Both the position numbers and the translations under genes were made by a program. Below, piece by piece: positions 1 through 53,517 of a stretch of DNA of 53,517 nucleotides. The notes under the pieces are model-generated. The model was not told where the DNA came from. It was given only the letters and a program-made list of their open reading frames with translations, and did not search any database. The number at the start of each line of letters is the position of its first letter. Position 1 is the first letter of the stretch. The DNA comes from a virus. Lineage: Duplodnaviria; Caudoviricetes. The stretch lies in the IMG/VR virus record IMGVR_UViG_3300036845_000533, positions 1 to 53,517 of that record. One strand, 5' to 3'.

Positions 1-7
1 GTCTGGA
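1..7. repeat. Terminal direct repeat gtctgga, left copy (circular join near the probable cos region)
   Basis: Bases 1-7 equal bases 53511-53517. The join places the HNH gene directly upstream of terS. Confidence 0.7.
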
Positions 8-60
8 GCCTTCCCGATTCCAGAAAAAGAGACCGCCTATCCCCCTCGACGCGTCTCCGG

Positions 61-423
61 CTACCCCTCCCCATGGGTCTCCCGCCAGGTCTTCGAGCTG
101 TGGCATACATGGCAGGCGCTTTGCAGGTTGCTCCATTCCAGGCGACCGGCCGGCCAGTCGCGGATGGGAATCTTGTGATCTACCTCGCTGGCCGGGTGAC
201 CGGGGCAGTGCGTCCTGAGTTCGCAGACTGGATTCGCAGCCACCTTGGCCGCGCGCAGGCGAAGCCACTGCGTATCATATCCTCGCGACCAGGCGCTGCC
301 GCGAACAGTCTCGACAGTCCGCGCATGCCTGACGCATCGGCCATGCTCGACAAGCTCCGGGCATCCCGGATAAGCACAGGGCCGCTTAGGGAGCGCGGTG
401 TTGCTGGTGGGAAAAATCGACAC
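61..423 (-). CDS. HNH endonuclease, HK97 gp74-like packaging cofactor
   Basis: CAYPGC..C..H N-terminus, SAWSRGYD, EVDHKIP...NLQSACHVCHSSKT; adjacent to terS across the join. Confidence 0.9.
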   Translation of the reverse strand: MSIFPTSNTALPKRPCAYPGCPELVEHGRCVRHARTVETVRGSAWSRGYDTQWLRLRAAKVAANPVCELRTHCPGHPASEVDHKIPIRDWPAGRLEWSNLQSACHVCHSSKTWRETHGEG

Positions 424-650
424 GACTGACTATTACCGGCCCATGGGAGCCGGGACAAAGAACCGGGACTCGGAACATCGTCGACTGCCGAGGCAGGTAT
501 TGCGGCCCGTACCGCTGCCCCGCGAAAAGGGCGATTAGCAGGACGATAACATACTTCGCAGAATAATCACAGGTTTTTGCACGGCGACCTCATCTGACAG
601 TTTTTTGGGTTTGCTTCCCTCACAGCACACGTTTATGCCGGCAAACGCCC

Positions 651-685
651 AAAGGGGCTGCGTCCAGTCTCCTGAAGGCAGCCCC
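651..685 (-). terminator. GC-rich hairpin with GAGA loop, possible weak terminator
   Basis: ggggctgc (654-661) pairs with gcagcccc (678-685); only 3 U follow on the minus strand. Confidence 0.45.
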
Positions 686-716
686 CGGCTGGCGTGCGTG
701 AATTCGTTACAGAACT

Positions 717-1049
717 TTACTGATCCTCCACCTTGACCAGAGCCTCCAGTGCGTCCTGGGTATCAATCTCACCTTCCCAGTACGAGATGAGTGTAGACCG
801 ATTTAACTCAATCCACCCGCGAAGCAAAGTTAACGCCTGGGTTTCCATTTTGCCTTCCAGGACCTTGATCCCTGGGCGAACCCCAACTGTCGCCATATCT
901 CCGGGCACTGCTTTGGCGCTCGATGAGACCTTCACGCGAACATCATGGCGCGCGCCGCCGCGTACTGAAATCCAGACCACGAAAGGTAGCCCCGTGTGTT
1001 TCGGGAATAAATTTGCCATCTCGTAAGGAGCCTCTACCGAGCCGATCAT
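717..1049 (-). CDS. Hypothetical protein, DUF4160-like
   Basis: GGAGG RBS; MANL...TGLP.VVWIS...H..RVKV...VLEG...WIELN...YW pattern. Confidence 0.55.
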   Translation of the reverse strand: MIGSVEAPYEMANLFPKHTGLPFVVWISVRGGARHDVRVKVSSSAKAVPGDMATVGVRPGIKVLEGKMETQALTLLRGWIELNRSTLISYWEGEIDTQDALEALVKVEDQ

Positions 1050-1104
1050 TTCACCTCCACTTTTCGCGGTCGCCCGGTCTTGCGCTCGCGGGCTGCTTCT
1101 ATGT

Positions 1105-1150
1105 TATGTAAGTATTTTACTTGCATACTTTGTACGCATTTTGCTAACAT
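1105..1150 (+). promoter_or_regulatory. higBA promoter with overlapping operator palindrome
   Basis: Inverted repeat tatgtaagta/tacttgcata (1105-1127), TTGCAT at 1121, extended -10 TGcTAACAT at 1142-1150. Confidence 0.6.
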
Positions 1151-1155
1151 TAAAT

Positions 1156-1449
1156 GTGAACGTGATCAACCGGCGAACGCTGGTGAGATTCGGGGAAGAA
1201 TACCCCGCCGCAAAGAACGCTCTCTTTGGTTGGTACAGGCTTACGAAATCTGCGAAGTGGCACAGTTTTCAGCAAGTTCGTGACGCGGTCCCAACCGTCG
1301 ATCAGGTCGGCAAGGTGCTCATCTTCAATATCGTCGGAGGCGACTACCGCCTGATCGTTCGCGTTTCCTACAACTCGCAACGCCTGTACGTTAAGGCTCT
1401 CATGAAGCACAAAGAATATGATCGCAAGGAGTGGATGAAATGGGCATAA
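1156..1449 (+). CDS. higB: HigB-family toxin (mRNA interferase)
   Basis: NVINRRTL..F...W....W...V...IFNI.GGDYRLIV.V.Y..Q.LYV....HKEYDR; toxin-first order; GTG start at 1156 inferred. Confidence 0.9.
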   Translation: MNVINRRTLVRFGEEYPAAKNALFGWYRLTKSAKWHSFQQVRDAVPTVDQVGKVLIFNIVGGDYRLIVRVSYNSQRLYVKALMKHKEYDRKEWMKWA

Positions 1450-1841
1450 CGACTCTCGACCCGGTAGCCTACGGCAAGCTGCTTGCCGCGGAGTTGCCAA
1501 AAGCAATTGCAAACGACGAAGAATTCGACCGTATGGTCGAGCGCCTGGAAGCCCTGGATTTTTCAGATCGAGCGCTCACGGCCGAGGAGGTGGCGCTTCG
1601 CGATCTACTGGCTACTCTCGTTGAAGCGTACGACGATCAGGTTGAGATCCCTGACGTACCTCCCCACAAGATGGTGCAATTTCTCATGGAACAACGCAGC
1701 CTGAAACAAGCGGACCTGGTTGCACTGTTAGGTTCGCGCGCTCAGGTGTCGGACCTTGTGAATGGGCGCCGCGGCATCAGCAAGGCGCAAGCCAAGAAGC
1801 TGGCAGGTTTCTTTCATACCAGCGTCGAAGCATTTCTCTAG
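1431..1841 (+). CDS. higA: HigA-family antitoxin with HTH
   Basis: LATLVEAYD...FLMEQRSLKQADL..LLGSRAQVSDLVNGRRGISK..AKKLAGFF. Confidence 0.9.
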   Translation: MDEMGITTLDPVAYGKLLAAELPKAIANDEEFDRMVERLEALDFSDRALTAEEVALRDLLATLVEAYDDQVEIPDVPPHKMVQFLMEQRSLKQADLVALLGSRAQVSDLVNGRRGISKAQAKKLAGFFHTSVEAFL

Positions 1842-1848
1842 GCTGCGT

Positions 1849-2151
1849 ATGCGCGCATGTACCGTCCAGATACCCTGTACCCAGGGCGGCCACTACGAGC
1901 ATCGAGTTGAGGCCAGCAGTTCACTGGACGCGGCATCGAAGGCCCTGGCGAAGCACGAAGAATACGCGAGAACGGGGAAGCTGAGTAAACCAAATCCACT
2001 TAGGCCATCGGACACCATCGTCGTGTACGCTGAGGGCGCCGCGAATGGGACGTCGTTCCGGGCCGGCGATCCGCAGCACCACGAATATCGTTACACCGTG
2101 GCGAGGGTGCGCGAGTGGCGATCGCTCGGGACCAGAAGCTGGGGCCAGTAG
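1849..2151 (+). CDS. Hypothetical protein directly downstream of higA
   Basis: ATG 7 nt after the higA stop; about 100 aa. Confidence 0.5.
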   Translation: MRACTVQIPCTQGGHYEHRVEASSSLDAASKALAKHEEYARTGKLSKPNPLRPSDTIVVYAEGAANGTSFRAGDPQHHEYRYTVARVREWRSLGTRSWGQ

Positions 2152-2423
2152 TGCCGGTGCCCGAAGCAGCGGCAGGAAGCTAGCCGTTCGATCTGGATCC
2201 CAAAGGAACCCGGCCTTAAACCTAACTGTTCGATTCTGACCTGCCCCTGTACATAGCCGGTTGCCGCGTTGGTGAGTTCGATCTCAACGACAGCCTTCGC
2301 ACGCTTCTTCCTAACCTTGGCCAGGCCGCAATCAATCAGGTGTGCGGCAGCGCCGGCGGATTTGTAGAAGACCGCGGCGCCGCGATACACCGCGACCCGG
2401 TGAGCGAATCGGAATTTGAGCAT
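2091..2423 (-). CDS. Hypothetical protein
   Basis: 110-aa ORF, convergent with and overlapping the previous ORF. Confidence 0.45.
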   Translation of the reverse strand: MLKFRFAHRVAVYRGAAVFYKSAGAAAHLIDCGLAKVRKKRAKAVVEIELTNAATGYVQGQVRIEQLGLRPGSFGIQIERLASCRCFGHRHYWPQLLVPSDRHSRTLATV

Positions 2424-2514
2424 TTAGCCGAAGGTAACATGTAACTCAAGAAATGAGCGCGCAACGTCGGTTGTCGGACCTCCACGCTCATTTGAAGAGT
2501 CACGGTCCACGGAA

Positions 2515-3147
2515 TTACTTGAGGGTATCGACTCGCTGCGACTGTCTGGCTCTTGACTGACGCTCCAACTCCGACTTTAAGGAAACCATGATTACGACCG
2601 AGACGTCGTGAATCTCTCCGCTCTCACTTGCCATGGCTATCACGGAGTCTCGAACCCACGTGGCTGATCTGAATTGAAATTGGGCTCCGTAGGCATTCTG
2701 TCTGGTCTCCACGTCGGTTCCCGTCGGCTCGCCGAATCTCGCCTTCATGTCGCTCAGGACATCAGCGTACCCAACGGCGTGCCGCCATACAGATAGTTGC
2801 CCGAGTTTACCGCCTGAGAATATCCCGTAATCCAACGCTACGTCAAAGATGTCGTCATGGACTAAGCCATCACCCAAAGGCACCTTCACGCCGTCTCGAC
2901 CGGCAAGAGCGTCCGCGTAATCGTTGCACAATGTAACACTCACCTTCGCCTTCCGCGCTTGTTTTTCCGTGGCAACGCCAGCACACCGCGTCAGGTAGTC
3001 ACTGAGATGCGCCGTGCGACCGACAAATTGCTGAAAGCTTTCGCCGATTACGTGGCCCTTAATTGGCATCGCAGTCTGGGCGGCACAAGTTGCCGCAGCG
3101 ATGATAAGTAGGCTACCGAGCCCAAGACTTCTAGTTCTTACCGACAT
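2515..3147 (-). CDS. Putative exported protein
   Basis: Signal-peptide-like N-terminus (RTR-hydrophobic-CAA|Q). Confidence 0.65.
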   Translation of the reverse strand: MSVRTRSLGLGSLLIIAAATCAAQTAMPIKGHVIGESFQQFVGRTAHLSDYLTRCAGVATEKQARKAKVSVTLCNDYADALAGRDGVKVPLGDGLVHDDIFDVALDYGIFSGGKLGQLSVWRHAVGYADVLSDMKARFGEPTGTDVETRQNAYGAQFQFRSATWVRDSVIAMASESGEIHDVSVVIMVSLKSELERQSRARQSQRVDTLK

Positions 3148-3443
3148 CCGGCCCGCTCCGTTTTATCCTTAGCCTTTCCCGCGGCCGTGGTCTGCCACTG
3201 CATATTCGTAGGTGAATCCTTACCGCCGCAAGCGAGCGGTTTGACGTGGTCCTTCACGTAGCCCGGGCAGGCGCCGGATGTCTTGCCGGTTGACGGGCAG
3301 GGCTGCTCGCGCTGGAACTCTGACTTAGCGGTATTACTCCGGGCGATGCGGCCATTTTCGTTGCGTGCGCAGGAGGTGCATTTATTCGCGGCTGGGTACG
3401 CGGCGAGGGTAAGCAGGAGAGATGAGAGTACGAATTTGGTCAT
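3138..3443 (-). CDS. Signal-peptide-bearing small HNH-like protein
   Basis: MTKFVLSSLLLTLAAYPA; CPSTG...CPGYVKDHVKPLACGGKDSPTNMQWQT. Confidence 0.75.
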   Translation of the reverse strand: MTKFVLSSLLLTLAAYPAANKCTSCARNENGRIARSNTAKSEFQREQPCPSTGKTSGACPGYVKDHVKPLACGGKDSPTNMQWQTTAAGKAKDKTERAGCR

Positions 3444-3480
3444 TAGGGATTGGTTTACTGATGGATGGCGGGATTGAGGC

Positions 3481-3927
3481 TCAGTGCTTTTTCTTCTTCT
3501 TCGGTGCCCCGAAAGGTTGCGTCTCGCACATCCGTTTGACGTCGCGCGAGATTAATCCAGACGAGGCAGCGAACACCATCTCACCCTTCTTATCGAAAAC
3601 CGCAAGGTTCTGGTGTTGGGACCAAACAGTCAGGTCTTGCTCGACGCGGATAAAGTAATCGGCGGTGTCCTCTTTGCTCACGACCAATAAAGAGGGGCAC
3701 TCTTTGTAAACTTGGGCCATCACCGCGGTCGTGAACTTCGATTGCCCGGCCTGGGACATCCCGAAGGCGCTAGCTGTTTGCGAACTAACCGCGCCTGCGT
3801 TGAAGCTACTCGCACGCCATGTCTCACTGTCGGAGACGAAGACACGGATTTTCGGCTGATCGTCGGCGAAGGCAAGGAACGTAAACACACCAATTCCGCC
3901 GAGTCTCAGGATTTTAAGGATTTTCAT
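3481..3927 (-). CDS. Putative exported protein with poly-Lys tail
   Basis: Signal peptide ending AFA; C-terminus PKKKKKH. Confidence 0.65.
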   Translation of the reverse strand: MKILKILRLGGIGVFTFLAFADDQPKIRVFVSDSETWRASSFNAGAVSSQTASAFGMSQAGQSKFTTAVMAQVYKECPSLLVVSKEDTADYFIRVEQDLTVWSQHQNLAVFDKKGEMVFAASSGLISRDVKRMCETQPFGAPKKKKKH

Positions 3928-4025
3928 AATTCTAATTCTAATTTTATCACGTTATAAATAGCACTATTTCTATGAGGTTCGTGAAATATTAGGGGTGTTT
4001 TTTAACTGAATAGTTAAAGTGCTTT
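3928..4025 (-). promoter_or_regulatory. AT-rich promoter region for the exported-protein cassette
   Basis: Very AT-rich; TGaTAAAAT and tandem TAGAAT just before the ATG; short palindromes aaatagcactattt and tttaactgaatagttaaa. Confidence 0.5.
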
Positions 4026-4119
4026 TCGGGGTCGAATCCATGCCCCGGCTGGTCATACTGGACACACTATCGAAGCTCGTGAAGATCTGGCGCGGTACCC
4101 GCAGATGAATTCCGAATCA

Positions 4120-4314
4120 TCATGGTTCGGTGGGATTGACGGTCTGTCGGTGAGACCACTTCATGAGTTCTGCCACGGTCGTCGTCGACGGCAACGTGCC
4201 GGCACAATGTCTCAAGTAATCGGCGAGCAATTCGTCGAGCGCCTTATGCAGCTTGATGTGCCGCTTGCGGTGTTCCTCCGGCGTCATGCGCCTGGTTGGG
4301 CCCTTGGCGTTCAT
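4120..4314 (-). CDS. Hypothetical phage protein
   Basis: ATGA overlap with the upstream gene. Confidence 0.6.
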   Translation of the reverse strand: MNAKGPTRRMTPEEHRKRHIKLHKALDELLADYLRHCAGTLPSTTTVAELMKWSHRQTVNPTEP

Positions 4315-4532
4315 GCGCTCTCATCGGATTCCGCCGCCACGTTGTACGGCCTGTAGTTCGGGTTTCCTTCGTTTACCGCGTCGGCCAGCCTGATCCATGC
4401 GCGAACCGAACTGCTTCCGGCGCCGTTTTCTTTTGAGGACCAGCCCGCGGCAATTCCCAGAGCGAGGTTGATCGCGCTGTATTGGTCGCTCGTAAGCGTG
4501 AGCGTTACAGTGTCGCCGTCGCGCTTCATCAT
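4311..4532 (-). CDS. Hypothetical phage protein
   Basis: ATGA overlaps on both sides. Confidence 0.6.
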   Translation of the reverse strand: MMKRDGDTVTLTLTSDQYSAINLALGIAAGWSSKENGAGSSSVRAWIRLADAVNEGNPNYRPYNVAAESDESA

Positions 4533-4960
4533 GGCTCGATGACCTCGACCCTCGTCACAGTAATCAAGTCCCGCGCGGATAGCCAGGCAATCGTACTCTC
4601 GAAATCGCCTTCATCGTCGGGCGGCTCGAAGACCTGAACCGCCAGGGGCGAGATGGTGCCATCCATCATTTGGGCTGCCGTCAGTAACATATCGGTTAGG
4701 CTTTCCCGCAGGTAAGTGAGCGCACCTTCCTGCTCTTTCGGATCTACTTCGAACCACGCGTCGTGATCCACGTAGCGAAAGCGGTGCCGCATCATGATCT
4801 GGCCCGTCGCGCGGTTCTGGACAATAAAGGCGCGAAAGAAGGCCTCCCCGCCACGGTCGGTTAAGCGCGCCGCCACCTCGTCATCGAGTATGATCAACGC
4901 CAGGAGTTTTTCCTCGTTACTCATCCAGCCAACATTGCCGGGTATTTCCGGGTTCTTCAT
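4529..4960 (-). CDS. Hypothetical acidic protein
   Basis: Start MKNPEIP downstream of GGAGG. Confidence 0.6.
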   Translation of the reverse strand: MKNPEIPGNVGWMSNEEKLLALIILDDEVAARLTDRGGEAFFRAFIVQNRATGQIMMRHRFRYVDHDAWFEVDPKEQEGALTYLRESLTDMLLTAAQMMDGTISPLAVQVFEPPDDEGDFESTIAWLSARDLITVTRVEVIEP

Positions 4961-4970
4961 GCCTTGATCT

Positions 4971-5639
4971 TCACCTCCTCGACTCTGGAAGCCACTTATC
5001 AAATCTCGCGCGGGCATGGTCGAGCGCTTCAATCCCGCCGCGCTCCGTCCGCGCGATCGCAAGCAGATTCGGCAACCCGGTTTCTATTGACTCCATAACC
5101 TCGGCCCGCGTTGCCTCTCGTCCGCACGCAATCCACTCCACGGATTCCGGTTCTCCCATTTGGATCAGAGTCCCGTTGTCTACTTTGAAAACTTCGTACT
5201 CCCTCGTATGCCAGAGCATGACAACTCCGGGATTTCGTTTTAGGCCGAAACCGGCCGCGTTCCCCGCAATGGCTGCCGTCAGCTGGTCTTCCCTGCGGAC
5301 CATGCGGGGATTGTTGAGGAACGGGCAGTTCGCAGCGGACCAGGCCGCACATTCCCGATGGCACGGAGGCTCGCTCGATGTCCGGTTGATCCCGCACATC
5401 GGCCCGCCCACGAAAGTTACGTGCACACCCAGCCTCGCGCCGCACACCCAGCAGAGCCTTTCCCGGATGGCTCGAAAGAACTTCTTCCGGTCCATCGCGC
5501 GAAATTCCGGCTTCCCATCCAGCCAGTCCACAAACCACGGCACCACATAACCCCGATCGTCGACGGGGAGGCCGGCCATCCGTTGAGGCAAGGGCTGCAA
5601 CTCGGAACGCAGTCCTGGACATTTCGTTATAGGGTTCAT
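4971..5639 (-). CDS. Conserved Cys/His-motif phage protein
   Basis: GYVVPWFV..GKPEFR, CWVCG, GPMC, EPPCHREC, CPFL. Confidence 0.75.
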   Translation of the reverse strand: MNPITKCPGLRSELQPLPQRMAGLPVDDRGYVVPWFVDWLDGKPEFRAMDRKKFFRAIRERLCWVCGARLGVHVTFVGGPMCGINRTSSEPPCHRECAAWSAANCPFLNNPRMVRREDQLTAAIAGNAAGFGLKRNPGVVMLWHTREYEVFKVDNGTLIQMGEPESVEWIACGREATRAEVMESIETGLPNLLAIARTERGGIEALDHARARFDKWLPESRR

Positions 5640-6553
5640 ACTTTGATCCTCACTTCCCGTGGGGCAACCTCCTTACCCTTGGTGCCACGGATCACCGATG
5701 GCTGCCAGACGAGCTGCTTGTACTTGCCGAAGAGTCCGCGGCCTTCGCGGTAGTCTTTGAAGTGCCCCCGGCAGATGTGCATGGCTTTCGCTAGTCCGTT
5801 CGCTGCAGCATTGCCCTGCGTCTTCAGGATCTGCTTCAGCGGTTCAATCTCGAGCGTATGAAACGGCGTGGGCCAGATCCCCGTCCGCGCGTGATACTTT
5901 TTAGCCAGCGGCGCCGGCGTCTCCTGGTCGACCACCTTCACGTTCTTGCAGTGCAGGAACGACACCGCCAGGAGCGCCGGATGGAGAAGCGTCAGGCATC
6001 CCGAGAGCACATCGTTCCACCTGGGGTCCGCGTAGCACTGCATGTGCGGTGTACCAACCAGCGCGCCGTCTTTATCGACCATGAAGAACCACGTACCCGC
6101 CGGCCCTTCGATGGGTTTGTTCCGGCAATTATAGTCAGTGAAAATCTCGGCCGCCAAGATCCACTTCACGTTGTCGGGTACATCTTCGCCCTGCCAGGAT
6201 TCCGCCACCATCCAGAGAACGCCCATCCGCGCGGCGCGGCCGAGATTGGCTGATACGTTTGTATCTCCGTACTTATCGCTATGAATCGTCTGGGGCAGTT
6301 TGTGCTCGGTCCAGAACATCTCATACGGTGGCGCCAGGTTCGGGAAGTCGCGCGTCAGGTCCCAGAATTCCTGGCCGGTGCCGCGGAAGTAGTAATCCGC
6401 AACGTTATCGATCAGCAGGACGGGAAACTCCTCCGCATAGATCGCCCGGATATGCCGCGCGTGTTGCGACCACTTACCTGCATACTGGTCGGCAATCCAC
6501 CAGGGCATCCCGAGCCGGTCGGCTGCGCGCACGTCGTCAATCAAGCGCGCCAT
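5636..6553 (-). CDS. Hypothetical phage protein with C-terminal HxxRGH motif
   Basis: MHICRGHFKDY; long ORF coupled to the next gene. Confidence 0.7.
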   Translation of the reverse strand: MARLIDDVRAADRLGMPWWIADQYAGKWSQHARHIRAIYAEEFPVLLIDNVADYYFRGTGQEFWDLTRDFPNLAPPYEMFWTEHKLPQTIHSDKYGDTNVSANLGRAARMGVLWMVAESWQGEDVPDNVKWILAAEIFTDYNCRNKPIEGPAGTWFFMVDKDGALVGTPHMQCYADPRWNDVLSGCLTLLHPALLAVSFLHCKNVKVVDQETPAPLAKKYHARTGIWPTPFHTLEIEPLKQILKTQGNAAANGLAKAMHICRGHFKDYREGRGLFGKYKQLVWQPSVIRGTKGKEVAPREVRIKV

Positions 6554-6586
6554 CTGCTTAACCGCCCCACACAATTGCGCGCAGCT

Positions 6587-6829
6587 TCATAGCACCATCC
6601 GTAGGGGATATGCCAGGATGCCGGCGTCGCGCGGCTTGGCCTGCTCGACCAGGTCCAGGTCAAATTCGCGGTGGTCGAACTCTTCGCCCTCGCGCACCGC
6701 GATCCGCGTAATGAACGCGTGACACGGAACGCCGCCGAGCGTATGTCCTTCCCAGATCCGCGCGGGAACATCGACGCCATCCACAACCATCCGAATCACT
6801 TGCGACGTGCTTTCCAGAACAATCTTCAT
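6587..6829 (-). CDS. Hypothetical phage protein
   Basis: MKIVLEST...VPARIWEG.T..GVPCH.FITRI. Confidence 0.65.
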   Translation of the reverse strand: MKIVLESTSQVIRMVVDGVDVPARIWEGHTLGGVPCHAFITRIAVREGEEFDHREFDLDLVEQAKPRDAGILAYPLRMVL

Positions 6830-6904
6830 GTGTCTTCGATCCTTTCTTTGCAACCTTGCTTTTAAGCAGTCTTACGTTCCGTCAATTCGAGTAATTATAT
6901 AACC

Positions 6905-7294
6905 TCATTCCGCGGTGCCCAGTGGAATCTCGACCAGAACCATCGCGCCCGCTGTCCGCGCGATCACATCGCAGATCCGTTTGGGTGAGCGTTCGACCGT
7001 CACACGCTGGCGGTCATCAACCAACAGGTACATGTGGCGGCCATCGATCCGGATACCGTCCCGGCGAAGCCGCCCCAGAATCAGGCGGCATTTCTGTAGC
7101 GAGATTTTCTTTTGGCGAAGGGCCGCAATCAGACGAACTTCGGCCAGCTCGCGCGGACCGTAAATCCTTCTGCCGTGCGCGAGCGCAGGACACACCAGGT
7201 TTCTCTCATCCCACCACTGCAGTTGGCGCAGGGTGATTCCGGCAGACTGGCTGACGGCGTTGCTGCTCCATCCCTCGAGCGTTGCGCCCTGCAT
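6905..7294 (-). CDS. MerR-family transcriptional regulator
   Basis: AGITLRQLQWWDERNLV.P..GRRIY..LRQKKISLQ. Confidence 0.85.
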   Translation of the reverse strand: MQGATLEGWSSNAVSQSAGITLRQLQWWDERNLVCPALAHGRRIYGPRELAEVRLIAALRQKKISLQKCRLILGRLRRDGIRIDGRHMYLLVDDRQRVTVERSPKRICDVIARTAGAMVLVEIPLGTAE

Positions 7295-7298
7295 GCCG

Positions 7299-7667
7299 CT
7301 ATTCCTCACTCGCAGCAGCAAGAGTTACTTCTCTACATCGGCACGCTTTGGCGGCCGTCGTCTTGTCGGCGCGCTCGATGATCTGCCAACCGGTTCCATT
7401 GCAGTGCGGACAATTCTTACTGCTCGGTAATGGTGCGCTGGTCGTCGCCGTATTCTTGACCGGATGAAAGTAGTGGTAGATCTGGGCCGGCATTGGCGCC
7501 TGGATCTCGTCCTGTAGCCACCTTGTCACGAATACGCGTGCCGCTCCTACAGAGGGCGCAGTCTCCAGCATGTCCACCAGAATTTCTTGCGCTTCTTCAG
7601 CGTCGGGATAGTGCGGTAAAAAGCGCAATCGCCGGACTTGCTCAAGTGCGGTTTGGCGGGCAATCAT
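7299..7667 (-). CDS. Replication-associated protein with Zn finger
   Basis: CPHCNGTGW...ACRC; coupled to the initiator gene. Confidence 0.6.
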   Translation of the reverse strand: MIARQTALEQVRRLRFLPHYPDAEEAQEILVDMLETAPSVGAARVFVTRWLQDEIQAPMPAQIYHYFHPVKNTATTSAPLPSSKNCPHCNGTGWQIIERADKTTAAKACRCREVTLAAASEE

Positions 7668-8695
7668 TTCATCACCTCGCCTGGGTAAAAGATTCCTTTG
7701 GCGTGCCGTTCCGCATCGGCCTTGATGGCGCGCTGCTCACTCAACGACGAAATACGCTCTAGCCGTTCCGCCTTGGGCTCGAAGGCGCGCCGTGCCGGCG
7801 TCCGTATAACCGGCGCCACGATCCACTCGCCTTCCTTGACCCAGCGCCAGAGCTGCGGGATAAACGCGCCGGCTTCCAGCGTGGCCCAGTACTCGCGCCA
7901 TTGCTGATGCCGTGATCGGAGCGTCGCCACCAGTTTGGCTGCCTGCTGCCAGTTCTCGTGGAGTAGCCGGTCGATTTCTTCCAGTGCGGCCAGTGCCTTA
8001 CCCGGTTGTGGGTGTACGGCAACTAACTCCTGCCAGAGCGCTTCACTGTAGCGCGATCGCAGCGGACGCCGTGCCGCGTTCAGACGAGCCGGCATTTGGT
8101 CTTCATCAAGAGATTTATCCACAACCAGAGCGGGGGTCGCCGGCGCCTGTCTTGGCTCCGCATGGTGTACGCTCCGGTCGGCGGCAAGCCCCTCGTTGTT
8201 AGATAAGTAGGTTCTATCAGTAGGTTCAGTTAATAAGGAGACGGGCGGGTCCAGAGTTCCATTTTGATACTCTGCAGAGTTCCATTTTGACACTCTGGGA
8301 CTTGGGTTCTGTTCGCCTTCTCTTTGCTCTGCGGGCGGGCTCGCGCCGGGGGCCTTTTCCACAGGCTTGGAAAACTTGATCCTCGCTTGAGCCAGCATTT
8401 TGGCCCACATCTCCCGGGCGGCAATGATGTACTGATTAACCCGTTGTGTGTGTCTGATGATGACGAGGCCCCATTGCTGAAGTTCGCGCAGGGCCCGAAG
8501 GACGGTGCTACGGCTCAACGATAAATCGGTAGCTAACCGGATTATCCGCGGGTTGCATTGGCCGGTGATCCGGTTCTTGTAGTCATCCAGAAGGGCCAGA
8601 AGGTGTTTCGCGTTGTTTGATAGACAAGGATCCGCCTCGAGAAACTTTGGCAGAACGATAGATGGTTGAGTTATTGTGGTCATAGATGTGTTCAT
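7664..8695 (-). CDS. Replication initiator (N-terminal winged HTH)
   Basis: LSNNAKHLL...GQCNP..RLATDLSLSRSTVLRALRELQQWGLV; internal iteron-like repeats. Confidence 0.8.
   Translation of the reverse strand: MNTSMTTITQPSIVLPKFLEADPCLSNNAKHLLALLDDYKNRITGQCNPRIIRLATDLSLSRSTVLRALRELQQWGLVIIRHTQRVNQYIIAAREMWAKMLAQARIKFSKPVEKAPGASPPAEQREGEQNPSPRVSKWNSAEYQNGTLDPPVSLLTEPTDRTYLSNNEGLAADRSVHHAEPRQAPATPALVVDKSLDEDQMPARLNAARRPLRSRYSEALWQELVAVHPQPGKALAALEEIDRLLHENWQQAAKLVATLRSRHQQWREYWATLEAGAFIPQLWRWVKEGEWIVAPVIRTPARRAFEPKAERLERISSLSEQRAIKADAERHAKGIFYPGEVMK
8115..8363. promoter_or_regulatory. Putative replication origin
   Basis: Tandem 23-bp repeats 8252-8274 and 8275-8297 (1 mismatch), agtaggttc twice (8206, 8219), DnaA boxes TTATCCACA (8115) and TTTTCCACA (8355). 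Confidence 0.75.
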
Positions 8696-8751
8696 AGAAA
8701 CCCTTTCTGAACAAGGCTTTTTAGTAGGAGCTTTCTTCAATCAGTGAAATG

Positions 8752-8791
8752 AACCGCTCACGGAATGGACCCCATGGGCGGTTTTCTTTTT
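8752..8791 (+). terminator. Intrinsic terminator antisense to the operon
   Basis: aaccgctca/tgggcggtt stem followed by ttcttttt on the plus strand. Confidence 0.5.
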
Positions 8792-9158
8792 AGGGGCTGC
8801 GCTCGTGGCGCGTCAGCCAGTCCTGCAGCTCTTGGGAAGACGTCACCACGGCGACGCGCAACCGGTAGCCCAGGGTTAGTTGCTGGATCTTGACGATCTG
8901 CTCGGCGGACAGAACGCCACCCGATTGACGTTTCACTTCCAGTAGGAATCCCGGATACTTCGCGTGAATGACGATGTAATCCGGCAGGCCCTTCTCACCG
9001 ATGACGATCCAGCGCCCGTCAATTGTCCGGAATCGGCCGACATGTTGGCGGCTGATCCAGTAGCCGCGGAGTCGCAGCAGATCCAGGCAGGCGCGTTCAA
9101 CATCGTTTTCGGCCAGCGGTAAAGGCGCCGTCAATCGGAATGTCTTCGGAATTGTCAC
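8790..9158 (-). CDS. VRR-NUC-like PD-(D/E)xK nuclease or resolvase
   Basis: ENDVE...GEKGLPDY...LLEVKR..G.LS.EQ. Confidence 0.8.
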   Translation of the reverse strand: MTIPKTFRLTAPLPLAENDVERACLDLLRLRGYWISRQHVGRFRTIDGRWIVIGEKGLPDYIVIHAKYPGFLLEVKRQSGGVLSAEQIVKIQQLTLGYRLRVAVVTSSQELQDWLTRHERSP

Positions 9159-9388
9159 AGGGGAGACTCCTCAAGTACCGATAGGCCGCCACGAATTGCG
9201 GGATCCTGTTCCGGAAAGTCTCTCGGTTCCAGCCGGTTGAATTCGGCGATCCACGCCTCGATGCTCATGCCCGAGTTCATGGTTTGTTTCAGGAAGCGTA
9301 TCCCCATGCGCAGGTATTCGACCTGTTGGGAGAGAGTCTCTATTTCTTCGTGGAGATCGGTTACGATTTGTTCTTCTTCAATGGTCAT
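9155..9388 (-). CDS. Hypothetical protein
   Basis: Short coiled-coil ORF overlapping the next start. Confidence 0.5.
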   Translation of the reverse strand: MTIEEEQIVTDLHEEIETLSQQVEYLRMGIRFLKQTMNSGMSIEAWIAEFNRLEPRDFPEQDPAIRGGLSVLEESPL

Positions 9389-9476
9389 AGGCGTTAACGA
9401 ATGCGATCTCCGCGCTCGAAGCCGGCGCACTCCCATGCATAGCTATTCGACCGGTGTTGATCTACTGCGCGGAAGA

Positions 9477-9743
9477 TCATGCAATCTCCGCGGAGTAAGC
9501 CGTCAATGGACGGTCTGGTTCCCCATCAGCGCGTGGCCCGTTGCGTGACGCCAGACGATAGAACCGCAAGGCTTCGTCCAGGGTTTTGAACTGCCGCGCT
9601 TGGTCCCGGGCTTCCGTTACGATGAGGTGGACGAACTCGCCGCCTTCATCCGGCCGCGGAGTCGGATCATAGTCCACCAGGTACTTGCCGTTATACTCGG
9701 TGGGCTCTCCGTCAACCCGGTCAATGAGCTTAATCGTGAACAT
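9477..9743 (-). CDS. Hypothetical phage protein
   Basis: Overlapping operon arrangement; RADG.PDRPLTAY motif. Confidence 0.65.
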   Translation of the reverse strand: MFTIKLIDRVDGEPTEYNGKYLVDYDPTPRPDEGGEFVHLIVTEARDQARQFKTLDEALRFYRLASRNGPRADGEPDRPLTAYSAEIA

Positions 9744-9993
9744 CTACACCATCCTTTCGAGCAGCCAGTGCAGCCTGAATTGCTCGTTCTAGTCCGCAAT
9801 TGCATTCAGTTATTTCGTACCGGCAACCTTCGCGATGCTGCATCCAATCGACTGCGACATCCACTAGCCGCAGGACCAGCGGGATGTCATGATCGACCAT
9901 TGCGCAAGCTGTTTTCCATCCATCGCGTGGATCTTCCAGTGCTGCCTTGCGCCGTGCGTTTATCTCCGCGAGGGTTGCGGCTAGGGTGGTCAC
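9730..9993 (-). CDS. Hypothetical phage protein
   Basis: GTGA overlap; H..GC....CNCGL. Confidence 0.6.
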   Translation of the reverse strand: MTTLAATLAEINARRKAALEDPRDGWKTACAMVDHDIPLVLRLVDVAVDWMQHREGCRYEITECNCGLERAIQAALAARKDGVDVHD

Positions 9994-10208
9994 TCGGTGG
10001 CCTCCCTGAGATCGTCCTCGGACAACTCGTCTGGATCGTCATCAGAACTCCAATCTGCGATGTTCAGAAAGTCGTCCCCCTCGAATTGCCATTGGTTAAC
10101 TGGGTCATTCCGCAACGATTGCAGCGCCTCTTCTTTGCTCTCGGCCAAGAGTTTTACTGTGACCATGGCCGTAGCCTGAATCCGCATGTCTACAAAAAAG
10201 GTTTTCAT
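9990..10208 (-). CDS. Hypothetical acidic protein
   Basis: ATGA overlap. Confidence 0.6.
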   Translation of the reverse strand: MKTFFVDMRIQATAMVTVKLLAESKEEALQSLRNDPVNQWQFEGDDFLNIADWSSDDDPDELSEDDLREATE

Positions 10209-10414
10209 TTCCCCTCACTTTTATCCGCGCTCACTTGAGCGGCCGGCGCGACGCGCTCCCCGCCAAGTTTCATCTGGCCCCAGTCGTAGTGGAACTCCTT
10301 GCCGCACTCGAGACAGACCACATAGTGGCCGCTTCGGTCAGAGCACATCATGGGAAAGGTAAAGCGAGGGTGGCGGCAGCAGAATTGCCGCAGAAGCTGG
10401 AGGATGATGCTCAT
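10205..10414 (-). CDS. Small Zn-binding protein
   Basis: GGAGG RBS; CRH.RFTFP...YVVCLECGKEF.YDW..M. Confidence 0.7.
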   Translation of the reverse strand: MSIILQLLRQFCCRHPRFTFPMMCSDRSGHYVVCLECGKEFHYDWGQMKLGGERVAPAAQVSADKSEGK

Positions 10415-10446
10415 CGAGCCTCCAGGAATGGTTCGGGTGCCGCAGC

Positions 10447-10484
10447 AAAAAAAACGGACCGCGGCTTTCTTTCTCCGCGGTCCG
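10447..10484 (-). terminator. Strong intrinsic terminator downstream of int/attP
   Basis: Perfect 10-bp stem cggaccgcgg/ccgcggtccg followed by 8 U on the minus strand. Confidence 0.85.
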
Positions 10485-10492
10485 CGACGAAG

Positions 10493-10697
10493 TGATCCCC
10501 CAGTGATCCCCTAGTCGTTTTTAAGTTGTCTGTAAACTGCTGAAAAATTAGTGCGTTACCGACCCATGCGGATCGTTGCAGATTGACAGTATAGCATGTA
10601 ATGACTTTGTAAGCTGTTGATTCTATAGCGGTGCAGATACGGTGAAAAACGGTGAAATACGGTGTTTCGGGGTTACTTGATCCCCTAGTTGATCCCC
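10493..10697. other. Putative attP site
   Basis: AT-rich gap after int; TGATCCCC at 10493, 10504, 10678, 10690 (arm-type pairs); ACGGTG at 10639, 10649, 10659 (10-bp period). Confidence 0.75.
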
Positions 10698-10730
10698 TTG
10701 TTTTTGGCGCACGAAATGATGCGCCAGAGG

Positions 10731-12008
10731 TCACTGGATGGACACCGCCGTTCCGATCCGTGCAGCGACATCAGCGGGAAATGCGATGCGGCCGCGGAGC
10801 AGGCTTTCGAGGTGGGTCATCTGTGAAATGGTAAGCGAATCGACGGGCTGCATGTAGACTCTTGCTGTCATGTCCGGCTTCGAGTGGCCGAGCTGCGCCT
10901 GCACTGCTTTGAGGTCAAGGCCGACGAATTGAGAGATCGTCGCAAAGGATCGGCGCAGCATCTGGAAGTCAACGTCCTGAACCGGAATTTTAGCGCGTAC
11001 CGCGGCCGGTCGTAGGATGCCCCGCACGATATTGGAATAGATTGCCGGTCGGCCAGTGCTGCCGCGGAACAGAACATCCTTCGGGCCAATCCCTTCGGCT
11101 GTGATCCAGGCATGCACCTCGGACGCGAGCTCCGGCGGAAGGTGAATGAATCGAGAGGCCCCGGTCTTCGTGCTCTTGACGTTTCTCCAGCGATCGAAGG
11201 CCTTGTTGATGTGGATCCAGGTCGGACCGACATCCGCCACCGTGACGGCCATCAATTCGGCCGGCCGGGTGGCGCCGAGGATCGAAACCCAGACGATCAG
11301 ACGATCCCGGATGCTCAGTTCGTTGAGTAAGGCCGGAAGATACTGCGGCGGGAAAACACTCTTATCCGGCTTGATCGCCTGCTTGGGAACTTTGAGCCGA
11401 ACCGTCACAGAACGCGCCGGATTGCGTGTCGTCATTCCCCGTTCCAGAGCGAGATCGAACACGGCTCGAAGGTTCGTTAAGACATGCGTGGCATACGACG
11501 TACTGATGCCCTTCTTGATCACCTTCTTTTTTCGAACATCCTGCCGGTGAGCTAGCGATCCCATGAACCGCTTGAGATCCTCCGGCATGATTGAATCGAC
11601 CTCACGCTGACCCAGCGCGGGAATGATCGAATTATTGAAGATCGACCGGGTATTACGGCGCGTGCCTTCTTCCCAGTCGACTTCCCGCATGGTCAGGTAA
11701 TCCTCACAAAGATCTGCTACCTTTGCTCGTCCTGTGGTGGCCACAGCCTGGCCGGCCTGGCGGCGCAGCCATGCAACGTGCAGGTCTTCCGCCTGGCCCT
11801 TGGTTAGTGCGGCCTTGGTCCCCAGGATGCGCTTGCGGCGCAGCCGGCGTTTGGTCCCGTCCGGTCCGACCTCGTGCACATACCAGAGGCCCATCCATTT
11901 CTTTTCGCGTTTGCCGACCAGTTCGACCCATCCGTTCTGGTGGCTCTCCCGGTGGCGGTGTGCGGCGCAATATGCGGCAAGGTCCAGCTGTGTTTGTCCG
12001 TCCCTCAT
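10731..12008 (-). CDS. int: Tyrosine integrase
   Basis: GATRPAEL, KSTKTG, FQMLRRSFAT, QLGHSKPDMTARVY. Confidence 0.93.
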   Translation of the reverse strand: MRDGQTQLDLAAYCAAHRHRESHQNGWVELVGKREKKWMGLWYVHEVGPDGTKRRLRRKRILGTKAALTKGQAEDLHVAWLRRQAGQAVATTGRAKVADLCEDYLTMREVDWEEGTRRNTRSIFNNSIIPALGQREVDSIMPEDLKRFMGSLAHRQDVRKKKVIKKGISTSYATHVLTNLRAVFDLALERGMTTRNPARSVTVRLKVPKQAIKPDKSVFPPQYLPALLNELSIRDRLIVWVSILGATRPAELMAVTVADVGPTWIHINKAFDRWRNVKSTKTGASRFIHLPPELASEVHAWITAEGIGPKDVLFRGSTGRPAIYSNIVRGILRPAAVRAKIPVQDVDFQMLRRSFATISQFVGLDLKAVQAQLGHSKPDMTARVYMQPVDSLTISQMTHLESLLRGRIAFPADVAARIGTAVSIQ

Positions 12009-12229
12009 GACTTCGCCGTCCTCGCTTTGCGTGCTGCTGCCTTTGTCGCCGTCTTGCGCGGTCGTCCCACCTTGCCGATGACCACCGCTTTCAGATCTTT
12101 TTCACTGATCATATGGAAGACTCCGAAGCGGGACGTCTTCAGACGGCCGTCCCGGATCAGCCCGTAAATCCGCATGGTCGATACACCGAGGCGTTTGGCC
12201 GCGTCGCCTACCGTAAGAGGTGCGCTCAT
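12005..12229 (-). CDS. Excisionase-like HTH protein
   Basis: LTVGDAAKRLGVSTMRIYGLIRDGRL; coupled to int. Confidence 0.75.
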   Translation of the reverse strand: MSAPLTVGDAAKRLGVSTMRIYGLIRDGRLKTSRFGVFHMISEKDLKAVVIGKVGRPRKTATKAAARKARTAKS

Positions 12230-12519
12230 GCGCGCCGCCCCTTAGCCGCTTCCAACTTGCGTAGCCGGGTCTTTACTTCGCTCAGTTCGCGCGCCCGTAT
12301 CGCGTCAAGCGCTTCTAGCCTGGTCATCTGTTTGGTGAGCGCGGAGATCGACGCCGTACCGGCTACGATCATTTTCGAATGGCGCTCGACTACGCTCTCG
12401 ATACGACTCAAGCCGTCCCGCAACTCTTCGCGCACCTCCTGGCGGAATCCGCCCATTTCGCGGTTAAAGCTGTCCGCCAGGTTTTGGATCAGCGTTTCTA
12501 TGTGATTTCCCGATTGCAT
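12226..12519 (-). CDS. Small coiled-coil protein
   Basis: Heptad-rich ORF with ATGA overlap. Confidence 0.6.
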   Translation of the reverse strand: MQSGNHIETLIQNLADSFNREMGGFRQEVREELRDGLSRIESVVERHSKMIVAGTASISALTKQMTRLEALDAIRARELSEVKTRLRKLEAAKGRRA

Positions 12520-12591
12520 GTTCCTGTTTAGTCCCTTTTTGTTTCAGGCGATTGCACTACTTCGGATAATTGTATAACAGAACATAGGATT

Positions 12592-12807
12592 TCACTGGAT
12601 CGGAACGCCTTTCGCCATCGCTCTATGGCAACGTTCCAGAAAGGCCTCGATGTCGGATTCGCGGAAACGGACCGATTTGCCGAGCTTTAGCGACGGAAGG
12701 ACCGGCCGATATCGGCCTTCAGCATGATCCATGACCCACGCTACTGAGACGTTGAGCATTTCCGCTACCTGTCGCGCATTGAGCAGCGCCGCGGTTGGTT
12801 TAGTCAT
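12592..12807 (-). CDS. Excisionase/AlpA-like HTH protein
   Basis: LLNARQVAEMLNVS..WV...LPSLKLGKSVRF..SDI. Confidence 0.8.
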   Translation of the reverse strand: MTKPTAALLNARQVAEMLNVSVAWVMDHAEGRYRPVLPSLKLGKSVRFRESDIEAFLERCHRAMAKGVPIQ

Positions 12808-13431
12808 TAGACTGGCTTCCCTTCAAGGCAGAACTGGCAGCCAGGCGGATGCGTAATTCCGCCCGCGCATAGACCAGGCGCGATTTGACGGCTGTCTCAT
12901 TAATCCCCAATGCTGCAGCAACTTTACGGCGGGGCAATTCCTGGAGGTACCTCAGCGATATCACCCCACGCAGCAACGGCGGGATCCGCTTCACTTCCGA
13001 CCTGAGAAGTTGATTGAATTCTAAACAGGCAAATATGCGTTCAGGATCATCGTCCCCGGACCGCAGTTGAACCGGTACGCGTTCGTGAGCCAAATCCGCG
13101 GCGTCTAGAAAGACGAAGCGCCGCTCTCGATGCCGCAAACGCATCAACATCCGGCACTCATTCACAACAATTCGCCCCAGCCACTTCCCGAAACCTGCCT
13201 CATCCTGGCTCTGTAACTGATCCAAATGCTGGTAAGCCCTTAAGATGGCATTCTGCGCCTGATCCTTTGCCTCGTCGCGGTCGCGCAGAACATGAGAGGC
13301 TATGCCCACACAGTTCCCCCAATGCCGCTCAACGAGCATGCCAAATGCCTTGTCGTCGCCTTTCCGCGCCAGGTCCACAAGTTGCAAATCTGAATAATTC
13401 GTTGGCTTGGTCATCACACTGGCTTCCCTTC
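12794..13431. repeat. Imperfect 31-bp direct repeat flanking the sigma gene
   Basis: 12794-12824 versus 13401-13431, 27/31 identical, with perfect core actggcttcccttc. Confidence 0.8.
12800..13414 (-). CDS. ECF-type sigma-70 factor
   Basis: D..LV..ARKGD.KAF..LV, F.KWL.RIVVNEC, VAAALGINETAVKSRL..AR. Confidence 0.88.
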   Translation of the reverse strand: MTKPTNYSDLQLVDLARKGDDKAFGMLVERHWGNCVGIASHVLRDRDEAKDQAQNAILRAYQHLDQLQSQDEAGFGKWLGRIVVNECRMLMRLRHRERRFVFLDAADLAHERVPVQLRSGDDDPERIFACLEFNQLLRSEVKRIPPLLRGVISLRYLQELPRRKVAAALGINETAVKSRLVYARAELRIRLAASSALKGSQSND

Positions 13432-13635
13432 GGGCGTTCCGCCGAAACACTCGAGACACACGATCACGAGCCCCCGCCGATGCTGCGCCAATAGCCGCTG
13501 GCTCGACGGCGACAGCACGATCGGTGCCTCGCACCGCTGGCAGCGGTCCGTCACCGTGCTTCCGGCTGCTAGCGGCACCCTCGTATCAAGATCGGCCACG
13601 CGCATCGAGACGAGCACAACGGGTTCGTCGATCAT
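13414..13635 (-). CDS. Small Zn-finger protein
   Basis: CQRC...CLEC. Confidence 0.6.
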   Translation of the reverse strand: MIDEPVVLVSMRVADLDTRVPLAAGSTVTDRCQRCEAPIVLSPSSQRLLAQHRRGLVIVCLECFGGTPEGKPV

Positions 13636-13874
13636 CCCTGCTCCTTCGTGAGTGCGGTCGCGAGAGTGATGCCGGTCGCCGGTGGATTCATATCGACGAC
13701 GATGCCGTCGACGGTCACGATCCCACGCGCCTTGTTCGCGCGGTCGGCAGCGCGCACCGCCTGCCGGTGTAGTTCGGTCAGCACGCGCAGCGCGGCTTCC
13801 TGATCGCCCAGCGGCCAGTCCGCAAAAAGGTCAAACCACTCCGATTCGAGACTCTTGCTACGGCGCCGGCTCAT
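13632..13874 (-). CDS. Hypothetical protein
   Basis: ATGA overlaps. Confidence 0.6.
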   Translation of the reverse strand: MSRRRSKSLESEWFDLFADWPLGDQEAALRVLTELHRQAVRAADRANKARGIVTVDGIVVDMNPPATGITLATALTKEQG

Positions 13875-14332
13875 TGCTGCCTGCCTGGCGGCAAGCCAAG
13901 AGTCTGCCGGCCGGCTTCGAGCGCGGCGAACATGGTCTTACCGGGCGCGTATTCGATATAGGGCATGAACACTTCCACCGCCTGGACCATGCCAGTTTCG
14001 ATCATGGCGAGCTGCGCCTGCGTCCAGCGGAGTAACTGCCGCCATGCGACGCGCTCGGCCTTCTCGCGTAACCGGATCTTCTCCTTAGAGTCGACATAAG
14101 TGTTGCGCCGCTTCAGCAGGATCTGATAGACGGGCTCGACGCGCGTCGGCATGACAAACAGAACGTCGCGGCCGTTCATGCGCATCGACCAGCGCAGGCC
14201 GGTGACTTTGCCGCTCTCATAGTCGGTGGCGATCTGCGTGGCGCCGGCAGCGATCAGACACGCAGAGACTTCCGCGGCCGTACGCGTGGGACTGATCTCG
14301 GTCGATTCCATGAAGAGGGTTTTTGTGGGCAT
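13871..14332 (-). CDS. Conserved hypothetical phage protein
   Basis: AERVAWRQLLRW..AQLAMIE...EVFMPY. Confidence 0.75.
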   Translation of the reverse strand: MPTKTLFMESTEISPTRTAAEVSACLIAAGATQIATDYESGKVTGLRWSMRMNGRDVLFVMPTRVEPVYQILLKRRNTYVDSKEKIRLREKAERVAWRQLLRWTQAQLAMIETGMVQAVEVFMPYIEYAPGKTMFAALEAGRQTLGLPPGRQQ

Positions 14333-14383
14333 AAAGGATGACGCATGAGGGGCCGGGGTTTTGTACCCCGGCCCGTTGCCTGT

Positions 14384-15340
14384 TTAAGCTGCCTTTGAAC
14401 TCGACATCCTGTAATACCGAGACCAGATCTTCTTGGCCTCACGACGAAAGTGCTCTTGCCGGTAAATCTTCTTCTGAGTCCAGTCTTTTAACTTACTGGA
14501 CAACTCGCGCGTATCGTCGTTTGGGTCTGGATTACTCTCATTCAGGACTTCATCCCAGAAGCGTAATGCTATTTCCGGATTCGTCGACCAATCAGCAAAA
14601 ATCTCCGCAACCAAGCCGGGTTTCCCGACCATCCACGCATGTCTGGCGGGCTTCCGCTCATTATCTTGGTGTAGGCTGCTGATCGCATCCAGCCAGACAG
14701 CGAACTCACGATTTAAACTCTCGTGAAAGTATGATCCGTGAGCACGCGATCCAAACTTATGGACGACCTGATTCTTATCTGTCTCGGGGAGGTCGCGGCG
14801 ATAGAAATCAATTCCATTTGCAACCTTGAACAGAAAACTGCGGCTAATATTCACCAGTTCTTCGTATCCGGCGACGTCCACACCGATTTTGTCGGTATTG
14901 CTTCTGGCGGACCTTGGATTATCAAAGAGGTCGAACAACACTGGCGCTTCCTCCATCGATGACATGGAGTATCGGTTGATGGTCACTCCCATGTCTTCTG
15001 GGAAGACGCTGACATCACAACCGGCGAGGGCGGTCGATGTATGCTGCCCGTCGGCCCGCCATTCCCCTTCTTCATCTTCGACGGTAACCGTGGACCACGA
15101 TGGTGAGTTAAAGGTGCGCTCCTTCAGCCGGGCGTTGAAGAACGCTAGCCGCGAGTCTTTAAGTAGGCGTTCTCCCGGAAGTGGCCTCATCGATGCGAAT
15201 TTCTGGGCAAGTTCCTGTGTGAGGGGGACAAGTTCCGAACTGAGTTTCTTTACCATGACTTTCTTCCTGTCTCGCGCATTCGCGCGGTGTAAAGGCGTCT
15301 TCCTGCGCATTGGCGGATTGGCCTGGGTTGATGGTGTCAA
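14384..15340 (-). CDS. ParB-superfamily/DGQH-motif protein (start uncertain)
   Basis: ER.L...R, WRADGQHT, FD...SARS. Confidence 0.6.
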   Translation of the reverse strand: MTPSTQANPPMRRKTPLHRANARDRKKVMVKKLSSELVPLTQELAQKFASMRPLPGERLLKDSRLAFFNARLKERTFNSPSWSTVTVEDEEGEWRADGQHTSTALAGCDVSVFPEDMGVTINRYSMSSMEEAPVLFDLFDNPRSARSNTDKIGVDVAGYEELVNISRSFLFKVANGIDFYRRDLPETDKNQVVHKFGSRAHGSYFHESLNREFAVWLDAISSLHQDNERKPARHAWMVGKPGLVAEIFADWSTNPEIALRFWDEVLNESNPDPNDDTRELSSKLKDWTQKKIYRQEHFRREAKKIWSRYYRMSSSKAA

Positions 15341-15773
15341 GTTGCGCCTCGATCCAATCGATCAATTGGCACAGCTCAAGTTTGATTACGCTTTCGGGCG
15401 TCCACCTCTTATGAGCTTTGGCCCTTCTATAGTTCGCCTCCTCTCTGCGCCGCTTAATCTCGGCGCGCAGGGTTTTATAGAAACCTGCTCGTGACTGTCC
15501 ACCAGGGCTGGCATCCGGTGAGTACCAATCGCAAAGGTCGCGAAGTTTCCTGTCGATCATGAAGCGATACCTACCGTTGCCGTGATATTGGATGTGTAGC
15601 CAAGGAATAGCTCCAACGCGACCCAAGAACGTTCCGGTGACCTGGACCGGTCCGCCGCCTGCCGCCAATTCGTCCACGGTCTGAATGAGTTGCTGTGTGC
15701 TCCGGTATCGCTGCGTGTAGCTGCTCTTGGCCTTGGCTTCTTCTGTCAATGAACTGCCGCGCTTTCTGCCCAT
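15159..15773 (-). CDS. Hypothetical protein
   Basis: GGAGG RBS before MGRKRG; overlaps the next gene. Confidence 0.5.
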   Translation of the reverse strand: MGRKRGSSLTEEAKAKSSYTQRYRSTQQLIQTVDELAAGGGPVQVTGTFLGRVGAIPWLHIQYHGNGRYRFMIDRKLRDLCDWYSPDASPGGQSRAGFYKTLRAEIKRRREEANYRRAKAHKRWTPESVIKLELCQLIDWIEAQLDTINPGQSANAQEDAFTPRECARQEESHGKETQFGTCPPHTGTCPEIRIDEATSGRTPT

Positions 15774-15830
15774 AAGACCCTCCAAGGGAAGGCGGCAAGC
15801 CCTGGCGGCCTGCCGCCGGCTTCCTACTTC

Positions 15831-16520
15831 TTATTTGTGATGCGTAACTTCCGGAGGGGGAGCCGGAAGCGGAACCCAGACCCAAAGCCAGCCACTAATC
15901 TGCGGAAAGTAGGCCAGCGCCCAAAAACCCATGTCCGTGCCACCCGGCTCGTCGGGCGGTTTGTTGATGGGGTTCTCGACCGAACCGGTCTCCCCGCCGG
16001 GAGGCGGTCCCGGAGGCACCGGCCAGACGTTCGGCGGGATGGGATGCTCGACGTGCGGCGGCGGCAGGATCACCCCGCCCGCTGGCGGATTCGGCCACAC
16101 GCTGGGAGGAATGGGATGCGAGACGGAAGGCGGCGGCCCGCCGGGCGCTATGGGGTGCGTGGGGAAGCCGGGACCCTGCGACGGCCCAGGCGGATAGTAG
16201 ATCGGATGCGTGGGCACCCCAGGGCTGGGCCAGATACCGACGCCAGGAGGATTGGGCCACACGTTCGGCGGAATGGGGTGCGACGGATACGCCGGGGGCC
16301 CGCCCGGCGCTATCGGATGGGCGGGGTATCCCGGTCCAGGCCATACACCAGGCGGCGGCCCTCCCGGCGCAATAGGGTGCGCCGGATAGCCGGGTGATGG
16401 CCAGACACCGGGCGGGAAGTAAATCGGGTGCGTGGGTGCGCCCACACTTCCCGGCGGAATCTCAATGGGATGTGCAGGCTGCGTCGCGGGGACCAGCCAG
16501 ACAAGCATAGGTGATGTCAT
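15831..16520 (-). CDS. Proline-rich repeat protein
   Basis: AAGGAG RBS, ATGA overlap; 9 HPI and 6 (V/I)WP motifs. Confidence 0.75.
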   Translation of the reverse strand: MTSPMLVWLVPATQPAHPIEIPPGSVGAPTHPIYFPPGVWPSPGYPAHPIAPGGPPPGVWPGPGYPAHPIAPGGPPAYPSHPIPPNVWPNPPGVGIWPSPGVPTHPIYYPPGPSQGPGFPTHPIAPGGPPPSVSHPIPPSVWPNPPAGGVILPPPHVEHPIPPNVWPVPPGPPPGGETGSVENPINKPPDEPGGTDMGFWALAYFPQISGWLWVWVPLPAPPPEVTHHK

Positions 16521-16753
16521 TCGTTTATTGCTCCTTTTTGGTTGTTACTAAAGTAAGCGACCTTACTCTCCTGCAGTGTGCTACTGCTTTGTGTCAGGTT
16601 CATTTCGGCCAGCCGGATTACGGCGTTGAAAATCTTCTGCGTCCGCGCCTTCATGCGGTCGTCGCGGGCAGTGTCGGCGGCCAGCGTCGCATACGCGATG
16701 GCGACCACTAATTCGGTGTAATCGTTGCCATCCAGCTTCAGGGTGACGGTCAT
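16517..16753 (-). CDS. Hypothetical protein
   Basis: Start MTVTLK with ATGA overlap. Confidence 0.55.
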   Translation of the reverse strand: MTVTLKLDGNDYTELVVAIAYATLAADTARDDRMKARTQKIFNAVIRLAEMNLTQSSSTLQESKVAYFSNNQKGAINE

Positions 16754-16905
16754 ACGTCCGGCTTCGCCACGGTGAGAAAATCTTCGATGGTTCCCTGGAT
16801 CTCGGCCGCCAATTGATGAACAGCCTGCGGGTCTATCACGCCGGCATCGTCGCAGAAGTATTCGGCCAGCTCGTAGCATTTGGAATCGAATGTCTCAGTG
16901 CCCAC
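16750..16905 (-). CDS. 51-aa hypothetical protein missing from the ORF track
   Basis: MGTETFDSKCYELAEYF...LAAEIQGTIEDFL; fills the gap exactly, with coupled ends. Confidence 0.6.
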   Translation of the reverse strand: MGTETFDSKCYELAEYFCDDAGVIDPQAVHQLAAEIQGTIEDFLTVAKPDV

Positions 16906-16906
16906 G

Positions 16907-17341
16907 TCAGTTCACTCCCTTCGCGCGCCCTTTCTTGCGGGGCTGCGACTCCTCATCCTCTGCGGGGGGCATATCTTCGAACCGGAAAGCCTCCTGCATC
17001 TCTTCCGCAGTCATTGACTCCTCGCGGATCGCGTCGCCCGTGTCCAGCCGGATGATGCTCTTGATCCCGCGCCGCGGCGTGTCCATGGCCGTCCGGCATT
17101 CCGTATCGCGCATTTCGTAACCCTGGTTGATTTTGTCGGTCAGGGAAGCCACCCGGCCATTGGCTTCAGTGATCTGCGAACCTAGTGCGGCAGAGACTTC
17201 CTTCTTCTGTTCACGCAGCGTGAAGACCGTCTGCGCTTCGCGCGCCAGACTTTCGCCCAGAATGCGGATCTCTTCCAATGTGAAGTTATAGCGGACGGCT
17301 TCCACCTGCCGGGGCTTCGGTTCCGGCTTGCTGCTGCTCAT
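16907..17341 (-). CDS. Hypothetical phage protein
   Basis: Coiled coil plus IIRLDTG; ATGA overlap with recT. Confidence 0.7.
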   Translation of the reverse strand: MSSSKPEPKPRQVEAVRYNFTLEEIRILGESLAREAQTVFTLREQKKEVSAALGSQITEANGRVASLTDKINQGYEMRDTECRTAMDTPRRGIKSIIRLDTGDAIREESMTAEEMQEAFRFEDMPPAEDEESQPRKKGRAKGVN

Positions 17342-18438
17342 GGCTTGTCCGGATGTCCTCCAGTCCGTAGAATTTCGACAACGTGTTCATAATCGACGCA
17401 ACGGATGTCGTGGACAGAATCGACGGCATAGTCCTTCTTCAGAAAGGCGAGCAACTCTCTCTCGCGCCAGCCGGATTCTTCGGCGATCTGTTCGAGCCGC
17501 CGCGCCTGTAGGTCCGAAATCAAGATGACGCCGCCGGGCTTCGCCGGATTCTCCGGCGCCGGCTTTCCGCCTTCCTCCCCGGCCCTGGGCTCGACGGTCG
17601 AACCCGGGACTTCATCCATCGGAACGGGATTCAGCTCCTTCGGAAGATCCGTATAGGTCTGCGCCATGCCGGCGTCCGCCTGGTCCGAGAGGCTCATGGC
17701 CACGCGTAACTGATACGACTTCGGCGCCAGCTTCAAAGCCTGAATCAGTGGCGTCTTGCGGTACATCCAGTCTGGCGAATCTTTCCACGGACCCTGCAGA
17801 ATCTTTTGGCCATCGCCGTCAAGAACGAACTTGCCGCGGTCCTTCTTGTAAGCGCCCTGGGAGTATTGATCGCGGTGGGCTTCGATCTCCGAGACCGACA
17901 TGAATTCGAAGTTCCGGCCGCCGTCCTTGAGAACGTACCCGCCCCAATACCCGTAGATCGCCCCGCGATCGACGCGCGGATCCCACCGGTGAAACCAGAA
18001 GGTCTCGCTGCCCTTCTGGAAGTTGAACTCATCGTTGTCATGTACCGGCTGCGCGTCGATCAGATTGTATTCGCCGCTGTTGCGGGCCAGCTTCACAATG
18101 CCTTTGTAGCCGGCCTGCATCTGGCATTCGTAACCGCCAATCTTCGAGTTGTAGTACGGGATCAGAAAGGCTTCCCCGCTCATGCCGTCCGGTTCCAGTC
18201 CCAGAATCGACGCTTGTACCAGAGCGCCGCAGATGGATGTCGCAGAGCATTTGGCGAGCAGCGGCGTGCGGCCAAAGGCGGTTAGCGCAAGACGGATCAT
18301 GCGCTCGGCGCTGATATGTTTCGGCAGCGCCATGGCGATCTGGTCTTTGTACTTTTCCAGCAGATGCCGCAGATCGTTGATGGATGTCTCTGGCGGTCCC
18401 GTTGCCGGGCGTACTTCCTTACTCGTTGTCGTTGCCAT
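17338..18438 (-). CDS. recT: RecT-family single-strand annealing protein
   Basis: IAMALPKHI..ERMIR.AL, LGLEPD, YKG.VKLARNSG, PW...DWM.RKT. Confidence 0.92.
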   Translation of the reverse strand: MATTTSKEVRPATGPPETSINDLRHLLEKYKDQIAMALPKHISAERMIRLALTAFGRTPLLAKCSATSICGALVQASILGLEPDGMSGEAFLIPYYNSKIGGYECQMQAGYKGIVKLARNSGEYNLIDAQPVHDNDEFNFQKGSETFWFHRWDPRVDRGAIYGYWGGYVLKDGGRNFEFMSVSEIEAHRDQYSQGAYKKDRGKFVLDGDGQKILQGPWKDSPDWMYRKTPLIQALKLAPKSYQLRVAMSLSDQADAGMAQTYTDLPKELNPVPMDEVPGSTVEPRAGEEGGKPAPENPAKPGGVILISDLQARRLEQIAEESGWRERELLAFLKKDYAVDSVHDIRCVDYEHVVEILRTGGHPDKP

Positions 18439-18445
18439 GGTTCTC

Positions 18446-19156
18446 CTACCTGGCGCTCCTGGAATTCACGCCTTTCGTCTTGATCATTTTCCAGCCGGGA
18501 ATATTGAACCCCTCGCGCATCGTCCGCGCCATGGCGTCGAGCGCGCTCTGCCGCGGTTCCGCCAGCGAAACCGGAATACGGCCGTCCCCGATCGCCCGGT
18601 AGAATTCGCGCAGGTTGACAGCCTCGGCCCGGTAAATGTCCCGCGCACCTGGCACTACCATCGACGGCCCCAAAGCGGCCGGCGGCAGAGTGAAGGCCGG
18701 CCGCGGCGAATCCAGAATGGCCTGGATCTGCTCCACGGCATCGGGCTCGCCGGCGGCTTCGACGGCGACAATTTCCCGCTCGATGCGCAGAGCCTCGGCT
18801 TCCGCGGCTTCCCGCTCGATCCGCAGCCGCTCGGTGCGTTCGCGGTCCTCGACGATCAGCGCCCACCGTCCCAGTTCATTGCGGAGATGCTGCTTGGCGG
18901 CAGGTAATCCACCCACGGCTTTCTTCTTCGTCGCGATCGCGACTTGATGCGCCCGGTATGCAGCGGAGATCATCGGGTCGAATAGTTCGTCACCCTCGCG
19001 GATCAACGGATTGATAACGTCATTCAGGTAGTGGTCGGCAGCGACGGCATCCGCATCGTTTTGAATGGCGAAGGCCAGGGCCCATGCGCAGGTGGATAAC
19101 GCCCGGGTTTCGATTTTGGATACGTCTGCCTTTTGGTCATCAAGCGTCGCCATCAC
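18446..19156 (-). CDS. Coiled-coil protein of the recombination module
   Basis: E/R/A-rich helix, C-terminal IPG; lies between the nuclease and recT. Confidence 0.65.
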   Translation of the reverse strand: MMATLDDQKADVSKIETRALSTCAWALAFAIQNDADAVAADHYLNDVINPLIREGDELFDPMISAAYRAHQVAIATKKKAVGGLPAAKQHLRNELGRWALIVEDRERTERLRIEREAAEAEALRIEREIVAVEAAGEPDAVEQIQAILDSPRPAFTLPPAALGPSMVVPGARDIYRAEAVNLREFYRAIGDGRIPVSLAEPRQSALDAMARTMREGFNIPGWKMIKTKGVNSRSAR

Positions 19157-19485
19157 ATAGACTCCTGCAGGTGGATCAGGTGGTTAAGAACCATGCGTAA
19201 CTCCTGAAGGTTCAGGGAGTCCAGATAGTCCCGGTCGAGGTGCAGCTTGCCGGTCCCCTCGCACCGGGGGCAGCAATGATCGTCAAAGATCCAGCCGGTT
19301 CCCGCGCACTGGTCGCAGTCCAGCGGAAGAGTACCGGCGATCTCGAGGCATTGAGCGTGAACCGAGAGCAGTTCCACGGCGGCAACGTGAAGCGGATCCG
19401 CGAACACCAGCGGCCCCGCGGACAGCACGGAATAGGCTTCGGCCACGTTCTGTGGTTTGAGCAATACAGCCGCCGGGCTCGTCAT
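19153..19485 (-). CDS. DnaJ-type Zn-finger protein
   Basis: CDQCAGTG, CPRCEGTG. Confidence 0.6.
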   Translation of the reverse strand: MTSPAAVLLKPQNVAEAYSVLSAGPLVFADPLHVAAVELLSVHAQCLEIAGTLPLDCDQCAGTGWIFDDHCCPRCEGTGKLHLDRDYLDSLNLQELRMVLNHLIHLQESM

Positions 19486-20090
19486 GCCGCCCTCCGCGTT
19501 TCTTCGAGAGCACGCACGAAGGTTTCCAGATCCTGCCGCAGCGTTTCGGCCAGAAACCATTCCATCCGGTAGGTCCCGTCGTGATTCAGCTTGACCGCGG
19601 CCCGGTGACGGACGCCCAGGGCATGCGCATAAGCCGCGAGCTGATACCGAACCGCGCTCATGATGCCGGTCTTCCAGTCGAAGACGACCAGTACCTTCTT
19701 GCGCCGCGGAAAGCTGTACCACGCCAGCACATCGGGTGTGCCGCAGAAATCGAATTCCGGGCAGTAGAGCGGCTTCTCAACGCTCTCTGCCAGCGGTTCG
19801 AATCCCGTGTGCCGGATCATCTTATCCAGAGCCAGGACATAGCCGCCGATCTCCGGATCGACGGAAGCCCAATCCAGTTCGCCGCGCAGAAGCAGAGCGG
19901 CGGCCTGATGCACGCGCGTGCCGCGTTCGCCGGCACGCCGCAGGATGTCATCGGGAATGCCGTCGAGATCGATCAGGCCGGCCGCTGAGAGAACCTGCGT
20001 AACGCTCGGAACGAACCGGCCGCCCACTGTATACCGATGGCCCCATGGCTCGAAATGAAGATCTTGCGTCGTCATAAAAAAGACAGTCAT
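19482..20090 (-). CDS. RecB-family PD-(D/E)xK exonuclease
   Basis: PSVTQVL, RGTRVH, GTPD, DWKTG, QLAAY. Confidence 0.85.
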   Translation of the reverse strand: MTVFFMTTQDLHFEPWGHRYTVGGRFVPSVTQVLSAAGLIDLDGIPDDILRRAGERGTRVHQAAALLLRGELDWASVDPEIGGYVLALDKMIRHTGFEPLAESVEKPLYCPEFDFCGTPDVLAWYSFPRRKKVLVVFDWKTGIMSAVRYQLAAYAHALGVRHRAAVKLNHDGTYRMEWFLAETLRQDLETFVRALEETRRAA

Positions 20091-20281
20091 ATCCTTTCCG
20101 CTTCCAGCCGTTCGAGATACCGGCGGGAGCAGTCTGAACACATCCAATAAACGTCCGTTACTTGGATCCCGGGCTTCTCATGGCAGTCGTCGCACTTGAC
20201 GACAAACTGCTGAGATCGCCATATCCGCGCTTTGGTGGCATGCCGCCACCACTCGCGACGCGGATAGACGAAGCGGGTCAC
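20087..20281 (-). CDS. Small Zn-finger protein
   Basis: CDDC...CSDC. Confidence 0.6.
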   Translation of the reverse strand: MTRFVYPRREWWRHATKARIWRSQQFVVKCDDCHEKPGIQVTDVYWMCSDCSRRYLERLEAERI

Positions 20282-20550
20282 CCGACTTTGCTAAATGGCT
20301 GCCGGCCCCTCCTTCGAGCAGCCGGCTTCGGCAGGATCACGGGCGCTGCCGTCGCCTCCTGAACTTCAGGATGGTACTCGCCCCGCATCTGCGGGACCGG
20401 TAAATGGGCCAGGATGAGTTCGTCTAGGACTGCGCCGTAAGGTATGTAGTAACCGGCAGTCTGATGGCGTCTCTCGCATTCGGCCCTCAACAGATCGATA
20501 GCTGCCTTAGACAGGCGAGCCGTGAATTTTGCGAACTGCGATTTGAACAT
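20278..20550 (-). CDS. First early gene, possible ribbon-helix-helix regulator
   Basis: AGGAG RBS; KFTARLS...YGAVLDELI. Confidence 0.55.
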   Translation of the reverse strand: MFKSQFAKFTARLSKAAIDLLRAECERRHQTAGYYIPYGAVLDELILAHLPVPQMRGEYHPEVQEATAAPVILPKPAARRRGRQPFSKVG

Positions 20551-20888
20551 TCAGGACTCCTCTTTCCGGTGTCCATCCCCAGCGAACAATAGAACTATAA
20601 GATGGTTCCGCAACGCCGTCAATGGGGACCCGCGCGTCCGAATAGGCAGTCATTTAAAGCTGTCGATAGCTAGACGATTAGCAGATATACAGCTAAACAT
20701 TTATCATTCGTCAATTCACTTACCGGACGTGTCTTTTCAATAACTTAGAAAACCAAAAATTCCATTAAAATCCACTGTATTTAACGGCACTGCGGGCTAA
20801 AAATATTTTTGACCACCGGCGTTTTTGACGTCGGTTTTAACAGGAGTGTGTTTAAACCGAATATATGGGCAACTAGAACAGACGCCCT
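20551..20888. promoter_or_regulatory. Divergent immunity/control region
   Basis: AT-rich; palindromes aaaaatattttt (20799-20810), 20815-20835 and 20831-20860. Confidence 0.6.
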
Positions 20889-21110
20889 GTGCATTTCGTA
20901 CCCAAAATAGTCGGACAGAACATCCGGCGTATCCGGAAACGCAAGGGCTTCACGCAGGAAACCCTGCGCGAATTGGCGGGCATCCCCAGCCGGACTCATT
21001 TGAGTGAGATTGAGAATGGAAAAGCCGGCTATCCACAGCTCGACACGATCGAGCGGATCGCCGCGGCGCTGAACGTCCGCATGGAAACGCTGCTGAAAGG
21101 TTGCCCGTAA
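20889..21110 (+). CDS. XRE-family HTH regulator 1
   Basis: VGQNIRRIR..KGFTQETL...HLSEIENG...LDTIERIAAALNV. Confidence 0.85.
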   Translation: MHFVPKIVGQNIRRIRKRKGFTQETLRELAGIPSRTHLSEIENGKAGYPQLDTIERIAAALNVRMETLLKGCP

Positions 21111-21334
21111 TGCCGGACCAGGCCAGCGTGTCTGAGATCGTCGCCGGGAATATTCGCCGGATCAGAATCCAGAAAGGAATCACGCAGGATGCGCTGGCAG
21201 AATTAGCGGGATTAAACAGGACGCATATGTACAGGATCGAGAACGCCATTCAATCCCCGACGATGACCACGCTGGAGCGTATCGCCGGCGCCCTGGCCGT
21301 GCGTATGGCGACGCTGCTGCGGGGCTGCCCCTGA
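21110..21334 (+). CDS. XRE-family HTH regulator 2
   Basis: NIRRIR..KGITQDALAELAGLNRTHMYRIEN; TAATG coupling to regulator 1. Confidence 0.88.
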   Translation: MPDQASVSEIVAGNIRRIRIQKGITQDALAELAGLNRTHMYRIENAIQSPTMTTLERIAGALAVRMATLLRGCP

Positions 21335-21335
21335 G

Positions 21336-21623
21336 TTAGATCATCTTGTCGACGACCCGCTCCACGGCATCGTGCAGGGCGGCGTCGGTAATCTCGGCCC
21401 CGTCGGTCTGTACCTGCGCATCCATGACAGTCGGGGATTGGAGTTGGCCCGCAACAGCCTCCGGACTCTGATAGCAGAGCTGCCCCCACTTATAGCGGGA
21501 GTTGTGCCCTGGCGTGGCGGCGTCTTCGACCAGATAGTAGTTCGCGATTTCGAGCGCGGCCACTTTGATGCGGCTGCGGAACTCGGGATCGGTCATGAGC
21601 GCGGCGGATTCGGTGTATGTCAT
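21336..21623 (-). CDS. Hypothetical tail-fibre-associated protein
   Basis: Coupled to the tail fibre gene; last gene of the late operon. Confidence 0.65.
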   Translation of the reverse strand: MTYTESAALMTDPEFRSRIKVAALEIANYYLVEDAATPGHNSRYKWGQLCYQSPEAVAGQLQSPTVMDAQVQTDGAEITDAALHDAVERVVDKMI

Positions 21624-24600
21624 GCTTTCTTTCCTTTGATGATTGCTTCGAGTTCGTTTAGTCGCTTATCTACCTGCTGCAGCGCCAGCACGGCATGAAA
21701 CAAAATCTGGTTCGGATCGTAGCCCAGGATTTCGCTGCTCTCCGCATCGCCCGGACGCAATCTCACGTCGAAAGGATAGACGCTATCGGGCAGGGTCTCT
21801 TTCAATTCCTGTGCTACAACTCCGCTGGCGCGTTGTCCTTCCTTCATCCCGCCCAGGCCGTTCCATTCGAAAGACACCGGTCGCAGCCGGTTGACAATGG
21901 AAAGGCCACCTTCGAGATCCCGGATATTTCTCTTGAGGATCCGGTCTGACGTGTAGGCATACGTGACGTTCGTCTGGCTTCCTCCGTCATTACCACTCAC
22001 GCTCATGTTGATTCCGGCGGCAAAATTGATGGCCGGGCGTGTAGCTGTCGCCACGGAACTCCCATTGAGAAAAACCGTAACGCCAAAGAAGCCGATGGTG
22101 ACCGCCCCGGTGGAACCCGAAAGGCTTAGATTGGTTGATGTGTTGGTGGCGAGAGAACTAATGCCGGTATAGCCCAGAGTAACCGCACCGGTACTTGCCG
22201 ATGCTGTGATCGGAGCGTTCGCCGCAATCGAAGTAACCCCGCCGCCTCCCGTCGAGATCGGGTTGCCGTTCACGCGATAAGTTCCGGTGATATTGAGGTC
22301 ACCACTTACGTCCAATGCATAGGCCGGAGCTTTTGCGATGCCGACGTTGCCAATCGCGAATTGAAACACCGATGCACTAAGTTTCATCGGGGTATTCGCA
22401 GTATTGGCGTCATTCACCGCGCTGATCCCCAGGAATCCGCCGCCGCCGTCCGCAATGAAGAGATTCTCGTTGGTGGTCGTTCGCACCTGGAATGGCACCA
22501 GCGGATTACTCGTGCCAATGCCCACATAGCTGGTAGCAGCGACCCGCATTCGTTCGACCACATCGCCGCTGGTAGTGCGCGTCATGAAGATCAGATCACC
22601 AGCTGGCCCGGTGCTGTTCGTCACCACACACTTGATGGCAGAGGAAATGCCGAAGCTGGAACCAAAAAGGATCTGGCCCCCGTTATTAGCGCCTGCGCCC
22701 GAATCCTGCAGGTAAATCGTTCCGCCCGTGGCGTCTCCGTTGGTGTAGGAAGTCTTGGTAGTGCCCGCGCCGTAGACATGAAGTTGGCTCGCGGGCGTAG
22801 ATGTTCCGATGCCGACATTGCCCGCCGATGTTAGGCGCATGTACTCCGTACTATTTGCGAACATCAGGACGGGAGTATTGGAAAACGTTCCGACTCCGCC
22901 GCCCCCACCTGCGCCTGCTTGAATCCGCATATCAATTCCTGTAGCGGTCGAGCGGATCGCCCCGGCGACATCCAAGGGAACGCCCGGGGTCGCTGTGCCG
23001 ATGCCGACGTTACCGCCTGAAAACTCATGCACGCTGGCGCGGTAGCTAAGCGGAACATAGGCACTATTGGCATCGTTCATTGCCTGAACGATCAATACGG
23101 TTCCATCGGTAGTAACGCACAAATTTTCGTTGGCACCCGTTCTTACTGCCAGCGCACCGCCTGGAGTCGCTGTGCCGATGCCGACGCTGCCGCCAAGCGG
23201 GTTTAAGAGCAGATTATTATAGCCTGTGCCAGCAATACCGGCCTGTATGACACCGACATTATTCGTGGTGCCGAACCCGATCCACAGACTCTTGTTGGTG
23301 TTGCCCGTCGCGGGACTGCCGGTGATGATAAGCTGCGCCGCGCTCATCGTGGTCGTCAAATTACTGGCATCGCCAACAATCGTTGCGACACCATTTACGG
23401 CGGGATCGAGATTCACCGATAAGTGGTTCTGGCCCGATATCGTCGAAAAAAGTCTCCAGCTATTGGTGGCTGCGTTCAGGCCCACGAAACACTGCTCTGC
23501 GGCTGTGGAATTGTCAAGCCAGAACCCGGCCCCCGTTCCCGTCACATAACGCATACGGACGTGGCCAGTCACGTCCAGTGCTTCGGTGGGAGACGACGTG
23601 CCGATGCCGACCAAACCGGCGGCGCTGATCCGCATGCGCTCGGTGATGGTGGCCGCGCCATTATTAGTCTGGAAGACAATGTTGCCGTATCCCACGCCGC
23701 TCGTGAACGTACTCTCCGCGAACATAGCGATCTCGGCGTCAAGTTGACTGTTGGCTCCGTCGTACCCGAAGCCCCTGAGACCCGTCAGCTTGTCCCCGGC
23801 CTGCAATGCGGTGGGGGCGGCGGATGTCCCGCGAGCAACATGGGAAGCCCAATTACAACCCAAACTTGCTTGAGCGCCGGTGTATACAAACTGCGCCACG
23901 ACGGTGTTGGGACCGGTCGGGCCGGTTAACGTCAAATAGCCGTTGTTGTAATCGAACAGCAGGTTGGGCGATGCTCCCATCGCCCCGGCCTTATTGACCT
24001 GGACCTGTTGATCCGCGCCCGCCGCCGTTCCCGCAGCCGCCGTGGCCCACTTCACGCCAAGAACCTGCGTACTGTCGGCGGACAGTACTTGCCCATCAGT
24101 ACCCACCGGCAGCCGTGTGGTGGCGGTTCCATGCACCACGAGATCGCCCTTGGTCGTCATGGGATCTACCATCACATTCGGAACGCCGATCGTAATGTTC
24201 TGTGCGGACTGGCTGATGAGCACGTTACTTCCGCCGAGGAGTGTCACTGCTCCCGTCAAGGCTCCGGGCGAGAGCGAAGTAACGCCCACGAAGGCAGCGG
24301 GCGCGGCCCACTTCATACCTAAATCCTGAGTGGTGTCCACGGTGAGGATCTGCCCCGCAGTGCCGACTGGCATACGAGTGGTCCCCGCCGTTAAGCCATG
24401 CACGATCAGATCGCCCTGTGAGGTGGTGGGGTCGGCCATGCCTGTCGAGCTGTTGATATTCGGGACGGAAATCGCAATCTGCTGGCCGGAAGAGTTGGTG
24501 ATCTGGCTCAGGGAGACATTCGCCCCCGCCGTAAAAATCACCGCCCCACTCAATGCGCCAGGCGAAATCGTGGTCACGACCATAGTCGAAGGCGAAGCCC

Positions 24601-25834
24601 ATCTCAGGCCCGTCGACTGCGTGGAATCTGCGGTCAGTTGCTGACCATCGGTGCCGACCACGATGCGCGTCGTCGCGGAACTCGTGCGGGTAATGAGATC
24701 GCCTTTGGCGGTCGTCGGGTCAACTAGAAACTGTGGCGCCGTGGTGATCTTGGACCAGGGCAAGCTGGTGATCCAGGCCGGATTCGCGTACGACTGCGTG
24801 GCATCGACAGCGTTAGTAACCATCGACACGGTGTAGTCCCCGGCTTGCGCGATCACGGCTCCCGTGCGGCCAAAGGCGCTGGTGACGCCAATGGCGGGCG
24901 GCGGCTGCCAGCGCAGGCCCAAAGGCTGCGTCGAATCCGCGACTAGCATGTAGCTGTTCGCCCCGACGGGGAACCGCGCGACCGCTGACGAGCCCCGCAC
25001 GATCAAATCCCCTAACGTCGTGGTGGGATCCGACAGAATGGCAGCTAGTTTAGAAAAATCCACCGCAGCGTAAGCTGCTCCGTTCCAGTACCAATAGACC
25101 GAAGCTCCCTGGTAGCCGATGCCGCCGTAACCGGCATCCGGACTCACGTATGAACTGGAGGACGGCCACGCTTTGGGACTGAAGACCATATCGGAGCGGA
25201 TGCGCATGGTGGTGTGGGTGATGCCGGTGACCTGAACCACTGCAGCCGAGCCGTCATCTGCGCCGCCACCCACCAACAGATGACCAGTGCTGTAATTAAA
25301 AACGAGGTTGGGCGAAGCACCCGGCACACCCGCTTGATTGAGCATCACCTGGGTATCGGAGCCGGGAGCGGCGAAGCCCGTGATAGTGCCCCAACGCAAC
25401 CCGGTGGACTGGCTGGAATCGCAAATGAGAATATGCGAGTCGGCGCCCACCGGCAGTCGTGTGGGTGGCGCTCCCGAGGGCTTGGCGATCAAATCGCCCT
25501 TGGTGGTGGTGGGGTCGAGCATGCCCTGGGCCGCGACGCCCCACTTAACGCCTAACGTTTGGGTGTGGTCGATGACCAGGGCGAGCCCGTCTGTAGTGCC
25601 TATCGGCAACCTTTGCAGTGATCCCACGGTGCCAGCTGTAGGCCCGTGGACGATGAGATCGCCTACCGTGGTGGTGGGATCCGTGAAGACGCCGCTGATC
25701 GTGCAGTTATAGAGATTGAAGCCACCGCCATTGACATCCCCGCCCCAGTTCCGGATGTCGTTCGCCAGGTTATTCAGGTCGACATTGAGTAACTTGTCGC
25801 TGGTCGTAAAACTGTTATTACTGAGCCAAGCCAT
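21620..25834 (-). CDS. Tail fibre with C-terminal intramolecular chaperone (peptidase S74)
   Basis: VGIGT repeats; SDRILKRNI...LRPVSFEW...GVVAQEL. Confidence 0.9.
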   Translation of the reverse strand: MAWLSNNSFTTSDKLLNVDLNNLANDIRNWGGDVNGGGFNLYNCTISGVFTDPTTTVGDLIVHGPTAGTVGSLQRLPIGTTDGLALVIDHTQTLGVKWGVAAQGMLDPTTTKGDLIAKPSGAPPTRLPVGADSHILICDSSQSTGLRWGTITGFAAPGSDTQVMLNQAGVPGASPNLVFNYSTGHLLVGGGADDGSAAVVQVTGITHTTMRIRSDMVFSPKAWPSSSSYVSPDAGYGGIGYQGASVYWYWNGAAYAAVDFSKLAAILSDPTTTLGDLIVRGSSAVARFPVGANSYMLVADSTQPLGLRWQPPPAIGVTSAFGRTGAVIAQAGDYTVSMVTNAVDATQSYANPAWITSLPWSKITTAPQFLVDPTTAKGDLITRTSSATTRIVVGTDGQQLTADSTQSTGLRWASPSTMVVTTISPGALSGAVIFTAGANVSLSQITNSSGQQIAISVPNINSSTGMADPTTSQGDLIVHGLTAGTTRMPVGTAGQILTVDTTQDLGMKWAAPAAFVGVTSLSPGALTGAVTLLGGSNVLISQSAQNITIGVPNVMVDPMTTKGDLVVHGTATTRLPVGTDGQVLSADSTQVLGVKWATAAAGTAAGADQQVQVNKAGAMGASPNLLFDYNNGYLTLTGPTGPNTVVAQFVYTGAQASLGCNWASHVARGTSAAPTALQAGDKLTGLRGFGYDGANSQLDAEIAMFAESTFTSGVGYGNIVFQTNNGAATITERMRISAAGLVGIGTSSPTEALDVTGHVRMRYVTGTGAGFWLDNSTAAEQCFVGLNAATNSWRLFSTISGQNHLSVNLDPAVNGVATIVGDASNLTTTMSAAQLIITGSPATGNTNKSLWIGFGTTNNVGVIQAGIAGTGYNNLLLNPLGGSVGIGTATPGGALAVRTGANENLCVTTDGTVLIVQAMNDANSAYVPLSYRASVHEFSGGNVGIGTATPGVPLDVAGAIRSTATGIDMRIQAGAGGGGGVGTFSNTPVLMFANSTEYMRLTSAGNVGIGTSTPASQLHVYGAGTTKTSYTNGDATGGTIYLQDSGAGANNGGQILFGSSFGISSAIKCVVTNSTGPAGDLIFMTRTTSGDVVERMRVAATSYVGIGTSNPLVPFQVRTTTNENLFIADGGGGFLGISAVNDANTANTPMKLSASVFQFAIGNVGIAKAPAYALDVSGDLNITGTYRVNGNPISTGGGGVTSIAANAPITASASTGAVTLGYTGISSLATNTSTNLSLSGSTGAVTIGFFGVTVFLNGSSVATATRPAINFAAGINMSVSGNDGGSQTNVTYAYTSDRILKRNIRDLEGGLSIVNRLRPVSFEWNGLGGMKEGQRASGVVAQELKETLPDSVYPFDVRLRPGDAESSEILGYDPNQILFHAVLALQQVDKRLNELEAIIKGKKA

Positions 25835-25861
25835 GACGATGGTCTCCTCGTCGATTGCGGT

Positions 25862-26179
25862 TTAATGTTCCACTAGCGCTTCCAACTGCGGTAAGCCGTT
25901 GGCCTTCCCGGGCACCAGCGGAGGATCATCCGGCACGACTACCAGGATGGTGCCCATCTGCGCACCCGGTCGGGCGTTCTCGAAGCGCTCGATGCCACGC
26001 GTCACCAGGGCCTGGCGGATTAAGCCGCGCTGCTTCTCCACGGCCTGATCGCGTAGCTTGCGGGCCTGGTCGAGTTGTTCCGAGAACATGCCGACCTGGG
26101 CCCAGGCCTGCGTCAATTCCTGGTCGATACCTTGTGCTGCCTGTATCTCCCGCTGATCCAACTGAATCGTCTTTTCCAT
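25862..26179 (-). CDS. Hypothetical coiled-coil protein
   Basis: AAGGAG RBS; lies between tail genes. Confidence 0.65.
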   Translation of the reverse strand: MEKTIQLDQREIQAAQGIDQELTQAWAQVGMFSEQLDQARKLRDQAVEKQRGLIRQALVTRGIERFENARPGAQMGTILVVVPDDPPLVPGKANGLPQLEALVEH

Positions 26180-26192
26180 AGCTTTGCTCCTT

Positions 26193-29100
26193 CTATACGA
26201 CACTCATAACCAGACCGCCATTGACGGTCACGGTTTTCCCATCCGCTGATTTGAACGTCGAGATCCCCGCGTTAGCCCAACCCTGCCCAAAGATTCCAAA
26301 CTGGCTAGCCGCTACCTGCGCATTGGCCTGAAGGCCATTCCCCGACCACGTACCGTTATAGTCACAGCACTTCTTACCGCTGACCGTGAAGGCATCCGTC
26401 GTGCCGGAGGGATTGATCGCCAAGGCCTCGCCGGTGATTTGCCCGGTACAGGAAACGCTGCCACACCCAACCCCATTCGCACCGACATTTACACCCGCGC
26501 CGGTGAACGACCCGTTGGTATAGCCAGCAAAACTCACCGTCGCGGCGGAATTGAGGGAAACCACAACTGTACCCGTACCGGAAACGGACACGCCGGTGCC
26601 GCCGCTAATCTGCGTCACTCCGGTATTGGAGATGACGACCGCGCCCATAGTAGGATTCACCGAAATCCCTGGCCCGGAAGCGCTCACGGAGGCGACCGCG
26701 CTTCCGCCGCCTCCGACCCAGTTCCCGCTCGCGTCCACCAGTGACTTCGAGCCCTGGGAAAGAGTGCCGCGAAGGACGACGTTCCCATTCGTGTCAACGC
26801 TGAAGTTTGTCAACGCGGCATGGTTGTAGAGATAGAAAGAGGAGTCTCCGAATATGGACTGAACGGAACCATCAGGGTTGTATATAGCGCCACCGGAAGA
26901 AAGACTCACTGTAATTGTCGAGGGATTTACCGGGCTGTACATGGCCAGCCAACCCCAAAATTGCGAAGGAAAATCGCTGCCTTGCGAATTCCCATTAACC
27001 ATCGCCAGCGACGTGATGATCCCATAGTTCTGTGAAGAAGTTCCCCTCAGCACTAAGCCACGATTCAAGAAGACTGACCCGAATATCTGCGAAGCGTTAG
27101 CTGGTGCTCCCGTGCCTTCATAGATCATAATGCCGGGAAACTGGTAAGTATTGTTAGATGATCCGACGCCGCTCCAAATGCCCTTGCCCATCAGGATCGT
27201 GTAGGCCGAGTTGTAAGGGGGAGTGCTGTTATTGGCTGCGAAGCCGATGCTGAACTGATCGGTGTCTCGAATATAGAACTTGCCGGAGCCATCGATCAGA
27301 ACCTGCCAATTACCAGTGCTCTTCCCACCCGCCGCGAACTGGTTAAACCAAGCTCCTGAAGTTATACCAACAGGAACCGTCTGAACCGCACCACCGTCAC
27401 CGGGATGAGGAGGATTGGTGAGCATGGCTCCCATGCGGCCCATCTCCGTGCCATAGTTGTCGCGCAAGGAAATATACGGATAGGGCGAACCAGCAGCGGC
27501 AGCGATTCCGCCAACCTGCACGATGCCATTTGGATCGATCCAGAGAGGCGCATGCGCGGGAGAATCCCCGCCCACCCAAAGCTGCCCAAACCACGCGCCG
27601 CCATAGTTATTTGATCCCACGGTGTTTTGCGGCTGCTGCCCGGTGCTTACCTGCGCCACGCCAATCCAGCCGACCATCTTACTGTTGCTGTCGAAAACGC
27701 CGATCTGCCCGGCCTGTGAAGTCGTGGAAAAGCTGTTTTTGCCGCCGACCTGTAGGAGCGAGCCGACCTGGATTTTCCCTGCGCCGATACCGCTCACCGT
27801 CAGATCGGTGCTGTTGGGATCCCAAAAAAACTCACTGGAGAACCATTGCGGCGTAAGCGGATTCCGGCTGGGAATAATCACGCCTTCGGTCGGCGTATAG
27901 GTGTAAGCAATGAATGGTGTTTTGCCGGTCTCCAACGAATTACGGTTTCCCTGTGGGTCGCGGCTGAGTAAATAAAACTGTAACGGAACAGGGACGCCGA
28001 ATCCGAACGGACCCGGTGAGGGAATCGCAGGCGTGGTGAACTTATTCTGCCCCTGCGGAACCTGCCAGATAATCGGTTGGGAGATGTCACCGTTGACCAC
28101 TAACGCTACGGACACTCCGCCGAACTGATTGCTGGCCGGAGGGGACCACGCGCCATTGGTGCCATTGATCGCGAAGGTCACCATACGCACGCCGTCACTG
28201 GAAGTCGACTCGGTGGGCACCACCGTCGCGCCCGCGTTGACGGTCACAAGCGGTGCATACTCCTCGCCGCCGCCCATCACGCCTATCCCTGGAGGGCCGA
28301 CGGTCCAGGCCACCACCGGCGACGTCCAAGTCGGGCTTCCATAGGTCTTGGGGTCGTCTTCCAGTTGCCCGTTGAAGTCCACCGAAATCGCGGCAATGGT
28401 CCAGGTCTCCGGAGTGACCGGCACGTTTTGAATCTGTGGAGTGGCCTGCGTGTCGGTAGCGCTCATCTGCGACCAGATTTGCGCGGGCACGGGCGCTGTT
28501 CCAGTAGTCGCTACGCGGTAAAGAAACATCCCGGCGTAGCGCACCAGATTGGTCGTCGGGAGCACCCAGGAAAAGGTTGCCTCCAGGACGAAGGAGCCAT
28601 CGAGAAGATAGATCACCTGAGCCGATCCCGGAACGATCTGGAGATTGGTGACCTTGGGCGCGGCGGGGGTCGGGTCAATGGTGATATCGACCGAAGGCGT
28701 GATCCCATCCACAATGCTGTTCTGGTCGCCGCCCACATCCGTCGACACGAAGTACACGCGGAAGCTGCCTTTCGATGCCGGGTACTCGGTTGACTTCCAG
28801 GACTGTACCTGCCCCACTGTCGCCGCAGTTGCTACAAAGGGATGTTGCATGGCCTGGATCAACCGGCCACTATCGAAGTACTTGTACCAGATGGCTACGC
28901 CTCCAAATGCACTCAGCCCTGGCGGGCGGTGCGCTTCCTGCTCCGGCGTGGGCGGGGTGTAGCTGAACGTCAATGTGTAGAGCGGCGGCGCGAGATTGTA
29001 TTCCGTATTGACCGTTACGCCCGCGTTCGTCACCAGCCACGCGACCTCCATGCCGCTCACGTAGGTGCTTGACACGGCGGGGATGGTAACGACAACGGAC

Positions 29101-29597
29101 GGTGTGGGCGTCTGGGTCGTGTCATTGGCGCGGACGAGCTGCGGAGTGCTATTGGGACCGAAGGCCGCGAGGTAAATGCGAACGCTGCGGTCGACGTCGC
29201 CCTCCGGAATCAGGACCGCCACCGGCGATTTGGTGGTGTTCTGATCCCGCTGGGGATTCCATTGGCCGCTGACTTGAGCTGATCCATCCAGGGACGTACT
29301 CCCGTCAAGCGGAGCTTCCGCGCCCGAACTGATATCGGGATCCTCGATGAAGACCGCAGCGCCCGCATAATTGTTGGCCGTAGCGGAGGCATCTGCGGTG
29401 TAGGTAACATCCACCTCCACCAGATCCGTTTCGCGCGGGATCACTTTTTGGCCGGTGATCGTAACCGGCGGCGCGGCACCCACGCTGCCGCCTCCAGCCC
29501 CGGCCACCGACGTTTCGACAATCCATGACCCTGGAGTCGCGCCCACGCGTGAAATGGGGCGGGGCGGTTTGACGTTTCGATTCGGGAAAAGGCTCAT
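26193..29597 (-). CDS. Large minor tail/adsorption protein
   Basis: 1134 aa, beta-rich and G/S/T-rich; C-terminal GKTVTVNGGL. Confidence 0.75.
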   Translation of the reverse strand: MSLFPNRNVKPPRPISRVGATPGSWIVETSVAGAGGGSVGAAPPVTITGQKVIPRETDLVEVDVTYTADASATANNYAGAAVFIEDPDISSGAEAPLDGSTSLDGSAQVSGQWNPQRDQNTTKSPVAVLIPEGDVDRSVRIYLAAFGPNSTPQLVRANDTTQTPTPSVVVTIPAVSSTYVSGMEVAWLVTNAGVTVNTEYNLAPPLYTLTFSYTPPTPEQEAHRPPGLSAFGGVAIWYKYFDSGRLIQAMQHPFVATAATVGQVQSWKSTEYPASKGSFRVYFVSTDVGGDQNSIVDGITPSVDITIDPTPAAPKVTNLQIVPGSAQVIYLLDGSFVLEATFSWVLPTTNLVRYAGMFLYRVATTGTAPVPAQIWSQMSATDTQATPQIQNVPVTPETWTIAAISVDFNGQLEDDPKTYGSPTWTSPVVAWTVGPPGIGVMGGGEEYAPLVTVNAGATVVPTESTSSDGVRMVTFAINGTNGAWSPPASNQFGGVSVALVVNGDISQPIIWQVPQGQNKFTTPAIPSPGPFGFGVPVPLQFYLLSRDPQGNRNSLETGKTPFIAYTYTPTEGVIIPSRNPLTPQWFSSEFFWDPNSTDLTVSGIGAGKIQVGSLLQVGGKNSFSTTSQAGQIGVFDSNSKMVGWIGVAQVSTGQQPQNTVGSNNYGGAWFGQLWVGGDSPAHAPLWIDPNGIVQVGGIAAAAGSPYPYISLRDNYGTEMGRMGAMLTNPPHPGDGGAVQTVPVGITSGAWFNQFAAGGKSTGNWQVLIDGSGKFYIRDTDQFSIGFAANNSTPPYNSAYTILMGKGIWSGVGSSNNTYQFPGIMIYEGTGAPANASQIFGSVFLNRGLVLRGTSSQNYGIITSLAMVNGNSQGSDFPSQFWGWLAMYSPVNPSTITVSLSSGGAIYNPDGSVQSIFGDSSFYLYNHAALTNFSVDTNGNVVLRGTLSQGSKSLVDASGNWVGGGGSAVASVSASGPGISVNPTMGAVVISNTGVTQISGGTGVSVSGTGTVVVSLNSAATVSFAGYTNGSFTGAGVNVGANGVGCGSVSCTGQITGEALAINPSGTTDAFTVSGKKCCDYNGTWSGNGLQANAQVAASQFGIFGQGWANAGISTFKSADGKTVTVNGGLVMSVV

Positions 29598-32500
29598 GTG
29601 GTGTAGATAGCTCCTGACGTGATACGCGCCGTCCCGCCAGCCGTGGAAAGGGTATATTGCTGCGTGCCGTCCGGAAATACATCTCCTCCCGTCGTAGCAA
29701 TGATGGTGTTGTTGGGGCCGATGTTGAAGACCAGCAGTCCGCCCTGATAGTCCCCGAGGCGCGGGAGCGTAATCGTCACGTCATTGGCCGAGGTATCCAC
29801 GCGGATCACCTGATCGCTGATCGCAACGGCGAACGGCCCTGCGCCGGGCCCCACGGTCCGGACCGGCACGGCGAACACCCAGCAGGGCCGGATGGGCGCT
29901 CCCAAACTGCTGAAGTTGTTATTCGCATCGACCGTCGCGATCTCGAAGATCATTTCCTGATTCTGATAAGCCGTGATCGGAATGGTTCCGATCACGCTCT
30001 TGGCCGTGGCCTGGGTGTTAGCTATGGACATGGTGGGCAGATCGTAGCTGTAGGTACTGGCGACAATGAAAAACGTCGAGACGTTGCCCGCCGCGCCGCT
30101 GGGGTTGATCTCCCACGCCGGATCAATGGTGAGTGTGGTTGCCGTGTTGCCGGTGATATTCCTTTCCTGCCCGGCGCCGGGACCCTCCCAGATGATGACG
30201 TGATATCCGATCAATCCGTCCGGAGTCAGGCCAGCGGACTGCGAATTGATGAAGAGCGCGTCCCCGATGGTGGTGTCGCTGTTGATATTGGCCTCCGCTA
30301 TCACCACCAGGACGTCATTGACGTTGAAATAGCCACCTTCCGGAGTGGTGACCGTAAAACTCGTGGCGTCATTGGACTCGACCACCGAGTAGTTGATGGC
30401 CTGATCGGTGGCATCTCCAGCCCCATTCATCGCCGTGCCGATGTGGAAGAGGGTGCGGTTCGCAAACTCGTTGACGGTCATCCCCGCCAGATCCACCACG
30501 ATGTTGGTGAGGGTTGCGGAGTTCACCGAACACCCGACCACGCCGAGATTCGCCGCCCAGCGCATGCGCAGGCGGAAGTGATCGAACTTGGGGTCCGGGG
30601 CGCCATACGATGCGCCAGCGCCGGAGGATCCCTGAATGGTGATATTCGCGGACGGCGCGGCTGGCGGTGAGGCGATTTGCGGCTTACCGTAGACCGAACC
30701 CATGTGGTAGATGTCCGGTCCGCAAAACACGTCGTAGCCGATGGAGTTTGGATCCCAGATCACGCCGGTCCACGTGAACTGCCCGTTGCCGCCGGATGGC
30801 ACGGTGAAGGTGGCGATCGCTGAAGCGAGCGAATACAACCCGTTGGCGTCGATGCCATAGAGCACCGCCGCATAGTTGCCCGCCGGTAATGCGCCGCCTG
30901 TCGTGACGGCCTCCGTCGCCGCCGAAGTATCCGGTGCCAGCAGCGTCGGAGAGAAGGAATTCACCGGAGTCGTCGATGTGATGTCAACCAGCAGATCGCT
31001 CGAGTTCGTCCTCTGGGTCAGACCGAGAGTCTCGAAGTCGTGGCCATCCGTCACCGCGCCCGGAATCAGACACCACGGCGCATGCGCCCCGGACGCCACA
31101 ATGGGACCGGCTGGCACCCACTCCGACGCTACCAGCGCTGCATTGACGGCGCGGATCTGCACGATGTAGGAGATTCCATCGACCACGCCGCCGATCACCA
31201 CCTGCGTGACGCCCGGATTGATCGAAGTTAAGCCGGTCCACGGTGGATGCGGCTCCAGAATGTAATCCGCACTGGTCACGGCGTTGGTGGGAGAGGGCGT
31301 AACCGTTGCCGTGCTCGTTCCCGAAATGGCCGTAATCGTGAAGATCAGCGGCGGCGACGCACTTTTAACCGTCAGCGTGGCGGAAATATAGGCGTAAACG
31401 AGAACCGGATCCGAAAAGGTTGCGTTGCCCAGCCGGTCAATCGACACGGTGCCTTGAGTAACGGTCGCATAGTACTGCTGATACTCGATTTCGATATGAC
31501 CGCCCTGCAGTACATAGCCATCGGCCGGCGCAGTCCAGCTCACGAGAACGGTATCGTGAATGGCTCCATTGACGACGACGGTGGTGGAGTAATCGCTTTC
31601 CAGTTCGACATTGGTAGGTGGCGCGGGATTGTAGGTGCTGGGAAGAACGGCCTGCTGGTAGCCTTGCGCGGTGAGTTCTTCGATGGGATTCCAGTCGTAA
31701 ACGGAACTATCGGTTTCCTGCACGTCGGCGCTGACGCCCAGCATAATCACTGGCGCCGACCCTCCCGGCACCGTCTGTTCAGTGGAGGTAAAGCGGAGCG
31801 CAGTAACTTCGAGAGTCTTGGGTGGGTTCGGGGAGTTACCCCAGCCGAAGAACGGTATCGTGACCTGAATGACATCCAGCACGGCCATGGCATATCCAGC
31901 CAGATTGAAACTCAGGGTTCCGGTGCCGAATTGCCGCCGCCGCAGAAGTTCGATCTTGCAGATGCGCTGGGCCATCGAAGACGAGATGGTAAACGGAAGC
32001 TGGATGTCGAGCCAGCGGCGGATGTTCAGATCCTGAGAGAGATTGATGTCCTGATAATGCTGCTCCCAGGCCGATGGACTGGTGTCCGGTTCTTGTCCAA
32101 TGCTATTGGTAAGCGCAACGTAGCCGTAGCCGTCATAAGTCGTCTGGTCGCCGGAAAGATAGTTGAAGGTCGAAGACCAGGACGACAATCCCGAAACGGG
32201 CGGACCCAAGGTATAGCCGTGCGTCGAATCCTGCGCGTAAGGAGGAATATCGCCGGGTTGCCAGTCATTGTCCGGCGAAACATACATGCCCTTGACGCCG
32301 TTGTAGAGATCACGCAGGGAAACGGTAGGCTTCCAGCGCATGGGGCCTGCCATTTGTCCCATGGTCGGCGCAGGATAAGGCGTGGCCCCATACCAGACGC
32401 CGGGCCAGATGATCCACTGGCCCGCCGAATAAGTAATCTTGCCCGCGCAGCTGGTCAGGAGATTTTGCAGGATCCGGCCACGCCCCAGAGACAGATCAAA

Positions 32501-33688
32501 GTGACCATTGCAGCTATAGCGCGGTTCCGTGCTGCCGTCTGCCAGCGGAACCGCCTCATCGCAGTGATTGGCTGCCGTAATCAGCGGCGCAGTCGGGACC
32601 TCGGTCTGATAGGTCGCCGCGAAGCCATAGGTGGTGTTCATCAGGTAGTCGGCGATGCAGAGCGCGGCGTTCTCGGTATAACCGACCGGCCCGCGCGGAT
32701 CGGTGATGTTGTTCTTGCCGTGGATCAGGAAGCTGATCGAAGGAATGCCTCCGGAGAAGGCTTGCTGATTATAAGTCATGCGAATCATCGCGCAGGCTTT
32801 GCCCTGGAGGATGTGGTCTGCGGTCCACGGATTGACGGGGTTCGTGATGATGTCGTTCAGATCTCCGCCGTTGGGGGTGCCGGACGTCATGCCTATGAAG
32901 GTGCTGGTCTGATTGCCGAGTAGAACCTCCATGTAGATGTTGTTGCCATAGTTCGGCCAGACGGTGTTCACCTGGCCGCCCGGCCCCAGCGTTGTATCGA
33001 GGCCTCCGCAGAGATACTGGAAGGTCATGTAACTCGGGGTGGCCGGGTAATGAATCGGGTTGAAAATCTTATATTTGCCATTCAGCGGCTTGCCGGAGAC
33101 AGCCGTCACATTGCTGATCCAAACCTGATCCCCATCCAATAAGAGCGGGATGTCGCCGCCACTGGTTTTCGTGGTAACGGTCACCACACCCTGGGCGCGA
33201 ACAATGCTCGCGATCGCAACCACCTGCTGGGTCGGTGTGAAACTGTTGCCGATGGTGACGAAGGGGCCGGGATTGCCAGAGCCATCATTGCGGCTTAACT
33301 GGACTTGCTGCTTGTCGAACAGAAGCCGGTCCACAGACTGGATCTCGTGCGCAGCCAGAACGATCACCATATCCAGGTACTTATCGTTTGAGCCGAATTC
33401 ATTGATGAAAACGATGGTGCCGCCCACCGCGCATTGGCCGTAACAGATATCCCACGCCTTAACCGGATTGCGGCTGGCGAAGGTGACCCCGGGCGTCGCG
33501 GTGGCGCTCGAAAGCAGGGTTCCGAGCCCCGAGAGCAGCATCCCGGCACCGGAAGTCACCAATGCGCTCAGAATCAGGGCCGTCATAGAACCAACGGCAA
33601 TCGCACCGATTCCGCCCGAAGCCACCACAATCGCCACGGCGGCGATGATTTCCAGACCGCCAATAATGATCGAAGCGAACTTGGACAC
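29594..33688 (-). CDS. Tail tip / host-specificity protein (J-like)
   Basis: ICYGQCAVGG, ENAALCIADY, AANHCDE, RY.CNG; FN3-like segments. Confidence 0.85.
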   Translation of the reverse strand: MSKFASIIIGGLEIIAAVAIVVASGGIGAIAVGSMTALILSALVTSGAGMLLSGLGTLLSSATATPGVTFASRNPVKAWDICYGQCAVGGTIVFINEFGSNDKYLDMVIVLAAHEIQSVDRLLFDKQQVQLSRNDGSGNPGPFVTIGNSFTPTQQVVAIASIVRAQGVVTVTTKTSGGDIPLLLDGDQVWISNVTAVSGKPLNGKYKIFNPIHYPATPSYMTFQYLCGGLDTTLGPGGQVNTVWPNYGNNIYMEVLLGNQTSTFIGMTSGTPNGGDLNDIITNPVNPWTADHILQGKACAMIRMTYNQQAFSGGIPSISFLIHGKNNITDPRGPVGYTENAALCIADYLMNTTYGFAATYQTEVPTAPLITAANHCDEAVPLADGSTEPRYSCNGHFDLSLGRGRILQNLLTSCAGKITYSAGQWIIWPGVWYGATPYPAPTMGQMAGPMRWKPTVSLRDLYNGVKGMYVSPDNDWQPGDIPPYAQDSTHGYTLGPPVSGLSSWSSTFNYLSGDQTTYDGYGYVALTNSIGQEPDTSPSAWEQHYQDINLSQDLNIRRWLDIQLPFTISSSMAQRICKIELLRRRQFGTGTLSFNLAGYAMAVLDVIQVTIPFFGWGNSPNPPKTLEVTALRFTSTEQTVPGGSAPVIMLGVSADVQETDSSVYDWNPIEELTAQGYQQAVLPSTYNPAPPTNVELESDYSTTVVVNGAIHDTVLVSWTAPADGYVLQGGHIEIEYQQYYATVTQGTVSIDRLGNATFSDPVLVYAYISATLTVKSASPPLIFTITAISGTSTATVTPSPTNAVTSADYILEPHPPWTGLTSINPGVTQVVIGGVVDGISYIVQIRAVNAALVASEWVPAGPIVASGAHAPWCLIPGAVTDGHDFETLGLTQRTNSSDLLVDITSTTPVNSFSPTLLAPDTSAATEAVTTGGALPAGNYAAVLYGIDANGLYSLASAIATFTVPSGGNGQFTWTGVIWDPNSIGYDVFCGPDIYHMGSVYGKPQIASPPAAPSANITIQGSSGAGASYGAPDPKFDHFRLRMRWAANLGVVGCSVNSATLTNIVVDLAGMTVNEFANRTLFHIGTAMNGAGDATDQAINYSVVESNDATSFTVTTPEGGYFNVNDVLVVIAEANINSDTTIGDALFINSQSAGLTPDGLIGYHVIIWEGPGAGQERNITGNTATTLTIDPAWEINPSGAAGNVSTFFIVASTYSYDLPTMSIANTQATAKSVIGTIPITAYQNQEMIFEIATVDANNNFSSLGAPIRPCWVFAVPVRTVGPGAGPFAVAISDQVIRVDTSANDVTITLPRLGDYQGGLLVFNIGPNNTIIATTGGDVFPDGTQQYTLSTAGGTARITSGAIYTT

Positions 33689-33694
33689 GGAAAG

Positions 33695-34138
33695 TTAAAC
33701 TCTCCAGCCACGCGCGATGCGCGCCAGCGGAACCCATGCCAGGCCGACCTTGGCGGGAGTAACGATCTCGCGGCCATTGAGATCCATGATGCCCATGGAG
33801 TAGCCGCTGCCGCGCCGGATCAGGGCCACGTCCCCGCGCTGCATGCGCAACGGATCGACTTCCGGCATCTGGTGGTCCCCGCAGACCTTCTCAACCAGAG
33901 CCATCACCGACGTGCTTCCGACATGTTCCCGCACCAGATGGAGCGCCTCGGTGCGGTTCCGGTAGCGGCCCCGGACCCAGTCGGCCATGTCTCGTCCAGT
34001 CATCGCCAGGACGGCATCGCAAGTAAACAGACCGCAATCGAGGAGGCCATAAGCGAACCACTTCGACCGGCTCCCTTCGAGAAATACATCCAGACGGGAC
34101 GGCCAGTCCCACAGCCGGACCAGACCCTCATCAGGCAT
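33695..34138 (-). CDS. NlpC/P60-like tail assembly protein (DUF6950-like)
   Basis: FAYGLLDC.LF..DAV.AMTG.D, RGDV. Confidence 0.8.
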   Translation of the reverse strand: MPDEGLVRLWDWPSRLDVFLEGSRSKWFAYGLLDCGLFTCDAVLAMTGRDMADWVRGRYRNRTEALHLVREHVGSTSVMALVEKVCGDHQMPEVDPLRMQRGDVALIRRGSGYSMGIMDLNGREIVTPAKVGLAWVPLARIARGWRV

Positions 34139-34730
34139 TGTAGGAACTCATGGGAGTGGCACCGAAATAAATGGTGGTTTCGATGAGTCCCTGCACGAAT
34201 TCAAGGCCCGTATCGCCGGGATAATCGAGCTGCTGATCGTCGTTGGTGTAGCGCCGCGCCGCGACGACATTCAAAATCACCAGCTTGTTCTCGCACGCGA
34301 TGGTGATGACCGCGCTCTGACCGGCCACGTCGATCGTGGGCTGATCCATGTAGCCCACGAAGATCGGGATGGGCGTGTCGACGAAAACCCCTGCGGCGGT
34401 GAAAAAGCCCAGATAAACCGTGACTGGCGCGCCCAACGAAAACTCAGTGAGGACTTCAGTGAGCAGGTTTGTGTCGACGCCGCTGAGCGTGAGTGTGATT
34501 CCCCGCGCGTTCACGCTCGAACCCTCTTCGATGGCCGAAAGCGAGCCCATCGTGCCAATCCCGCTGTAGGTATGCGCGGTTGAAGCACCTGCGGCGGTAA
34601 ATGTGATCTGGCCCCAGCCGGTCCACAGATACACCGGCCCGCTCGTAAACGTAGCTGCAAGAAAGATCGCCGGATAAACCACGTTGGACTGGCAGGCATC
34701 GAGCATGGCGGTGGATAACTGGCGCGGCAT
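34131..34730 (-). CDS. Minor tail (hub-associated) protein
   Basis: LWTGWG, RRYT.DDQQ..YPGD.G.EFV. Confidence 0.8.
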   Translation of the reverse strand: MPRQLSTAMLDACQSNVVYPAIFLAATFTSGPVYLWTGWGQITFTAAGASTAHTYSGIGTMGSLSAIEEGSSVNARGITLTLSGVDTNLLTEVLTEFSLGAPVTVYLGFFTAAGVFVDTPIPIFVGYMDQPTIDVAGQSAVITIACENKLVILNVVAARRYTNDDQQLDYPGDTGLEFVQGLIETTIYFGATPMSSYNA

Positions 34731-35324
34731 TCAGATAGCCTCCCGGAAGTCGACATTGAACCCGTATACTCTCTGCAGCCCGAGCGACCAGGAGCGCTTG
34801 GCATCCTTGAGACACCAGAGCCCGACGCAGTTCTGGAGAACCACCGCCGCTCCGCTGGGGATCGACTCCCGGATATTGGGCCAGATGGTCAATGCGCCGT
34901 TAGCCTCCGACGTGACGCGGTACATGCGGTATCCGATCTGAATCAGATCTCCGACCCTCAGTGCGCCGCCAGGAATGTTTAGTGTGAGGTTATACCCGCT
35001 CGCGGCGGTAGCGGCCACCGTGGGCGATCCGCTATAGCCGGACTGCGGAGCCGTGAAACGCGGGTCGCCCAACTGGAAACAACCGGTCTGACCTTGCAGA
35101 GATTCGAGGAACGCAATCCACTGCTGGGCCGGATTCCCACGCAGCGGTGGCAACTGGAAGGAACCTTCGAGCCACGAAGAGTTCCAGTTCTGAAGCTGGA
35201 GTTGCCCTGTGAAGGGCGAAACGGAGGTTGCCACCGCATCGTAAGCCGTCCAGTCGATATTGGCCGGGGCGGGAGGATAGCTCGGGAACGGAAAGATCGT
35301 ACGATTGTTGAATGTCACCGGCAT
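34731..35324 (-). CDS. Distal tail protein
   Basis: SPFTGQ.Q, IWPNIR; follows the tape measure gene. Confidence 0.75.
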   Translation of the reverse strand: MPVTFNNRTIFPFPSYPPAPANIDWTAYDAVATSVSPFTGQLQLQNWNSSWLEGSFQLPPLRGNPAQQWIAFLESLQGQTGCFQLGDPRFTAPQSGYSGSPTVAATAASGYNLTLNIPGGALRVGDLIQIGYRMYRVTSEANGALTIWPNIRESIPSGAAVVLQNCVGLWCLKDAKRSWSLGLQRVYGFNVDFREAI

Positions 35325-35332
35325 AAGATCAA

Positions 35333-38300
35333 CTACTGCGGACTGCGCTTCTGGAACTCAACCTGTACCGCCAGCGCATTGGAGACGCTGGCATTGTGTG
35401 CGGCGATGAGACCTTGCCGGGTGCGCTGCTCGGTCAGCACCGGATCGGTGCCGCGGTTGTCCTGAACGATGGTGTAATTGACGGCTCCGCCACCGCCGGA
35501 GGCTCCATTCGGGACCACGCGCCCGGGCACGGCGGGAATGAACTTCTCCGGACCGCGCTCTCCGACCGTGTAGCCCATACCGGCGTCGACGTCGCCGCCC
35601 GCCGCCATTGGCGTAAAGACGCTCGAGACGGCTTCCGTTGCGGCCCCGCCACCACTCGCGGCAAACTGACTCCCTACCGCTACGCCCGCCCCCCCAAGGC
35701 CCGCACCGATAGCGCCCCACGGCAAATTGGGAATCGTGGGAACAGGGAAGCCGATCGGAGGCGCGCCCACGGACGACTGCGGGTTGGTCGAGAAGCCGGT
35801 CTCAGCGATCTGGACCCAGAACGCTCCCTGCGGCGTCTGCCCGTCCTGCTTCCAGCTGGCCAGAATTTGCGCCGCGGACTTCTGCCCGATGCCAGGAAGA
35901 CTGCCGGCGTCGATATGGCCTGCCGGGTGTCCGTGCGCGCCGACTGGAAAGCCGGGGATGTTCGGCCAGTGCCTGTGAATCCAGGGACCGAGCTGCCCCA
36001 GAGCGTGACCGGCTTGCTGACGGATGGTGGCGCGGACCATCTCCTCGCCAATGTCCTTAAACATCTTTCCCCAGCCGGCTTTCTGCCCGGTCATCGCCTT
36101 GGTTAAGGAATCGCTGAACCTGTTGAGGCTGTCCTCGAGCGACCGGTAGATGATCTGCGCAGTCGTCTCGCCTTCGCGCTGCATCTCCAGGAAGAACGCG
36201 CGCACGCCGTCCTGAAGCCGTCCCATGGCCAGAGCCTGCTGCGCCATCGTCTGGAGCCGCTCGTCTTCGAGCTTTTTCAGGGAGAGCGTCGTCTCAAGGG
36301 TGCCTTTGCCCGCGTCCTCGATGTCATGCAGCGCGGCGATCTCTTTGTCGAGAGCTTCCAGCCGGTCCTTATACGCCATGCCGGTCGCCAGCGCGTCATG
36401 GAGGATCTGTGCCTGATGCTTACTCTCGTCGAGGGCTGCGGTGGCCGCGATGACGCCTTCCGTGTCCGGCCCGTATTGATTCCGCTGGCGCATCTGCGCA
36501 TATTTTGCGTCGAGCGTCGCTTTCCGGACGGCCTCCGCGCCCTCCATCTCCGCGGCGCTAATGGCTTCGGTCGACGAGATCTCCAGATTCAGACTGAGCA
36601 ACTCTCCCTTCAGCGCCGCAGCGTTGCGCAGCTCGTTGAGCCGGATCATATCCGCGATCTCTTCGGCGCTGGCGTGCTTGCGGAATAACTGGTAAGCCTC
36701 GTAAGCCAGCCGGATGTGCTCGATCGCCGCCGCGCCTTTACCCTGCGCATCGTAGATGGCCTGCTCCACGGAAAGCTGCTCGCGCAGTGCCGCAGTGGCT
36801 GTATTAACCTCGCCGGTGTGCGTGGCTGCCGCCTCTGCGGCCATTTCTCCGCGCACCTTCTCGACATCCGCGGCGCGCGCACCGGCTGCTCCCGGCGCGG
36901 TGTAGTCCGTTCCGAACCGCTCCATGAGACGGCCTTCGATCTTGGCTGCGGTCTCGGCGTCGTAGCCCTTGCCGATCGCGGCGTTGAGCAACTGCTGCGC
37001 GGCGGTCTTTTCGTGGATCGACCGCGTGGTGTTGTCGACCGCGGTCTTCCATTGCGCCTCGCGGTCCAGCAGGACTTTCCCTTCCGCATCGGCGCGGATG
37101 GTGGCTTCATCCTTGGCAGAAAGCGTCGCGCCAGGTCTGGTGAGCTTCAGTTCCTCCTTGGTTTTGGCGACCGCGCGATCGCCCGCCAGACGCATATCTG
37201 CGGCGAGCTTTTCCTGCGGCGTTTTGCCTGCCGTGTACAGCTGCTCGGCGGCTTTGTTCAGATCCTCCTGGCCGCTGAAGAGGGCCTTCTGGCGGATCTT
37301 CACCAGCTCTAGTTCGGCGCTGGCGGCCTTCTTCGCGGCTTCCGCTTCCGCTTCGAGCTGCTTTACGCGCCGGTTCGCCCCCGCCTCAACCGCAGAAGCG
37401 GACTCGAGGCGCATGGCTAAATCGCGCCGCTGCGTCTGCGAGAGGAGACCCGCGTCCTTACTCTCGGCAATGCCCTTGAGACGATCCCTATCCCGTCTGG
37501 CGGCGTCGTCCGCGAGCTGCTGCGCGATGATCTCGGCGCGGCCCCGTGATTCGGCGGCGAGCGCCTTCTGGCCTTCCAGAGTTTCGCGCTGGCGCAACCG
37601 GGCTGCTTCCGCCGCTGCGATCATCGCGTCCGCGGCAATCCGTCTGTTGGTGTCCTCCCAATTCGGCGGCTCAATGGTCCCTCTCTGTTCCATGCCTCCA
37701 ATGCGGGGAATACCCAGCGAGTCCACCCAGGATTTGACGGCACCGGCACCGCGTTTGGCCAGGTCATCAAACAGCGCGGCCACTTCGACGATGCGCACTT
37801 TGGCCTCTTCGGTAAAGGCGCGCAGGCTGTCCAGATTGATTCCCATGGTGAGTTCGGTGGGAATGTCCCGGATGTCTTTCCCGATTTGCAGCAAATCCTT
37901 ATGCAACTGAACCACCTGCTGGCGGGAGATTTTGTCCATCGTCAGGCCATACTCCTGGACGTTCTCGGTAGCCCGGGCGAATCCTGCATCCAGCTCCTCG
38001 AGAGCCTGCCCGGCGCTGGCGCCGAAGGTCTTGGTCGCCAGTTCGGCTTTCTCGATGGGATCCGCCATGGCATCGAACTGTCGCGCAATATTCCCTAGTT
38101 CTTCCGGGCTGGCCGAGCCCGTGGTCGCCTGCATCGCAAGGTAAAGCGAACGGATGTCTTCGAGTTTTTTCCCGCTCAGGGTGGCCGCTGCATCGATCGC
38201 CTCGACCGATTCGATGGGCGTCTTATTGGCCGCGGCGAAGATGGCCTGCTGCTCGATCAGTTTTCCGCGGGCGTTCACGAGGCGGATGGTTTCCTCGGCA

Positions 38301-38722
38301 GCGATACCCGCGGCGATCGCAGCGACGGTAAACGGAGTCGGAGACAGAGCGATGCGCAGTGCCCGGTATCCGTTGACCAGTTGATTTGTAGTGATGGCCG
38401 AAGTGCCGGCGGTGGCGGCGTACTTCGCCATCGCGTTGAGAGCGAGAGTATGCGAGGCGGCCAGCGCAGAGAGCGCTTCCGCGCCGTGCAGCGCGCCCTG
38501 CGCATACTGGCTGAGCGTGCGGCCCGTCGCATCGACATCGCCTGCCAGCCGTTTGACGCCCGTCGAAGCTGTCGCTGCGCCAATAGCGATCTGACGGCCA
38601 GCGATGAGTCCGGCAGCTCCGAACGTCCCCAGCTTCTTGGACGCCCGCTCGGTCTCGGCATCCAGCTTTGAGCTGCGCGCCTCGAAGTCTACCGTGATGA
38701 TCCCAGCGCGCCGCGTTGCCAT
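35333..38722 (-). CDS. Tape measure protein
   Basis: 1129 aa Ala-rich helical protein; C-terminal AAGG.V...YTVGERGPE.F.P. Confidence 0.9.
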   Translation of the reverse strand: MATRRAGIITVDFEARSSKLDAETERASKKLGTFGAAGLIAGRQIAIGAATASTGVKRLAGDVDATGRTLSQYAQGALHGAEALSALAASHTLALNAMAKYAATAGTSAITTNQLVNGYRALRIALSPTPFTVAAIAAGIAAEETIRLVNARGKLIEQQAIFAAANKTPIESVEAIDAAATLSGKKLEDIRSLYLAMQATTGSASPEELGNIARQFDAMADPIEKAELATKTFGASAGQALEELDAGFARATENVQEYGLTMDKISRQQVVQLHKDLLQIGKDIRDIPTELTMGINLDSLRAFTEEAKVRIVEVAALFDDLAKRGAGAVKSWVDSLGIPRIGGMEQRGTIEPPNWEDTNRRIAADAMIAAAEAARLRQRETLEGQKALAAESRGRAEIIAQQLADDAARRDRDRLKGIAESKDAGLLSQTQRRDLAMRLESASAVEAGANRRVKQLEAEAEAAKKAASAELELVKIRQKALFSGQEDLNKAAEQLYTAGKTPQEKLAADMRLAGDRAVAKTKEELKLTRPGATLSAKDEATIRADAEGKVLLDREAQWKTAVDNTTRSIHEKTAAQQLLNAAIGKGYDAETAAKIEGRLMERFGTDYTAPGAAGARAADVEKVRGEMAAEAAATHTGEVNTATAALREQLSVEQAIYDAQGKGAAAIEHIRLAYEAYQLFRKHASAEEIADMIRLNELRNAAALKGELLSLNLEISSTEAISAAEMEGAEAVRKATLDAKYAQMRQRNQYGPDTEGVIAATAALDESKHQAQILHDALATGMAYKDRLEALDKEIAALHDIEDAGKGTLETTLSLKKLEDERLQTMAQQALAMGRLQDGVRAFFLEMQREGETTAQIIYRSLEDSLNRFSDSLTKAMTGQKAGWGKMFKDIGEEMVRATIRQQAGHALGQLGPWIHRHWPNIPGFPVGAHGHPAGHIDAGSLPGIGQKSAAQILASWKQDGQTPQGAFWVQIAETGFSTNPQSSVGAPPIGFPVPTIPNLPWGAIGAGLGGAGVAVGSQFAASGGGAATEAVSSVFTPMAAGGDVDAGMGYTVGERGPEKFIPAVPGRVVPNGASGGGGAVNYTIVQDNRGTDPVLTEQRTRQGLIAAHNASVSNALAVQVEFQKRSPQ

Positions 38723-38726
38723 ATAG

Positions 38727-39170
38727 TTATGTCCGCATCACGCGAACGCCGATCACTTCTGCAAAGGCGTCAATGGCGCGATCCGCACAGGACTCCGCGG
38801 AGCGGCGCATGAATGGATTGGGCATCGTCTTCTTGCCGGAATCCACTCCGCGGTGGCTAACGATGCGATGGCCGTACTCCAGCCAGAGCGCCACCGGACC
38901 GGCATTCCCGTAGCCGGTGGATGCGACGGCGAACCTGTGGTCCTGGCTCACCGCGATGTCGGTTATCAGCGACGCGGCCAGCGGAGGAAAGCGCGACTTC
39001 CCGATTTCTCTTTCCTCCTTGCGCCGCGGAGTGTTGTTCAGCAGTTCCTGCTGGATCACAGCTCCCGCCGCAATAGTGGCAGGCTCAAGACCCTTCGCGA
39101 TGTCGGACGGCACGGCGCGGACCATCTGCTGCGTCTCGACCAGACCGGTAATGCGGAGTTCGTCGCCCAT
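38727..39170 (-). CDS. HK97 gp10-like tail completion protein
   Basis: ITGL.E, WLEYGH, PNPFMR. Confidence 0.8.
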   Translation of the reverse strand: MGDELRITGLVETQQMVRAVPSDIAKGLEPATIAAGAVIQQELLNNTPRRKEEREIGKSRFPPLAASLITDIAVSQDHRFAVASTGYGNAGPVALWLEYGHRIVSHRGVDSGKKTMPNPFMRRSAESCADRAIDAFAEVIGVRVMRT

Positions 39171-39175
39171 GGGTC

Positions 39176-39649
39176 CTATTGCGCCGGGACGGCATCTGCC
39201 AGTGCGGACGGAATCGGCACGTTGAGCTTCGACAGCATCTCCACCAGGGCCATCGGACGCTCCACCGCCATCTGCTCGATCGCCGCGAACGTCGCGTCGT
39301 CGCCGGTGGGCTTGGCCGCTTCGCGAATGGAGACGCCGCAGCACGCTGCGACTGCCCGAAAGACCTCAATCACGTCCTTAGTGATCAGATCGCCCGCGTG
39401 TTTCAGGCCCACCTTCGGATCCGCGGCGGGGTGCTCGGTATTCGACAAAGCGTACAAGAGGCCGCGCAACTGCGCGGCGTTCATCAGGGAAGGCGTGAAT
39501 ACCGCGCTCAGAAGATTGAATCCGCAAACGGCTTCCGCGTCGGCGATCTCGTTGAAGTCATAGACCAGCGTGAATGTGACGTTGGGCGTGTCCTCGAAGG
39601 AAAACTCCACCCGGGTTTTGCCGCCATCCTCGTCGTGAATTGTTTTCAT
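39176..39649 (-). CDS. Tail assembly chaperone (gpG-like)
   Basis: FTLVYDFNEIADAE...GFNLL...LRGLLYAL. Confidence 0.65.
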   Translation of the reverse strand: MKTIHDEDGGKTRVEFSFEDTPNVTFTLVYDFNEIADAEAVCGFNLLSAVFTPSLMNAAQLRGLLYALSNTEHPAADPKVGLKHAGDLITKDVIEVFRAVAACCGVSIREAAKPTGDDATFAAIEQMAVERPMALVEMLSKLNVPIPSALADAVPAQ

Positions 39650-40326
39650 TGCTTCAAAGCTCCAATGCTGGTAAAGACCTGCTTGATGCGTTCTCCGGTA
39701 AGCGGCTGTTCTTCGGGCGTGAGCCGCTCATCCGGGTGCAACATGAAGCGGTCCATCGAGACGCTCCGTTCAGGCGCGCGGTAGGAGAAGTTCACCAGGT
39801 GCGCCGTCAGATTCGCCATCATCATCTCGAGCGGGCGCTGGCTCTCGATCCGGGCTTCCTGAAGCGCGTCGAATTGTCGGCGCGTCATGTCCAGCCAGTC
39901 TTCGTCGCTCAGACGGAACCGGATGCGCGCGGTCGCCCAGATCTCGACCCAGGTTTGAATTTTCGCGGGCCGTTCCGGTTGGTTATCCTTCGGCCGGCGG
40001 GCTTTCGTCTCCCTGGGCACAGGATCCGGCATAGAGGCCACAAAGGCATCGGCGAGTTTCCTGCGGATCGCGGGCAGGTTCTTCCGGCCGATCTGGGCTC
40101 CGATCTCGACGGCGGTCATCTGGCTGCCGGCCCGCGAGAGGCAGCCGTGAAGCAGCGTACGAATCAGCAGGGCGGAAAGAGTCCACGGCCGGATCGTATT
40201 GAGCATGTCGATCCCCGTCGCGACATGACAATCCAGCAGGACCCCGTAGGTGATCACCAGGGGCCACTTCTTACCGGCAAGTTCGACCTCAACCCGCCGG
40301 TGAAGTTTTTGGGCAAGCCCGCTCAT
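39646..40326 (-). CDS. Tail assembly chaperone (gpGT-like fused form)
   Basis: VELAGKKWPL N-terminal domain plus W..A...LS.EDW.DMT.RQF.AL C-terminal domain. Confidence 0.65.
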   Translation of the reverse strand: MSGLAQKLHRRVEVELAGKKWPLVITYGVLLDCHVATGIDMLNTIRPWTLSALLIRTLLHGCLSRAGSQMTAVEIGAQIGRKNLPAIRRKLADAFVASMPDPVPRETKARRPKDNQPERPAKIQTWVEIWATARIRFRLSDEDWLDMTRRQFDALQEARIESQRPLEMMMANLTAHLVNFSYRAPERSVSMDRFMLHPDERLTPEEQPLTGERIKQVFTSIGALKQ

Positions 40327-40339
40327 GCGGTCGAGGACC

Positions 40340-40804
40340 CTAAACGACCGTTTCGGTGATCGCGCCGGAAATCTGGAGTTCCGTCGAGAACTCGATGGGC
40401 TTATTCAGCTCAAACGGGCCGGGATCATACTTGGTGATGTATCCGGTGCCGGTGATGGTGTACGTTTTCGTTCCGCGCAAAATGGACGAGACGATCTGCC
40501 ACGGAATGAAAGCCTGACTCTGGGCCATGGTCAGAAACTGGAGATGTGTAATGTCGCCGGTATGCTGCCCGGTGATCTTGATGGTGCCGGGTTTGATCAT
40601 GCCGGGAATGAATTCTTCCGTGTTGTTGATCGAAAGCAGATGGCTCGTGGCGACCTGCGGCACATCGAGAAGCGTGGCCGTGATCGATTTGACTTCGACC
40701 ACGTTGGTGAAAACGGGCGGACTCGCGGTGGTTCCGATGGCAAACGTGGCGAGATAGCCAGTGGTGGCTTTCGAAGCATAGGTAGCGGGCGGTGCAAACG
40801 GCAT
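40340..40804 (-). CDS. Major tail tube protein
   Basis: EVKSI, TSHL.S....EFIPGM.KPG, GYIT, LQISG. Confidence 0.85.
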   Translation of the reverse strand: MPFAPPATYASKATTGYLATFAIGTTASPPVFTNVVEVKSITATLLDVPQVATSHLLSINNTEEFIPGMIKPGTIKITGQHTGDITHLQFLTMAQSQAFIPWQIVSSILRGTKTYTITGTGYITKYDPGPFELNKPIEFSTELQISGAITETVV

Positions 40805-40806
40805 GT

Positions 40807-41229
40807 TCAGACTCCTTGAATCGGACGTTGAGAGGGGAGAGGAAAGGTCGGGTAATAGTTCACATAGAACTCAATCAGCCGGCGGTAGTTGCGTGCTGCG
40901 GGATCTTGCTCGAAATCAATCATGTCGGACGGGAAGATGCTGTCTACCTGCGTCGCGTCGGGATCGGTCAGTATTCCCCGGTAACCCATCAGGACCGCGG
41001 AAATGCGGTCGGCCAGGTCGAAAGCGGTGGCCTGAGTCGTACCGAAGCAGTTGAACTCCATGCGGCGCTGCGCCATACCTCCCGGAACCTGCAAGCCGGC
41101 GATGGTGCGTTCGTGAATCGTGAGAAATGTATAATTTGGCAGGGTCGCGTTCGAAGGCAGTTGATTGGCAAAGCCGCCGATGAAGTTCAGCGACGTGTTG
41201 ATCAGCATGACCAGCCCTTGTTCGAGCAT
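40807..41229 (-). CDS. Tail terminator (DUF3168-like)
   Basis: MLEQGL...QLP...TLP..T; position before the tail tube gene. Confidence 0.75.
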   Translation of the reverse strand: MLEQGLVMLINTSLNFIGGFANQLPSNATLPNYTFLTIHERTIAGLQVPGGMAQRRMEFNCFGTTQATAFDLADRISAVLMGYRGILTDPDATQVDSIFPSDMIDFEQDPAARNYRRLIEFYVNYYPTFPLPSQRPIQGV

Positions 41230-41235
41230 TCGCGA

Positions 41236-41931
41236 CTAACTAAGCGGCGCGAGCTTCAATGGACCCGCGTGAAGAAAAGTGGAGTCAGCCGGAAAGCTGT
41301 CTCCGATAACCATATGGCGGTAGCCATCCTCCAGGGTGTTGCCGGGGTCCTGGCGGTTGTACCACTCGAATTTGCGCACGCGGTCGTCGCGGTACATGTA
41401 CCCGAAGTGCAGGAGCTGCGCGTCGAGCCGCCGCGCGACACTCTGCAGGGGGATAGGCGCGTTGCCGCAATGAAACCCGCCGCGAGCCCGCGCCATGAAC
41501 GGAGAGCCATCTGGCCGGAACATGCTGGGGCGCGAGAAATGGCCGTATATGCCGTCCAGGCGGATCTGGTTTTCCGAGTCCCACAGATAAAGAATCTGGA
41601 ACGAGTAGCAGCCCCTCGGACTTCGCATGGCAGCCAGCACAGCCGGCACCGACGAGGGCGCCAGCATCTCATCTCCGTCGATCATCAGGACCCACTCGTC
41701 GCCATCGCATTCGCCCAGCAACCAGTTCTTGTCGCGCGTCTCGTCGAGCCCCTCGAAGGGAGAAGCCAGCACCTCGACGCGGGGAATCGCCGCGCAGATC
41801 TCCGGCGTGCCATCGGTCGAGTGATCGTCCATCACGAGGACGCGATCGCACACCGGCAGGATCGACCGCACCGAGCGGGCGATCCAGCGGGCTTCGTTCT
41901 TTACCCTGAGAAGCCCGATCATGTCAGACAC
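41236..41931 (-). CDS. Glycosyltransferase, GT2/GT-A fold (5 of 5)
   Basis: VKNEARWI, DDHSTDGT, IDGDE, LLHFGY. Confidence 0.9.
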   Translation of the reverse strand: MSDMIGLLRVKNEARWIARSVRSILPVCDRVLVMDDHSTDGTPEICAAIPRVEVLASPFEGLDETRDKNWLLGECDGDEWVLMIDGDEMLAPSSVPAVLAAMRSPRGCYSFQILYLWDSENQIRLDGIYGHFSRPSMFRPDGSPFMARARGGFHCGNAPIPLQSVARRLDAQLLHFGYMYRDDRVRKFEWYNRQDPGNTLEDGYRHMVIGDSFPADSTFLHAGPLKLAPLS

Positions 41932-42544
41932 ACTGGAATGGAACCCCGGACCATTTCCGCTTCAGCCGTTGCCGGTAGATGCGGTTCTGAGCCTGCCACG
42001 AAGAATCAAATGTGCTCAAGCCGCTATGCGTCGCTTCCGCGGGCGGGACCACCACCGGGATCCCCCGCGCGTGCGCCTCGAGGCAAAGGTCTTCGACATG
42101 ACAATGAAACCCGTCGAAAGTCTGCTCATCAAAGCGCAGACCGGAATCCCGCCGGAAGAACACGGAACAGGAATCGAGCGTCGAGACGGGACCCGGCACG
42201 TCTTCAATGGCGCCATCAGACTGGACCTGCAACTCCGTGTTATGGCACCAGCGGTAATGCCGGTCCAGATCAATCCCGACGATGCCCGTCACGAAGCCAT
42301 TGGCGGCCATCGCCGTAAAGGTTTCGAGGGCGCCGGCGCCCAGATAGACATCGGCATGCAGCAGGCCGAATACGGGAGTTGCCGCCGCATCGAGAAAGCG
42401 ATTGCCGATCGCAGCGAGCGATTCGCCGTGCGCGTTCACCACCCGCGCAACGACCATCGCCATCCGGGTGTGAAGCGTTGAGAAGGCGCATGACTGCTCA
42501 ACATCCTTGCTCACGACGGCGATGGTCAGTTGCGGCGTCTGCAT
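41924..42544 (-). CDS. Glycosyltransferase-like, GT-A fold (4 of 5)
   Basis: LHADVYL, TLD, FDE..FDGFH..VEDLCL.A. Confidence 0.75.
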   Translation of the reverse strand: MQTPQLTIAVVSKDVEQSCAFSTLHTRMAMVVARVVNAHGESLAAIGNRFLDAAATPVFGLLHADVYLGAGALETFTAMAANGFVTGIVGIDLDRHYRWCHNTELQVQSDGAIEDVPGPVSTLDSCSVFFRRDSGLRFDEQTFDGFHCHVEDLCLEAHARGIPVVVPPAEATHSGLSTFDSSWQAQNRIYRQRLKRKWSGVPFQCV

Positions 42545-42545
42545 T

Positions 42546-43103
42546 TTAGTTGTGGATGAAAAGTACCCCTGGCACCTTGGCATGCCTGACGCCTGCCGCA
42601 ATAAGATCGTCGATCAGAAAGTGATCGGCCATCCGCAACCCGTCCGGCCGCTCCCACGGAAAGGGCTGGAAGCACTCGCGTTTGACCAGAAAGCCGCCCT
42701 TGTCGATATCGAGGCCAGGCTCGACCCGGATCGGCGCATAGACGCCGGTGAGCCGCGGATCGTAGAGCATGTCGCAATACGTCAGATCGGCTTTCGGCTC
42801 GAGCATCAACTCGAGGAAGCGCGGCACGTAGTAACCGTCGTCCGAGGGAAAGCAGAGATACTCGCCCATGGCATGTTTCGCGCCCAGATTGGAGGATTCG
42901 TAGCAGTTACTCTTCCGCGCCGCAATGTACTGGAAGCGGTGGTCATACATATCGTTCAGCCTCTCCAGGTTTCCCCACTCGCGGTCCCCGTTATCGACCA
43001 CGATCACGTCGAAACCCGGCTCGGTCTGCACCTTGAGCGACCACAGCAGGCAGGCCAGCGCGTCGGGACGGTCGTAGGCGGAGACGATGAAGCTACACTT
43101 CAT
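42546..43103 (-). CDS. Glycosyltransferase, GT2 (3 of 5)
   Basis: SFIVSAYDRP, VIVVDNG, NLGAKHA.GEYLCFPSDDGYY. Confidence 0.9.
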   Translation of the reverse strand: MKCSFIVSAYDRPDALACLLWSLKVQTEPGFDVIVVDNGDREWGNLERLNDMYDHRFQYIAARKSNCYESSNLGAKHAMGEYLCFPSDDGYYVPRFLELMLEPKADLTYCDMLYDPRLTGVYAPIRVEPGLDIDKGGFLVKRECFQPFPWERPDGLRMADHFLIDDLIAAGVRHAKVPGVLFIHN

Positions 43104-43804
43104 CCGGCAGCCTCCCATTTCGCCTGATAGATCCTGCGGCCCGGCTCAATCGACAGCGGCTGGTATTCCCCTTTGTAATGCCGGAAGGTCGAAGGCAGCA
43201 TGGCGTGATCGACAAAGCAATGATCGTAGATGCCCACGTCGAGACCGGCCAACCGCACCCGACGGCAGTAGTCATTGTCTTCCCAACCGTAAATCGGAGC
43301 GCCCGTCTCGTCGGACCCGCCAAAGCGTTCATCGAGGAGACCCACCAGATCGATCGTCCTCCGCGGAATCAGGACAGCTATGAAGCACACCATTTCATCG
43401 GCGCGCAGTCCGATCCCGCGCGGATTCTGATTCACATTCCCGGCGTTGTTCGCAGCCGCGGCGATGAGGCCATAATTGCTGTGCTCTGCGGCGAGACTCT
43501 GCAGCGTCGAGAAGCCGAAGGGCGTCTGGAGCAGCGCGTCGTCATTCAGTAGAACCACATCGCGCGCCGCCGCTGCCTGGATGCCCAGATTACAGTTCCT
43601 CGCGAAGACGAAGGGCGCGACGCCCGCAAGGATTGTCGAGTGGTCGACAATGTACTGCCGGAACTCGCCCTTCACTCCGAAGTCGATGCCGTCGTCGATC
43701 ACAATAATCTCCACACCCGGATCGTAGTGATGCACGTTGATAACGCACGCCATGAGATTCCGGAGACTGCGGCTCGGGATGACAACCGTGACGGAGGATT
43801 TCAT
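43100..43804 (-). CDS. Glycosyltransferase, GT2 (2 of 5)
   Basis: VTVVIP, IIVIDDG, FARNCNLG, LLNDD, GLLDERF, EDNDYCRR. Confidence 0.92.
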   Translation of the reverse strand: MKSSVTVVIPSRSLRNLMACVINVHHYDPGVEIIVIDDGIDFGVKGEFRQYIVDHSTILAGVAPFVFARNCNLGIQAAAARDVVLLNDDALLQTPFGFSTLQSLAAEHSNYGLIAAAANNAGNVNQNPRGIGLRADEMVCFIAVLIPRRTIDLVGLLDERFGGSDETGAPIYGWEDNDYCRRVRLAGLDVGIYDHCFVDHAMLPSTFRHYKGEYQPLSIEPGRRIYQAKWEAAG

Positions 43805-44472
43805 GCGGCTCCGATGGCATGTAGAGAGTGCCGCCGCCACGCGTAGGAAGGCGGATCACAGGGTGCCCAGTTGCCGCTCTCCTCTACCGCGCGCGGACTG
43901 GTGTTGCCGGGATGTATGGTCGCGTGCATCAGATCGATGCGCTGCGAGATCGCCAGCACTTTGGCTTGTCCCGCCACCAAAGTGAAGGCCAGATCCTCAT
44001 GGATGTGCTGGTCTTCGAAGGGATGCTCGAGCGCCCAGCTGCGCCGGTACGCAAGCGAGGTTCCCAGGCACAGCGCCGCGTTGCCCGAGTACAGATGCCA
44101 GCGTTCGCCGTCGGTGAAGCGCATAGACCGATAGCCCGTCACCATAGCCGGCGAATGGCTCAGGATCTCGGTCTGATCGCGCATCCGTCCCGGTTCGGAG
44201 TGATCGTCGTCGTCCCATGTGGCGATAATTTCGCCCTGCGCCATCCGGACGCCGATATTCCGCTTCGCGCCGATGGTAAACCCTTCAGCCACATGGACAT
44301 GCCGGACCCTGGATGTGTCCCTGGGGATCAGATCCGAGACATCGTCGCCATCGGCAAGGATCAGCATTTCCCGCGGCTCATAGTCCTGGCGCAGGAAACA
44401 CGCGATCGACTGCGGAAGCCAGTTGCGCCGATTGCGGGTCAGGCAGAGAGCGGTCACCAGAGGGCGTTGCAT
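43801..44472 (-). CDS. Glycosyltransferase, GT2 (1 of 5)
   Basis: PLVT.LC.T.NR, QDY, IGAKRN, GEIIATWDDDD, ED. Confidence 0.92.
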   Translation of the reverse strand: MQRPLVTALCLTRNRRNWLPQSIACFLRQDYEPREMLILADGDDVSDLIPRDTSRVRHVHVAEGFTIGAKRNIGVRMAQGEIIATWDDDDHSEPGRMRDQTEILSHSPAMVTGYRSMRFTDGERWHLYSGNAALCLGTSLAYRRSWALEHPFEDQHIHEDLAFTLVAGQAKVLAISQRIDLMHATIHPGNTSPRAVEESGNWAPCDPPSYAWRRHSLHAIGAA

Positions 44473-44477
44473 ACGGT

Positions 44478-44870
44478 TTAAGGGGAGGACTCGTCTCCGA
44501 GGGCAAGACAGTTCAATACCAAAATCCGGTTCAGTGCCATGACGTTCGCCACGGACTGAATCACGTAGGTATCGCCAAACTCGGTCACCAGACGCATCCC
44601 GCCAGCGATCCCCGGCTGGTACCGGATCGCCACCGGGATAAACACCATGCTGGTGGTCTGCCCACCCCGCACCGCGTCGACGCCGCGCACCGGGTTCAGC
44701 GCCGCCTTCGCGGTGGTAAATGTCGTCCATGTACTGAGCAGGCCGCCGGCGTCATAGGCGGGCGGGCTTCCCGGCCCGTACGATTGAATCGTGACCAGAT
44801 GGCGCATCCGGCCCATCTCGATGGTGGGCCACCCGTTGACGACTTTGACAAACTCACTAAGGACCGCCAC
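44478..44870 (-). CDS. Head-tail adaptor / head closure protein
   Basis: GRMRHLVTIQ, IRYQPGI..GMR. Confidence 0.85.
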   Translation of the reverse strand: MAVLSEFVKVVNGWPTIEMGRMRHLVTIQSYGPGSPPAYDAGGLLSTWTTFTTAKAALNPVRGVDAVRGGQTTSMVFIPVAIRYQPGIAGGMRLVTEFGDTYVIQSVANVMALNRILVLNCLALGDESSP

Positions 44871-44876
44871 TGTCGG

Positions 44877-45614
44877 TTATCCGCGCGTCCCACAGAAGTC
44901 AAGCATCATGTGCTGCATAAACATACGTTCGATATTGGACGGCACCAGGCCAACGGCGCCGCGGTTTTCAAACCAGAATCCGACCAGATTCAGGATGGCG
45001 AGGTTCAACATTTGAGGAATCCCCGACACGATCGTGGAAGTTACTTGCTGATTCGGCGGCACGGAGGCAATGGTGTGCGTGTCGATGGCCGTCGGATCCG
45101 GATCGTACCCCGCCGTGAAGTTGATCTGAAGCGAATTCGCCACATACAGGGACGCGGGCCAATACTGCCCCGGCATCGGAAAGATGCGCGGCGGTTCGGT
45201 GATGCGGTCGAGCACGAAGTCCACGTCCTGCAGCAGTGTCTGGGTGTTTCCGGTCGAATCGATAAAGATCATGCCCTGAACGCTAATGACGGGCGGATAA
45301 GCCAGCTTGATCATCTGCGAGTAGTTCCAAAGTGTCGAGGAGTACCGCGGCAGACTGTAGTAAGCGGGCGGATAGGCCGATTGCGACTGAATCGTGTCCG
45401 TGTAGTACGGGAAGCTGTCGAGCACCTGCGTCCAGGTCCGCTGCGCCAGTCCGCGTCCGGTAATGATCTCACCCTGGATGCGTGCCGCGGTGATCCAGTT
45501 CGTGATGAAGACATCCTCCTGCGTCCAGGAGTCGGGAACGCTCATGAAGAGCCGTGCGTCCGCCAGAGTCACCGGTTCAGCGGTGGGAAGTGAAGTCTCT
45601 CTGCAATAGCCCAC
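44877..45614 (-). CDS. Head-tail connector (gp6-like)
   Basis: EPVTLADAR, I.AAR, FTAGY, AIL.LV..WFENR. Confidence 0.88.
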   Translation of the reverse strand: MGYCRETSLPTAEPVTLADARLFMSVPDSWTQEDVFITNWITAARIQGEIITGRGLAQRTWTQVLDSFPYYTDTIQSQSAYPPAYYSLPRYSSTLWNYSQMIKLAYPPVISVQGMIFIDSTGNTQTLLQDVDFVLDRITEPPRIFPMPGQYWPASLYVANSLQINFTAGYDPDPTAIDTHTIASVPPNQQVTSTIVSGIPQMLNLAILNLVGFWFENRGAVGLVPSNIERMFMQHMMLDFCGTRG

Positions 45615-45615
45615 T

Positions 45616-45825
45616 TTATTTTTTTCGTCGTCGGGTTAATGGTCGCGGAAGAACTGCCGTTTCGACGGCCGGCTGAAGCATGGCGACTTCGGACGGACCG
45701 ACCACGGCAGTTTCGGATGGGCGCAGTGTGCGGGTGTTCTCCCAGCCGCAGTTCATACAGACGACGATCGGCTGGTCGGACTCGGGCGGAATCTCCTGGC
45801 GGCAGCGGTCGCAGATGTCATACAT
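45616..45825 (-). CDS. Small Zn-ribbon protein with ETA repeats
   Basis: CDRC, CMNC, ETAV repeats, basic tail. Confidence 0.55.
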   Translation of the reverse strand: MYDICDRCRQEIPPESDQPIVVCMNCGWENTRTLRPSETAVVGPSEVAMLQPAVETAVLPRPLTRRRKK

Positions 45826-45838
45826 GATGGTGCGTGGT

Positions 45839-46321
45839 TCAACTCAACACGCCACCACCGGCATTGGTGGCCGTCGTGCTTGTATCTGCCATCCACGTGC
45901 CGTTGTACGACTTCAGCTTCACGGAATTGCCGATGAACCCGTTCATGGTCACGACATGGTAGATCGAATTGATCCCGTTCGCGGGCGTGGTGACCGTGTG
46001 GGCAAAAGCGGTTCCTGACAAGATGGTCAGTGTTTTGCCGTCGTCCGTGCCAGCTACCGGCAGCGCCAGTGTCAAAGCAGCAAGGCTCGTCGCCATGATG
46101 ACCGCCGTGCCCGACTTGATGCCGATCGCGCCGCTCTGAACTTCTGTCTCGACTTTATCGCCCGCCGTGATGTCCGGAGAGCCTGGACCGACCGTGCCAG
46201 CGAAGCCGGGCAGCGGTGTGGCGAGTTGCGATGGTGCCAGGACCACCACCGGATGGACTGCTGCATCATGAGTGGTTTCATGAGCGGTTTCATGGACTGT
46301 ATCTAGCATTTTGGTACTCAT
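45839..46321 (-). CDS. Putative capsid decoration/structural protein
   Basis: AAGGAG RBS; Thr-rich beta protein (LTLALP...DGKTLTI); near the capsid gene. Confidence 0.6.
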   Translation of the reverse strand: MSTKMLDTVHETAHETTHDAAVHPVVVLAPSQLATPLPGFAGTVGPGSPDITAGDKVETEVQSGAIGIKSGTAVIMATSLAALTLALPVAGTDDGKTLTILSGTAFAHTVTTPANGINSIYHVVTMNGFIGNSVKLKSYNGTWMADTSTTATNAGGGVLS

Positions 46322-46352
46322 AGTGACTCCTTTTTTGGTTGATGTAACGGAT

Positions 46353-46538
46353 TTATCGGCGCAGAGGGGCGACGCCCAGCAAGCCCGACAGGAAATAAAG
46401 CAGCCAGAGAACCACGCCCACGATGATGACGATGCGAATCATACGTGCGATAGCCGGGTCCATCGGAATCATCTGGATGAGCCATAAAGCCAGACCGACG
46501 GCGACCAGAACGATGACGATCTCGATCAGGAATCCCAT
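46353..46538 (-). CDS. Small two-TM membrane protein (Thivi_2564-like; possible holin)
   Basis: Two hydrophobic helices around IPMDP; AAGGAG RBS. Confidence 0.7.
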   Translation of the reverse strand: MGFLIEIVIVLVAVGLALWLIQMIPMDPAIARMIRIVIIVGVVLWLLYFLSGLLGVAPLRR

Positions 46539-46639
46539 AGTGTTTCTCCTTCCGCAGCCGAAAGCATGGTCCGACGATCGTTACCCTGTGTTCGCAAGGC
46601 GCGACCGGACACTGCTTTCGGCATCACGGATTGCTGTTG

Positions 46640-48061
46640 TTAGTAAGCGTTGGTCAGATAGGCCACTGGGTGTGTTCCAGCGTCCAATAAATTTCCGTCC
46701 CCCCTGTAAAATGCGAGGAATGCCACCTGGCCAAAATCGGCAAAGCGCTCTTCAAGTCTGATAACAGACATTTCCTTGACGCGCCGGATCATGTACATCT
46801 TGAGCGGGCCAAAGACGACGCTGATCACGCTGACGGTGGGTGAAGAGGCCACCGTCTGCAGCTGCGCCATATCGTTGTTGATCGCATAGCCGTAGCCATT
46901 GATCGTGTCGGGCTCTTTCACTGCGACATTGGGCACCCACAGCGGACGCCCATACTTGTCCTTGATCTTTTTGAGCGCCTTCAGCGTCAAATCATGGAAC
47001 ATATACTTCGCTCCAGGGCGGTACAGCGGATCGATGCTGTGTTCCAGATTGGTCATATCGTCCGAGCCGATGGTGTTGCCGCCGCCCACGCCGTCATTGG
47101 CTATGGAACCGATGGCGAGAGGCCCGGCGTTGGCCGCGGTGACGATGCCCTTGGGCTGGTTCGAGCCGGTGCCGAGGGTAAACAGGTTGTTCTGGATGCG
47201 GCCCAGGCGGATAGCAAACTTCTTGGTTAGGTAGGAATCGAAGTCGAAGGCCGAATCCTGCAGCAGTTCGATCGAGATTTTGATCAATTTGGAGCTGAAC
47301 TTATAAGCTCCGAACATGATCTGCCCGAGAGTGACGTCCTGCGTCGAAACCTGCTGGTTTTCCGCGATCAGTTCGCCCATCACGGTGGTGTCGTTATCCG
47401 TCGGGAAGGGCAACGGCTGGCCGGTCGCCGTATCGAAAGTATCGGACTCCTGCAACATCGGGCCGTAATACTTCATGGCTTCGGTGACTTTATCGACGAA
47501 CCCCACCGGCACGAAGAAGCCGGTGGTCGCGCCGGGATAGGCACCCTGGCCGCCGGAGCCCATGTCGCGCACTTCGCGCGCTGCTCCGAGAGAGCGCAGC
47601 TCCCGGTTGATCAGATCGAGGTCGTCCTTATCGAGCGCGCTGCGGATCATCTTGGAGGAACGGTACAGAACCTCCTTGTCCCGGTCGCTGATGCCGCGGA
47701 TGAGATACGCGCCGCGCATACGCCGCTCGTCTCCATAGCGCAGATAGTTGAAATAGGCGCGGTAGTATTCGTCGGCGGCGTTCTTCTGTGCCGGCGCGTC
47801 GTTCGGATCGAGGTGCTGGAATGCGGGGTTCGGCACTCGGCCGTTGGGCGGCGCGCCGGTCGCGCGCAGTTCCTCGTCGGTCTTTTCGGCTTTCTCCATG
47901 CGCGTGATGCGGGCACCGAGCGACTGGAGGTCGGCGTCCATAGCGTCCCATTTGGCGATGTCTGCTTTGGTTTTCAGGCCGGTGCTGTCGGTCAGCTCCT
48001 GCATGTCGTGGAATATCTTCGCGCGCTCCTCGCGGAGCGCATGACTTTCATTGGCATTCAT
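46640..48061 (-). CDS. Major capsid protein, HK97 fold with N-terminal delta domain
   Basis: GFFVP, ISIELLQDS, G.G..QPKGI, KIKDKYGRPLW. Confidence 0.95.
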   Translation of the reverse strand: MNANESHALREERAKIFHDMQELTDSTGLKTKADIAKWDAMDADLQSLGARITRMEKAEKTDEELRATGAPPNGRVPNPAFQHLDPNDAPAQKNAADEYYRAYFNYLRYGDERRMRGAYLIRGISDRDKEVLYRSSKMIRSALDKDDLDLINRELRSLGAAREVRDMGSGGQGAYPGATTGFFVPVGFVDKVTEAMKYYGPMLQESDTFDTATGQPLPFPTDNDTTVMGELIAENQQVSTQDVTLGQIMFGAYKFSSKLIKISIELLQDSAFDFDSYLTKKFAIRLGRIQNNLFTLGTGSNQPKGIVTAANAGPLAIGSIANDGVGGGNTIGSDDMTNLEHSIDPLYRPGAKYMFHDLTLKALKKIKDKYGRPLWVPNVAVKEPDTINGYGYAINNDMAQLQTVASSPTVSVISVVFGPLKMYMIRRVKEMSVIRLEERFADFGQVAFLAFYRGDGNLLDAGTHPVAYLTNAY

Positions 48062-48183
48062 ATGACGATCTCCTGTTGGATAAAAATTGGATTCGCTTAG
48101 CCGTCAGGTCTGCCAGAACAAGTTCAGGGGACCGCTTCGTATCCACTACTGGGGCGTAACTGCGCCCGGGAGTAACACAAACT

Positions 48184-49512
48184 CTAGAGAGCCATGGCGA
48201 TAGCGAGCAGGCGTTGCCGCCGCATGCGAAGCATGGCTTCGGGGTTTCCTTCCAGATCGAACAGTTGATCCGGGTTTAAGTGCGACCGGCTATCCTCGGT
48301 CACTTCGATATCGTTGGCTTTCGCCATGGCGACCAGCTTCTTCCATGCCGCCGCTTTGTCCGCTTCACTGACGCCCTTCAGTTGGTTGAAACGGGCGAGA
48401 GCGTTGCGCAGATGGCGCTTGGTCTTCTCGTCGGTCGAGAACTTCACCGGCAGCTTCCAGGTGCTGGTATCGTCTTTGTCCCCGACGATCAGGAAGGCGT
48501 CCGCGGTGAGATCTTCGCCGTCCACGCGCTTGGTCCGCGGCTTATCCTTGGCGCGGCACGTGTGCGCATCGAAAGCCGCACTGGCTGCCTCTACCGACTT
48601 CGTCCGGCTGCGCCAGCCGCAGGAACACTTCGCGTAGACGTTTTTCTTCGCCGTGTCGCATACCATACTGAGCGACCGCGCCTTCGCCATGCCGCCCGGC
48701 GTATTGGCCGGCATGTCGCCCGGGATGCCGTTCGTGCCGCAGCGCCCGCAGCGGCAGTTCACGTCGTTGCATTCCTCGTTCGAGCACTCGTCGCAATCCC
48801 CGTCCTGGCAGGCCGCGCACTCGCAGGCGCATTCGTTCATATCGTCCGCAGCGTCATCGTCGGATCGCGTTAGATAGTCGTAGGTTTCCTTTACATGCGC
48901 GGCTATGTGCTGGCGGACTTCCTCCGGCATACCCTGCGGGAACAGCGAGCGCAGGGAACTCAACTCCGTGTTGGTCTGCGGATACGCGGGGTAGGTCACC
49001 GTCGAGACATCGAACAGATCCAGGTCCAGCACTTCGCGCATCGAGCGCGTAAAACTGGGATCGTTGGGGTCCTTCTCATCGATCCAGCGCTGCCCGCCGT
49101 CGTGGATCGAGAAGCCGAAGCTGCACTCGTCGACGTCGCCGCGCTCGACCGACTCCGCCAAATCGCGCGCATAAGTGGTCTGCGGCAGCAGCGTTTTGAA
49201 CTTCAAGCCCTTCGCGTCCGACGACAGTTCCGTGGTGCCGGATTTGGTCCTGCCGAGCACCATGTTCGGATCGTGGTTGATGAGATGGCGCACGTCCTGC
49301 TTTTCGGCCAGTGCGCGATTGAACGCGCCGGGCATGATCCGTTCGCGCATCCCCCATCCAAGATCTTCCGAGACGGTATTGTAGGTCGCTGCATAGCCAC
49401 TGAGATACTGTTTGCCGTCGTCATTGGTCTCAGAGCGAAGTTCGGTTGCGCGCAGCGTCCGGACCTCGCGGATGGGCATTGCGGGCTTCAGAGAGGGGGA
49501 ACGGTGGCTCAT
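48184..49512 (-). CDS. HK97-family prohead protease with C-terminal extensions
   Basis: GYAATYN, ERIMPGAF, NHDPN.VLGRT.SGT, SFGF, DVSTVTYPAY. Confidence 0.93.
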   Translation of the reverse strand: MSHRSPSLKPAMPIREVRTLRATELRSETNDDGKQYLSGYAATYNTVSEDLGWGMRERIMPGAFNRALAEKQDVRHLINHDPNMVLGRTKSGTTELSSDAKGLKFKTLLPQTTYARDLAESVERGDVDECSFGFSIHDGGQRWIDEKDPNDPSFTRSMREVLDLDLFDVSTVTYPAYPQTNTELSSLRSLFPQGMPEEVRQHIAAHVKETYDYLTRSDDDAADDMNECACECAACQDGDCDECSNEECNDVNCRCGRCGTNGIPGDMPANTPGGMAKARSLSMVCDTAKKNVYAKCSCGWRSRTKSVEAASAAFDAHTCRAKDKPRTKRVDGEDLTADAFLIVGDKDDTSTWKLPVKFSTDEKTKRHLRNALARFNQLKGVSEADKAAAWKKLVAMAKANDIEVTEDSRSHLNPDQLFDLEGNPEAMLRMRRQRLLAIAMAL

Positions 49513-49532
49513 AGATCGGTGCTCCTTTCGCA

Positions 49533-51041
49533 TCAAGTCTGATCTTCAACCGTGGTGTCGTCAGAAACGGTGCCCGCCGCTGCGCCGCTGGGAGGCGTTT
49601 TGGCAGCAGGCGGCTCGTCGGGTGGTGGCTGCGGCTTCGCACCCTGCCCCGATCCGTCCTGAAAGCCGGGATCGATCGGCGTGGTAGAGAGCGTCATGTT
49701 GACGGGCATCCAATACTGCTCCGCCCAGTCGGCCTCAATGGGATTTAATCCCTCCAAAGTGAGAATGTCGTTGGTGTTCAGGTAGCCCCATTGCCGCCCG
49801 CTGGCGTTGAAGCGTTCGCGGCTGACCGCGTCGCCGCGGATCATGGAGGTGACATCGAACGACACGAAGAACGGGTTCTTGGTACGCCCGCGTCCCGCAT
49901 TCGGACTGCGGAAGAGCTTACGCTTCCATTCCAGCTTGATGGCCGACATCCAGGGCTCGAGGGTGTAGTCGAGCAGCTCCTGGTTCTCCTGTTCGGTGGA
50001 GGCCTTGGAGCCCTTGGTAGTGTCGCCCACCATGCGCACCGGAACGTGGAAGATCGAGGCGATCTCGGTACGGATATAAGTGCGGCTCTCGATGGTCTGG
50101 GCTTCCTGCGGGTTGTTCGACATGGCCTTCCACTCAAAGCCGGGCGGCATGACGGCAATGCGGTTGGCGTTCTCGCCGCCCTGCGCTTCCATCCACGAGC
50201 GCCGCGCCTGCTCCTTATCCTCCGGCCGGAGATTCATGGGCAGTGTGAGCAGGCCGCCCGGGCGGGCGAAATTCGCGAAGTACTTCGCGCCGAACTTCTC
50301 CGTCGCGAGCGCGAGGCCGATGGTCTGCCGCGCCAGCCACACCACGCTCTGACCGAGACGGCCATCGAAGGAGAGTCCCGGCACATGCAGCATGTCCTCC
50401 ATGGGGATAATGCGTTCGGGCTGGTTGTAGGCGTCCGCTTCCGAACGGTCGTTATCGTCGATGCCGTCGGTGGTGTTGTATGCCAGCGTGCCTGCGTCCA
50501 AGTAGACCGGGTACGGACGCCACTCCTCGGGAGGCAGGAGCACCGGCTGCGTCATGCGCCGCGGCCTGGTCTTCGCGGGATTGCGCGGCCACAACGCCGC
50601 CGGGCGTTTACTGGCGTCGCGCTGGATCTCGGCGTAGCCGTTGCTCCAGGCGAGGCAATGCAGCAGAAAGGCTTTCAGAAAGGTCTGCCGCGACATTTCG
50701 ATGTTGGGCTGCAGATGAATTAGTTCGTATAACTCGTGGTCGTAAGAAATGCGATGCACCGCGCGTTGATTGACCTTCGAGAAACTCCGCTCCTGAATGT
50801 CGAAGGGCAGTGAGGATATCTTCCCGGCAATCAGATCCGTGCAGGTGAGGAAGGTGGAAACCTGAAACGCCGTCAGTTCGGAGACGCGGATCCCGGAATC
50901 GGTCCGGCCGCCCTGAAAAATATCCAGCAGCCATTCCGCTGGATAACTCAGCGGCGTCTGTGGATTCTCAAGACTGGTCCGGTACTCCAGGACCGGATAG
51001 CTCCAATCGCGCGGGATGACCGCGAGTTTAGATGTCATCAA
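49533..51041 (-). CDS. Portal protein, HK97 family
   Basis: QPN.EMS, NGYAEI, DMLHV.G..FDG..G.S, EIASIFHVP. Confidence 0.95.
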   Translation of the reverse strand: MMTSKLAVIPRDWSYPVLEYRTSLENPQTPLSYPAEWLLDIFQGGRTDSGIRVSELTAFQVSTFLTCTDLIAGKISSLPFDIQERSFSKVNQRAVHRISYDHELYELIHLQPNIEMSRQTFLKAFLLHCLAWSNGYAEIQRDASKRPAALWPRNPAKTRPRRMTQPVLLPPEEWRPYPVYLDAGTLAYNTTDGIDDNDRSEADAYNQPERIIPMEDMLHVPGLSFDGRLGQSVVWLARQTIGLALATEKFGAKYFANFARPGGLLTLPMNLRPEDKEQARRSWMEAQGGENANRIAVMPPGFEWKAMSNNPQEAQTIESRTYIRTEIASIFHVPVRMVGDTTKGSKASTEQENQELLDYTLEPWMSAIKLEWKRKLFRSPNAGRGRTKNPFFVSFDVTSMIRGDAVSRERFNASGRQWGYLNTNDILTLEGLNPIEADWAEQYWMPVNMTLSTTPIDPGFQDGSGQGAKPQPPPDEPPAAKTPPSGAAAGTVSDDTTVEDQT

Positions 51042-51297
51042 ATCGGCTCAACCGGATGCCCGGCTCGAGGAGAAAGAAGTCGATGCCGTATTTTTCGCGC
51101 AGCGGATCGAGCGCCGCATCGATGATCACGCGCTGTTGATCGTTCACCGGGAAGTCCACGCGGAGGATGTACAGCTTCGAAAGATCCTTGTTTGTTCTAC
51201 GTTCTTTCTTTGCTCCGAACAGTGAGAGGACTTCATCTTTCGGCTTATTCCGAGGCCGGAACCAATCAAACCAACTCGTAAGCTCACTGATGCTCAT
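51028..51297 (-). CDS. Hypothetical protein between terL and portal
   Basis: 89 aa; overlaps the portal start. Confidence 0.55.
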   Translation of the reverse strand: MSISELTSWFDWFRPRNKPKDEVLSLFGAKKERRTNKDLSKLYILRVDFPVNDQQRVIIDAALDPLREKYGIDFFLLEPGIRLSRFDDI

Positions 51298-51313
51298 CAG
51301 GCCCCGGAGTCGG

Positions 51314-52936
51314 CTACCATACTTCGATCGCGCTTTTGTTTGGTTGCGACATCAGCATCGCCCGGGTCATCGCATCAGCGAGCGCGGACATGCCATCAAT
51401 ACGGCTTGTGCTCTTATCGCGATCCGGCTTGGTGAACATGATATTGTCCCTGCCGTCAGTGATCGTACAGACGCAGCCGGCGTGCCAGCGCAGGACCGGG
51501 TGACCACCGTGGTGAAGTCTTTTGTTTACTACCAACTCCTTGATCTTCTTTGTGGCCTCACTCAGCGATTGATATCCCTGGCGGACATCCACGCACTGAT
51601 AGCCGTCCTCGACCATCGAGACTGAAATCTGGCGGGAGTTCCATGGATCCCAGCAAATCTCTCTTAAGTCGAACATTGAAGCCGCCCACTCAAGCCGTGC
51701 CTGGACGTCACGGTAATCGATGACCTCACCACAAGTGAGTTCGATAAATCCATCCCGGTCCCACTGTGAGAGCGGAACACCAAGCTTCACTTCCAGTTTT
51801 CTAACCTTCGCATCCGGCAGCCAAAAGAACGGGAGAACATCGTAACTCTCGCCGTCGTCGCAGGGGAAAACTAACACGGCGGCGCTCATGTCGGTCGTCA
51901 TCGAAAGATCCACGCCCGCCCAGCAGCGTCGTTCAATAAAGTGTGAGAGCACCGAATGCGGAAGCGGCTTTACCTTGTCCTCCGGCGCCCGCGGCAGCAA
52001 CCCGTTCGCCACCCATTCACCAGCAGATAAGTCCCACTTATTCATCTCAATGGCTCGATCTTCCTTGTGATCCCATACGTTCAGAAAATATCGTTTGAAG
52101 CTAGTGAGATCACCCTCGGCAGCCGCGGACTCATACTCCTTACGAATTTGGCCCTTGTCAAGAAACCCGCCGTTTTCCTTCAGGCTGGGATTAGCCTTGA
52201 TCCAGGTTGCCGGCAGCGATGGATCGTCCGTCTTTTCCGCCCCGTAAATCCGGCCAAAGAATCGGTCATCCGAAACGACACCATCGCGAATCTTGCGCGT
52301 CTTCTCGTGGAGCTTCCAGGCAAGCGGGCTTTCCTCCTGTACGCCAGCGGTCGTGATCGCGATCGTCAAGGTTTGCTTTCGGGTGATACCACCCTTCGAG
52401 AGGACGTCCCAGTTCTCGAGCTGCTTGCGTGTCTTCCACCGGTGGACCTCATCGGCAACTACAAACGCCGGATTCACACCATCACCAAAATCTCCATCGG
52501 CGGCAATGGCTGTGTAGAACGAGTCGGGCTCATTCCTTTTTACAATCCGGTTTGTACCACGCATGATGCGCAGATGCTTCTTCAGCACCGGCGACTGCTC
52601 GACCATCTTGCAGGCCGCGCGGTATACGTTCAGCGCCTGGCGGGTGGCAGCGGCGGCGCCATATACCTGACACCCCGGGCTTGAGGTAACAATCAGGACC
52701 AGCAGCACGATGCCGGCTACGAATTCGGTCTTACCGGCCTTCTTGGGTACCTCGAGATAAACCATCTCGATGATTCGATTCCCGTTTTGATCGACCCTGC
52801 CAAATATGGCTGCCAGCGCTTCTTCCTGCCAGGGACACAACAGGAACGGGGTTCCCCACCACTCGTCAGCCGAGTGTTTGAGAACTAACTCAAAGAAGTT
52901 ACAGGCTGCGTCGGCGTGGGCTTGAGAGAAGGGCAC
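51314..52936 (-). CDS. terL: Terminase large subunit
   Basis: PWQ, VPKKAGKT, ADEVH, ITTAG, GVDLS..TD, RIDG. Confidence 0.96.
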   Translation of the reverse strand: MPFSQAHADAACNFFELVLKHSADEWWGTPFLLCPWQEEALAAIFGRVDQNGNRIIEMVYLEVPKKAGKTEFVAGIVLLVLIVTSSPGCQVYGAAAATRQALNVYRAACKMVEQSPVLKKHLRIMRGTNRIVKRNEPDSFYTAIAADGDFGDGVNPAFVVADEVHRWKTRKQLENWDVLSKGGITRKQTLTIAITTAGVQEESPLAWKLHEKTRKIRDGVVSDDRFFGRIYGAEKTDDPSLPATWIKANPSLKENGGFLDKGQIRKEYESAAAEGDLTSFKRYFLNVWDHKEDRAIEMNKWDLSAGEWVANGLLPRAPEDKVKPLPHSVLSHFIERRCWAGVDLSMTTDMSAAVLVFPCDDGESYDVLPFFWLPDAKVRKLEVKLGVPLSQWDRDGFIELTCGEVIDYRDVQARLEWAASMFDLREICWDPWNSRQISVSMVEDGYQCVDVRQGYQSLSEATKKIKELVVNKRLHHGGHPVLRWHAGCVCTITDGRDNIMFTKPDRDKSTSRIDGMSALADAMTRAMLMSQPNKSAIEVW

Positions 52937-52937
52937 A

Positions 52938-53471
52938 TCAGTTTACCGTTGGCGCGACGCGCGGCGCCCGCGGCTGAGTCAGGATGGCCGCGAGATCCGC
53001 CTCGCCTGTATTTTGTTTCTCGATCGCCAGACGCGCACGGCTTACCGGGGACAAGCCGAATTCGCCCGAGAACTGGCGGACCTTATCCCAGGCCGCGCGG
53101 CTAATCGCGATCGCCGGATGATGCTTACGTTTCAGGACCACCTTTTCGCCATATTTAATGGGCTCTTCGACGATAATGCCTTCTTTGGCAACCAGGCTGT
53201 CCGCCTGGACCGCGCGCTGGTAGTTCACGCAGCCCATTTCCAGCATCATCGCGTCCGGCCGGTGGTCCTGCTGCATGTCGGTAAGTTCCGCGGACCAGAA
53301 TTTCCACGCTGCGCGCGCTATGCCTTTAAGACGTGTTGGGCACGGAGGAAGTCCGCGCGTGGCTCGCACCTCAGAGGCGATCTGCGCTTCGAGTTTCCGC
53401 GCGCCGACTCTACGGGTGTCGCCGTCCCTCAATTTCTGAGCCGCCGTCTTCGGCTTTCTTCCCCGTTTCAT
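52938..53471 (-). CDS. terS: Terminase small subunit, P27 family
   Basis: GRKPK, P.CP..L...A..AW, HPA, EFGLSPVSRARL. Confidence 0.9.
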   Translation of the reverse strand: MKRGRKPKTAAQKLRDGDTRRVGARKLEAQIASEVRATRGLPPCPTRLKGIARAAWKFWSAELTDMQQDHRPDAMMLEMGCVNYQRAVQADSLVAKEGIIVEEPIKYGEKVVLKRKHHPAIAISRAAWDKVRQFSGEFGLSPVSRARLAIEKQNTGEADLAAILTQPRAPRVAPTVN

Positions 53472-53510
53472 GAAATCAATACGCTGATTTTCGTAGTTAG
53501 GTGGCGTGCG

Positions 53511-53517
53511 GTCTGGA
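53511..53517. repeat. Terminal direct repeat gtctgga, right copy
   Basis: Matches bases 1-7. Confidence 0.7.

Follow-up and report, generated by a model that had tools for sequence, protein, structure and literature searches.

The locus examined here raises the question of what five glycosyltransferase-like genes are doing inside the virion structural operon of a soil phage. The window analysed was the whole 53.5-kb (53,517 nt) IMG/VR entry IMGVR_UViG_3300036845_000533, for which the only listed sequencing run, a DNA soil metagenome, is a possible source. The record is a temperate siphophage genome, called temperate because a tyrosine integrase is encoded at 10731-12008. The host of this soil phage is probably a member of the Acidobacteria; Acidobacteriota MAGs house 12 of its 13 genomic relatives, in support of an earlier note on this DNA that had taken the phage to be non-actinobacterial. 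Completeness was estimated by CheckV at ~69%, so absences in the window alone are weak, and the absence searches were redone in near-complete relatives.

The five open reading frames run in the same direction on the minus strand (41236-44472), with a head-closure gene on one side and a tail-terminator gene on the other. Starting from the head-closure side, they were called as GT1 (43801-44472, 223 aa; a GT2-family glycosyltransferase with a DDDD motif at residues 87-90), GT2 (43100-43804, 234 aa; a probable GT-A glycosyltransferase with VIDDG, NDD and WEDNDY motifs), GT3 (42546-43103, 185 aa; GT2-family), GT4 (41924-42544, 206 aa; a GT-A-fold protein with HAD and HxHxED motifs) and GT5 (41236-41931; GT2-family, with a DGD motif). 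GT5 can be started either at GTG 41931 (231 aa) or at ATG 41922 (228 aa). From the head-closure stop, the junctions consist of a 5-nt gap, ATGA overlaps of GT1 with GT2 and of GT2 with GT3, a 1-nt gap before GT4, an 8-nt overlap of GT4 with GT5 (which becomes a 1-nt gap with the ATG 41922 start) and 6 nt between GT5 and the tail-terminator gene, exactly as the earlier note had described them. Its statement that there is no room for a separate promoter or terminator was likewise supported by this spacing (-8 to +6 nt) and by consensus motif counts that matched the shuffled expectation, with 3 promoter-like sites versus 3.2 ± 2.1 in shuffles and 10 terminator-like sites versus 6.7 ± 2.8. No compositional anomaly was found in GC (0.59-0.63) or GC3 (0.73-0.80), both of which stay within the values seen in the virion genes on either side. 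The GT genes are apparently co-translated with the late virion operon.

The neighbouring genes are all on the minus strand, and the position of the cassette between head closure and tail terminator was confirmed. The upstream boundary is a head completion/closure protein (44478..44870; PF05521 Phage_HCP, 53 bits against a cut-off of 25; phrog_25 head closure Hc1), preceded by a head-tail adaptor (44877..45614; phrog_442, 3.9e-12). The downstream boundary is a tail terminator/tail completion protein (40807..41229) that had no match in Pfam or PHROG and was assigned using the ESM Atlas (features 0.93, structure TM 0.81-0.87 to PF11367/PF12691 tail terminator/completion clusters). Two genes downstream of the cassette lies a tail tube protein, here termed type A (40340..40804), whose AF2 model (pLDDT 71) matched the monocin, lambda gpV and 80alpha tube proteins in Foldseek (E 5e-8 to 5e-7, TMq ~0.65); its conserved loop reads S-I-N-N-T-E-E in the window and mostly S-P-N-A-T-E-E in relatives. 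The HK97-like major capsid protein (46640..48061) was located by tblastn against annotated major capsid proteins (31% identity and E 7e-57 for the top match). A 61-aa ORF separates the capsid gene from a downstream 160-aa phage-only protein (45839..46321) without a match in Pfam or PHROG; its nearest ESM Atlas clusters are viral hypotheticals, one with Phage_cement_2 in 29% of members, and it is a possible decoration/cement protein.

The earlier description of five divergent GT-A enzymes was borne out for divergence (pairwise phmmer E of at least 0.0018) and, as regards the enzyme class, directly for three members. The PF00535 cut-off (23.3 bits) was passed by GT1 (53.5 bits), GT3 (52.9 bits) and GT5 (48.4 bits, with PF13704 at 38.5 bits), and searching the entire record in six frames with PF00535 returned four matches, three above the cut-off and all within the cassette. 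GT1, which has 691 related database sequences at E<=1e-5 and a profile that matches GalT1 5hea, heparosan synthase, PglI and SpsA, is the most broadly conserved cassette member and usually the first gene; in one relative (L040) it is the sole glycosyltransferase in the slot. GT3 has orthologues at 8 loci (34-70% identity), and GT5 has them at 37 loci (up to 63% identity) together with a phrog_13126 match at 2e-9. The evidence that GT2 and GT4 are GT-A-like is weaker and comes from profiles or the fold. For GT2, this comprises PF13641 at 20.6 bits (cut-off 27), a PF00535 six-frame match at 4.9e-4, near full-length matches to PHROG galactosyl/glycosyltransferase families (5e-6 for the phrog_29879 galactosyl transferase, and 5e-5) and a 14-sequence profile that matched chondroitin synthase in the PDB at 6e-4; orthologues were found at 60 related loci. 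GT4, with orthologues at 8 loci, is the least certain glycosyltransferase among the five: PF13712 reached 21.6 bits (cut-off 27), its profile matched 2qgi at 6.5e-3, and the best Foldseek match of its AF2 model (pLDDT 77.7, pTM 0.80) was majastridin with UDP (a GT-A protein; E 1e-8, TMq 0.65), followed by RmlA, chondroitin polymerase and ppGalNAc-transferases. A DxD-like motif had been claimed for each enzyme; the canonical acidic motif is present near residues 85-90 in GT1 (DDDD), GT2 (NDD), GT3 (SDD) and GT5 (DGD), strictly four of the five, whereas GT4 has H-A-D at 63-65 instead. The HAD and HxHxED residues of GT4 are invariant in 7/7 orthologues, which suggests that they form an active site. 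No transmembrane segment was found in any GT, in agreement with the earlier note, since no 19-residue window exceeded 1.75 on the Kyte-Doolittle scale (the neighbouring 61-aa membrane-like ORF peaks at 2.92).

GT1 relatives are encoded by 230 IMG/VR contigs, and synteny was surveyed in the best 80 of these. In 75 of these 80 the GT genes have recognised virion genes as neighbours (on both sides in 40, upstream only in 28, most of which end shortly past the GTs, and downstream only in 7); in the others the GT ORF was not called (4) or the virion gene was unrecognised (1). The commonest order among the best 80 was protease-[capsid]-GTs-adaptor (31 loci), in which the capsid gene was verified with PF05065 in both loci tested. 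When the capsid or the adaptor, and not a GT, served to find relatives, GTs lay between capsid and terminator in 7 of the 23 loci that could be evaluated, and 9 further truncated loci had GTs in the head-neck region. The cassette is a lineage-wide trait and always sits among the head-neck genes of the structural operon. Cassettes of relatives also carry SAM and FkbM methyltransferases, a PIG-L deacetylase (40.5 bits), a DegT aminotransferase (2e-81) and a TOD1/MUCI70-like GT, a content that corresponds to glycan tailoring. In GT-less relatives the slot is filled by collagen-like, fibre-like, Ig-like or glycine-rich proteins that look like virion surface appendages.

Two head lineages (portal ~26%) have the GT genes and tail module in common at ~40-55% identity; between the window and relative L056, for example, portal identity is 26% while GT1 (53%), GT2 (47%), GT3 (54%), GT5 (50%) and the tube (47%) are closer. 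GT identity showed no co-divergence with head genes (GT1 versus adaptor, Spearman -0.46, n=41), a result that fits a portable module and also fits a non-virion acceptor. The tail tube type did covary with the cassette. Among loci ascertained regardless of GTs, type A occurred with GTs in 5 and without GTs in 0, and type B with GTs in 1 and without in 13. A scan by the type A tube found GTs in 27 of 28 new IMG/VR loci having >3.5 kb upstream, and the single GT-less locus was the weakest match (25% identity) and not type A. GTs were also present in 13/13 metagenome contigs with >3.5 kb upstream, the remaining 45 of 58 contigs being too short to score. The link persists across a changed head lineage and a changed cassette position, as in L056, and it is confounded by shared descent, with overlapping sets and many loci from the same contigs. 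Of 27 GT-bearing loci in which a tube gene was called, 7 have the other tube type, and therefore the tube cannot be the sole acceptor.

We propose, at about an even chance, that the five genes provide late-expressed cytoplasmic glycosylation of virion proteins. Soluble GT-A-type enzymes would be made late, alongside head, neck and tail proteins; drawing on the nucleotide sugars of the host, they would glycosylate at least one virion protein in the cytoplasm, either ahead of assembly or while it proceeds. GT1 would be the likeliest priming enzyme, because it is the near-universal and usually first member, and GT2 to GT5 would act as extenders or branchers or on further sites. The leading acceptor candidate would be the type A tail tube protein, with the capsid or the putative decoration protein of 160 aa as other possible acceptors. 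The cassette may be a portable, variable module swapped among phages with unrelated heads, akin to an O-antigen locus for the virion surface. In this proposal we infer late expression, the acceptor, the order of the enzymes and the benefit to the phage. Among the observations that count against it is that the capsid C-terminus is alike in GT-bearing and GT-less relatives.

Alternatively, the enzymes may assemble or modify an oligo- or polysaccharide linked to a lipid (undecaprenyl-phosphate), which host export machinery then places on the cell surface, either during lysogeny (superinfection exclusion, serotype conversion) or late in infection, for example keeping progeny off debris. We consider such remodelling of the host envelope unlikely. 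The missing transmembrane segments do not exclude it, because GT2-family enzymes without them frequently act on lipid-linked acceptors. Outside phages, GT1 has its nearest relatives (E 1e-45 to 1e-55) in domains of cellular proteins from the same bacterial class (Terriglobia), single chains of 563-1130 aa that combine GT2-family with Methyltransf_24/25, GT4-family or GT9-family domains, and a GT-GT-methyltransferase architecture is probably typical of lipid-linked polysaccharide synthases. These proteins share the parts list of the phage cassettes, which hold the parts as separate genes, but they are one polypeptide, and no virion genes lie close by (7 of the 12 places that were examined, with Pfam run on 6), and a GT1-family match at E<=1e-30 was sporadic (11 of 301 genomes sampled). 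Automatic database names of relatives ('O-antigen biosynthesis protein', 'cell wall biosynthesis'), the integrase and the variable cassette content, which recalls O-antigen loci, point the same way. Serotype-converting prophages carry gtrABC-type glycosylation genes, and the window resembles them as a temperate phage with glycosyltransferase genes. It differs in having no GtrA-like flippase, membrane-embedded GT, integrase/att adjacency or separate transcription signals: neither the window nor 4 near-complete relatives yielded GtrA, Wzx or transmembrane segments, and the cassette sits mid late structural operon, ~30 kb from the integrase, with tight junctions, promoter and terminator motifs not in excess, and a composition that is not foreign. 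In those 75 of the 80 surveyed loci whose neighbours were recognised it adjoins virion genes, as described above, and never the att/integrase end. Envelope remodelling also leaves the link to tail tube type unexplained.

Another cytoplasmic acceptor (a host protein, a non-structural phage protein or a small molecule), or a different chemistry in which some members, especially GT4, are non-catalytic GT-A-fold or nucleotidyltransferase-like proteins, appears quite unlikely. It would accommodate GT4, which lacks a canonical DxD, falls under the Pfam cut-off and has RmlA nucleotidyltransferases among its fold matches after majastridin, as well as the travel of the cassette among phages with unrelated heads. 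The constant seat among head-neck genes, the co-occurrence with one tube type and the invariance of the GT4 motif residues argue against it, and the sugar-tailoring enzymes that accompany the GTs suggest a glycan of several sugars, carried by an acceptor that is abundant and made at the same time.

Glycosylation of hydroxymethylated bases in the phage genome, evading restriction as in T-even phages or MT/5mYOX/GT clusters, is very improbable. Phage GT-A enzymes can glycosylate 5hmC, and such clusters are sometimes near structural or terminase genes (bioRxiv 10.1101/2023.12.21.572611); they share with the window cytoplasmic GT-A enzymes, host nucleotide sugars and sometimes several GTs. In the same source, Pyle et al. 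describe ~65% of GT contigs as having no base-modification partner and deem these 'less likely' DNA pathways. A partner gene could lie outside the ~69% complete record; however, the ThyS-like or TET/JBP generator of hydroxymethyl bases was absent not only from the window, where Tet_JBP, thymidylate-synthase-like and C5 DNA methyltransferase (the last a feature of 5hmC clusters) had zero matches at E<=1, but also from 5/5 cassette-bearing relatives rated 90-100% complete (Tet_JBP and ThyS). No DNA polymerase or nucleotide-metabolism gene was found among 20 non-structural ORFs scanned, and the earlier statement that the record holds no flippase, sugar-synthesis or base-hydroxymethylase gene was upheld. 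The cassette lies in the morphogenesis module and not in a DNA-metabolism module, and five GTs plus the methyltransferases, deacetylase and aminotransferase of relatives far exceed known DNA pathways.

Glycosylation of the particle itself has viral precedents. Chlorovirus PBCV-1 encodes cytoplasmic GTs that glycosylate its capsid independently of the host ER. It resembles the window in having virus-encoded multi-GT machinery, which in PBCV-1 decorates the major virion protein, and differs as a eukaryotic giant virus with scattered genes instead of an operon cassette and with unrelated enzymes. Mycobacteriophage GTs are reported as modifying capsid and tail tube (PMC11600133; PMC12363180; PMC12619734). 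According to PMC4351075, the cluster O mycobacteriophage Corndog encodes an O-methyltransferase and three GTs (gp35-gp38) between portal and protease in the structural operon, and these enzymes were present in infected cells and absent in purified virions; the novelty of the arrangement had therefore been overstated in the earlier note. Both cassettes are tandem, co-oriented sets of soluble glycan-building genes inside a virion structural operon, and relatives of the window likewise pair GTs with methyltransferases. They differ in slot (head closure-terminator in the window and capsid-adaptor in most relatives, versus portal-protease), in content (five GTs with no methyltransferase versus a methyltransferase and three GTs) and in host (Acidobacteriota versus Actinomycetota), and glycosylation in the window is predicted from genes. 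In the cluster F mycobacteriophage Che8, capsid glycosylation is said to require gp110 (PMC12363180). The gp108-gp110 genes of Che8 are three tandem phage GTs as well, but they occupy the right end of the genome, apart from the structural operon, and belong to different families and a different host phylum. Orthology to the proven mycobacteriophage enzymes was undetectable in a 7-sequence database; the best pair, GT1 with Che8 gp108 (blastp 1e-5, 29% identity over 119 residues), reflects weak, GT-A-level similarity, and all others had E of at least 0.005.

As judged by sequence comparison, the cassette would be a variant of a principle known from mycobacteriophages, without detectable orthology to those enzymes. 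Its layout is common to many related soil phages, which suggests that these phages sugar-coat their own particles.

Five tandem glycosyltransferase genes (GT1-GT5) on the minus strand at 41236-44472 were confirmed, and the coordinates and product lengths previously given for them (223, 234, 185, 206, and 231 aa) were right to the base, as were the junctions (5-nt gap, ATGA, ATGA, 1-nt gap, 8-nt overlap, and 6-nt gap); an alternative start for GT5 is the ATG at 41922. The PF00535 cut-off of 23.3 bits was exceeded by GT1 (53.5), GT3 (52.9), and GT5 (48.4), in agreement with a six-frame search, which recovered no GT2-family signal in the whole record outside of the cassette (GT2-family being a CAZy/Pfam name, distinct from the gene GT2). 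GT2 (20.6 bits) and GT4 (21.6 bits) were below a Pfam cut-off of 27. GT2 had near full-length PHROG glycosyl/galactosyltransferase matches, a sub-threshold match to PF00535, a profile match to chondroitin synthase, and the motifs VIDDG, NDD, and WEDNDY, which are typical of glycosyltransferases. A DxD-type acidic metal/nucleotide-sugar motif is expected after the central beta-strand of GT-A enzymes. The earlier note had assigned a DxD-like motif to each of the five, and this held for GT1 (DDDD, 87-90), GT2 (NDD, 87-89), GT3 (SDD, 87-89), and GT5 (DGD, 85-87) but not for GT4, in which an invariant H-A-D (63-65) and an HxHxED are conserved across its seven orthologues in place of the classical DxD. 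GT4 was the only one of the five to be folded; its AF2 model (pLDDT 77.7, pTM 0.80) had as best Foldseek match the GT-A protein majastridin with UDP (E 1e-8, TMq 0.65), followed by GT-A-like RmlA, chondroitin polymerase, and polypeptide GalNAc-transferases. The predicted structure is consistent with a single Rossmann-like alpha/beta/alpha GT-A fold, and GT4 is the weakest glycosyltransferase assignment of the five. The enzymes had also been described as divergent and without transmembrane segments; the KD19 hydropathy maximum was ≤ 1.75 across all of them, and their mutual divergence was very high, which argues against recent tandem duplication.

The linear 53,517-bp record was estimated by CheckV to be ~69% complete and carries nearly all of its genes on the minus strand. 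Gene order begins with the small terminase (PF05119), followed by the large terminase, portal, protease, and an HK97-like capsid whose nearest cultured relative has 31% identity. The capsid gene is followed by a 61-aa hydrophobic ORF (46353-46538, minus strand; no Pfam match), which has a KD19 maximum of 2.92 and two likely membrane spans and is oddly sited for a membrane protein, and then by a 160-aa phage-only protein (present as two tandem paralogues in a close relative, L002:3116-3839), a 69-aa protein, the head-tail adaptor (phrog_442), and the head closure protein (PF05521). The five GT genes lie between head closure and a 140-aa protein that matched ESM Atlas tail terminator/completion clusters (TM 0.81-0.87). 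Next is a 154-aa protein (40340-40804, minus strand) with a tube-like fold, the model of which (pLDDT 71) matched the monocin, lambda gpV, and 80alpha tubes (E ~5e-8 to 5e-7, TMq ~0.65). Two genes at a possible chaperone position, a tape measure (1129 aa), and large tail proteins, among them one bearing a Peptidase_S74 chaperone domain, complete the tail region. A 1404-aa tail fiber (21620-25834, minus strand) has a C-terminal endosialidase-chaperone (Peptidase_S74) domain, and a 147-aa tail-region protein (33695-34138, minus strand) has a strong DUF6950 match (2.8e-30). RecT, an ECF-type sigma factor, a tyrosine integrase, and MerR/HTH regulators follow, and the gene order as a whole points to a temperate siphophage. 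Cassette DNA had zero matches to cultured phages, and a DNA soil metagenome, possibly the source of the record, was the sole sequencing run listed.

The absence of room for a separate promoter or terminator, as previously noted, was borne out by junctions of −8 to +6 nt and by motif counts equal to shuffled counts, in a scan that models sigma-70-type sites only; a promoter may yet lie within upstream coding sequence. An ECF-type sigma-70 family factor (Sigma70_r2, r4, and ECF models; 12800-13534, minus strand) adjoins the integrase and may serve late or lysogeny-specific transcription; because the phage has this factor of its own, E. coli-type promoter scans may overlook real promoters. GC and GC3 of the GT genes were those of the flanking genes. 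A moron, defined by its own promoter and terminator, intergenic space, and deviant composition, was rejected given the junctions, motif counts, and GC/GC3.

Relatives were gathered by capsid (36 IMG/VR loci) or by adaptor (13 loci), and 23 loci span the interval from capsid to terminator/tube. GT genes were present in this interval in 7/23 loci and absent in 16/23, with near-duplicates among the relatives (L016/17, L023/24, and L038/39); head-neck GT genes were also found in nine further truncated loci, and in a locus from an Acidobacteriia MAG (L040) the sole GT separating head closure from terminator is an orthologue of GT1. Searching with GT1 returned 691 database proteins at E ≤ 1e-5, and its relatives occurred on 230 IMG/VR contigs, of which the best 80 were used for neighborhood analysis. 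Among these best 80 of 230, recognized virion genes were located on both sides of the GTs in 40, upstream only in 28 (mostly loci that stop shortly beyond the GTs), and only downstream in 7, while the GT ORF was uncalled in 4 and a recognized virion gene was absent in 1. Counts were taken from ORF-plus-HMM maps (dynamic-programming gene calls broke up some GT1 genes incorrectly where GC was high), the profiles of which were iterated on these loci themselves and in which GT1/GT2/GT3/GT5 labels can blur; the commonest order, in 31 loci, was protease-[capsid]-GT1-GT2-(GT3 or GT4)-GT5-adaptor-head closure-terminator-tube, with the capsid in the gap PF05065 positive in 2/2 loci tested. Orthologues were detected by tblastn (E ≤ 1e-6) in 60 loci for GT2, 37 for GT5, 8 for GT3, and 8 for GT4, and the closest relative (L052) retains GT1-GT2-GT3-GT4 in the same order as the window until the contig ends. 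The survey of GT clusters at this locus in related phages that had been proposed as a check identified the cassette as a lineage trait.

The same virion-operon slot in relatives also holds class I SAM, FkbM-type, and Methyltransf_24 methyltransferases, a PIG-L family deacetylase (40.5 bits), and a TOD1/MUCI70-like GT; these extra enzymes are parts of a variable glycan-building locus. One relative has a DegT/DnrJ/EryC1 sugar aminotransferase within its cassette (L124:8392-9516, 2.3e-81), suggesting that some of these phages modify the nucleotide sugar as well. Where relatives lack GTs, the slot is either empty or occupied by collagen-repeat, fiber-like, Ig-like-domain, or glycine-rich-domain proteins or by large unknowns, and its contents with and without GTs suggest that it is a seat of virion-surface accessories. 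In three GT-less loci (L035:12568-13832, L049:10890-13359, and L027:12911-14677), collagen-repeat, podophage fiber-like, glycine-rich-domain, or Ig-like-domain proteins were found between adaptor and head closure and may be neck or head fibers.

Identity to the window splits the relatives into two head lineages. Relatives that share the head lineage of the window have ~50-69% identity to it in capsid and adaptor but just 41-51% in GT1. For the majority lineage, identity is ~22-29% in portal and adaptor and capsid similarity is undetectable, whereas GT1 (~50%), GT2 (~46%), GT3 (~54%), GT5 (50-63%), tube (37-53%), terminator (~37%), and head closure (~40%) are closer. Identities of GT1 and adaptor were negatively correlated (rho −0.46, n = 41), in contrast to those of portal and adaptor (0.83), and simple vertical co-inheritance of the GTs with the head genes was rejected on these grounds. 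Together, these identities and correlations indicate that the cassette and a neck/tail module were joined to unrelated heads, with the position of the cassette varying.

Cassette presence followed the type of tail tube, type A being window-like and type B the other type among relatives, in a link that is an association and not statistical proof, since the locus sets share ancestry and are partly redundant, with assemblies appearing more than once: loci chosen regardless of GT comprised five type A with GT, one type B with GT, 13 type B without GT, and zero type A without GT. GT1-ascertained loci included 15 of type A and 6 of type B. Scanning IMG/VR by type A tube gave 39 loci, 28 of them new with > 3.5 kb upstream, and GT genes were present in 27/28; the exception was the weakest match (25% identity) and not type A. 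Among 58 metagenome contigs, GT genes were present on every one of the 13 that have > 3.5 kb upstream. In the examined loci with sufficient upstream sequence, each type A tube was accompanied by a cassette.

Type A tubes have a loop between two predicted strands that reads S-P-N-A-T-E-E in 23/39 unique sequences, with an N-x-S/T sequon in 33/39; the window reads S-I-N-N-T-E-E. Tubes of type B in GT-less relatives lack the longer near-invariant motif T-H-L-x-S-P-N-A-T-E-E (residues 56-64 of the window protein at 40340-40804, minus strand; alignment A5). The loop is offered as a lead only; because the single-GT relative L040 reads S-P-S-S-T-E-E, the sequences favor neither N- nor O-linkage. Capsid C-termini were the same in GT-bearing and GT-less relatives, and when capsid, tube, terminator, and 160-aa protein were compared between the two groups for Ser/Thr-rich or distinctive C-terminal tails, only the tube family differed. 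A predicted complex of GT1 with the tail tube scored 0.28 (mark 0.32), which counts neither for nor against the pairing.

In order to infer the host, species-representative genomes were searched with an adaptor profile, yielding 13 loci. Acidobacteriota were named in 12/13 of the genome titles (Terriglobia, Terriglobales, Acidobacteriaceae, Alloacidobacterium, and Bryobacterales), which supports the earlier suggestion of a probably non-actinobacterial phage, and several loci are on contigs of 0.36-4.8 Mb, indicating integrated prophages. The window G+C of ~59% is compatible with such a host. The remaining 1/13 genomic relatives is a related virion module in a bin titled "uncultured archaeon" (L049, CABMCB010000040.1), a title that is probably a binning artifact or due to a free phage contig. 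GT1-family matches at E ≤ 1e-30 were present in 11/301 genomes sampled, and the 12 genomic places examined consisted of three structural modules of cassette-bearing prophages, seven long GT2-GT-methyltransferase proteins, and two short stand-alone GT genes with recognized virion neighbors absent. At five loci in same-class genomes (L190, L192, L193, L194, and L198), fusions of 758-1130 aa combine GT1-like GT2, Methyltransf_24/25, GT4, and GT9 domains (CAZy/Pfam names); such cellular proteins are possible ancestors of the phage cassette genes. A 563-aa frame on a 9-kb contig (L195:5320-7011) joins a Prim-Pol primase/polymerase to a GT1-like GT2 domain and could be a true fusion on a mobile element or a read-through of two genes.

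Glycosylation of capsid and tail tube by GTs of the phage itself is reported for the mycobacteriophages Che8, Corndog, and Myrna (PMC11600133, PMC12363180, PMC12619734). Corndog carries a methyltransferase and three GT genes inside its structural operon, between portal and protease (PMC4351075), a layout also seen in its sequence record. The window resembles Corndog in its tightly coupled tandem GT genes, which lie within the virion structural operon and would probably be expressed with it. Its enzymes have no specific similarity or orthology to Che8 gp108-110 or Corndog gp35-38: the best pair was GT1 and Che8 gp108 (blastp 1e-5, 29% identity over 119 aa, in a 7-sequence database), and other pairs had phmmer E ≥ 0.005. 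Because mycobacteriophage GTs were already known to act on capsid and tail tube, the novelty is smaller than the earlier note assumed, and the cassette is widespread yet not categorically new. In the literature searched, virion glycosylation by phage-encoded GTs was not reported outside of actinobacteriophages.

Glycosylation of virion proteins by the cassette is plausible, is now better grounded by comparative genomics, and was given about an even chance of being correct. A fuller version, with a lower probability, is put forward tentatively: a large and hitherto unrecognized soil phage lineage, probably of Acidobacteriota, would obligatorily glycosylate a dedicated tube type (one with a conserved, exposed S-P-N-A-T-E-E loop), and perhaps other surface proteins. 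The glycan would come from a hypervariable cassette, comparable to O-antigen loci and passed between phages horizontally, that comprises GTs, methyltransferases, deacetylase, and aminotransferase. The enzymes could instead remodel the host surface by building envelope glycans, which was judged unlikely. Soluble GT2 enzymes often act on lipid carriers, and the nearest cellular cousins of GT1 are domains of 563-1130-aa GT2-GT-methyltransferase proteins from the same bacterial class, both of which weigh for a host-envelope role. Such a role is at odds with the tube-type link and with a cassette that is located within the late operon and well away from the integrase, has no room or motifs for separate transcription, and is native in composition. 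Unlike gtr-type/O-antigen modules, the window also has neither a GtrA-like or Wzx-like flippase (zero matches to PF04138 and PF01943 in the window and four near-complete relatives) nor a membrane-embedded transferase, the GTs themselves being without TM segments.

Sugar hypermodification of DNA by the cassette enzymes was considered very improbable. DNA-glycosylating GTs are tied to TET/JBP, ThyS, and C5-methyltransferase partners by Pyle et al. (bioRxiv 10.1101/2023.12.21.572611). The window, in contrast to DNA-hypermodification clusters, has no hydroxymethyl-base generator, which usually lies nearby in such clusters, and no C5 cytosine methyltransferase, the partner in the post-replicative 5hmC route: PF00303 (ThyS-like) and PF12851 (TET/JBP) had zero matches in the window (~69% complete) and in 5/5 cassette-bearing relatives rated 90-100% complete, PF00145 (C5 methyltransferase) had zero matches at E ≤ 1 in the window alone, and polymerase or nucleotide-metabolism genes were absent among 20 scanned ORFs. 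The probability that remains was assigned to another acceptor, or to non-GT chemistry for GT4.

The cassette also bears on the annotation of soil viromes, in which such GTs are classed as auxiliary metabolic or "moron" genes (PMC11924767, PMC11222151): GT2 genes of tundra-soil vOTUs were counted as auxiliary metabolic genes under carbon utilization (PMC11924767), and an atlas of soil viruses worldwide (PMC11222151) treated GT4 genes as auxiliary metabolic too. Placement among virion genes and the tube-type link argue for a structural role of the cassette rather than an auxiliary metabolic one, which would bear on those surveys to the extent that their genes include it. If the fuller version is correct, many soil-virome "GT2 carbon-cycling AMGs" would be virion-modification genes, and the cassette would represent the first such glycosylation system beyond actinobacteriophages, with particles that have their own "serotypes." If the enzymes do modify the particle, the soil setting would offer no mammalian immune system as an explanation of the glycan coat; it might protect against proteases or desiccation, alter adsorption to EPS or minerals, or mask the particle from host receptors and defense sensors. 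Virion glycosylation would then be no peculiarity of mycobacteriophages but widely used in a bacterial phylum that ranks among the most abundant in soil.
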